Source: Eledone cirrhosa
Taxonomy: Eukaryota
Length of the DNA stretch: 64,000 bases
Direction of reading: 5' to 3'
NCBI GenBank assembly: GCA_964016885.1
Contig: OZ024742.1
Coordinates: forward strand, 191,580,001 to 191,644,000
The translations under genes were made by a program, and so were the position numbers. Positions 1 to 64,000 of this stretch are shown here, one piece after another. Under the pieces are notes generated by a model that saw nothing but the letters and a program-made list of their open reading frames with translations, was not told the origin of the DNA and did not search any database. The number at the start of each line of letters is the position of its first letter. The stretch's first letter is position 1.

Positions 1-50
1 GTAATGCGCGGGTAATTGCTGGCCTTATGCCAAAAGTAGAAACAATTATT
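1..50 (+). mobile_element. 3' tail of the window's tRNA-derived SINE
   Basis: gggtaattgctggccttatgccaaaagtagaaacaattatt matches the 3' end of the complete copies at 27741-27929 and 39086-39270 (opposite strand). Confidence 0.7.
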
Positions 51-1245
51 TCGAACAGTATCAAAGTTTCAATTCGTTTTTGATATAGTAAAGTCTGATT
101 TGCTACCCTTTCGAAATAATAAGGAAAAAGCACGGCTGTAGTGTCTTTCGCAGTAGGTGATCTCAGTCGTGGCTTATGTGGAGCCAAACATTATCCCCAC
201 AACACCACAGACTAATTACAGCATTAGTCAACGTAATCTGTGCGGCTGCCCAGCCTGCTGGACATTTTTACCAAATACCATGTAATATACCAAATACCAT
301 GTAATACCATGTCTGAAAATGGCGAGAAGATAATGGATGGAACATTTTTATATCACTGATCTCCAGAATACATCTTTAATAACAATAATATCATCTTTCA
401 ACTGCTACAGAGGTGTTGTAGGCACAATTTCATGTTTGTACCTAAGCGAATTCCTTTCGTTGACGACAACAGGAAAGTTTCAGAGAAATGCATAACTATC
501 ACAACATCTCATGTGTCCTTCTGTTAGGTATAAAACAACTTCAATGTTTCTATTTTATCTGCAGTTGCCTGTTTCCTGCACTAGAATACAGTAAACAGTC
601 TTTGATTTCTGTTTGAAGTATTAGCAGACTTGCAGTTACACAAATATTGGTCCTGATTAAACACTGTAATACACGTAATCTCACCCTGATGGTGTAAAAT
701 CACGTGGCCTCAGACAATCTGAGACCAGAAGTTCATTATATTGAAATTGAAGAATCACGTCAAATAGATTGTATGTGTAAAAACAAAGTTGTTGTTTTGT
801 CAATAACCTATCTCTACACACACAGACGCACACAAACACACTGTCATTCGATAATTGAAGCCGGGGTTTAGTTTAAAGCGTTTCATCTTCGATAATTCAG
901 TAAGTACGTAGCATGGTTGTTCGAAAAACTCAATAATTATCGTTAAAACAGAAGGAAGTCTATTTACATTTCTGACTTAGGAGACCAAAGATCATACACT
1001 GTCTAACATGTAGCATTCCATATTTTGAACAGATTCTGCTTATATGGCAAAAATATAGTATGAAAAGGTAATTGAAATATACAAATATGTGTCCCTTTGT
1101 AATGTGAGAAAATCAAATTCAACACACATTCTTAGTTGGCGATATGTCGAGAACCGTTCATACACATCTATCAAATTACATATTTATGTATGTATGCATT
1201 TATGTATGTATGCATGCAAGCATGTATGTATGTGTGTGCATACAA

Positions 1246-1327
<82 letters not shown>

Positions 1328-1914
1328 CTTCTCAATTGATTAGAACATCTGTCACGGAAGATTGCCACTGAAATTCTTCATGGCCGTTAAACTAAAACTA
1401 TTTCTGTTTAATCTTCGTTTGTAGCGCTCAATTTATTTCTTATTCATCTACTAATTCTCGGATCCTTTGAGAAATGACTCGTGCAAAGCTTCAATGTCCA
1501 GGAAGCTGTTGGTCACGTAGTATGTGTGTGTGTGTGTATATATATGTGTTTGTGTGTGTATGTACATTTGGTTGTGTGTGAGAAGGAGCATTGCCGTTCC
1601 TGCTAGAAAATCATCGAGATTTAGTATTATCCTCGATAAAGGTATTTTATGAATTAATCGTTGCAGACTTGTATTCGTGAGGGGCCTCCGTCGGTTTCGA
1701 TGTAATTGTTTGCTTGTGAAATGAATGTGTAAGAGGTTGATAAATCCACAAACACTTATATTCTTTATACTCAGGGAGATTTATTGTGACACCGTGTGAT
1801 AAGGCTGTCCCTTTGAAGCACACGTGAGCACAAGTGAAGTCCAAGCGACGGCTTCTAAACAGTTTATATCCTCCCAATTTAATTTACTATGTATGGATTG
1901 ACCCGAATCTATGG

Positions 1915-2005
1915 TAAATGACACTTGCCTATGATGTTCCTCTGTGGGATAGAACCCGTGATCTCATCATTGCGAAGCGATCTCCTTAATAACTATGCTG
2001 GGTCC
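1915..2005 (-). mobile_element. Old tRNA-derived SINE head remnant
   Basis: Minus strand carries a B-box-like GGGTTCTATCCC followed by ggcaagtgtcattt, a typical tRNA-SINE layout; degenerate. Confidence 0.45.
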
Positions 2006-2270
2006 ATGTTGATATTGGAATAAGAACAAACATCAACAATGACGTCTCGTACGAAAAGAAAGATTCCAGCAACGAAGACGCCAACAACAACAAAAACAGC
2101 GATAACAAGCATAAGAACAAGTGCTAATCCACGACGTAACTACAAAACAGTCGTTATTCTCAATTCATGATGACTTGGTAGCATTTATCATGGTTTTGCT
2201 GAGAGCTTTAACTGCAAATGCTGTTACAATATATCTATCTATCTATCTATATGTCTATCTATCTTTCTAT

Positions 2271-4636
2271 CTGCGAAAGGCCGATTTCGGCCGCTGAGAT
2301 GGGAGACGCGATGAGTCAATGCGGCAAACGCAAATCTCCAGGTCTTGACGGTCTACCTTACGAATTTTACGTAGCAATGCCGGACTTGTTCTCCGGTCTC
2401 CTGGAAGCGGTCTACTGCAACTGATGGCAGAACGGGAGACTTCCCAGTTCTCTAACCAACAAGGGCGTAGTCACGTTAGTCAGGAAGGACGAGAATAAGG
2501 GGGATGGTATAGGCAACTTCCGGCCCATAACTCTGCTAAACACAGAGTTACAGATTTTGGCCTAGGTTTTGGCAAAGAGGCTGGCGATTGTCGTCGAAAA
2601 CCTGGTGGGAGAAGCGCAGACATGCGCAATCCCGACCAGGTCCATACACGACATTCTCCACCTCATGCGATACATCATAGGGAGGGTAGAGTGTAAACCC
2701 GGCTTCGGTGGGGCCCTGATCAACTTCTATCAGTCTAAGGCTTTCGATAGGGTTGGCCATCGTTACCTGGATGCGGTGCTCGAGGCGGCAGGCTTCGGAC
2801 CCGTGTTCAGGGACTGGATTACTGCAATTCACAGCAGCAACATCTGCTCAAGGGTCAAGCTGAACGGCTACCTCTCGGAGCCGTTCCATATCACGCGATC
2901 CATACGACAAGTATGCCCTCTCTCCTCCCTTCTGTACGTACTGACTCTCGAGCCACTACTGTGGAAGTTGGAGCAATTGCGGGGCATCCTTTGGAACCGG
3001 GCGTGCCAAAAGCGGCGTCGGCCTACGTCCACGACATGACAGTAATGGTGTCGAGGACCTCGCAAATCGGGGAGGTCGGCACCTTACTGAAGGAATACGA
3101 AAGGTTCACAGGAGGGAAGCTGAACCGGGACAAATCCGTCGGTTTTCAACTCGGAACGTGGAGAGGTAAACCGATGCCTTCCGATGGCGTCGTCGGACGC
3201 TGGACGGAAGGATCAGTAAAGATGCTCGGGGTCTGGTCTGGTCCGGATCACCAGGTGGAGAAGAACTGAAACGAGGTGACGGCCAAGCTGTTTGCGCTCA
3301 CCCAGAAGTGGGCCGAGTGCAAACTATCCTTGAAAGGTCAAGCGGAGGTGGCGAACACTTTTATAGCGTCCGTCATCTACTACCCCTTGACCGTCGTGCC
3401 TTGTTCAGCCAAAGCGCTCACCAAAATGGAGCGCACGCTCTTCCAATTCCTTTGGAAGAAACGGGACCTTTGGTGAGAAGATCCATCTGCTGCCAATGCC
3501 CTTCAAACGGAGGGCTGGGGATGCCGTGGCTGAAGATGCGCAAACACGCGCTCAGGCTGCGGCACCTCCACGTATTCCTCACCGGACAACCGGTGTGGGC
3601 GCCGTTTTGAGGCGTGCCTTCCCACGACTCGTCTCGCTGACCGAGCTGCAGTCCTGGGTCAAGAAAAGACCGAGGAAAATGGGCGACTTGGACATCGAAT
3701 GTGCGCAGGCGCACACAGTCCTCTGGCAAACGAACCCGGCGATCAGTGGAAACTCTACTTCGTCATTCTGTAGAGGGTTGGTCCGCAGCAAGTGCGACGA
3801 CGCGCTCGGAGAAAATCTAGGCGTAGAGGAGGACGAACTGGCCAGTCTGTTCGGTAGGACCTTCTGCCCGGGATCGATGTACAACTTCCAAAAGACCCTG
3901 GCCTGGTAGTGCGACCGAGGACATCTACCAGTTCGAGACAAGCTCTACAGACACGGGCGCCCGGACAGAGACCCTTCGAAAAAGATCTGTCCGAGATGCG
4001 GGCGCGACGAGGAAACTGTCGCGCACGCATTCGTACACTGCCCGAGCGTTACCGACCCGTGGGGCTATGTAGAACGACTTTTGTCGCTGGTGGGACCAAT
4101 CCAGTTGACCACCGAGTCCATTGTCCTGATCAAACCGCCACCCTCCTTCAAAAACGAAGGAGAGGCGGTTTTCCTATGTGTTATGCCTATGGTGAAATAG
4201 GTTATATGGTGGACGAGGTTAAAAGGGCTGAGGTAGGACACCTTTCTTCCGGCCAACAACTGATTCGTTTTTTCAAATATCATTTTGTAAGAAGAATCAG
4301 GATGGAGAGAGAGGTGTTGTACCCCAGCAAATTTTATAAAAGGTGGGTGAATGTGGCAAAGATGGCCCGAGTGGTTGGGATTTCTCTCTATATAAGCCTG
4401 TAGGTTGAGGAAAAAGAGAAATAGAGGAAGGGAGTAGTCACTCTTGGTGCTCCTGGAGATGAGGGTTGTACATTTTTTCGGGGTGTGTACAACCACTGTG
4501 TAACGCCTCCCCACTATTGGAGATTTCAATTGTTATGTGTTATTTTATTAATAGTTTTATTTTCATATACCTGTATGTAAACTCCCCATTTGTATTTGTC
4601 CCCTTCTTTTGTGCCCTTGTGGCTAATAAAGAAATG
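2271..4636 (+). mobile_element. Tx1 (L1-clade) non-LTR retrotransposon family A, 5'-truncated copy 1 (RT plus C-terminal Zn finger, broken)
   Basis: KSPGLDGLPYEFY, QSKAFDRV, RQVCPLS and SAYVHD RT motifs; CPRC..ETVAHAFVHC region; AATAAA at 4625; flanked by (TATC)n on both sides. Confidence 0.92.
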
Positions 4637-4721
4637 TATCTATCTACCTTTCTATCTATCTACCTATCTATATATCTATCTATCTATCTGTCTGTCTATC
4701 TATCTATCAATATATATATCT
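4637..4721. repeat. (TATC)n tract separating Tx1-A copies
   Basis: Directly visible; similar tracts at 2232-2270, 9453-9473 and 9929-9990. Confidence 0.9.
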
Positions 4722-4931
4722 AGGATGGACACATGTGCTGAGCTCGCTCGGTAAGTTTCGTTTAAATTTATCTGGAAATTGTGAACTTTCATTTTTGTAC
4801 CATTTTGTAGAGGGAGTGCCAGGTCAAATTTGTATCTGGTCAGTCTCTGAAAATATTCTACACCTTTAGGCGAAATAATGTTGTAAAAATGTTATCTTTC
4901 GAAAAATTTCGAAAATCCTACTTTGATAAAC

Positions 4932-6386
4932 ATGGCTGAAGCATCTTCACCAACATTCAAAGGAAGAAAGGGGAAGTTAAACTCACAGCTTCCCCCTGCC
5001 ACTGTCACAGCAGCAGATGCCAAAGGCAGAGGAGAGCCAGAGGAAGAATTTTCTCCACCTTGTGACGGACAACTTGACGTAGCCACAACTTTACAATAAA
5101 CTGAAAACAACAACAACAACGACAACAACAGCAACAATAAAGACAACAAAAACAACAACAACACCAACAACAATGATAACAACAACACCACCAACAACAA
5201 CAGCAAGACGAACAAGGAAAAGGTCTCCTTCGCCCAGACTGCAAGGAAAACCCTCGAGTACCTGCCAGTAGATATAAGCAAAGCTAAGGAGCTACTGGCA
5301 GATGTCAAAAAATACGTAGTGTACGGGGAAAATGGATCATTTTCGATCCACCCCCCACCTCACCCCCGGAACAAAAAAGTCAGAGACTCCTAAACACTGT
5401 CATGTTTAGGACAGTCTCAAACAAAAACAAAAAACCAGCTCAACCATCACAGACTGAGATAGAGCTGGTTTTAAAAGATGTCATGAAAGACATCATATTC
5501 ATTCAGAAGGATAGACTCTACGGGAGTCTATCCATTCTCATGAAGGACAGGGACACGGCATCGAAACTGTCAATAAAACCGATCACATCCACCGCATACA
5601 ACTTCTACACTACGTACATGGGTTGAAGGACACAAAAAATAAAAATTCACACCATCCTTCTGATTATGGACATATGGTGGGTATTGACAGGTTTCCTGGA
5701 CCTAGACGACGACACCTTAATATCCATGAGAAAGGCATCGGGGGACGCGTTCAGTGGAATGGGCCTCGAACTTTTAGTTCAAATGAGGCCCGAAAGGATC
5801 GCCCAGATCCCTGAACGCGTCATTCTGGATAACCAAACTTTTATTAACATTACCGTTGAGGGTAGCCGGCCCTCGTGTTACCTCTGTGGAGCCAAAGGTC
5901 ACCTGAGGGCTTTCTGTCCTCAACTTAAAAAGAAAACCCCAATCCTGCCTACACTACCAACAACTGATCAACCAACACAATCACCACAACCACCACTACA
6001 AAAACAACAACCACAGCTCAAACCAATACAAAACACTGTCCACTGCTAAACATTGTATACAACAAAAATTTATTGCAACCCAAGGGCCTAACTTCACCCA
6101 GGCAGGGGATTTCCCCCACCACAAAATGATTAAGGCCCCAGAGGACACATAAAACGCTAAAAATAAACTTTAAAGACGACGTGCCCCTCCCCCCTGCGTC
6201 GGCTGATTAAGCGCGTCCTCCTAAAATATTTCCCCACCCCCTCCCAAACACCCACACAACTCCAAACACCCCAACCACACAACACACTGATGACCCTACA
6301 CTTCCACAAACCACCACCCTCCCTACAACCGATTCCCCACCCTCATAAAAATTGTGCAGCCCGATACCCGGGACGCCGAGAGGTAA
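4932..6386 (+). pseudogene. Tx1-A ORF1 (gag-like, zinc knuckle), disrupted
   Basis: ATG at 4932; ORF pieces 5402-5626 and 5666-6049 with CX2CX4HX4C; Asn/Thr/Pro-rich low-complexity linkers. Confidence 0.75.
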
Positions 6387-6410
6387 GTGCCTTTTCACTT
6401 CACCACCAAC

Positions 6411-9240
6411 GTGGCTATTCTGAGCGTTTAGGCTGGTAGCCCTTTCGAGTCAACGCGGCCGGACTTCTTCCATCGCCTGGAGACTTTTCTAGGGATGTCC
6501 CGCTCCTTGCTATTAGTGGGTGACTGGAATGGTATCCTAGAAGCACGTTGGGACTACGTAGGGGCCTGTCCCGATAGAGAGGGGTGTAACAGCCTCAAAG
6601 GGTTAATCGGCCGATTTGACCTGGCCGATAGATATCGACTAGATTTTCCGACTGCGCCGACCTGGACTTGGGCAAACCGCAGCGTATCATCTAGGTCGTG
6701 CCTAGATAGGTTCTTAGTTAGAAATAAGGATAAGGACTTTTTAAGTTGTCCAGAAATGTTCATGGTTGGCTATTCAGACCACAAGTTAGTGACCTGCATG
6801 ATCAACCTTGACAGAACGGATAGACAGGCACCCAGTTACTGGAACCTCAACTTGTCCTTACCGGCAAGTAAAGCTTACAGGGACCAGATTAGCACTTTAG
6901 TTAAGGAGCGGTTGACGGGCGTCATCGTCAACAGCAGGTGATGTGATTCTCTCAAAAGAGAGATTAGACTAGTTTCTATAGAATTTAGCAAGGAGTTAGC
7001 CTCAAATAAAAATAGGAAGGAAAGGGACTTGGTAGACAGTGTAGAAGAGTCAATTAGAAGCGGCGACGTGGCCAGAGTGCATACCTCGGTCCGTACCTCG
7101 ACGGCCTGTCGCGTCTCTCGGACAAGGAGGAGAAGTCCTGCGAGGAGCCGATTTCAGCCGCTGAGATAGAGAACGTGCTGAGCCAATGCGGCAAACGCAA
7201 ATCCCCGGATCTCGATGGTCTTCCATACGAACTATATCTAGCTATGCCGGACTTGTTCCCCGATCTCCTCGAGGAGGTCTACTGCAACTGGCAACAGAAC
7301 GGGAGAATTCCCTGTGCTGTGAGCAAGAACGTAGTCACGCTAATGAGGAAGGACGAGAACGGGGGGGGGGGCGATATAAGTAATTTCAGGTTCATAACTC
7401 TGCTAAATACAGAGTTACAGATTTTGGCCAAGGTGCTAGCAAAGAGGTTGGCGCTTGTCGTGGGCAACCTAGTGGGAGATGCGCAGACATGTGGTATCCC
7501 GTCCAGGTCCATCCACGACAACCTCCACCTTGTGCGATATATCATAGAGAGGGTTGGGAACGAACCCGGCTTTGGTGGGCCCTGATCAACTTCGATCAAT
7601 CTCAGGCGTTCGATAGGGTCAACTATGGATGTGGTGCTAGCGGCGACAGGCTTCAGACCCGTTTTCAGGGGCTGAATCACTGCCATGCACAGCCAAGGTG
7701 ATCGGCTACCTCTCGGAGCCGTTCGAAATCGTTCGATCCATAAGACAAGGGTGCCCTCTCTCCTCCCTTCTGTATGTAATGACTCTAGAGCCACTGCTGC
7801 GGAAGTTGGAGTTGTTGCAGGGCATCCCGTTCTAACCGGGATTGCGGAAAGCGGTTTCGGCCTACGCCGATGACGTAACAGTAATGGTGTCGACGGCCTC
7901 GGAAATAGGGGCGATCGGCACTTTGCTGGAGGAGTACGAAAGGTTTACAGGGGCTCAGCTGAACGGGGACAAGTCGATCGGTTTGCAACTCAGCACGTGG
8001 AGGGGCAAATCGATGACATCCGATGGCGCCGTCGGGCGCTGGACGGAGGGCCCGGTGAAGTTGCTCGGTGTCTGGTTCGGACCAGACCTCCTGGTGGAGA
8101 AGAACTGGGGTGAGGTAACGAACAGGGTGTTTGCACTGACCCAGAAGTGGGCCGAGTGCAAACTGTCCCTGAAAGGTCGGGCGGAGGTGGCGAACACTTA
8201 TATAACGTCCGTCGTCTACTACCGCCTGACCGTCGTGCCTTGCCCAAGGGAAATGATCGCCAAAATGGAGCGCACACTCTTGCAATTCCCTTGGAAGAAG
8301 CGGGCTCCTATGGTGAGGAGATCCATCTGCTGTCAACACCCTTCGAAAGTAGGGATGGGGATGCCGTGGCTGATGATTCGTAAACACGCATTAAGGCTAG
8401 GGCACGTATTCCTCACCGGTCAACCGGTGTGGGCCCCGTTTGTGAGGCGAGCCTTTCTCAGACTCGTCCCGCTCACCGAGCTGCAGTACTGGGTCAAGCA
8501 AAGACCGAGACAACTGGGCGCCTGGCACACCGAGTGTGCCCAGGCGCTCACGGCTCTCTGGCAGGCGGACCCGGCTGTCAGTGGAGAATCCACCTCGTCA
8601 TTCTATAGAAGGCTGGTGGTTAGCAGGTGCGACGACGCCCTCGTAGAAGCCCTAGGCATGAAGGAAAACGAACTGGCCAACCTGTTCGGTAGGACATTCA
8701 GCCCGGGACCTATGGATAACTTCCAGACGTCCCTGGTCTGGCAGTGCTACCGAGGGGCTCTGCCCGTTCGAGAAAATCTCTACAGACACGGGCGCCCGGG
8801 TAGAGACCCCTCGAAAAAGATCTGTCCCAGATGCATGTGCGACGAGGAAACCGTTGCACACGCATTGGTACACTGCTCGGGCATTGCCGATCTGTGGGGC
8901 TATGTCGAACGACTGCTGTCACGGGTGGTACCGTTCCGGTTGACCACCGAGTCTATTGTAACGATCAAGCCGCCTCCCCCTCTTCAAAAACGAGGGAGAG
9001 GCGGTGTTTATGTGCGTAATAGCCATGGTGAAAGAGGTTGTAACGTGGACGCGTCTGAAAGGACTGAGGTCAGACACCTTTCTCTCTGGCCAACAACTGG
9101 TCCGTTTCTTCCGATATCATTTCGGAAGAAGGATCAGGATGGAGAGAGAGGTGCTGCACCCCAGCCGTTTTTATGAAAGATGGGTGAAAATGGCGAGAAT
9201 GGCCCGTGTGAATGGGCCTTCACTCTACATCAGACTGTAG
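6411..9240 (+). pseudogene. Tx1-A ORF2 (APE endonuclease-RT-ZnF), disrupted
   Basis: ORF pieces 6495-6941, 7175-7585, 7842-9176 and 9004-9240 carry collinear APE, RT and zinc-finger motifs. Confidence 0.88.
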
Positions 9241-9473
9241 GTGAGAAAGATGAAAGATCAAGGGAGCACCCTCTCTCTGTGCTCCTGAGGATTTAGTTAT
9301 TCAATTTATTTTTGTTATATTTTATATTTTATATTTTTATATTTTGTTATTACCTCCTCCTTATTGAGGACGCCTTTTTATGTAAACTCCCCCCCCCCCT
9401 CCATTGTACTTTTCCCACTCTTTGACGCCCTGGTGGCAAATAAAGAGAAAGTTATCTATCTATCTATCTATCT

Positions 9474-9928
9474 AAAAACGAAGGAGAGGCGTGATAGCTA
9501 TGGCGAAAGAGGTTGTATGGTGGACAAGGTTGAAAGGGCTGAGGTCAGACACCTTTCTCTCCGGCCAACAACTGATTCTATTTTTTCAAATACCACTTTG
9601 GAAGAAGAATCAGGATGGAGAGAAAGGTGCTGTACCCCAGCAAGTTTTATGAAAGGTGGGTGAAAGTGGCGAGAATGGCCCGAGTGAATGGGCCTTCTCT
9701 CTATATCAGCCTATAGGTTGAGGAAAAGGAGGAGGAGAGGAAAGGAGTACAAACTCTTTGTACTCCTGGAGATGAGGGTTGCACATTTTTTCGGGGGTAT
9801 GTGTTACCCATATGAACTGTCTCCCCCTATTGCATTTGTGATAACATTTTACACGTTTTTATTGTATGTAAACTTCCCCCTTTGTATTTGTCCCCTTCTT
9901 TTGTGCCCCTGTGGCTAATAAAGAAACA
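9474..9928 (+). mobile_element. Tx1 family A, short 3' fragment copy 3
   Basis: Matches 4150-4636 (ggctaataaagaaa terminus); bounded by TATC/TA repeats. Confidence 0.88.
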
Positions 9929-10401
9929 TATCTATATATATATATATATATATATATCTGTCTATCTATATGTCTATCTATATATCTGCCTATCTGTATG
10001 TATGTATGTATGTATGTTTTTCTGTTTATTTATTTGGCCGTTTCCATGACTGCCTATCCATCATGCTGTCTGTCCATCAGCCTCTCTCTCTTTGTCTTTC
10101 TGACTATCTATCGTTTATTCAGTATTTTAAGGAAATTAGTGGGTCACAGGAGGTGGTGCCAATATTTGTATTCGCTGCAAAAGAAGAGTGTATTAATTCA
10201 TTTTAGCATGTCGATGTTCCATATGAATGTATTTGTTGTTTATTGGCCCATTACATAAGTTTCACATATGATTGGTTCAATGTCCGTAATTGTGTTATAC
10301 ATCCGACAGTATCATCAATGTGTTCATCAGACTTGTTAATCAAGCTAAGAATAAATGTTCATCCTGCATTCTCTCTCTCTCTCTCCCTCTCCCCCCCCCC
10401 C

Positions 10402-10436
<35 letters not shown>

Positions 10437-10850
10437 CCTCTCTCTCTCTCTCTCTCTCTCTTTCTTTCTCTCTATTTCTCTCTTTCTCTCTCTCTCTCTC
10501 TCTGTATCACTTTCTCTGCATCTCTCACGCACGCACACTCTGACTCACACACAGTCACATGGAGGTGTGTAGGTGTTTAAAAATTACACGATTAGAATGA
10601 GGAAGAAGGTGCTTCAACAAAGCAAACAAAATGTCAAAAACAAAGATATATCGTAAGACATATCACAGACAACAAATAAACACAGATCCGTATACAATGT
10701 GTGTTGAATGGAAATATTTATGCTGAATGGAAGAAGAAAAAAAGGGTCCCATGTTTCTAATCAAACACACCATCGAAGAAGGGAATACTGTTGTTATAAC
10801 ATTAGAATGATACAAATTTGGAGGACAGATGTGCAGATGTGATTCAAGCA

Positions 10851-10903
<53 letters not shown>

Positions 10904-10997
10904 CGTTTCTGAATTTGTTTAGCAAGATTCTTTATCTGAAAACGTGTTAAAACTGGTGCGTATGTTTCTTATTGGCAACATGACGCTCCCAAAGTAT

Positions 10998-11060
<63 letters not shown>

Positions 11061-11130
11061 GATAAGCAGAACAAGCAAAATTTAACCAGTTTTAAAAATA
11101 AATTAAAAAATATAATATAAATATTTACCT

Positions 11131-11220
11131 CTTCTAATGAGTCTTACTGATCAGTTTCGCTTTGTAAAACACCAGAAATCCAATGGATATATAATGGAAA
11201 ACTAAAGTTCATCAGAGAAG
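11131..11220 (-). ncRNA. Type I hammerhead ribozyme (long stem II), PLE-associated remnant
   Basis: Minus strand: tct-CTGATGA-acttt...aaagc-GAAA-ctgatcag-TA-aga; palindromic stem III ACTGATCAGT; lies between (TA)n tracts. Confidence 0.7.
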
Positions 11221-11288
11221 AATTTTCCTTTCCTAGGGCTAAAGACCCAGGAACGATAAAATATATCGCCTTCTGCCAGCTAACACGG

Positions 11289-11367
<79 letters not shown>

Positions 11368-11479
11368 TTAATTAGAGTACGTGTTATCTTAACACCGATA
11401 ATTTAGTATGCATTGTAGAGCACGCGACAAGGTACACAATATATATAGTGTATAATAGATTGTATATATATATGTAATA

Positions 11480-11560
11480 ATGTTCATACTTTTGGCACAA
11501 GGCCAGCAATTATCCAGTGCATTACTGGTACTTTATTTTATCGACCCCGTAAGGATGAAA
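11480..11560 (-). mobile_element. SINE 3' fragment
   Basis: ggcacaaggccagcaatt...ttttatcgaccccgtaaggatgaaa, shared with the other copies. Confidence 0.8.
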
Positions 11561-11624
11561 TATATGTAAAAATAATTATTAATAGGGAACAAAGAATGAC
11601 TATTGCATCATATGCATAATGAAA

Positions 11625-11718
11625 CATATATTACATTTTGTTTCACTGCCGATCAGCTCAAGGAACTATCGAATTATGTTCGTATTGATTGTTGAATCGA
11701 AAGCTCCTCAGATATATG
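11625..11718 (-). ncRNA. Type I hammerhead ribozyme (long stem II)
   Basis: Minus strand: catatat-CTGAGGA-gct...agt-GAAA-caaaatg-TA-atatatg; 7-bp stem I; GUA cleavage triplet. Confidence 0.72.
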
Positions 11719-11753
11719 TTCTGACGTCTAAATGTTGCTGAATTGTTAAACAC

Positions 11754-11792
<39 letters not shown>

Positions 11793-11808
11793 GCGCACAC
11801 ACACACAC

Positions 11809-11859
<51 letters not shown>

Positions 11860-11866
11860 CATATAT

Positions 11867-13121
11867 ATATTTATTAAAATAACAGATTAAAGTTTAAGCA
11901 AAGAATCGCTGCTTTCACCCTTAACGGGAGACCACATCTTAAACAAAAAATCTGAGGCAATTTCGGCTTGTAAACATAAATTTCACAAAACTTTCCTGTA
12001 TTACAGCCCCACGTTATACCCTAACGGATAGCACGATCTATACGCGGATATTTTACGTCTTGATGTGGGAGCTAAGTATATGTTTTGTTTATTCCTTTAC
12101 TTATTTGCATAGGTAAGTATAGATTACCCGTATGTTTTGTGAAGGTATGTATACCTTCTCGTACGTATATTTGACTGGTATGGCGTATAATTTTTACATA
12201 TTCTGGTATTTAGGGTTTGGCTATGTGTATACGGGAGTTTTGCGTCTGCGTGAGTATGCAGGTTCGTACGTATGGTGGGTGTGTGTATATGTGTACTTCT
12301 TGTTTTAGTTGACTTACGTCTCCGAACATTCGTGTATTTATTTGTAGGTATGTGTGTGCGCTTGTTATATACGTATTTATTTATTTATATACGTTTATAT
12401 AATTATTTATTTATTTGTATACACGCATACACACAGACACATATTCATATGTGCGTGGTTTTGTATACCTATGTTACGGTTTTGCGTATGCTTGTGTGTG
12501 TACGTATCTGTTTGCGTGTATGCATTTATTGGTTTCAATTACTTCTGTATTGTATTTATTTACTTTGTTCTTAACTCTGTAGCGGAGATTCATTTGGTCT
12601 CCTAGTTAGAATTTTAGTCTACGACTTCTGCTATACCATTTACGTGGTTTTGTCTTTGCGTGCTATTGTTCTCTACGCTCCACATATGACGTATTATCTT
12701 CGTTTTTTTCGTTCATTGCCAGAGAACGTCTCTATGAACCACCTAAGAGAATATTAGTCTACGACCTCTTTTATACCATAAACATGGTTCTGTCTTTGCG
12801 CGTAATGGTTTTTCACCGCTCCTATTGATGACGTATTATTCGTTTTTTCCCGTTCTTTGCCAGCGAAGGTTTCCACGAACCAAAGTATCGTCTACCTGTC
12901 TTCCTCCGGTTGCAACGTTTTTTGAAATATCCAGTTCTGCGTTTACAGATTGACTTTGTTAGTTTCAGAAGATCCCGTTAAGGGTGAAAGCAGCGATTCT
13001 TTGCTTAAAATTTAATCTGTTATTTTAATAAATATTTGCTCTACGGTTCTTATATATTTGATATATATTTTCCTTATCGAGCCCTCTTTGGATTTTAGTC
13101 TTCAATTTTATTATTATTACT

Positions 13122-13122
<1 letters not shown>
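11867..13122 (+). mobile_element. 5'-truncated Naiad-type Penelope-like element with an inverted 3' piece at its 5' end
   Basis: ~11930-12031 encodes DHILNKKSEAISACKH... (same C-terminal motif as LLNRKSEIFSSCPH at ~51230-51273); 11867-11929 is an inverted copy of 12973-13035; degenerate HHR (CAGAAGA..GAAA) at ~12960-13010; (TA)n flanks. Confidence 0.8.
12615..12882 (+). repeat. Diverged ~140-bp tandem duplication in the Naiad 3' region
   Basis: tagtctacgac...tgacgtattat...gaacca occurs at 12615 and 12755. Confidence 0.75.
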
Positions 13123-13189
<67 letters not shown>

Positions 13190-13229
13190 GATATTAACAA
13201 ATGGAAACTATATTTATAAAACCATATCT

Positions 13230-13292
13230 ATTTTATTATACATATTTCAAGGAAACCATGTTAAATTATGGTATGCTTTCATCAGACAAAAT
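13230..13292 (-). ncRNA. Type I hammerhead, dispersed family H1
   Basis: Minus strand: ttttgt-CTGATGA-aag..ctt-GAAA-tatgta-TA-ataaaa; same flanking sequence as the 42729 and 59493 copies. Confidence 0.78.
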
Positions 13293-13516
13293 ACAATATA
13301 TAACCAGTTTTATAAATAAATATTGACATACCCTTTCAAAATGCAACCGTTACTTTTGGAAGACATCAGGGATAGTGGATTTGTTTATCTTAGTCAGTCG
13401 TTGTGTTACGGAGTAGGAAAAAAATATCGTAAGTTTACTCCAAATACTTGTCGAGTGCTTTATATCAGTTATAAAAATATTTGCTTGTTGTATCCCAACA
13501 ATTTAAATAGAACATT

Positions 13517-13615
<99 letters not shown>

Positions 13616-13619
13616 GTAT

Positions 13620-14565
13620 AACATTTATGAAGGAGAGAGTGGGCTGTGTAGTTGTTGGATAAGGTATATTTAAAATAAGGAAGAAAGCATGAACAGGGGA
13701 AAGTTTTCCGTCATCAGCTGTCTGCAGGGGGTCTCCGATATATTCACGCATTAAAGACACGATATCTCGCCCCAGGGCGCTCAGCAACTAAGGCAAGTTA
13801 TTGGGGGGAAAAAAGAAAGGAGAGATAGAAAATATAGGATAACAGAAGGGAAAAGGGAAGAAAAGAGAAAAGAGAAAAACAGCGAAAAAAAAAACGGGAA
13901 ACAACAAACTGAAATGTGTGTGAGCAACTCGAAGAGAGAAGACTAAATTCAACAACAATTACTGAACATAAGTTCGAGATTGTGCGGACGAGAAAAAAGA
14001 CACGGCTGACCTTTGAAGTGTAAGTGAGAAAAGAGACTGCTAGGGGATCGGGTGAATGAAAAAATGAGGTGGCAAGCAGAGAGTGGGTGAGTGAAAGTGA
14101 GAGGGAGAAAGGGAGACAAAGAAAGAAGGAGAAGAGTAGATAGCAACAAAATAGATAAGTAGAAGAAGAAAGAAGACGGGTCACAACGAAACGGGAGAAA
14201 ATGTTCCTTCATCAGTTGTCTGATATTTCCAGACATTAAAGACAAGATATCTAGCCCCAGTGCGCTCAACAACTAAGGTACCTTATTGGGGGAAAAATGT
14301 ATTCTTCGGGGTTATAAGAGGCTTAGCTCTGTTTCTCGACCGTTATATCGCTTGACTATCTCCCCCTCCGCCTTTTGGGATTCTTTCTCACGTCGTGTAG
14401 ACGCGTTCTTGAGACTAGTAAAATGAGGTATCCTCTTGATAAGTCGGCAGACCTCGCAAGGACTCTGTATCTTTATGATGTATTGTTTTTGTTTATGCCA
14501 CGAAACTACGTAGTCGAGGAATCTAGGAGCAGTTTAGGTATGATACATTTTATTACTAATTATAT
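13620..14565 (-). mobile_element. Probable Penelope-like 3' remnant with two ~110-bp direct repeats (pseudo-LTR-like)
   Basis: 13700-13810 resembles 14200-14295; each carries CTGATGA on the minus strand; residual frame ...LKNASTRREKES...; (TA)n flanks. Confidence 0.5.
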
Positions 14566-14595
14566 CTAAATGTTTCTTCTCTCTTCATAATGTAC

Positions 14596-14693
<98 letters not shown>

Positions 14694-14748
14694 TGCCAAT
14701 ACCTTAATGGGATACAGGTATACAATACCTTACTCCTATTAACCTAAG

Positions 14749-14806
<58 letters not shown>

Positions 14807-15286
14807 CATTTGATAAGGATTTCAGAAACCCAAATATTACGCGCATAAAATATCGGCTTATGTACAACTATGTAAGATAGAGTTGTGTGTTCACCCTCTT
14901 GAATAGCACTCCCAAATACTTTGGTGACCCTCATTGTCGCCATTAGTATATTAATTAGTTACACAAAAAGATTAAAATCATCGCGTTAAGTACTATTCAG
15001 TCGCTCAGAACATTTCCATTAATGCATCTACATTATAAGCTCAGTTGATATGTTATACACTTTATTAGATTTACGAAATGGTAAAATTTGCACTTGCTTA
15101 TATTAATGTATTTTTTATATTTTGTACGAGATCGATAATTCCATTGCTTCTTCTCTACTTCGTTAACGCAAGAATTCGTTGATATCCTGTATAGACGAAG
15201 AATCTATTTCAGCTGAACCGAATGTGCAGTTTCTCACCGTGTTTACATTTAAATCACTTAGAGAAAAGTCTATTTTGTCTCTGTCA

Positions 15287-15391
<105 letters not shown>

Positions 15392-15494
15392 GATATATCT
15401 TTAAAATGTTAATAACGCCCTAAATAATTTAGTACATTCTACAACTTCCCTCATCATTTTCAGCGCTCTGTCAACTTAATGGTATAGATAATTC

Positions 15495-15918
<424 letters not shown>

Positions 15919-16220
15919 ATCCGGCACCTCACCACACCCTCTACGGAACTACCTTAGGAACTTACCCACGGACATACACTCATAAATATTGTTTTCCAAC
16001 CACGCCACCTACATCCACAATACGTATAAACACCACACACACGTGTTACCCCCACTTATATACACACTCAGCCAACGGAATCAACCCCTCTGATCCCTCC
16101 TCAACCACACGCGCACACACACACCGACCTGCACGCCACCACACACACACCACACATTTTTTCTAAATGTCTCACCAACACTCCCCTACACACCCTCGAA
16201 ACTCTCTTCCCACACACTTT

Positions 16221-16256
16221 TCGCCTGACGAAGGGCTTATGCCCGAAACGTCACCC
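16221..16256 (+). ncRNA. Minimal type I hammerhead core in a PLE pseudo-LTR remnant (~15916-16338)
   Basis: CTGACGA-a-gggc-ttat-gccc-GAAA-cg-TC; palindromic ACGT stem III; weak stem I; AATAAA downstream. Confidence 0.7.
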
Positions 16257-16332
16257 CCTCTACACTCTCAAGAGCGTGAAACTAATAAACCTTTGTTCGT
16301 ACTGCCTCTCTGTTTTGTTCCCGTTCCATTTT

Positions 16333-16374
<42 letters not shown>

Positions 16375-16383
16375 TGTGCATAT

Positions 16384-16451
<68 letters not shown>

Positions 16452-16530
16452 TTACATATATAATATGCATATATACATGCATATAGATATATAACATACA
16501 TACATAGATACATACATATGTATATAATCA

Positions 16531-16635
<105 letters not shown>

Positions 16636-17499
16636 CTTACTGTTCATCAAACGTTTCCATTTTTATAGTTAATTGGTGTTCAGTCCCTGAAGCCTTGATT
16701 GTTTTAGGGGGGAAGGGGTGGGTCTTTTTTCTCTTTACTTTGGTGGCGATGACATCTGACATGATTCTGTCTTACTGAATATATAATACTGCTCAATTTC
16801 TTCCTATCTTTTCTCCCCATTGTCTTATTGAATATTTCCTTAATTCTACTCTTCTTTTTCCTGACAATCTTATCTTTCAGTATATATTACTTATAGATAT
16901 CGCTTCGTATATTGTCATTTATTTTCGTTTTTCATATTTTTACCACTAATTTTGTTTTGTTCAATCAATCACCTGCATTCTCTTTAGCTACATCTCAACC
17001 ATTTTATGATTTCTTTTCTGTCTGCTTTCATCTATATTACCTTATATACATCTTGTCAGAACGTAGAGGTTTATGGCAAAAAAGTGGCAGCAGACCCACT
17101 TATATGGGTCAAAAGATGGAAGCAGCACTTAACGGACAAATCCGTTGCAGATTACAACTACATTATAGAGTAACTAACATCTCATCTTCTCAAATTAGAA
17201 ACAATGAAATAGTTTCTGTTATTTCAAATATAACATCATTTTAGTTATAGAGCGTTAGATAGAATGCTCCACCATATTTGCTTTGACTCTCTGCGCGAAG
17301 AGTTTGAAGCCCATCGAAATCTTATTTGACTTTTCTTTCGGGAGTGAATAAAATAAAAGAACAGTTCAGTAATGGAGCAAAGCTCTTTTCCTGTAGACAT
17401 CACAACATAGTTACACAACTGGTTTAGAAGGACATGAGTATGGATGTATATATTCATGATCAGATGGGTATATAAACTCGTTAGGGAAATCATGCCGAC

Positions 17500-17710
17500 A
17501 GAAAATTGTCCATGTCTCACATCGAGAGAGCAAGACTGCAAGCACGGCAAGCACACATGCTTGAAACACTTCCACTTTGGTCATCACTGTGATTTCTGAC
17601 TGTGACCATAGTCGCTTCTCCAGCTTACCAAAAGAATCGGAAACTTTAGACAGCCGGTATCTTACGTTTTCATCAAGGGTGTTGCTTCTGAAGGGAGTAC
17701 TACCCAGATT
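17500..17710 (-). mobile_element. RTE (BovB-like) LINE RT fragment
   Basis: Minus translation [52 protein letters not shown]. Confidence 0.8.
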
Positions 17711-17807
17711 TAAATCATATATATATTTCTATGTGTATATATTTCTATGTGTATATATGCATATATATGTGTATATATGCATATATATGTGTATATATGC
17801 ATATATT

Positions 17808-17884
<77 letters not shown>

Positions 17885-17971
17885 TTGTGTGTGTGTATAT
17901 ATATATACATTCATGTAAATATATACATATATATAAATATATATACATTCATGTAAATATATACATATATA

Positions 17972-20302
<2,331 letters not shown>

Positions 20303-20574
20303 AATATATGCATATACACGCATAGAAATATATATATGATGTAAATATATGTATGTGTCTGTATGTGTGTGTGTTACGGTATGTGTGTAAAGTTAGCTTC
20401 CTAACTAGGTCGCCATTAAAAAAAATCTCATGTTCTTCACAGCTGAAAATCTTCCTGTAAACTGAACCAGTGAACCAGCGTTGGAATAAATCGAAATTCT
20501 ACTTTACTTGTGTAAAGATTAAGTTTCCCAACACAAAGGAGTTATATGTTTGACCTTGCTGCTGAGTCTGTTTA

Positions 20575-20623
<49 letters not shown>

Positions 20624-20676
20624 ATATATGTGTGTGTGTATATATGTCTGTGTGTGTGTGAGAGAGAGAGAGAGAG

Positions 20677-20738
<62 letters not shown>

Positions 20739-20989
20739 TATGATTGTTTCTGTATAAGTTTAATTGTATATGGGTTTTGTGTGTGAGTCTGTGTATTTGT
20801 ATCATTTGAAAGGTAGATTATGAAAAATATATATGTATAAAACAAGAATGAGTTGAACATACGTCAGACCTAACGACCGCTGTTCTCTTCGTCCAAACAA
20901 CAGAACAGCCTGTTTACGAAAGGGGCTGAGTGTTCCATAGCCAGCTGTAACATTAGCAGAATTTCCAGCGAGATTCTACTTGACACACT

Positions 20990-21140
20990 GTGGAGCAAGA
21001 CCAGCTCTTTGAAATAATAGTATTTTTACTATGTGGGTGGAAATAAAGTGTCTTGCTCAGGGGTGTAGCCTGCTGTCGGGAACCAAACTTACAAACTCAT
21101 GACTTTGAACCGAACTCCCTAACCGCTAAGACATGACACT
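20990..21140 (-). mobile_element. Old tRNA-derived SINE remnant
   Basis: aaagtgtcttgctcagggg...gggaaccaaact...ccctaaccgctaag, the reverse of a tRNA-like head. Confidence 0.5.
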
Positions 21141-22149
21141 TTGCATACATCCATGCGAATAAACCTGGTTTACTCGATATAGTGTAAGACCGAGTGTTCG
21201 ATTCTTAATTGCGCTTTCTCGACTTGAGCATGATATTTATTTCATGTTGCTCCTGCCCATTCTGGTGGTAAAGGTGCATTGTACCTGACATTAATAGCAT
21301 TGGTACGCACAACATCCCACTGAATCTCCCTGAGAACTATTTTTACGATGCACTTCTTGCACGTTAATGTCGTAAGCATGTTATTCCTTTGTGCAAACGT
21401 TTTGAAAACTCGTAAGAAGTGACGGAGGTCCAACTTGGTATATGTATGTTTGTATGCATTGTTGCGTGTGTACATGTATGTTTATGTGTGTATGCATGTT
21501 CGTCTGTAGGGATGCTAATAGTAACATGTAACCCGCTAAGAAATATACAGAGAAAAAACGAGTAACTGGGTATTTAGAGGAGAAAAAGGTTGGTGCTGGC
21601 AATAACTTAGAGGCAATAATAAATCTGTAATAGTTAGAGCTAACACTACAGAACATGCACAGTACCAGACGTAGAACAATACGTATGCTTATTCGAGGCA
21701 CTCCAACCACATACTTAGATTACTCTGACACCAACAGAACAAGCCCTTTCCCAATTATTATTGTTAAGCATTAGACATAATGTAATGTAGACCAATTTGG
21801 TCATGCTATTTTCGCCATATTCACTTACCTCCTATAAAATTTATCGAAGGTCATCATCGCCCTCATAATCGTTATACAACAATAATAATAATATTTTTTT
21901 TATTATCCAGAAGGGTTTACACAAAGTAAGACATTAAGGACAATACAGGACAATACAGGACGGTACAAATGGGCATTTCTCCGTGTAAAAAAAAAAAAGC
22001 AGAGGATATAACAAAAAAGAAACAATAAAAAAATCCCTAATAGGAGGGAGACTTCCGAGGGACATTCGTGGAGAAAGACCATTAAAAAAGTCACGGTGAC
22101 CCTGACCACCAGGGCAAGTGCCCTCTCCCAGTTTTCCACCTTTAATTTA

Positions 22150-25100
22150 CAGGCACATACTCAGAGTAGGTCCATTCACTCGGACTGTTCTTGCCTCTCT
22201 CACTCATCTTTCAACAAAATGCTTTCAACAAAATGCACTTCCTTCTCTACCCTGTTTTCCTTTTCAAATGAAATTTGAAAAAGTTAATCAGGGCATCACC
22301 GAAGAGGTAAGTTCTCGTCTTCAGCCCTTTCAAACGTGTCCACCATACTATCTCTTTCGCCATGGCCACCAGACAGATAAAACCTGCCTGCCCTTCCCGG
22401 CTAAAGAAAGAGGGCGGAGCAATGCTCACGATGGATTCAGATGATAGCCGGATCCGTCCTACACGCAACAACAGGTGTTCGACATAAACCAACAAGTCAG
22501 CAATGCTCGGACACTGGACGAGTGCGTGCAGCGTGGTTTGGTCGCCCTGCGCGCATCTCGGACATGCCCGGTTGACGGCACTTCCATTCCTGAAGCGTTT
22601 ATCCCGAACTGGCAAAGCTTCTCGGTAGCACTGCCAGGCCAGGGATTTCTGGAAGTTGTCCATAGGCCCCGGCCCGAAAGTTCTTCCGAAGAGATTGGCT
22701 AGTTGAGTTTCGTCGACGCCTAGAGTTTCCCCAAGTACGTCGTCGCTCTTCCCCTCCGCTAATCCTCTATAGAACGCCAAGATGGAGATTCCACCGATCA
22801 CATTGACCGACTGGTCGAGGGCTGTGAACGCTTGAAGACATTCCAATCTCCAAGCGCTCCATCTCGGTCTTCCCTTGACCCAGGACTGCAGCTCCGTCAA
22901 GGAGACGAGCGGGGGAAAGACGCGTCTACCAAACGGGGACCACACCTGATCACCCTCAAGGAAGAGGTGGAGATGTCGTAGCCTGAGCACGTATCTGCGC
23001 ATCATCAACCATGGCTTGCCCAGCCCTCCACATAGCGGGTGTTGACAGCAGATGGACCGCCTGACCATCGGAGCGAGTCCCTTCCACAAAAAGCGAAAGA
23101 GCAAACGCTCCAGCGCAGTCAGGCGAGGCTTAGGACAAGGCACGACGGTCAGGCTGTAGTAGATGACGGTGGCGATGTATCCATTCGCCAACGCCGCTCG
23201 ACCTTTCAGGGTTAGCTTCCTCTCTGCCCATTTCTGGGTGAGAGAAGCCACCATGCTCGTCACCTCGTCCAGTTTTTGTCCGTCTGGAGGTCCGGACCGA
23301 ACCAAACCCCTAGCGATTTTACCGGTCCGTCCGTCCAGCGCCCGACGACGCTGTTGGACGGCATGGACCTGCCTCTCCAGGTACTGAGCTGCAGGCCACA
23401 GACTTTTCCTGTTTGATCATTGCTCCTGTCACTGCTTCGTATTCTCTTAGTGTAGGGCCGATCGTCTCGATGTGTTTGGCGTTCGACACCACTACGGTGA
23501 CATCGTCCTCGTATGCTGACACGGATGTTCCGCATCCTAGTTCGCGCGGGATCGTCCTCAACGTCTCCAGTTTGTGCAGTAATGACTTGAGAGTCAATAC
23601 GTACAAGAGGCACGAGAGGGGACATCCTTGGCGGACTGAGTGCATGATGTAAACGATTCCGAAAGGTGAACGTTCACTTTCACCATAGAGCAGATGTTGC
23701 TGTGCATGGCAGCGATCCAGCCTCTGAAGACGGGCCCAAAGCCAGCCGCCCTCAGGACTGCCGCTAGGTAACGATGGTCGTCCCTATCGAAAGCTTTCGA
23801 CTGATCTAAATTGATCAAGGACACACCCGTGCCAGGTTCCCTAGCTACCCTCTCCACGATGTATCGCATGAGGTGGAGGTTGTCGCGGATGGATCTGTCG
23901 GGAATGGCGCATGCCTGTGCCTCTCCCACCAGACCCCCAACGACAAGTGCCAACCTCTTTGCTAGCACCTTGGCCAAAATCTTGAACTCTGTCTTTAGCA
24001 GAGTTCTGGGTCTGAAATTATCTGTTATCCCCCTTGTTCGTATCCTTTCTTAGCAGCGCCACCGCTCCTCGGCTCACAGAGCTGGGAATTCTCCCGTTCT
24101 GTTTCCAGTTGCAGTAGACGTCCGCCAAGAGGCATCCGAACAAGTCTGGCATCTGTACGTAAAGTTCATCGGGCAGACCATCCAAACCAGGCAATTTACC
24201 CCTTGTGCAGCCAGTAAATTGCCTCCCGTACTTCAACGACTGTTATCGGCTTTTCGCAACACTCCGCCTCAGTAGCCGAGAAAGGCAGTCCGTCGAGGTA
24301 GACACTAAAGTCCATCCCTCGATCCGGCCCCCCGCTGCCTCCGAACAGCTGAGCGAAGTGTCGCTGAAAAGCTTCACACATTTGCCCGGGATCGAGTAGC
24401 ATGTGCCCGTCGTGGTCCACCAAAGACCGGATCGTGGCTTTGTTGCCACGACGCGCCTCCGCCACTCGGACCCATTGAACGGCTTTCGTCCTCTCGTGTC
24501 TGAGAGCACGCACCCTAGCTCTGACAACGCAGCCTTCGTGCTTTGCATTGAAGAATTGGTCAAGGGCCAATTTCGACGCAATTACGTCGGTCGCGATGCC
24601 TTTGCTAAGCGCCTCGTCTAATTTTCTAACTAGTTCTCCCTCTGCTCTATTTTTCTCTATAGCTAAAGCGTTACTAAACTTAATGGACTCTATTCTAATC
24701 GCTCTTTTCAGAGCAAACCACCACTTGTTGTTGACGATGGCCCCCGTCAACACCCGCTTAACTAGTTCGCTAATACGGTCTCTGTAGGTCTTGCGCGCTG
24801 CTAAGGACGCGTTTAGCTTCCATTAGCCAGGTTCTCGTCTATGAAGCCTATCTACGTCAAGCGCACAGATCACGAATTTCTGGTCCGTGTAGCTGACTAT
24901 CTTGAATTGTGGACAGCCTATGCTAGACCTATCTATTTCCCTACAAAATACTCTATCTAGATATGATCTGGATGACCCTATGCGATTTGTCCAAGTCCAC
25001 ATTGGCACATTCGGGAAATCCAATCGGTACCTGTCAGACAGTTCCAAACGCCTGAGCAGGTTGGTGAGGCTCTTGTACCCTCCGCCCCTACCCGCTAATC

Positions 25101-25533
25101 CCACACAGTTCCAGCGTGCATCTAAGATCCGGTTCCAGTCGCCCACGAACACTAAAGAGCGGAACGTTCCAAGAAAGGTCTCCAGACGCCGGACGAAATC
25201 AGGCCGCCCTGCTCCTGTCGGGGCATAGACGGCCAGTAACCTGAAATCTTTCCCGTCTACGCTGGTCACGTCCAGCCCAACCAACTTACCTTCTGGGTCC
25301 AGGAAGATGGCCCGTATGGCAAGATCCAAAGCTCTCCGAAAAAGGCACAGCAACTCCTCCCCCTCAATCCGGGACGGCTGGGAGATGCGTACACATCGTA
25401 GCCGCCGAAGATCAGTGCGAAGGCCCGTGTTTCGGAGATTCTGGTCTAGTTGATGGCCACTACATCTATGTTTAGTGACCTGAGGTCTTTGAGCAGGTGG
25501 TCCTGCTTCCATTACGACCACAAGCCACGCCAT
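22150..25533 (-). pseudogene. Tx1-B ORF2 (APE-RT-ZnF), frameshifted
   Basis: Collinear ORF pieces 24823-25533, 24196-24753, 24018-24236, 23594-23977, 23319-23645 and 22247-23305. Confidence 0.88.
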
Positions 25534-25569
25534 TTATGAAATGGAGTGGAAAAGATGGGAAAGACCACT

Positions 25570-27330
25570 TACATACTTCTCGTAGAGAAATGATGGTTTC
25601 TCCATCCTTTTCACTGCTTGTGGCCTCCTCCGGAAGGATGTCCATATAAATCCTCCTGGAGAATGCTTGTCAGAAGTCTCCAATGTCTTTGGGGAATTTT
25701 TGTTTTAGTGTCGTGTACGTTTTCTGTGTGATGCGAGAGATTTGTATGTGTGGAGGTGGTGTGAACTTTTGGGGTGTTGTGTAGTCTTTTTCTGTGATGC
25801 TGGTGTTGTGTTGGATGTAGTGTAATAGTTGGTTGTTGTTCAAATTTAATGCTGTGTAATGTGTATTGTTTTGGTTGTTTTGTTTTGATTGCGTTTGTTG
25901 TGGGTTTGTTTCTGTTTCGCTTTTTGGTGACTTTTGTGGTGTTGGGGTTAATGGTGGTGATGGTGTTGGTGTTTGTGGTGATGGGGTTGGTGATGCTGGT
26001 GTGGATGGTGGCATAGCTGTCCTAACTTTTTTGTTCGATAGTTTATTTGTTTCCTTCTGTATTTTGTTTTTGGAGGGGGACGGAAGAGGATTTTTTTCCT
26101 TTTTGGCTTCTTTTTCTTTTTTTCTTTTTTTCTGATACAGCTTGCCACTCCTCGTCGTCACAAACTGTCTCCAGTTGCGATAGGTCGGGGAGTGGAACAT
26201 CCTTCACAGGCGTTGGTTTTGGTTGTGGCGTGGTGGATGGTGTAGGCGCTGGTGCTAGTTCTGGCGCGTTGGGTGGTGGTGGTGTTGGTCTTGCTACTGT
26301 TGCTGGAGTTGTTGATGCTACAGTTGCTTCTGTTGTTGCCGCTACAGTTCTTGCTGCCATTTCTGATGCTGGTGGTGTTGATGGTTGAGTCACTGGGGTG
26401 GGTAAGAGAGGTGGCTTCAACTTTTTAGCCTGAGGACAGAAAGACCTTACGTGGGTTCCTTCACCACAAAGGACACACCTAGGCCTTTAACCCTCGACGA
26501 TTACGGTGAGGTAGCTGCCGTCATTGAGGTCTATTACCTCTGGGATCTCCTCAATGCTTTTTGGTCCGCTTGGATCAGGAGCTCCATCCCTGATCCGGAC
26601 CAGTCGCCTGTTTTTCATTTGCTATTTCGATTATCTTGGTGTTGGCCTCGTTGCCGGCGACGACGGCAACCATTAGCCAGGGAATTTCGATGGCCGGTGG
26701 AACGTGGGTCACCCTGATCTTTACGAGTCTCTGGCCAAAATAGCTTGGGACGAGTGTGAAGTCGTCGTTTCTTAATGGGGCCATGGAGTGCTCTCTCGCC
26801 TCCTGTGGTGTTCCAAGCAACACGTCCACGGTTCCATATTTCTGCCCACGTCTGATGTGAGTTTTTTTTGCCCACACATGTCCCGAAGCTTTTTGGATTT
26901 GGGACTCGGATGCCCGTTCTACACGGCGCGATTTTATGTTAATCGTCCGATAAGACACGGTGCATAGGCGCCGATCCTCCATTTTATTTGTTGGGGGGGG
27001 GGCTGACCCTGTACCCGTCTTTCTTTACCATTCTTTTGGCTTCATCTAGTTCCTCCTGAGTTACCTGGATTGTTTCGCATTTTTCAACTGCTTTGATAAA
27101 TGACACGATGTTGTTATTCTCATTGTTGTTGTTGCTGTTGTTGTTATTGTTACTTCTGTTATTGTTATTTTTAGTTTCATTTGTGGTGGTGGTGGTGGCG
27201 TCAGTGGTGTTCGGTGTGGAAGAGTCCATTCTGGGTGAATCCATTTCGATGTCACGATATAATTTATTTTTTTCTTTTGTTTCTGTTGTCGCTGTGGTGG
27301 TGGTAGGGGTGGCGGCTTAAACACCTGCAG
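25570..27330 (-). pseudogene. Tx1-B ORF1 (gag-like), frameshifted
   Basis: Pieces 26984-27244, 26575-26982, 26043-26420 and 25670-26200; CCHC at ~26430-26480. Confidence 0.75.
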
Positions 27331-27740
27331 TCATTGGTAATGGCGGGAAATGAATGTCTGCATGAGACAAATTTAAATTATTGCTAGTGCTTATATTTTT
27401 AGTGTTGGCAAACAGTAATATTTACAATGGTGGAGTTGGTGTGAGGTGTTAGTGTGTGAGGAAGGCTCTCAGCTGCTTGGTGTCGTTGTGAGTCGTCCAT
27501 GATTATTTCAAAGAAATTTTTTGTTTGATAATTATAAAAGTTTAAATTTTGGGCTCAAGGTCCCAATCCTTTTGAGTGTCTTTTTCCGAAAGCAAATTTT
27601 GTGACTTTATAAACAGTTAACAACAAAAATTTTCCATAAATGGCAATTTTAAACAAACGAAAACAACAAAACTTTGCGGAGCTCACGATGATACGATTTC
27701 CTACGTAGGTCGCCAATAATAATAATAATAATAATAATAA

Positions 27741-27929
27741 TAATTGTTTCTACTTTAGGCACAAGGCCAGCAATTACCCAGTACATTACTGGTACTTTAT
27801 CTTATCGACCCCGTAAGGATGAAAGGCAAAGTTAACCTCAGCGGGATTTGAACTCAAACCGTAAAGGGACGTAACTATGCTAGAAAGCATGGCGTCCAAC
27901 CCTCTACCGATACTGCCAATTCACCGCCC
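27741..27929 (-). mobile_element. Complete ~190-bp tRNA-derived SINE with (ATT)n tail
   Basis: Minus strand: ggcggtgaat-TGGCAGTATCGG (A box)...GAGTTCAAATCC (B box)...ggggtcgataagataaagtaccag (Deu/Nin-like core)...ggccttgtgcctaaagtagaaacaattatt. Confidence 0.85.
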
Positions 27930-27944
27930 TTATAATAATAATAA

Positions 27945-30115
27945 TACATATATCATTGCTGAAAATACGGACAGTGTCAACAAGCACATTCAACTCCTTC
28001 TCACTTTTCCCGAAGAGCTTAAGATCGTCCATGAAGAGGAGGTGATTGATGGTAAGCTCTCCCTTTCCCAACTTGTATCCTGCTGTCACTTTTCGCAGTA
28101 TAATGGTCAGGGGCATCAGAGCAAGGACAAACAACGGAGGGGACAGACTATCTCCCTGGAAGATACCTCTCTTGATCTTCACGCCTCCCAAGGATTCTCC
28201 AGCTGATGTTAACTCTGTTTTCGAGGACTTCATACTTTTGCTCAACAACTGTCTGATGTTATCTGCCACCTTGAAGATCTCCAGGCTTTTGGTGATCCAA
28301 GAATGAGGCACCATGTCAAATGCCTTTTTGTAGTCTATCCATCCCATGGCAAGACCAGTGTGTCTCCTCTTGCAATTCCTCATTATCATCTTATCAATAA
28401 GTAACTGGTCCTTTGTACCACGGGACTTCTTTCGGCATCCTTACTGTTCGTCCGGTAACAAGTTGTCTGTGTGGAGGTGATGGTAGATTTCCTCAGACAC
28501 AATGTTTGTCAACAGTTTCCACATTACGGACAGACATGTGATATGTCTAAAGTTGGTAACATCATTACCTTTGATTCGGTCTTTCATTACCAGAACTGTT
28601 GTACCTGTTGTCAACCACTCTGGTACCTCACCTGACATGAAGCAGTCATTGAACATGGTTGTCAGTTTCGGGTGAAGGGATGTTTTATTTTGAATCCAAT
28701 ACCCCTGCACACCATCTGGGCCTGGTGATTTCCAGTTGGTTAGTTTTTTGTCCTACCCCTTAAGAGTTTCAACTGTGATACTCAAATCAGTTTGTTGGTG
28801 TGCCTGTTCACTAATCTCATTTTGTACTGTCTCAATCCACACTGCCTGGTGATTATGTCTAACATCCTGCACCCATATTCCTCTCCAGAATGTCTTAGTT
28901 TGTTCCGCCTCAGGAATCAAGTCGTTGCCTCTTTCTTTCCCTTCAAGCTGCCCAAACAACATATTCTGGTTACTGTCAAACATGCGGTTCTGTCTATACT
29001 GACACTGACTCTGCTCTCCTATCACCTAATGTTTGCACTCTTTGCTACAATGCGTTGCTTCAGTTCCTCTATGATAATATTTAGCTTTTTCCTCCTAGTT
29101 TTGTACTTTATTTCCAGTCTATTTTTAGTGTCTATGTTTTTTAGTGTCCCATTCAGTAGGGACTCAAGCTTTCCAATGTAATTTCACATTTCCCTGTATT
29201 GACCATTCAGTCGTTTCTTCCACCAAGGTTCTGATCTTTCTTGTTTGTTGTTTCCACTCGCTCTTATGCCAAGCAATTTCCTCACCGCATTTGCTGTTGC
29301 TTTGAGGATATTGTTGCACTGGTGAAGGCTCCTCGCCTCAAGTTATGGGATGACTTTGTTTACCTTAGCTGTTGATTCTTTTAACTTCCTGTCTACAAAT
29401 CTTAGGTTCATAGCTTTCCCACTATCATTGTTCATTTCATCTACCACTAACTTTAGGATATCAACCAATCTTGTCCTAGCCCGTCAGCATTCATCTCCTC
29501 AATGACCGTATCTTTGTTCAGGTATTATTTATTTCAACATTCAGATCATTGTCTGCTTCGGATGGTTCCTCCGTTCTCTCAACCTCATCACCTTCATTTC
29601 CCACTGGCTCGTTTTCCTGGCATACTCCACTCTCCATTTCCAACCTAATCTCTCTGCTCAGTTCCTCCAGTTCCAGCTCGCCAATCCACCCATTAGTTCT
29701 TATTACCCGAGCCTGCCCGGCCAATTTTTGTTCATCTAATTTAAATAGACCAATCTCGTTCCAGATGTTATGCATCCGTTTCCTATAGCCTTTTTCCTTG
29801 GGGTTACTCTTCAGGTAACATTACATAACAGTTCGATTCAATTCTTTCGTCCAGTTGGTTTTGGTCCCTTTCCTTCTTCTTCTTCCTCCGACACCAGCAG
29901 TATTTGATTGACAGCCAGGTCCCTGCTGCTGAGCCAGGGAGCACCTGCTGGGTGAGAGTTTGTCACATGACATTCCAGTCATTCGAACCGTTATTCGAAC
30001 TGTTTAGGTTCAACATTTAAACACTCTTATCGAGGATTGGTGAATGTATGGTTACATAACCACCGGTGATTTCATCACCCCCGATGATTTTAGGGTGGCA
30101 CTATCACGCTGTAGA
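27945..30115 (-). mobile_element. R4/Dong-clade RLE retrotransposon, 5' portion (N-terminus to RT motif 5), broken
   Basis: [26 protein letters not shown] and [11 protein letters not shown]; WLTTGTTVLVMK; N-terminal NWTKELNRTVM..CY. Confidence 0.85.
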
Positions 30116-30392
30116 CGAACATAAATAAACAAACAAACAAATACGTAAAAAAAAAACCAAATAAGCATAAGTTTCATTATAATATAATGTTTGAATGTCT
30201 GACTTAGTTGTTTTGCTTGTCTGTCTGTCTGTTTGTTTTTCTTTTCCTTTTTCTTTTCTTTACGTTTTTCGTTGCTGCTGTGCTGTTTTGATTTTGATTT
30301 TTTATTTTATTATTTTTTGACCGGGTCATCAAATCAGTCTAGTTATGTCTTTTGATGCCTTCCTCATTTAGTCGGAATACTACGATGCCTGT

Positions 30393-30535
30393 CTTAGCAG
30401 GAGGCAGTGGGAGAGAATAGCGGCGGTAGCGATAATGAGGCAGTGGTGGTGGTGGTGATGTGCTAGTAGTACTTAGCAGGAGGTAGTGGGAAAGAATAGC
30501 GGCGGTAGCGATAATGAGGCAGTGGTGGAGGTGAT
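30393..30535 (+). repeat. ~62-bp direct repeat, period 79
   Basis: cttagcaggagg(c/t)agtggga(g/a)agaatagcggcggtagcgataatgaggcagtggtgg occurs twice. Confidence 0.8.
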
Positions 30536-30921
30536 ATGATCGTAGTACTATAGTGATGGTGTTGTAGTTGAAGTAGAAATAGAAGTTGAGATAACTTGAC
30601 TAGAGTTTCTGGCGTGGAAGTGGTGATGGTGGCGGTGGCGGTGTTGGTGGTGAAATTATTTGCCTGTCTGTCCACTTAGCCATTTTTCTCTTTTTCGACT
30701 ATAACATTTCTGATCCAAAATTAAATATTAAATATTGGAGCCCTATGCCGTAATGTGATACGTTGTCGCTTGCTGAGGGTCAAAACTGTAATCTTATATT
30801 ACATTTGTAATAAGAATTATTCTATCACAGTTGTTTTAAATAAGTAAAAATCAAAAACTTACGGGAGCCATTCTATAACGATATATATCCCCCATGTGCG
30901 TTTTCTTCCCTATTCAGCCTT

Positions 30922-31795
30922 CATGAAAAATCCCTTCATAGTACCTTCTTTGAGAAATCTGAATTCAGAGATCCACAGACATGGAACTGGTTGAAAAGAG
31001 GAGACCTTAAAAAGGCTATAGAAGGAATGCTAATGGCTGCGCAAGAGCAGACCCTCAAAACGAAGTGGCTGAAACACCATATTTACAAGGAGGAGGCTAG
31101 CCCACTGTGCAGGATCTGTGGAGAGAGAGAGAGAGAGAGAGAGGAGACTGTGGCTCACATTGTATCCGAGTGTAAACACCTACCCCAGACTCACTATAAA
31201 GGCTGGAGACATGATGTGATGGGCAGAGTGATCCACTGGCACCTATGAAAAGTAAATAATTTACCACATTCTGAGAAGTGGTATGAGCATAAGCCAGAGT
31301 CGGTGATAGAAAAGGATCAGGTGAAGGTGCTGTGGAATTTTAGGATACAGACGGACAAGAAACTGGAACACAATAGGCCTGACCTCGTGGTTTTGGGCAA
31401 GGAAAAAAGATTGTGTCTGATTGTGGACGTGGCCTGCCCATTCGACACGAGAGTGCAAGAGAAGGAGATGGAGGAAATTAACCGATACCAGGACTTAAAG
31501 TGGGAGTTAAAAAGATTTGGAACTGACATGAAGTCAAAGTGGTCCCGATTGTCATAGGTGCACTAGGTACTATCTCAAAAAGTTTCCAGGGATGGTTAAA
31601 GAAAATTGGCTCCGCCCCGCTTTTTGGAACACTTCAAAAGGCATGCTTGCTGGTAACAGCAAGACCCTTCCGATACGTCCTGAGTATCTGAGGCTGCAGG
31701 TAGTGGCTTGATATTCATTTCAACAAACTTTCCAGTTAACTAACATCAATGACTGAGACTCAGAGAACAATAATAATAATAATAATAATAATAAT
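30922..31795 (+). mobile_element. R4/Dong 3' portion (CCHC plus restriction-like endonuclease) with (TAA)n tail
   Basis: AAQEQTL, CRICG..ETVAHIVSEC, RHD, NRPDLVV..IVDVACPFD and IVIGALG; (TAA)n at 31768-31795. Confidence 0.88.
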
Positions 31796-31796
31796 G

Positions 31797-32622
31797 ATTT
31801 CTTTATTGGCCACAAGGGCTGACATCAAGAAAAACATCACAGACGGCACAGGACGGTACAGGACGGTACGATGTGGGTTTTGTGCGTGTAAAGATTTGTA
31901 TCATTTATATAAGAAAAGAAAAAGAAAATGACATAGAAACATATATATATATAAACAATAAAAATGAAAATTGAAACAATGAAAAATTCCCCAATAGTGC
32001 GGAAACCTCCGAGGATTACTCGTGGCGAAAACGACACAAAAGACCACGGCCACCCTGACCACCAGGACAAGCGCCCTCTCTCAATTTTTCCATTTCTCAA
32101 ACTACAGGCGTATATTCAGAGCGGTCCGGTTCACTCGGACCATTCTCGCTACATTCACCCACCTTTCAACAAACTTGCTAGAAGGCAGCACTTGCCTCTC
32201 CACCCTGATTTTCCTCTTCAAGTGAAACTTGAAAAAGTTAATCAGGGATTCGCCGAAGAGGAACATATTTGTATTTAACCCTTTCAACCTTGCCCACCAC
32301 ACAATCTCTTTCGCCATGGACACCAGGCAGATGAAAACCGCCTGCCCTTCCTCCACGAAGGAAGACGACGAGACTATCTGCACAATGGACTCAGTCGATA
32401 ACCAGATCAGTCCCACACGCGACAGCAACTGTTCGACATAGCTCCACAAGTCAGCAATGCTCGGGAACTGAACAAGTGCGTCCACGACGGTTTCGTCGCT
32501 CTGAGCGCATCTCGGACAGGCTCGGCTGACGGCACTTCCGTGCCTGTAGAGCTTATCTCGAACCGGCAACGCTCCCAGGCAGCACTACCAGGCCAGGCCA
32601 GGGATTTTTGGAAGTTATTCAT
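31797..32622 (-). mobile_element. Tx1 family B 3' fragment, tail-to-tail with Dong at a shared (TAA)n
   Basis: ORF 32102-32569 matches the C-terminus of 22247-23305; terminus gcccttgtggccaataaagaaatc(att)n. Confidence 0.9.
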
Positions 32623-32624
32623 AG

Positions 32625-34430
32625 ACATGGAAAACAACACTCCTTTTGAATAGTGAAAAAAAAAATCACTGGAAGCTGGAGAAGTTAATATTAATTGTGG
32701 AATTTTTCAGGGTGACTCTTTATAACCGCTTTTATTCTGCATCGCACTTATACCATTAAGTAAAATGCTCAATGAAACAAAACATTGATATAAAGTCTAT
32801 GACAAAACCATTAATCACTTGTTCTACATGGATGACCTGAAACGATTTGCAAAAAATGATGAACAGGTGCAAGGGCTATTATCCACTGTGGAGCAGTTCA
32901 GTGATGACATTAAAATGAAGTTTGGACTTGATAAACGCGCCAAAGCAACGTTCACCAGAGGAAAGCTGCTGAAAAGTTCAGACATTAATCTTGATCAAGA
33001 CGAAACTTACAAATATCTAGGTGTTTGTAAAGGAGACGGAATCAAGCACTCGACAATGTGGGAAAGGATAAGGAGGGAATCTTACCGCAGAGTAAGAGCA
33101 ATCTTAAGAACGGAATTGAATGCAAGGAATAGCATCGATGCCATAAACACGCTTGCCATACCAGTAGTAACCTACAGTTACAATGTCATCAACTGGTCAA
33201 GCACAGAGATCCGTAGGCTCGATACAAAAATTCGAAAATTCTGAACCATGCACAGAATGCATCACTCTAAGGCAGATACAGATAGAATATATCTCCCTAG
33301 GAAAGTAGGAGGACGTGGTTAATCCAGTTAGATATTGCGTTGAAAACTGCAATAATTGGATTATCTACATATCTAAGGGAATCACATGATTGGATGATCA
33401 AACTCGTTTTGAAACACGAAAGCATCAAAAGATCATACTCCATTACAAAAGATGCACAAAGATACAGTAATGGACTACAAATTTCAGAAGTTCCATTTAC
33501 AACTGAAATGAAAAACACAGAAAAAGCAAAGCAGGTTAAAATAACTGCAAAGAAAGAACTGCTACAGAAACTGGCTAAGAAATGGCAAGAAAAGCCTCTG
33601 TATGGAAAATACCCAGAAAGAGCTAACAATCAGTGGTTAGCATCCTCTGGACTGAAATCGGAGACTGAAGGACTGATTATATCAGCACAAGATCAGTGTC
33701 TGCCAACAAAAATTTACCAAGGCAACATAATAAAAAATGGATGCAACCCATTATGCCGTGTATGTAAAAAAGAACCAGAGACGTGCAGTCCTATAGCTCC
33801 AACCGAATACCCAAACAGGCATGACAGAGCTGCACAATACATACATTGGATAATGTGTAAGCATTTTGACCTGCCCCATCAAAAGAATTGGTGGGAGCAT
33901 CAACCACCTCCCATACTTGAAAAATATCACATCTCAATCTTGTGAAACTTTAGCATTCAAACAGACCGAAAAATAGATGCAAATAGACCTGATATAATAC
34001 TGAAGGACTTTAAAAAGAGGGTATGCCTGCTAATTTATATGTCCGTTCCAATAGATAAGAATGTATCTATAAAAACATTTGAAAAATTGAGCAAGTATAA
34101 GGACCTGGAGATAAAAATTGGAAAACATGTGGAAATTGAGAATTAAAACAATACCAGTGATTGTAGGCGCTCTAGGGGTCTAATGATTACTTATCGCATA
34201 TCCCAGGAAACCCGCGTATAGGAGAAATACAAAAGATAGTACTAATGGGAACTGCCCACATACTCAGGAAGATTCTGTCAATATAAATACATCACAAGTC
34301 TAAACACCTAAAGATGCATGTGTGTGTATGTATGTTCTTTCTTCAACATGGCGGACCTTGTTGGCTCTTGAGGTCACTGGTTGTGACTTGGTGATGACTC
34401 GTATGAACATAAAGCAAGATAAATGCAACT

Positions 34431-34460
<30 letters not shown>
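32625..34460 (+). mobile_element. R4/Dong 5'-truncated copy (RT C-terminal half, ZnF, RLE) with (TAA)n tail
   Basis: [41 protein letters not shown] and PVIVGALG; (TAA)n at 34433-34460. Confidence 0.88.
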
Positions 34461-34462
<2 letters not shown>

Positions 34463-34489
34463 TACAAGAATGCTTGTGATGGTGATGGT

Positions 34490-34850
34490 GATAATAATTG
34501 TTTCTACTTTTGGCACAAGGCCAGCAATTACCCAGTACATTACTGGTACTTTATTTTATCGACCCCGTAAGGATGAAGGGCAAAGATAACTTCGGTGGGA
34601 TTTGAACTCAGATCTAAAAGGGACGTAACTACGCTGGAAAGCATGTCTGACCCTCTACCAATACTGCCAATTCACCGCCATTGATGATGATAATAATGGT
34701 GGCTGATGTAGGCACAAGGCCAATAATTTTGGAGGAAGGGAAAATCAATTGAATCAACCCAAGTATGTTACTGGTACATTATTTTATCGAACTTGTAAGG
34801 ATGAAAGACAAAACTAACCTCAGCGGGATTTAAATTCTGGACATAAAGGG
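34490..34850 (-). mobile_element. Two adjacent SINE copies (complete 34490-34679; related variant 34705-34850)
   Basis: Same A/B boxes and ggcacaaggcca terminus as 27741-27929. Confidence 0.8.
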
Positions 34851-35293
34851 CCGAAATTCTATCAGACAAAAAGAAATAAATGATCAGTCGTCACTAGGAG
34901 TAGTAATGTTCGCGTCTCTCAGGGAAAAATCAGACTAGTGTCTAAAGGTCTGGAACGAACTCTACCCGAAATATGGATTGAATGGTCACGAATGAGAATA
35001 ATCTCAACCCAAGCCCTTCGAGTTCAACACCAGAAAAAAAAACTAACATCTCAACGGATCAAATAGACTCGAGAAGTGTATAAAGAGGTGATATATGCAT
35101 TCTATCACTTATCGAGCAAACCAAAGTGTCAAAACCCAATAAATTCTTTCAGGGTAGGAGAGAAAGAAAAACCTTGCAAGTACATTTACTGGTGCCTGTT
35201 CCCTTATAGCATCATCTGTGTGACAGTTGATCGTAAAATGTGCGTTTTATCAAATTTTGCCTCATATGTCATGTTGACACTCAACATCGTTTG

Positions 35294-35348
35294 GAAGAAG
35301 AAGAAGAAGAAGAAGAAGAAGAAGAAGAAGAAGAAGAAGAAGAAGAAG

Positions 35349-35378
<30 letters not shown>
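35294..35378. repeat. (GAA)n microsatellite
   Basis: About 28 perfect units. Confidence 0.95.
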
Positions 35379-35379
<1 letters not shown>

Positions 35380-35699
35380 TTCTAATGTGGGCATAATACC
35401 AGTTATTTTGGAGGTGTCGACTCGACGCCAATAACTGACTCGTTATCGATCCTGGAAGAATGAAAGGCGACGTTCACCACTACAGAAATTGTACTGAGAC
35501 CGTAAAACATTATTAGTAAATACCACTCGATATTATATTCGACATTTTACCAATTCTGTCACATCCACAGCATTGGATATGATTTCTTTATTAACCACGA
35601 GTGTCCAATAAATTGTACCAGCATAAAAGCTTCCAAAATATATTGGGACTCATTGACTAAATGGACACAGGTTAGAACACAACAAACCAGATAATATAA

Positions 35700-35885
35700 T
35701 ATTTGTTTCTTTCTACTTTTGGCGTAACGTCCGCAATCACCCAGTGCATTACTGGTACTTTATTTTATCGACCCCGTAAGGATGAAAGGCAAAGTTAAAC
35801 TCGGCGCGATTTGAACTCAGACAGTAAAGGGGCGTAACTATGTACTGAAAAGCATAGCGTCTAACCCTCTACCGATACTTCCAAT
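35700..35885 (-). mobile_element. SINE copy
   Basis: Alignable by eye to 27741-27929. Confidence 0.8.
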
Positions 35886-36004
35886 CAATGCTCAGAAATG
35901 CGAGTGAATATTGATGTTACGATTCTAGGTAAAGCAAAATATATCCTTGAAAGGAATTGAAAATATTGTGACATGAAAGTCGAAATTACATGAATGGGTT
36001 TGAT

Positions 36005-36190
36005 AAGACTTGAGATACACAATCTTGGATAATATCTATGAGCTTGGTTTGTCTCACTTGGGGATCCAATCGGATGAGTTGGAGACGGTTGCTTCTGATA
36101 GGACCTTCTGGAAAGAGTGTTTGAAGACTCTGCTCCTACAACACTTTCATGAATATGTTGGCAAAGAAGAAGAAGAGGGGTCGCTAACAT
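36005..36190 (+). mobile_element. RTE LINE C-terminal remnant
   Basis: LRY....LGIQSDELETVASDRTFW resembles the RTE C-terminal E..A.DR..W motif. Confidence 0.5.
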
Positions 36191-36199
36191 CTTAACATT

Positions 36200-36510
36200 A
36201 TCTAGATATCTCCAAATAACGGTCGCTCTCCGACAGGTTTGCAGTCGAGCCCCTAGCAGTGAAGACGTTTGGTGTACTTGGCCCTAGGGCCACCTCCCTA
36301 CCCACTACCATAGTCGCCGGGGTGAGCCTCGCGATATGGAATGGCTCTTCCAGCGCATCTCCCTCACCATCCTCTGGGAAAATGCCTTCTCTATTCTGTC
36401 CACCAGGGACGTGGAGCGGCCAACGTGTGGAAGCCCATTTGCTCATAATAGTGAGAGATGGGGAGGGCAAGAAAGACGGAAGCGGTGACAGTGGGAGTTC
36501 AGCGCCTCTG
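36200..36510 (+). mobile_element. Probable CRE-type RLE retrotransposon 3' remnant
   Basis: DRFAVEPLAVKTFGVLGPRA...VSLAIWNG resembles the P.A.ETFG..GP / LSLAI.RGN end of CRE endonucleases. Confidence 0.5.
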
Positions 36511-36636
36511 TTATCAGATCAAGTGTACATGTTTGTGTATTTTTACACTACCGACACATCCATCTTGACACACACTTTATTCTTTATGGACTCTTCTGTC
36601 CACTTACACTATGCAGCTGGCTGGTCTTATTCATTT

Positions 36637-36912
36637 CTGATTAAAATTATTCCAATCATCCCCGGAGCTCTGGGTTCGATAACACTAAAACTGACAGAGT
36701 ATCATAAGGAAATTGAACTCATAATTGGTGGAGCAAATTGAGATCATAATTTGCTCCACAAAAAAAATTGTCCTGTTAGACTCTGAACATACACCCTGGA
36801 AGTTACAGATATTTACTAAAATGTTTGAGACACGGCAGACAGCAGAAAATCCAGTAATTATCATATTTACTCGACAATCTGTCAATAATAGTAATAATAT
36901 TACTACTACTAA
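36637..36912 (+). mobile_element. Old R4/Dong 3' end remnant with TAA-rich tail
   Basis: IKIIPIIPGALGSI...KKIVLLDSEH matches the ends of the 31550-31690 and 34140-34285 copies. Confidence 0.65.
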
Positions 36913-37210
36913 TAATAATTGTCTCTACGTTTGGCACAAGGCCAGCAATCATCCCAGTGCATTACTGGTACTTTATTTTATCGACCCCGTAATGATGAAA
37001 AGCAAAGTTAACTTCGGCGGGATTTGAACTCAGATCGTAAAGGCCCTGCTACTAATAATTGTTTCTACTTTTGGCACATGGCCAGCAATTACATAGTTCA
37101 TTACAGGTACTTTATTTTATCGACCCCGTAAGGATGAAAGGCAAAGTTAACCTCGGCGGGATTTGAACTGAGAATGGCAAGGGCCGTCACTCTCTGCGTC
37201 AAAGCATGGC
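36913..37210 (-). mobile_element. Two tandem 5'-truncated SINE copies
   Basis: 36913-37045 and 37053-37210, each bounded by ctactaataat. Confidence 0.8.
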
Positions 37211-37950
37211 GCTACTACTAATAATAATGAATAGAACAGTCATAGTCAAAAGAGAACAGATTGATCGACCATTTTTCAATCCTACTTGTCATTTTGCTTG
37301 GAAGCCAATACCTCTAGTTCCTTCTTTCCCAACCACCACATATTCTGTAATGTATCTCAAGCTAAATATCTCAACAATTGAGAGTTGCTAGAATAATCGA
37401 TTTATTTGGAATAAATAATTAGATAAAGAATCAACTTGTCAGGAAATCATGTCCCTGCAGGTAAATTCCTTGCACATTTTCCAGTTAACAATGCAGGAAT
37501 TTTGTGGTAAAGGTTAATCTCTACATAACATACCTCTGCATACCTCCACCATACTACCATAGCTAACTACACCCTTAGCTCCCCTCTCACTTCCTGTAAT
37601 CATACATTACGTCAGAGATCGATATCATATTTATATTTCAGAATGAAGCATTATTCTCCCGACCTGTTGAGTTATATTGCATGTTTCAATAGCTTTGTTA
37701 CCCACTGATGAATAAATTTGATTTCGTCGATCTTCCTCCCAATACTTACGTGCGTATATAATATATGTACACACACATATAATACATGTAACACACACAC
37801 ACATACTCACTCACACAGATATCCATATATACACATATATATACACACACACACATATATATATATACACATACACACATATATACACACTTATTCATAC
37901 ACGTATATATATACATATAGAAATACACACATACATATATATATATATTC

Positions 37951-38024
<74 letters not shown>

Positions 38025-38810
38025 ATGTGTGTGTGTGTGAGTGTGAATATGTAGAATGTGTATCTGAACTCATCACACACACACGGGGTAGTTTGATTCA
38101 AGCTGTGGTGTAAAGTAGGCTTAATGTCTGGTAAGTGCCAGATGAAAATAAATGATATAAGATTATTGATTCAATTCATCAAATCATAAATCTATTCACA
38201 GCAAATATTTTATGCTATAAGTATAGATTGCCAAATTAAAAGCAATTCATCTGAGTCTCACTTTAGAGACCAAATACATTTTGCTGGTATTAATATTTCC
38301 CATGAGTTACACATTTCAAACACAAATCAAATATCGTGTGTGATATGTTGACGAAAGATACAATTTGAATATTTCACGAAATCTGATTCGGTGACGCAAT
38401 GCCAGTCATTTTGAGCCATTAAACACGGCCAAATACACGCAGGCAGCACACACACAAACACTATCACATACACACACATGCACACACACACAAACACAAA
38501 CACACACACACAAACACACACAATCACAGGGACACTGACACACACGCGCTCACACACACACACAAGAACACAAACATACACAATCACAGACACAGACACA
38601 CACACACACAAACACACATAATCACAGAGACACTGACACACGCACGCGCACACACACACACAAGAACACAAACACGCTCACAAGCGCACACAGAAATGCA
38701 TGCACACATACACATGGAGAGAGAGGGGGAGATACATATATACGAAAAGAAAACGGAATCAACGTACCGTGAATATATATGTTAGTTTAACACATGATAT
38801 CGTAGGAAAC

Positions 38811-38852
38811 GAGTCTTACAGTTTCGGATGTTTGTCCTTCATCCGAGTAAGA
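38811..38852 (-). ncRNA. Degenerate minimal hammerhead (PLE pseudo-LTR relic); a similar relic lies at 40935-40970
   Basis: CGGATGA-agga..tcc-GAAA-ctg-TA here and CTCATGA-aggac..gtcc-GAAA-cg-TT at 40935; each has one core mutation. Confidence 0.5.
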
Positions 38853-39085
38853 AGAGGGAGAAGGGGAAAAAGAAAAAAGAAAGGTTTCATTATTTTTGCA
38901 TTACAAAATGATATAGTAGTCGTAGTTACGAGCCGCTCTATCTAAACTATAATAAAGTAAGTAGTGCGGGACAGCGTCCAGAATATATTTTTTATTCTGT
39001 TTGTAAAATAAGTTGGATTACTTTGAATAAATAATTGTTTCTACTTTTGGCATAAGGCCATCAATTATCCCAGGGTATAAATAAT

Positions 39086-39270
39086 TGTTTCTACTTTAGG
39101 CACAAGGCCAGCAATTACCCAGTACATTACTGGTACTTTATTTTATCGACCTCGTAAGGATGTAATGCAAAGTTAACATCGGCTGGATTTGAACTCAGAC
39201 TGTAAAGGGACGTAACTCTGCTAGAAAGCATGGCATCCAACCCTCTACCGATACTGCCAATTCACCGCCC
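39086..39270 (-). mobile_element. Complete SINE with 21-bp target-site duplication
   Basis: ttatcccagggtataaataat at 39065-39085 and 39271-39291; a short SINE tail fragment precedes it (39030-39064). Confidence 0.88.
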
Positions 39271-40360
39271 TTATCCCAGGGTATAAATAATGAATGAATA
39301 TTACATAATTTATCTACTAAATTTCGTTATTCTTGATTAAATATACAAAATGTTGTCGTTTATTTTAAGATTCACTTCTTTAAAATTTTCAAATGTCAAC
39401 ACTTTCAGTTAGCGATCGCTTAAATAAACAGTCATATATTTCCGTCAATGGATTACGTTACTGATTACATAAGACAGTGTATCGCAGTCTTCGTTCAATT
39501 TATGTGTATATTGTCAATTACGATTTTATTTGGTGTATCATATCTACATGTATATATACTTGCGTATAATATCAAGATGCAGACTACACAGGCTAGAAGA
39601 AAACCACCCGAAAGGTGGTTTTTCTGCTAGTTGTATGTAATACATAATTATGTGAAGTTGGAAATTCTGCTTAGTATTGAACAAATTACTGAACATTAGC
39701 AGCCCGTCTGAGGAAGGAGCCCCGCTAGGCCAGGTTGCTATTGTAGCGGGTGTCGCTGGCCATTCTCCGCCGCAATGCCTTTGCAGTTTTGTCAACGAGG
39801 CGCTGCCGAAACAATGCCCCATCCCAGATGTAGTCTGTCATCCTTCTCTCTCCCTTCTCTCATTCTATCGTTGCCTAGTAATAATTGTTCTTTTTCTCCT
39901 TTTCTTCCCATTTATGGCATTTTTGCCCTTTTCCTTTACTTTCCTATATAGCCAGATCTGCCATTCTTTACACCTTCCCGCTTTTTTCCATTACTTAATT
40001 TTGTTTTCATCTTTTTTTTTTATATTTCCATCATAGAATAACTTTAATTTGTAAAATATAATTGACGGTTTTTTTTAAAATGTCACTTCACCAGCTGAGA
40101 TACTAGAATGATAATATTATCGGAATTGTAGCAGTACCAGAACAATGCTTTCAGGCAGCTAACTATCAAATCTGTTGGAACACGAAACGCTTCTCAATCA
40201 GCCACTGAGTTTATATCTCATGATAGAATGTTGGAAATTAACACCACCTGTTCCTAAATCACCAACTCATCAGCTTTAAATTTCATTTCTCTCATAATCG
40301 CATCTGAACGGGCTGGTCGTATTTCCAACGAAGAAATGCAAAACTAAGTCAGTTTTGCTT

Positions 40361-40447
<87 letters not shown>

Positions 40448-40771
40448 TAAAAATTAGCGAGAATCGAATTTCAGCCCATGAAATAACGAAAGAACACTTT
40501 CGAATTGTGAGGCAAGCGCTCAATAATTCAAATGAATTAGAGCTTACAACTTACGTTAAAGGCCAAACACACTGAGATGGTGGTTAATCTATTTATCCAC
40601 ACAGCGAAGATTCGATCTCCTATTTCGAGTCAAACAGATATACAGATATAAAAATATATGAAAGCATAAATGTTTTATACTCACCCGGACCTCTGGAATG
40701 ATGGTAAAGTCCAGTATAGGGGTTTCTGCGGCTCCATAAGTCATTTATATATATATATATATATATATAAG

Positions 40772-40851
<80 letters not shown>

Positions 40852-41179
40852 AAAAGGTAAACAGAAATAACAACACAATCGGTACAGTATATGGAAGGTA
40901 TATATTAGGTTAACGCTTGATATAGCAGGAAGAGGGTCTTAACGTTTCGGACGCTAGTCCTTCATGAGAAGAAAGAATGAGAAATAAAGTAGATTAAGGG
41001 GCCGGGCGGGATGGAATTGGAAAAAATCTCTTGAGATTTAGCTTTTAAATTATTTTAATTCCTTACACATGTTTCAAAAGAATTTTTTATCAAATAATTA
41101 GAATAATGTTAGGCGAAAATTTGTATAAACAAGAACTATATATACATAATGATACAGATATTGCGTGCGCCTCCAGCAC

Positions 41180-41379
41180 TTTATTATAAATACTTCAGAG
41201 GTACTGAGCTATTTCAACAGTACGTCCTCATCAGATAAAATAAGTTGAAGCTTGACATACCTTGACTATGTTGATGGTTATAATTCAGTCAGTCAAGGTA
41301 TGTCAAGCATCAACTTATTTTATCTGATGAGAACGTACAGTTGAAATAGCTCAATACCTATGAAATATGTATAATAAAA
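41180..41379. repeat. ~88-bp inverted repeat (23-bp spacer) of back-to-back hammerhead motifs
   Basis: 41180-41267 is the reverse complement of 41291-41378; plus-strand HHR ttttat-CTGATGA..GAAA-tatgta-TA-ataaaa at 41318-41379. Confidence 0.82.
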
Positions 41380-41524
41380 TATATTTGATCACAAGAATGT
41401 CTATATTTATTAATATTTTGAAGTAATATTAATAGCTCCAGATATCCTACCTATGGAGTGCTTCTAATATATTGTGAAACTTTATTCATTGATTTATTTA
41501 TTGAAACTTGTTTAACCTTTAATC

Positions 41525-41724
<200 letters not shown>

Positions 41725-41725
41725 C

Positions 41726-42195
41726 ATCATCATCATTCGTCGCCTACAGTCGACATGATGGATCTCACTCTCATGCCCCAGAATTCCATGTCCCCCATCG
41801 CTGCCCCCAGGTCCTGTCTTCTGATTTCCGTATCCCTAGAGATAACGTCAGGGAATGACAGCTTCCTACTCCTAGTCAGGCTGGAGTCAGGGTTCCAGAC
41901 CAAGAGAGCGGATATGATTTCATTGCTGGCACGGTGACAGTGGCCAGTAAATTGAGCTCTCCGGGATTTTAGAAGGGCAGAGGCTCGAGGGAGTTTGCCT
42001 TAGATTTTAGAGAAGGTGGGATGTCGTTTCCAGGATAGGTTTTGCACTCTCATTAAGAGGTGGGTATATGTGCCATCCAATCTCCTCTCAAGTTGTGATG
42101 TTAGTGTCCAAGTTTCGGATCCATAAAGTAATATGGACTTAATGGTTGCTTGGAATATTTCCAGTTTTAGCTTGTTGGTAAGTTGAGATGTCCAT
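41726..42195 (-). mobile_element. RTE/RTEX-like LINE 3' end with (TGA)n tail
   Basis: [48 protein letters not shown]; ends gacgaatgatgatgatg. Confidence 0.8.
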
Positions 42196-42313
42196 ATATA
42201 TATACATATACATATACATATATAAACACACATACACACAAATATATATATACACACATATTTACGCATGCATACACACAGACATATATATATATACATA
42301 ATTACATACATAC

Positions 42314-42385
<72 letters not shown>

Positions 42386-42464
42386 TACTCTGCTCTGTAA
42401 GAGCATAGAGTGCTGAAACGGCATACTTCCTTCGGAAGCATCTTAGCTACCATCAGTCACAGAC

Positions 42465-42538
<74 letters not shown>

Positions 42539-42545
42539 GCGCGCG

Positions 42546-42609
<64 letters not shown>

Positions 42610-42728
42610 TATATATATATATATATATATATGTAGAAGTGATATTTAATTTGTTGACTTTCCAGGATAACTTGGACCGTTAAGGCATACCATCGTCAGT
42701 CATGTCAAATATTTATAAAGCATTTTGT

Positions 42729-42788
42729 ATTTTATCTGATGATAGCGTACCAACACTTTTGGTACTCTTGAAATATATATAATAGAAT
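42729..42788 (+). ncRNA. Type I hammerhead, dispersed family H1
   Basis: attttat-CTGATGA-tagcgtacca..tggtactctt-GAAA-tatata-TA-atagaat. Confidence 0.78.
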
Positions 42789-42832
42789 AAATATGGTTTT
42801 ATAAATATAGTTTCCATTTATATAATATCAAT

Positions 42833-43563
<731 letters not shown>

Positions 43564-43716
43564 ATAAATGCTCTGAAATAGCGATATATATGTGAATATA
43601 GACATAGAATATTCGAAAATATTCTGTATGTTTATAATAAACATTTTGAAGACCTAATCGCTATAGAATAGAATACGTCACGTATTACAATTAGATTCTC
43701 GATAAAAGCAAGGGAA

Positions 43717-43759
43717 GTAATCTACGCGTTTCATTCTTGTTAGAAATCATCAGGACTAC
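43717..43759 (-). ncRNA. Minimal type I hammerhead (also at 44027, 44337, 44647, 44957 on the minus strand)
   Basis: Reverse complement of the 45363-45405 motif. Confidence 0.85.
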
Positions 43760-45362
43760 ATATCCAGTGCTTTTATCGAGAATGACACAGCTAGAGACTT
43801 ATAGAATACTTAGCTGTGTACAGGAACTGGTTTGAAAGAGCGGTTGCCGGTCCGGCAGAAATTAGAAATTGGAATAAATGCTCTGAAATAGCGATATATA
43901 TGTGAATATAGACATAGAATATTCGAAAATATTCTGTATGTTTATAATAAACATTTTGAAGACCTAATCGCTATAGAATAGAATACGTCACGTATTACAA
44001 TTAGATTCTCGATAAAAGCAAGGGAAGTAATCTACGCGTTTCATTCTTGTTAGAAATCATCAGGACTACATATCCAGTGCTTTTATCGAGAATGACACAG
44101 CTAGAGACTTATAGAATACTTAGCTGTGTACAGGAACTGGTTTGAAAGAGCGGTTGCCGGTCCGGCAGAAATTAGAAATTGGAATAAATGCTCTGAAATA
44201 GCGATATATATGTGAATATAGACATAGAATATTCGAAAATATTCTGTATGTTTATAATAAACATTTTGAAGACCTAATCGCTATAGAATAGAATACGTCA
44301 CGTATTACAATTAGATTCTCGATAAAAGCAAGGGAAGTAATCTACGCGTTTCATTCTTGTTAGAAATCATCAGGACTACATATCCAGTGCTTTTATCGAG
44401 AATGACACAGCTAGAGACTTATAGAATACTTAGCTGTGTACAGGAACTGGTTTGAAAGAGCGGTTGCCGGTCCGGCAGAAATTAGAAATTGGAATAAATG
44501 CTCTGAAATAGCGATATATATGTGAATATAGACATAGAATATTCGAAAATATTCTGTATGTTTATAATAAACATTTTGAAGACCTAATCGCTATAGAATA
44601 GAATACGTCACGTATTACAATTAGATTCTCGATAAAAGCAAGGGAAGTAATCTACGCGTTTCATTCTTGTTAGAAATCATCAGGACTACATATCCAGTGC
44701 TTTTATCGAGAATGACACAGCTAGAGACTTATAGAATACTTAGCTGTGTACAGGAACTGGTTTGAAAGAGCGGTTGCCGGTCCGGCAGAAATTAGAAATT
44801 GGAATAAATGCTCTGAAATAGCGATATATATGTGAATATAGACATAGAATATTCGAAAATATTCTGTATGTTTATAATAAACATTTTGAAGACCTAATCG
44901 CTATAGAATAGAATACGTCACGTATTACAATTAGATTCTCGATAAAAGCAAGGGAAGTAATCTACGCGTTTCATTCTTGTTAGAAATCATCAGGACTACA
45001 TATCCAGTGCTTTTATCGAGAATGACACAGCTAGAGACTTATAGAATACTTAGCTGTGTACAGGAACTGGTTTGAAAGAGCGGTTGCCGGTCCGGCAGAA
45101 ATTAGAAATTGGAATAAATGCTCTGAAATAGCGATATATATGTGAATATAGACAGAATATTCGAAAATATTCTGTATGTTTATAATAAACATTTTTCGAA
45201 TATTCTATGTCTATATTCACATATATATCGCTATTTCAGAGCATTTATTCCAATTTCTAATTTCTGCCGGACCGGCAACCGCTCTTTCAAACCAGTTCCT
45301 GTACACAGCTAAGTATTCTATAAGTCTCTAGCTGTGTCATTCTCGATAAAAGCACTGGATAT

Positions 45363-45405
45363 GTAGTCCTGATGATTTCTAACAAGAATGAAACGCGTAG
45401 ATTAC
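45363..45405 (+). ncRNA. Minimal type I hammerhead (also at 45673, 45983, 46293, 46603, 46913)
   Basis: gtagtc-CTGATGA-t-ttct-aaca-agaa-t-GAAA-cgcg-TA-gattac; palindromic ACGCGT stem III; predicted cleavage after 45399. Confidence 0.85.
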
Positions 45406-47136
45406 TTCCCTTGCTTTTATCGAGAATCTAATTGTAATACGTGACGTATTCTATTCTATAGCGATTAGGTCTTCAAAATGTTTATTATAAACATACAGAA
45501 TATTTTCGAATATTCTATGTCTATATTCACATATATATCGCTATTTCAGAGCATTTATTCCAATTTCTAATTTCTGCCGGACCGGCAACCGCTCTTTCAA
45601 ACCAGTTCCTGTACACAGCTAAGTATTATATAAGTCTCTAGCTGTGTCATTCTCGATAAAAGCACTGGATATGTAGTCCTGATGATTTCTAACAAGAATG
45701 AAACGCGTAGATTACTTCCCTTGCTTTTATCGAGAATCTAATTGTAATACGTGACGTATTCTATTCTATAGCGATTAGGTCTTCAAAATGTTTATTATAA
45801 ACATACAGAATATTTTCGAATATTCTATGTCTATATTCACATATATATCGCTATTTCAGAGCATTTATTCCAATTTCTAATTTCTGCCGGACCGGCAACC
45901 GCTCTTTCAAACCAGTTCCTGTACACAGCTAAGTATTCTATAAGTCTCTAGCTGTGTCATTCTCGATAAAAGCACTGGATATGTAGTCCTGATGATTTCT
46001 AACAAGAATGAAACGCGTAGATTACTTCCCTTGCTTTTATCGAGAATCTAATTGTAATACGTGACGTATTCTATTCTATAGCGATTAGGTCTTCAAAATG
46101 TTTATTATAAACATACAGAATATTTTCGAATATTCTATGTCTATATTCACATATATATCGCTATTTCAGAGCATTTATTCCAATTTCTAATTTCTGCCGG
46201 ACCGGCAACCGCTCTTTCAAACCAGTTCCTGTACACAGCTAAGTATTCTATAAGTCTCTAGCTGTGTCATTCTCGATAAAAGCACTGGATATGTAGTCCT
46301 GATGATTTCTAACAAGAATGAAACGCGTAGATTACTTCCCTTGCTTTTATCGAGAATCTAATTGTAATACGTGACGTATTCTATTCTATAGCGATTAGGT
46401 CTTCAAAATGTTTATTATAAACATACAGAATATTTTCGAATATTCTATGTCTATATTCACATATATATCGCTATTTCAGAGCATTTATTCCAATTTCTAA
46501 TTTCTGCCGGACCGGCAACCGCTCTTTCAAACCAGTTCCTGTACACAGCTAAGTATTCTATAAGTCTCTAGCTGTGTCATTCTCGATAAAAGCACTGGAT
46601 ATGTAGTCCTGATGATTTCTAACAAGAATGAAACGCGTAGATTACTTCCCTTGCTTTTATCGAGAATCTAATTGTAATACGTGACGTATTCTATTCTATA
46701 GCGATTAGGTCTTCAAAATGTTTATTATAAACATACAGAATATTTTCGAATATTCTATGTCTATATTCACATATATATCGCTATTTCAGAGCATTTATTC
46801 CAATTTCTAATTTCTGCCGGACCGGCAACCGCTCTTTCAAACCAGTTCCTGTACACAGCTAAGTATTCTATAAGTCTCTAGCTGTGTCATTCTCGATAAA
46901 AGCACTGGATATGTAGTCCTGATGATTTCTAACAAGAATGAAACGCGTAGATTACTTTCCTTGCTTTTATCGAGAATCTAATTGTAATACGTGACGTATT
47001 CTATTCTATAGCGATTAGGTCTTCAAAATGTTTATTATAAACATACAGAATATTTTCGAATATTCTATGTCTATATTCATATATATATATATATAAAGTT
47101 ATGTATGTATATATATACATATATATATATATATAT

Positions 47137-50100
47137 TTATAGTTATAGGAATAACCAAAGAGTGCTTAGATATACATTGTTTTATTAGCTAACAGTGTTT
47201 CATCCATACCCCATGGCAGGAATCAGCAGAGCCTATAAACAAGAGTATATCAGTAGTTGCATGCTCCATCGAGCTGTGTTACCAGAACAAGGTTAAATGA
47301 CCAGCAGGGGTCCCGTGGCCAGCGCTATATGGAAAATAACAGAATACATGATGCACATAATGTCATAAAATATCTTTAAAAGTTTAAAAATTACACCAAA
47401 AATGTATCACTTAAATGGTGCAGTAGATGATAAAGAGGTTGGGAGAGGGTAGCAACGGATGAGTGAGGGTATTACTCAGCATGATCACAAACAATAATAA
47501 AATAATAAAAAAGTATTCAAAATTACAAAAATACAATGATAAGAAAAATGATAAATATAAAAATACGAAACAATAAAGGAACAAAAAGCCTGGAAACCAC
47601 CCAAAATATAAGACAAATCAAAGCATGTATGATAGTCCATATGAGGGATGGTGTACTCCAATTATATCGCTTTGTAACAGGTTGATTCTCCGTATCATAT
47701 ACGCAGCCTACGAACCACATTGATATGTTCCAGTTCCGAACGTTAAGTGAGATAACACTATTTTTCTAAAACCTATACACAGGGGATTTATCACCATAGG
47801 CGGTCTGGGATATACACCTAAAATCTAAAATACAAAATAAAAGACAGTACGACGAGTTAAAGAAATGTATAGTACTTAAACCGCCGGCACAGATGTGAGG
47901 AAATTGAAAACACGCCAGGTCCGCAGAAACTGTCATTCCTCAAAATCCTCACGTTCGGTCGCTCAATCCAACGTGCCGTGTGAAATTCACTGTATGTCCA
48001 AGTTGGCGTTCAACCAATGTATCGTACCGCATATAACTGTACCACAGTAAATACAAATCGTGATGGCTATACCGTTACATATAGAGAAAAAGTGTATATA
48101 GGAAACTACGCTTCCAGAATCACATATGGCAGAATGAGCAGATATTGTTATAATAATAGGCGGGTTTATTAGAGTGAGTGCACATTTCTGTAGAATATAT
48201 AGGTATATATAGAAGAGAGAACTCACAGCCGAATCTGTCAATGACAGCTATGTTTTTTTATATTTCCGCCTCGTGGTTTTCGTTTAGATTATTGACCACG
48301 GAGGTTGCAATCCATTCACAGTCGGGTGTGACCCCTCCTGGGTTGGCGGGATTTCAATATCCAGTGCTGCACTTTGCCTTGAGTGTGGTTCTACAATTCA
48401 TCAAAGCTGGATCACAATTCATATTCAACTAACTCCAACTTTCAAAGATTAGTCTCTCGCTAGTAACACACAACGGTAGTCCGAATATAAACACAGGAAG
48501 TCGTAGTGTGTCTATGAAAGGTATGGGAGGCAATTCGCGTCATAAAGGGCGGATTCATTAGATATCCAACGGGATGCTAGCGGCGAGTCTTTTGTTTGAT
48601 TCGAAATCCTCAGCGATCAACCACCCCTTCCCCCTGGGGCTTGGTCGATTCAGCGGCGCCTAGCCAACACAATTTGCTACCGTAGTTCATTATACTAGGT
48701 TAGATCTATTACAGACTTTAAGGTTAATGTTAACTAGAACCCGGGTGCCCAATTCACCCGCTTTATAGCTGCGGCGAGGTTTTCTGGGCTTTCGACAGAC
48801 TATTGTGATGTGCTATCAGTTAGCGCACAATTGATGTGTTTATAAACCATACTAACATGGTTAGTGTGGGTATGTGCCTATATAGTGTCAAACTTTGCTA
48901 GGTATAGTGAAAAGCCTTAAGTAGGTTCTACCCCAGGTTTCTTGGCTTGTGGTCCAATAAGATGAACTAGGGAAGAGAGGAAGAAAAGTAAGAGAGGGGT
49001 GAGAAGAGATATTAGAGTAGTCTATATACACCTGAAGGGCAGTTATCGTCACAAAGGAACCAGGATGCAGTGCGGCGTGGTTTTACGTAGGCCAGACAAG
49101 ACGGAAATATGCAGGTCGTACATCATTAGCTAATTGGTCTAAAATAATAGGAGCTAAGATTTATGTGCGGGCAAGAAGAGAATATCTCCGACTTCCTATT
49201 TAGCAGGTTCAGTTTGGAGTGTATTATGGCGTGTGATTCAGAGAGACAAAGGTCACAGGTCTTGATAGGGGGTCTGTACTGCGATGATTTAGTGATGATT
49301 CTCCAATCAAGCGTGTATTGAATATCAGTGTTCTTCAGGACGGATATGTAACTAGCTAGGGATGTAGTATTCTTAAGTCTATCATGACTAAATGTATGGC
49401 GATGGGAGTTGTATCTAGTCTTAAAGGGGGTCGTACTAGGGGAAGAGTTAGCCCTGGGCATAGACAACCCATCTTCCGTGTTAGAGAGAACCTCGGGTGG
49501 TAACCTTACCTGGATGGGTTCGCAGGCTTCCCTGTCTTTCCTATTGCACTTCAGTTTTCTAGCTTTTATCCTAGTGTTAGTATTATTGCCATACCGATGA
49601 GGCGTGTTAAACCCTTTGGGTTGGTCAGAGCCGCCTACAGTACCCGTGTGTAGTTCCTATTTTTGTGTCCGCTTCTATTAGGCAAAGCCATATTGTGTGT
49701 GATTACATTATATTGTCCGGCCCTGGTGGTTTGGGCGTTGTTATGTATGTAGTATATTTTTTCTCTAAAACTGGACTTTGCTAGTGCTTTATTATAGTAC
49801 CTTGCATTAGACCTAAATGCATGTTCATTATGTGATAGTCTGATAATCCTGTTAGATACCGCTTTAATTATGGCATTTAGGACGGGTCTATGGTGGATGG
49901 AATTTGCATTTACGTATGTTAGTGTTTAATCTGGCTTGTGATAGGGTGAGAAGTATTTATTTCCCAAGTCCAGGATTACGTCTAGAAAGTTAACCGTTTT
50001 ATTATTTATGTCTATCGTTATGCTAAGGTTAAAGCTTTTGAAGAATTTATGTAGTTCATTTCTCGTCCTTTCTATATTATGTTTTTTATATTCAATAGTG

Positions 50101-50454
50101 AAGAGGGCGTCGTCACGGTATAGCCCACCTTTGAAATGCGGGAATGTGTAATGCAGTTCATGGAGGAGGTAAAGTCCAACCAAGTCAGTGACCTGCGCCG
50201 AATCGATGGACCCCATTGTGACATCAAAGTTATTCGGCGTGTTCTTCCGGGTCCAACGTTAGTCTTCGAAGAGGATGATAGTTCTCCGGGCAGCAAGGAT
50301 GATGTCAATTTGGGATCTAGTCAGGTCACTATTTTGCATAGCTAATATAAGGGCCTTATTTAGAAGGATGGGAGAGATCGAGGTATAGTATGAGTTGATA
50401 TCGAATTGGATGAACTTCAGGGACTTATGTTTACTAATGCTTGAGAACAATTTA
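47137..50454 (-). mobile_element. Naiad-type Penelope-like element, left (inverted) arm with RT
   Basis: FIQFDINSYY, MGSIDSAQVTDLVGLYLL, GLYRDDALF and VNFLDV; C-terminal half of GIY-YIG (49126-49433); long 3' region; mutated HHR (CTGCTGA) at ~47181-47238. Confidence 0.9.
49473..50454 (-). pseudogene. PLE reverse transcriptase core and thumb/linker, 5'-truncated and disrupted
   Basis: ORF pieces 50259-50454 and 49926-50216 carry the RT motifs; downstream YVNANSIHHRPVL..RIIRLS..YYNKAL. Confidence 0.85.
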
Positions 50455-51312
50455 ATGGGTTGTCTATGCCCAGGGCCAACTCTTCCCCTAGTACGAAAAA
50501 TAGGAAAAATAGACGAAGATCTAATTCCTACTTTAATCCACCTTACAACTCGGAGGTAAAAACCAATATACCAAAGGCATTCTTCTCGATCTAGGAAACC
50601 CCCCCCCCCGGTAGTAAATACCATAGTATCATTAATAAAAACATAATTAAGCTATCAATCTCCACTACTCCAAATCTAGCTCGTCACCTAGCCATAACGA
50701 ACAACAACAAAATTACAAAGGGTTTCGATACCATTGCAGCTGCGTCACACCCGCAACCAATAGATGGCCTGATGCGGCGTCACCCAACAATACTATCCAC
50801 ACATCTGATATATATACGGTTGCCAAATCTGGAACGCACGGAAAACCAAACATCTCCTGTGCCTCAGACTCACATACACCGCAAATGTAACTGCAGACGA
50901 AAGGCGGAGTGCCCCCTAAAGGAACAATGCCTTATAAACAATATTGTCTACGCATGTGATGTTACAACTCTGACCTCCTCCAAAATATATATAAGGGTCT
51001 ACATCGACCCCCTTTAAGACTAGATACAACTCCCATCGCTATACATTTAGTCATGATAGACTTAAGAATACTACATCCCTAGCTAGTTACATATCCGTCC
51101 TGAAGAACACTGATATTCAATACACGCTTGATTGGAGAATCATCACTAAATCATCGCAGTACAGACCCCCTATCAAGACCTGTGACCTTTGTCTCTCTGA
51201 ATCACACGCCATAATACACTCCAAACTGAACCTGCTAAATAGGAAGTCGGAGATATTCTCTTCTTGCCCGCACATAAATCTTAGCTCCTATTATTTTAGA
51301 CCAATTAGCTAA
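50455..51312 (+). pseudogene. PLE linker-ZnF-GIY-YIG endonuclease, frameshifted
   Basis: Motifs as listed for the right arm; frameshift near 50990; stop at 51310-51312. Confidence 0.85.
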
Positions 51313-53310
51313 TGATGTACGACCTGCATATTTCCGTCTTGTCTGGCCTACGTAAAACCACGCCGCACTGCATCCTGGTTCCTTTGTGACGATAACTGCC
51401 CTTCAGGTGTATATAGACTACTCTAATATCTCTTCTCACCCCTCTCTTACTTTTCTTCCTCTCTTCCCTAGTTCATCTTATTGGACCACAAGCCAAGAAA
51501 CCTGGGGTAGAACCTACTTAAGGCTTTTCACTATACCTAGTACAGTTTGACCCTCTATAGACACATACCCACACTAGCCATATTAGTATGGTTTATAAAC
51601 ACACCCATTGTGCGCTAACTGATAGCACAGCACAATAGTCTGTCGAAAGCCCAGAAAACCCCGCCGCAACTATAAAGCGGGTGAATTGGGCACCCGGGTT
51701 CTAGTTAACCTTAACCCTAAAGTGTGTAATAAATCTAACCTAGTATAGTGAAGTATGGTAGCAAATCGTGTGGCCCAGGCGCCGCTGAATCGACAAAGCC
51801 CCAGGGGGAAGGGGTGGTTGATCGCTGAGGGCTTCGAATCAAACAAAAGACTCGCCGCTAGCATCCCGTTGGATATCTAATGAATCCTCCCTTGATGACG
51901 CGAATTGCCTCCCATACCTTTCATAGGTACACTACGACTTCCTGTGTTTATATTCGGACTACCGTTATGTGTTACTAGCGAGAGACTAATCTTTGAAAGT
52001 TGGAGTTAGTTGAGTGTGAATTGTGATCCAGATTTGATGAATTATAGAACCACACTCAAGGCAAAGTGCAGCACTGGATATTGAACTCCCGCCAACCCAG
52101 GAGGGGTCACACCCGACTGTGAATGGATTACAACCCCCGGAGTCAATAATCTAAACGAAAACCACGTGGCGGAAATATAAATAACATAGCTGTCATTGAC
52201 AGATTTGGCTGTGAGTTCTCTCTTCTATATATATCTATATATTCTACAGAAATTTGCACTCACTCTAATAAACCCGCCTATTATTATAACAATATCTGCT
52301 CATTCTGCCATATGTGATTCTGGAAGCGTAGTTTCATATATACACTTTTTCTCTATATGTAACGGTATAGCCATCACGATTTGTATTTACTGTGGTACAG
52401 TTATATGCGGTACGATACATTGGTTGAACGCCAACTTGGACATACAGTGAATTTCACCTGGCACGTTGGATTGAGTGACCGAACGTGAGGATTTTGGGGA
52501 ATGACAGTTTCTGCGGACCTGGCGTGTTTTCAATCTCCTCACATCTGTGCCGGCTGTATATGTACTATACATTTCTTTAACTCGTCGTACTTTCTTTTAT
52601 TTTTTATTTTAGATTTTAGGTGTATATCCCAGACCGCCTATGGTGATAAATCCCCTGGGTATAGATTTTTGAAAAATAGTGTTATCTCACTTAACGTTCG
52701 GAATTGGAACATAACAATGTGGTTCGTAGGGAGCGTATATGATACGGAGAATCAACCTGTTACAAAGCAATATAATTGGAGTACACCATCCCTCATATGG
52801 ACTATCATACATGTAAGGCTGTACCACTGCTAACCAACTATTCTTTTCACAGACTCATGCATGCAAACTCTCTTAATCTTCCTGCACACTCTGTTTTTGC
52901 ACTGCTTGTGCTTTGGTGTATCTATGCTTTGCTTTGTCTTATATTTTGGGTGGTTTCCGGGCTTTTTGTTCCTTTATTGTTTTGTATTTTTATATTTATC
53001 ATTTTTCTTATCCCTGTATTTTTGCAATTTTGATATATTTTTATTATTTTCTTATTGTTTCTGATCATGCTGAGTAATACCCTCACTCATCCCTTGCTAC
53101 CCTCTCCCAACCTCTTTATCATCTACTGCACCATTTAAGTGATACATTTTTAGTGCAATTTTAAAATGTTTAAAGACATTTTGTGACATTATGTGCATAA
53201 TGTATTCTGTCTTTTTCCATATAGCGCTGGCGCTGGGACGCCCTGCTGGTCCTTTAACCTTGTTCTGGTAACACAGCTCGATGGAGCATGCAACTACTGA
53301 TATACTCTTC

Positions 53311-53369
53311 TTTATAGGCTCTGATGATTCCTGCCATGGGGTACTGATGAAACACTGTTAGCTAATAAC
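53311..53369 (+). ncRNA. Type I hammerhead at the Naiad 3' end
   Basis: ataggct-CTGATGA-ttcctgccatggggtactgat-GAAA-cactg-TT-agctaat. Confidence 0.75.
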
Positions 53370-54088
53370 ACAATGTATTTCTAAGCACTCTTTGGTTATT
53401 CCTATAACTATAACGGCTCTGTAGTATGCTAGTTATCCTACTTTGAGCTAAAACCACACTGTCAAACCAAGGGCAATATGTCTGGGCATATAAATATATT
53501 TGTCAACGAAATATATATATATATATTTATATATGTATACATATATAAATATATATATATATGTATATATATACATACTACTGTACGTCTGTATACTTAT
53601 ATGTATGTACGTATATATACTTATATTTAAGTAACAGCCGTACTAAGAGTGAAAAATGAAATTTCGTTTCATTTTTTCCGTTTATCGTTTTCGCTGAGCC
53701 CGGCTGATTAACTCACTCGATATGCAAATTAGGCTGCTCAGCCGTTAATATGCATAAGGAAAGTATATACTTTCAGACGTTCAATCATCTGGCAGGAAGG
53801 TATACGGTGCTGATGATAGCTAATAAACTTGAAACTATTACATCGTTCCTTTGTCAGTGTTGAACAAAAGGGCAACGATGGTTGCCGAACACTGTACGGC
53901 TTAATTCGGGATGTTTGTTTACAAACACACCGATCATTATAATAAATGTTCGGTAAATCCATACGTACATATATATATATGTGTGCATGTATGTATATAT
54001 ATATACATACTACTGTACGTCTGTATACATATATGTATGTACGTATACATACTTATATATATATATTTATATATATATACATATGTAA

Positions 54089-54141
<53 letters not shown>

Positions 54142-54316
54142 TAATTGACAAATGTGAAAAATAACATGGTTAACATTACAAAAAAGGGTACTTTATTTAG
54201 AGTCTAACAATTGTTTCTCTGATTGTGTTGTCAGATTGTGTACGCTAAAACTATCCTTAATAAGAAGTATTCACAACCTATAACGATATTTTGTTATCCC
54301 TTATACATACATATAA

Positions 54317-54352
<36 letters not shown>

Positions 54353-54378
54353 ATATATATGTATATATATATATATAA

Positions 54379-54445
<67 letters not shown>

Positions 54446-54880
54446 GTGCTCACATTCTGAACTATACGGGTTCAAATAAACTGCAAGTAATTCATAAAAT
54501 AAACCCCACCAAAATATGATAAATATATATATATATATATACAAGTAAAGAGAACAATGTTTTACTGTGAATGAGTCAGTAAATTTGTTAAATTAGTTAA
54601 TTTATATGACAAACAAGAATTCTTCAATTACTTGTTTACATTTATTCAACTTTTATATATTTCCTAACATCTCTCTGTCTGTTTTCTTTTCTCTTTCATC
54701 TTCCTCCACCCCCTTCAATTCTCTCTGTTCCCCACTCCTCACTGTCACACACTCTCTCTCGTTCTTTCGTTCATTTCCATTTCCTATTATTTTTCTCTTT
54801 AGTTTTCTTTATTTCACCTCCCTCTCTTTGTATCTTCTTTACACATAGTCTCTCGCTCTTTCTATCTCTACTCTTTAAAT

Positions 54881-54942
<62 letters not shown>

Positions 54943-55306
54943 TTGTTTCTTTACATTTTAATTTATCTTCTCCCCATCTCTCTCTAGACTTTAATTTATT
55001 CTCTCCCTGCGCCCTCTCACTGTATTTTTCTTTCCCCTGTTTTCATTGAGTCTTCTCCTCTGTCACTCACATTTTTTCTCTATGTCTCTCCAGTTTTCCA
55101 TTGCTCTCTTTCTCTCTCTTCTCACTTCCCCTCTCTCATCTCTCTCTATATATATTTATCTCTCTTCTCTCTCTCATCTCTCTCTCCCTCTCTCTCTCTT
55201 TCCGATGTAACCTCTAACTCATTTTTTTACACACACACACACTCACACGTTGCTTATTTTACTTCAACTTTGCCTCAATACATACCATTCTATACTTCTT
55301 AACTCC

Positions 55307-55345
<39 letters not shown>

Positions 55346-55864
55346 TCTCTCACTCTCTCTCTCTCTCTCTCTCTCCCTCTCTGTCTCTCTGTCTCTCTCT
55401 CTCTCTCTCCCTCTCCCTCTCTGTCTCTCTCTCTCTCTCATGCACATATGTACATACCGGGTGAACCAAATGAATATTTCGTTAAAACCCAACAGACATC
55501 TACACTTAGTAAGTTTAGAAGACAAAGGTGCACCTGATGTGCAGTATTATTGCAGTATAGTATTATGCAGACCTTTGCTGCACAAACTGCTGAGTAATAA
55601 CACCTTTTATGATGTAACAGCTGCAATTTCCTCCTGTGCACCCTCTCACCATTTCCTTTTAATTTCCTGCGGTTGCCTGCAGTTCTTAGTATCTACTACT
55701 ACTACAACTACTGCTTCTACCAGCACCACCACTACTCCTCCTACCACCACTACCACTACCACTACCACCAGCACCACTACCACTACTACTACTTCTACTA
55801 CTACTACTACTAATACTACCACCGCCACCTCTAATAATAAATTTAGATAATTATTTATTATGAA

Positions 55865-56340
55865 TAACAATAATGTTTTCTAATTTCGGCACAAAGCTGA
55901 GCATATTGGCGAGGCGGATGCCGATTAAATCGATCCACTACATGACTGCTAATTCATCGAACGTTGATAAATGAAAGGCAAGGGTGCCCTAGAGGGGGAT
56001 TGAACTCCGAACGTTTTCATAAATTTCAAGTTGCTTCTTTGGGACGAGGAAAAACACTGACTGATAGAATGAAGAATAGCTCATTATCCCACAGGCCATA
56101 CTGGATTGTGCAGAGTTAATCCCGATATAAGTAGTTTGAAATGGTTACCAGATAAATGTAATTTAAAACAACTCCAGAGATATGGAGCGGGGGGGGGGTC
56201 GATTATAGCAATCCAGTATTTGTCTGGTACTTCATTTTATCAACTCGGCAAGAATAAAAGGTGAATCTCACCTCAGTAGGATTTGAACTCAGAACGTATA
56301 AGACTCTTAATATACCACGTAACGATACGGACGCCCAAAT
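55865..56340 (-). mobile_element. Two old SINE remnants (55865-56015, 56180-56340)
   Basis: ggcacaaag..tgaaaggcaa..ttgaactc and ctggtacttcattttatc..ggatttgaactcagaacgta. Confidence 0.6.
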
Positions 56341-56815
56341 AGTAACAGGGATATATATTCAGAGTTTGTGGTAATCGTTTCCTGCTATCTTGGCTCTACG
56401 TTTGAATTTCACCTAACTCCACTGTTTCTTTTTCTCCATTCGATCTCGAAAATATATCTGTCCACTGATGGTATTTCCCTTTTTCTCTTTCTAACCGACA
56501 CAAATTATATGGCACTCTTACATGTTTTAGTTTGTCAACTAAATGGGAATACTGTATTCGACATACGTAGATGTATGTATATATGTACCTCTGGTTTTAT
56601 AATTTCACAAATGTTTGCCAAAAGAGAGAGAGAGTCGGTTTCTAACATAGTTAAAAGAATCTCTCATTGGAATTTACACAACATCAAATAGGTATATATG
56701 TATGCATGCTGTTGTATGTATGTATGTATATATGTATATATGTATTCATGTATATATTATTACTATTATTCGTTTCAAGGTTTTTTCTCGCGACAGCAGA
56801 AATTACACTCACACA

Positions 56816-56857
<42 letters not shown>

Positions 56858-56883
56858 GACAAACACACAGACATACACACACA

Positions 56884-56925
<42 letters not shown>

Positions 56926-56926
56926 C

Positions 56927-57039
<113 letters not shown>

Positions 57040-57623
57040 TATATATATATGAATGATTGTGTGTCTTATTACAGATTGCGTAATACTAATAATAGCAACT
57101 TAGAAAATTAAACATTAGAAGCTGCAGGCAGAAATCGGATATTGGATTTATGGTAAAAGGAGCATTTGGATTTATGAAAAGTGTGGGGTTGGTGACTTGG
57201 AGCATTACATAATGGAAAAGAATATTTGTTGGATTTGTGGAGAAAGGAAAACTCAGCTTTGATGAGGTAAAGAGTTCAGGAATGACATTACTTGGAGGCA
57301 TAAAACAGATAAGGAATTTGATGAGGCAAACAAACCACTTTTAGAATTAAAAGGAAAACGATGCATCATTTTTTTCGCTCTCTCTTTTTCTCTCCACAAA
57401 CACAAACATACATACAAATTGTGTGTGTATATATATATATATATATGGGGGTGTGAGTGTGTGTGCATGTGTGTGTGAGTATGTGTGCATATGTGTGCGT
57501 GTGCATATATATGTGTGTGTATGGGCGTGTGGTATATACGTGTGTGTATATAAATATATATTATGACGCAATTTCGTGAAGCCTTTACACATTTTTGTAT
57601 GCAACTACCTGGCTAGCTATACA

Positions 57624-57714
<91 letters not shown>

Positions 57715-57839
57715 TTACACATATATATATATTTATATATACCACCCTCTCTATATTGTATAGATATGTTTGTGGATGTCGTTCATAGGTCTCTTCAGAA
57801 CAGCATATGTCTGCGCCTCTCTTACTCTGTCAACTAGCG

Positions 57840-58335
57840 CCTACCTCATAGCTAACACCTTGGTCAACATTTTGAGATCTGCATTTAGTATAGTTATGAG
57901 CGTAAAATCTCCTTTTTTCTCAGCTTTGTCACCGGTCTTTGGCTCATAGAACTTTGGTTCATACAAGTTGCAGTAGACGTCTGCCAAGTGGTCATTGAAC
58001 AAATGTGGTATATAAATGTAAAGCTTGTGGCACAGATCATCCAAACCAGGCGATTTACCACTCGTACAACTAGTCATAGCCTCCTCTATTTGTGCAGCTG
58101 TTATTTGCTTTTTGCAACACTCCGACTTCTTTGAAGAGAGCTTCAGTAGTCATCGAAGTCGATCCTGCGATCCGGCTCCCCTTTGCTCTGAAGAATTGAG
58201 CGAAGTGTTGTAAAGAATCTGCACACATCTGTTTGAGATGTGTCCGTCGTAGTGCGACATTGATAGGATTTTCGATTTCTTACCACACCGAATCTCTGCT
58301 ACTTGGGCCCAGTAAACGGCTTTCGTACCCTCATG
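57840..58335 (-). mobile_element. Old Tx1 internal fragment
   Basis: GKSPGLDDL..LADVYCN..ITILNADLKMLTKVLA; homologous to 23960-24500. Confidence 0.8.
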
Positions 58336-59010
58336 TCCAAGAGGTTCTGCCTTTCCTCTAATGTTGTTGTTACAAGTGCAGCGTCATCTGCTAAAAGGAG
58401 AGTGCTACAAAAAGAATGTCCGTAGATGCGTCTTAGATTTGAATCGTTGTTGGTTGAAGGCTCCGCCACTAGTTCCAAATTGGAATATAAGACATGTGTC
58501 CTTTTCACGAAGGGCAGATTTTAGTATTACTGAGAACAACGAAAATACATTGAGCCATGATACAGCATTGGTTTAGGTCATTTGTAATATTAAAAGAATA
58601 CGACAACTCCCCATCAGCAGCTTTCATTCTGTCATGTATCCCAAACTTTTATAGGACTCTCCAGAACGCTTACCGATTTACACAGCGTCAAGGGCCTTGT
58701 TTAGATCTAACAACAACATATCCAGCTCCTGATTTCTCTCACGGAACTTCTGAACAACACGACGAAGAGAAAATATTATGTCTATTGGGCCACGGCCTGA
58801 ACGAAAGCCGCACTACGATTCAGGTTAAATGTCATCGTTGATATATTTGATGGTCCTATTGAGTATCCGCCTAACTAAAGTTTTACCATCAATTGACAGA
58901 AGCGTTATCCCACGTTAGTTATCACATATACTCCTACTCCTTTTTTTATTGTAGATATGTTTGATTGGTGGGCCCTCGTAGTCCTGCAGAAGACGGCCAG
59001 CACTAAATTG
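58336..59010 (-). mobile_element. RTE (BovB-like) RT fragment
   Basis: ICDN*RGITLLSIDGKTL..PES*CGFRSGRG..DIIFSLR..LDLNKALDAV; LLLADDAALV. Confidence 0.82.
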
Positions 59011-59271
59011 TTTCTCTGTAAATTATTTCTCTTAGGAACTGGAATCATATGATTCCAGTTCCTCCGATAAATAACAACACAACCAGGAGCTGGACATATC
59101 GATGTATTGACGGAGTAAAACACACTTCAACAACATGTGTACCTGTCTTTCCCACACCAATTCGGACTGCCTGAAGAGGTCACAGCCAATGATGTCTGTC
59201 ACCGAAATATATATAGCAGTATATCTATAATTTATAATATACGAAGCCAAATTTTACATATTTGACTTAAT

Positions 59272-59310
<39 letters not shown>

Positions 59311-59492
59311 TCAGTGACATTATATATATACATATATATATATATCTATATATATATAATCAAAGAGTTATTTAATTTGTTGATTATTCAACAAATTTAA
59401 TTATAACAGATTCGAAGCACGCTACAACTTTCTTCTGGAGTATAATAGCAATGATATTAATAAATGGAAACTATCTTTATAAAACCATATTT

Positions 59493-59553
59493 ATTTTATC
59501 ATATATATATTTCAAGCGTACCAAAATGTTGGTACGCACTCATCAGATAAAAT
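59493..59553 (-). ncRNA. Family H1 hammerhead with a mutated cleavage triplet
   Basis: ttttat-CTGATGA-gtgcgtacca..tggtacgctt-GAAA-tatatata-TG-ataaaa; flanks match 13190-13330 and 42700-42830. Confidence 0.7.
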
Positions 59554-59702
59554 ACAAAAGTTGTTTTATAAATAGTGTCATATCCAAAAAACAAGAACTT
59601 ATCTAGTTAAGTTCTGTGTGAATACTATTCAAACAGCAATTAAAACGATAAGTTCTTGTTTTTTGGATATGTCACCATATATTAAAGAACTTTTGTATTT
59701 TG

Positions 59703-59803
<101 letters not shown>

Positions 59804-60935
59804 CGCAGAGTAGAAGGGCATCTGTCAATTTATGATTATATGGAAGAGAAAACATCTGACTAGCATGGTTCATTCTCACTTTTCCCAGTCAAAAATACAC
59901 ATACCGTCCTTTCTCTTACCCTAATTGTGAGGAACCTGCAAGATGTGCTTCACTCAGTGCACCTATGTCTTATGTTTCTGTAGTGCAGGGGAGCCTAATG
60001 CCATCTTGCGTTCTTGATTCACCGTCTTAGGGTTTGCGTACACTCCAGGAACAAAAATGTAATTTGTTAATATTAATTTACTTCATATTACTCCTATATG
60101 CAGTGAAGAACCCGACAACTGCAGCTGCCTGCCAGGTTAGAAATGTGAACAACCAATGTTTAGTGTTCCGACTTTTAATAAGTGTAGAGTACTATATTGA
60201 ATAATATTCTTACTGATCCTAATTGAAATATCTCATCCATATAATTATGATTTGGATTACATATACAATTGATCTGAAATCAAAAATATGCTCCTTAATA
60301 CCCCAATATTTCAAGCCCCCACCCCCGCTAGCAACCCACTAAAGTTCACTAGATCAAATTTACTCTTGATCCGGAGAGATTAAATCCCTAATGATCATCC
60401 CAAATGTCAACTTGACTACAGACATCGAAACATTACAGCGAAGCTACACCAAAAAGACTACATCAATGAAATAGATGAGCTTCTGAGATAGTCTGACGTA
60501 ATTAAAAGTGTGCTTCCCTGATCGAAGACGAGAAAGATACACAGTAATATACATATGTATGATACTAGACAGGATAGTAAGATATTTGGTATTGAGAGAT
60601 GAACTAACAACCGAACAGAATATCCCCTCTGTAAAGCCAAAGTCCCCATCCTTCACGTGCAGAGTACAACAGGTGATACTGAAATAGCTTTGAATTAACG
60701 AGGTAGATGTAGATATTTTCGAAATTCATCTCGACATTCTGATATTTAAAATCATAGACGTATTCGCAGCACGACAAATAGAACAAATTAGTGAAGCAGT
60801 GACAAACTCATTCATGCATCAATGTCCGAGCAAGGAACGGCGGGAATAGAATGTGTACACCAATGGTGATACATTAACTTTTGCCTCAATCAGACGGTCG
60901 GAACAGGAATGTGTGGGTGGGTGTATGTGGGTGTG

Positions 60936-61027
<92 letters not shown>

Positions 61028-61884
61028 TTTTATTGTGTGTGAGACAGAGAGGTGGATGGATGACGGGGTTAGAGTGGGCGAGAATGTTTTTAGTTGTATA
61101 TATGGCACACGCTGCGTCAAAGATATTCGCAAGATATCAGATCAGTAATTGTGTTGGAAGGATTAATCAAATTTACGACATTTAGCTTTAATTTTATTTA
61201 TTCCGTTCTTTTACAAACAATGGAGAGAATATATAACATTTAGAACATCGTGGTTGAGTAGAACGGACTTGTTTATTATATGTATTGGTTAATGCTTAGT
61301 TTTGCTGGTTGGTGGTGGTGGTTGTGCTATTGCTAGGACAGGTGGAGCGGTTTATACTGTAGGTAAATATTAGAGATTTATTTATTATATCCTGACGATC
61401 AAATGACATCGCAGCACACACATCTCTCGTCTTCACATTGCTTTGCCATAACTTCTGAGTCAACATTAAGAGTAGAATCGATTTAATGCATCGTTCGTAT
61501 TCCTGTAGATGTTGATATTGCTGCTGTTGTTGTTGTAGCTGTGGTTGCAGCTGTTGTTGCTGTAGCTGCTACTTCTACCGTTGTTGCTGCTACTTCTGCC
61601 GTTGTTGCTCCTTATGCAGTTTTTGTCTCTGCTGCTGCTGTTGTAGCATCTGCTTTTGTTGGTGGTGGTATTGCAGTGACTGGTGGTGCTGCAGCTGCTG
61701 TTTTTGCTGCTGCTATCATTTATTGTATTTTGTTGTCGTTGGTATTTTTATTCACCCTTATTGTGTTAACCAATAATGTCCCTTCATGTGTTCTCCTTAA
61801 GTAGAGATTTGTTATTGATGCCGTTCACAATGTTTGTTCTCGTTAATAAAAGAATGATACTTTGACAGAAGACATTATTTTGTT

Positions 61885-61998
<114 letters not shown>

Positions 61999-62107
61999 TG
62001 TGTGTGTGTGTATACGTGTGCGTGTGTATGTATATATATATATATGTATATATACGTGTGTGTGTGTATGTATATATATATGCATACAGACAGGATGTTT
62101 ATGAGAG

Positions 62108-62158
<51 letters not shown>

Positions 62159-62781
62159 AACATGAATTTATATACGTACATATATATTTATATATGTGTG
62201 AGTATGCGTGTATTAAAGTGGGCGCCAGCAAACTCTACTTTGCCGCACAGGGGCTTTGATTCTAAAACTATGTGGTAGTCAAGTGCACTATTTAACCATG
62301 CAGCCATACCTGTGCCTCTAATGCGCAGTATGTTTACTTTGATTGAATTTATATAAAAATTTAATCCGTTTTTTTTTTTCTCCCATTGAATTTACGATAA
62401 TCTTTTGTTTCTCTTGTGTTGCGCCTCTAACAAAGTTTTTAAAAACTGTTTTCGTTCTAATTCTCGCTTTAAGTTTGTTTCATTGATTTGTACAATTTCT
62501 TCGCTGTAAATTTTTTCAGTCATTTCTCTACAAAGGTGTACGATATTTTATTGTATTTTTGTTATTATTATTCATTAATTTGTCCTTTCCTGTTTCTTTT
62601 TTTTGTAATATTTCACTTAATATTGTTCTTATATTCATTTAATTGTCATTGTTGATCACAAGCAGCGGCTTGTTTTTCGTCTTAACCATGCCACTATACA
62701 GGGCACACTCAACGAAACTAAACAGAATGCATGCCTATACATATTCGCATATATATATATATACTAAACCTTTGCGTGTTC

Positions 62782-62838
<57 letters not shown>

Positions 62839-62875
62839 TATGTATATATATACATATATGTATATAAATAAATAA

Positions 62876-62906
<31 letters not shown>

Positions 62907-62911
<5 letters not shown>

Positions 62912-62950
62912 GTGAAAGCAGCGATTCTTTGCTTAAACTTTAATCTGTTA

Positions 62951-62958
<8 letters not shown>
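62907..62958 (+). mobile_element. ~50-bp 3' terminal fragment of the 11867-13122 Naiad family inside (TA)n
   Basis: taagggtgaaagcagcgattctttgcttaaactttaatctgttattttaata is identical to the reverse complement of 11872-11922. Confidence 0.85.
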
Positions 62959-63585
<627 letters not shown>

Positions 63586-64000
63586 TAGGAACGTGCATAC
63601 GTATAAACACACACTTCCCCCCCCCCCACACACACACGTGTGTGAATGTATATACATTATATCTGTAATGAAGACAATCAAATCAAGAAAATGTAAGGCA
63701 CCATAATTTGATTAGTCGGTGAATACAAAAAGAATTTCATTAATTTGTTTAATAATAATTAGATAGACTGATGATGTTTTTGGTCTTATTTCTTTGTAGC
63801 TGTTATATATTTTTTGCTGCTTGTTCCTTATTACCTCTCCACACACAAACGCTCACACACTTGCCTCCCTTTTATGCTTTGATCATCTGCTACTCCATTG
63901 TATAGAAATGCGTGGTTGCTTACTACCTTGATACTATATAATAATAAAAATAATATCAGCGTCTCTGTGTGCGTGAATAGAAATAAGTTTAGGTATATGT

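Follow-up and report, generated by a model that had tools for sequence, protein, structure and literature searches.

Organisation of the locus

The window, i.e. the whole 64-kb stretch of DNA that was analysed, contains in the assembly sequence an insertion of 3531 bp in total, made up of eleven hammerhead-bearing 310-bp units whose orientation is reversed mid-way. Its two arms are 310-bp tandem arrays of 5.3 and 6.1 copies in opposite orientation (Table 1); the unit is numbered here from position 45193, which is phase 1. An array with such an inversion is far beyond chance, and the insertion is recent.

Table 1. Coordinates, strands and properties of the array, its target tracts and other hammerhead elements of the window
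Feature	Position	Strand	Remarks
Left arm	43558-45195	minus (ribozyme-sense)	5.3 units; phase 283 to phase 60-62
Right arm	45193-47088	plus (ribozyme-sense)	6.1 units; phase 1 to phase 36
Strand-switch microhomology TTT	45193-45195		left-arm phase 283-285, right-arm phase 1-3
Palindrome loop, 25 nt	45168-45192		includes 7-bp hairpin 45176-45192
Plus hammerhead cores (n=6)	45369, 45679, 45989, 46299, 46609, 46919	plus	
Minus hammerhead cores (n=5)	44993, 44683, 44373, 44063, 43753	minus	
Type I hammerhead, first plus copy	45357-45409	plus	five further copies at +310 steps
Type I hammerhead, first minus copy	44953-45005	minus	four further copies at -310 steps
Left-end-only extension, 26 nt, unit phases 37-62	43558-43583	minus	candidate PLE tail
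Left (TA)n target tract, ~720 bp, interrupted	42835-43557		
Right (TA)n target tract, ~50 bp	47089-47136		
Decayed element, probably Hydra-type PLE, head-to-head	47137-53510	RT fragments minus, EN both strands	arms 93-96% alike
Related hammerhead mini-elements	~42630-42835 and 13190-13520		two outward-facing ends in (TA)n
Older head-to-head minimal hammerhead pair	41180-41378		88-nt arms 92% alike, loop 23 nt
Hammerhead mini-element with 76-nt inverted head	59360-59703		palindrome 59549-59701, loop ~1 nt

An earlier note on this DNA had described a strand flip at a 3-nt microhomology, and this is borne out by the assembly, in which the left arm extends to 45195 and the right one starts at 45193, with TTT common to both. 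The TTT alone is weak evidence, because 6.7% of the antisense/sense phase combinations possible for the 310-bp unit have a microhomology of at least 3 nt. The palindrome, previously put at about 3.2 kb, was computed at 3.25 kb (about 43558-46804), and hammerhead cores were located in the numbers given before, five on the minus and six on the plus strand. The loop is short, as had been stated, but its exact size is 25 nt and not about 26 nt. A hairpin of 10-11 bp at about 45152-45175 lies beside the 7-bp hairpin of the loop.

The left arm matches the unit apart from a 2-nt deletion at 45154/45155, missing from the earlier description, and the right arm carries three private substitutions, at 45628, 46958 and 47080, the last at the target junction. 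The right arm exceeds the left by 256 nt. The two flanks of the insertion do not mirror each other, and besides these four private changes the arms have different lengths and end phases.

The 3' ends of both arms face outward into (TA)n, as the earlier note had it, the right one falling at the internal (AT)4 tract of the unit. The offset between them in unit phase, put there at about 40 nt, is 26 nt, or 35 nt if the right end is placed before the mismatch at 47080, which is at the low edge of the 30-40-nt range of PLE tails. Neither end stops a short way 3' of a hammerhead, as had been thought; both are roughly half a unit beyond the cleavage site, at 139 and 165 nt. Any target-site duplication is unreadable in a (TA)n target. 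Setting of the cDNA ends by ribozyme cleavage was considered and rejected: the cut is at phase 207, the 5' ends of the arms are at 283 and 1, and the 3' ends at 36 and 62.

The repeat unit and its hammerhead

The unit has about 34% GC, and its length and composition are within the 150-450 bp and less than 50% GC used for retrozymes. Its hammerhead comprises a stem I with an internal loop, the CUGAUGA core, a U.U pair at the base of stem II, GAAA, and a stem III of 1 bp capped by a palindromic CGCG; these parts were assigned from the general layout of the hammerhead core. The predicted cut in the first plus copy follows GUA at 45399 (phase 207). Core and stem I are present in all 11 copies, and a search of Rfam at gathering scores gave no match in the whole 64-kb window, the array hammerheads included. 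Inside the array there is no stop-free frame of at least 120 aa; the left end of the array is entered by two frames of this length from the (TA)n tract.

The monomer fold of the unit has a z-score of -4.4, and none of 100 shuffled sequences was equally stable. When the unit is folded as a circle, stem I is paired with a probability of 0.85-1.0, and stem II is absent from the ensemble; the stem III palindrome is computed to pair with itself at -9.5 kcal/mol. From the traits of its type I hammerhead and the stable monomer fold, the unit is therefore, by sequence, a non-LTR retrozyme, with self-cleavage and RNA circles as putative properties.

In the available text, animal non-LTR retrozymes resemble the array in having a unit of 150-450 bp with less than 50% GC, a single type I hammerhead in each unit, no ORF and a stable predicted fold (PMC7229834; 10.64898/2026.07.22.740005), but they are described only as head-to-tail arrays, whereas the present one is head-to-head with two outward 3' ends; that text gives no analysis of inversions, tails or junctions. 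The 1-bp stem III with a palindromic tetraloop of the axolotl ribozyme HHR_Amex1 and the U.U at the stem II base of HHR_Amex2 are like those of the unit, and the axolotl ribozymes, among which these two traits are described, cleave well only as dimers (PMC7229834). The basal pair of stem II, usually G-C, is replaced by U opposite U in the retrozyme (45375-45390), in the neighbouring PLE (53327-53350) and in a mini-element (42742-42772).

Neighbouring elements of the window

On its right the array adjoins a decayed element of which both ends are in (TA)n, with a hammerhead near each outer end; on the right it extends about 97 nt further than on the left. Its broken frames retain a C-terminal EN, a CxCx5C linker, and CxxC and CxH motifs, which are traits of the Hydra clade; the description of this clade includes this motif set, the hammerhead and the (TA)n target (Craig 2021, PMC8557442). 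By motif match to that description, the element is probably a Hydra-type PLE. Searches of three of its fragments against Pfam gave nothing above the cut-off, and an Atlas search with its RT fragment returned leads below 0.9 only. It also contains a 42-nt inverted copy (49431-49472 versus 50455-50496) and an extra piece of 110 nt (52814-52923).

Each of the mini-elements at ~42630-42835 and 13190-13520 is bounded on one side by a hammerhead-proximal end and on the other by an inverted piece, the latter resembling the far end of the copy at 59546 (about 84% over 37 nt). In that copy, about 90 nt separate the two end types of the mini-elements. In the minimal hammerhead pair at 41180-41378, the right arm continues to (TA)n at about 41527. 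The short arm of the palindrome at 59549-59701 ends just upstream of the ribozyme core and joins (AT)n; the palindrome looks like a snap-back product, and self-priming therefore seems to occur in this genome. Since older, diverged neighbours of the array share its head-to-head architecture, this architecture is real biology here. The (TA)n tract is an insertion hotspot, in which a mini-element and the PLE both end.

Comparison of the unit with the end of the neighbouring PLE and with four mini-elements of the window revealed no significant similarity (18-170 of 200 shuffles scored as high), and no pLTR homology to an autonomous partner was found among the same one PLE and four mini-elements.

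Other features of the window include a hammerhead-like core on the plus strand at 16225 (CTGACGA...GAAAC), unrelated to the array; a loopless, near-perfect palindrome of 52 nt at 59023-59074; broken LINE-type frames for RT and endonuclease at 2500-9200 and 22200-27000; and fragments near 27900-33900 that we take to be RTE-like.

Occurrence of the unit in public sequencing runs

Twenty public runs from 16 studies contain at least half of 35 words sampled from 45050-45520, and none of the runs so listed is recorded as RNA. Four of 24 listed runs (X1, X5, X10 and X21) were compared with one unit. In X1, 642 contigs match the unit, 356 of them at 99% or more, with depths into the thousands; the unit family is young and very abundant in this run. 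Of the loose ends in X1, six were listed and 34 lay beyond the listing. At one, phase 36, which is the end of the right arm, 10 contigs pass from the unit into (AT)n; at the others listed, a single contig exits at phase 67, the consensus of a six-contig group of indel variants exits at about phase 69, and the remaining three are single contigs on the 5' side. The right-arm end is thus a recurrent end of the family, and the listed ends at phase 36 (10 contigs) and at about 67-69 (few contigs) are spaced by 31-33 nt.

By depth, X1 carries variants of about 21-25% at phases 184 and 192 and of about 5% at phase 19. All 11 hammerhead copies of the array share one allele at the first two, and phase 19 is identical in every array copy; uniform alleles at the three phases are as expected of one template, to which they point weakly. 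The runs X5 and X10 each yielded one closed, near-perfect contig of 340 nt (depth 10-34), which fits a tandem array or a circle equally. In the raw Hi-C run X21, no reads on the unit were found among 12.8 million read; its label and study are those of another run that contains the unit. The unit occurs under 17 organism labels among the listed runs, for which carry-over from a sample rich in the unit seems likelier than horizontal spread.

The strand-switch junction is absent among the unit-matching contigs listed, which contain only the 310-nt wrap-around joint with no strand change. An exact 29-nt pattern had no match in metagenome contigs. About 5.5 of the 35 words are expected to be junction-specific. 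Because the best of the listed runs has 27 of the 35 words and X5, which has the plain unit only, has 26, no listed run visibly contains the junction. A junction missing from contigs neither confirms nor refutes it, because rare links between very deep nodes are lost from contigs.

Origin of the inverted array

The earlier note had called head-to-head inversions a hallmark of PLE insertions, and published descriptions agree. PLEs carry at their head an inverted, 5'-truncated copy and at one end a tail of 30-40 bp, and they target (TA)n (Craig 2021, PMC8557442). The array resembles PLE insertions in its inverted head, its (TA)n target and its junction palindrome (PMC8557442, PMC3846280, PMC11167929), and its one-sided extension is a candidate for the tail; it is unlike them in that the passenger is non-coding, both arms are multimers of 5-6 units and the template was presumably circular. 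PAc, a PLE protein predicted to be a dimer, cleaves both strands and extends them, and its two internal RT start sites on the RNA flank the tail (Frangieh 2024, PMC11167929). We give a probability of about 0.55 to the reading that a PLE RT/GIY-YIG enzyme made the insertion in trans, priming at both target ends, with the 3' ends of the cDNAs joined at TTT.

The steps, all of which we infer beyond the description of the sequence, would be as follows. The retrozyme unit would be transcribed, cleaved by dimeric hammerheads and circularised, steps that have been shown for coral, mussel and axolotl retrozymes. A PLE enzyme would nick the (TA)n tract on either strand, and cDNA would start on each target end at one of two internal RNA sites, phase 36 and about phase 62-67, creating the tail. 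Both cDNAs would then roll around the RNA circle until their 3' ends anneal at TTT/AAA, and mutual extension would fill in the palindrome. In a refinement, both RTs would run on one RNA circle; the left one would stall near phase 283, where the hairpins lie, and its partner would continue for most of another lap, to 28 nt behind it. This refinement, which would explain the short loop and the 256-nt difference between the arms together, carries about half of the probability of the reading as a whole.

Priming at both ends would account for the end offset and the candidate tail; in PAc the tail is bounded by two start sites (PMC11167929). The right-arm changes at 45628 and 46958 are unmirrored on the left, and the left-arm deletion is unmirrored on the right. 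The adjacent Hydra-type PLE and the mini-elements at ~42630-42835 and 13190-13520 likewise have two outward ends in (TA)n. In a simple model, two independent cDNAs leave a loop of at most 30 nt 19% of the time. For one end to fall 0-30 nt behind the other within one lap, P is 0.009-0.028 for independent arms of exponential length, a figure computed post hoc for one locus. The arms are probably coupled, because their lengths together with the loop are improbable for two independent cDNAs (P ~0.01-0.03), and two coupled models would fit: two RTs on one circle, or a jump of the right RT to its own displaced cDNA. Of the twin-primed integration of two multimeric cDNAs proposed in the earlier note, the PLE-type head-to-head insertion and priming at both ends are supported, whereas a preference for twin priming over self-priming is not secure.

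Several observations count against this reading. The second end site is represented by few contigs and lies 5-9 nt from the left-arm end, and some of the tips at phase 36 may instead reflect a lengthened internal (AT)4 tract. The right end sits on an AT tract, while no homology between RNA and target is found at PLE RT starts (Frangieh 2024, PMC11167929). The unit has no significant similarity to the neighbouring PLE end or the mini-elements, and the junction is in no contig listed. The same-circle geometry is a post hoc fit to one locus.

Comparison with other systems gives partial likenesses. L1 twin priming, as described in PMC11702581, also joins two target-primed cDNAs at microhomology, but the second L1 RT starts beside the end of the first, whereas here the starts are about 30 nt and the stops about 28 nt apart; unlike L1 5' inversions, the locus has no poly(A) and no readable TSD. 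Classical L1 twin priming was rejected for the locus, as the left outer phase differs from the right inner phase. Non-autonomous Chlamys PLEs such as MRC1 are non-coding multicopy insertions moved by PLEs, as the array would be, and microsatellite targets are reported for the Chlamys group, comparable to the (TA)n here; at the 3' end they resemble their autonomous partners (Craig 2021, PMC8557442), whereas no such similarity of the unit to the neighbouring PLE was found.

Alternative explanations

Self-priming, the copying of a single target-primed cDNA on itself into a long hairpin after fold-back or a template switch, is the published reading of PLE junction palindromes (Arkhipova 2013, PMC3846280), and for the present locus we consider it a serious but rather unlikely explanation. 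The strand switch sits among hairpins, and hammerhead palindromes with short loops recur in the window (23 nt at 41180-41378; ~1 nt at 59549-59701). The simpler form, in which the left cDNA snaps back across the 25-nt loop, would require further events to explain a right arm that has an additional 256 nt and no counterpart of the left deletion. In the best form, the right-primed RT would jump to its own displaced cDNA one lap back, in a register with a loop of 280 nt, and a short second cDNA would give the 26-nt tail. In this register 45195-43584 mirrors 45475-47088 end to end, with the tail alone left over; priming at both ends is nevertheless still required. Self-priming also predicts that RT errors are mirrored, and the changes at 45628 and 46958 are not, although they may be mutations that followed the insertion.

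An assembly artefact, in which two ordinary retrozyme loci were fused through a fold-back or chimeric read in a repeat of very high copy number, is improbable. It would agree with a junction unseen among the listed runs and unit contigs, with the abundance of the unit in X1, and with the near-identity of the arms and the long (TA)n on their outer sides. A simple fold-back read is ruled out by the unmirrored flanks, and the differences of the arms in length, end phase and four private changes, together with the tail offset at the outer ends, also argue against an artefact. Neighbours with arms diverged by 4-15% share the architecture and cannot be read artefacts, and absence of the junction from contigs is expected either way, as rare links between very deep nodes are dropped.

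A later rearrangement, whether inversion or duplication of the array by replication template switching or the landing of a second array alongside, is very improbable: the (TA)n tract is a hotspot with mini-element and PLE ends in it, and local amplification is favoured for tandem arrays (Li 2026, 10.64898/2026.07.22.740005), but the junction contains neither (TA)n nor a remnant of a split array, and both outer ends meet target DNA near family end sites, an outcome that duplicating one arm would not produce.

Read-through RNA and DNA structure

In a computed fold of plus-strand read-through RNA (44860-45530), the transcript forms a hairpin with the hammerhead core fully paired with the left arm; release of monomers and formation of dsRNA therefore compete. 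The earlier proposal that read-through yields monomers plus dsRNA was not upheld, since each right-arm hammerhead pairs fully with the left arm and the ribozymes would be blocked. Read-through would instead give a hairpin RNA of 1.6 kb, and monomers would require transcription initiating inside an arm. The suggested cruciform DNA is doubtful over a 25-nt spacer, given that breaks at inverted Alus in yeast are about 80% lower with a spacer of 9 bp (PMC8053094); formation of a single-strand hairpin at the locus is possible. The insertion would be the product of a selfish element.

Implications for the movement of animal retrozymes

No report of an inverted retrozyme array was found in the searched literature, outside which most subscription papers lie. 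The available parts of 10.1101/2022.05.23.493040 and PMC6431247 contain nothing on inverted arrays, and the main text of Li 2026 (10.64898/2026.07.22.740005), as far as available, mentions no tail, junction or palindrome. Retrozymes and inverted PLE heads are each already known, and their apparent combination in an inverted retrozyme array is new to the literature searched.

PLEs have been called a strong candidate for the enzyme that moves animal retrozymes (Cervera and de la Pena 2020, PMC7229834), and in the available text of Li, Clavereau and Pollet 2026 (10.64898/2026.07.22.740005) the two are linked by co-occurrence and pLTR homology, without an integration signature. The present locus displays a PLE integration signature on a retrozyme and hints that animal ribozyme circles are reverse-transcribed into the genome by PLE enzymes acting on the two sides of a cut. 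As one locus, with its junction known from the assembly, it is a lead and not proof. Because a circular template records the start phase, the stop phase and the number of laps on both arms, a set of such loci can separate self-priming from priming on two strands.

More speculatively, and with odds against it, inverted retrozyme arrays may be frozen records of a PLE dimer driving two RTs round one RNA circle until one catches up with the other. If this is true, the loop size would measure the footprint of the RT and the end offset would measure the two start sites; the arrays would then provide a genome-wide test of head-to-head insertion by PLEs and would prove directly that animal ribozyme circles are moved by these elements.
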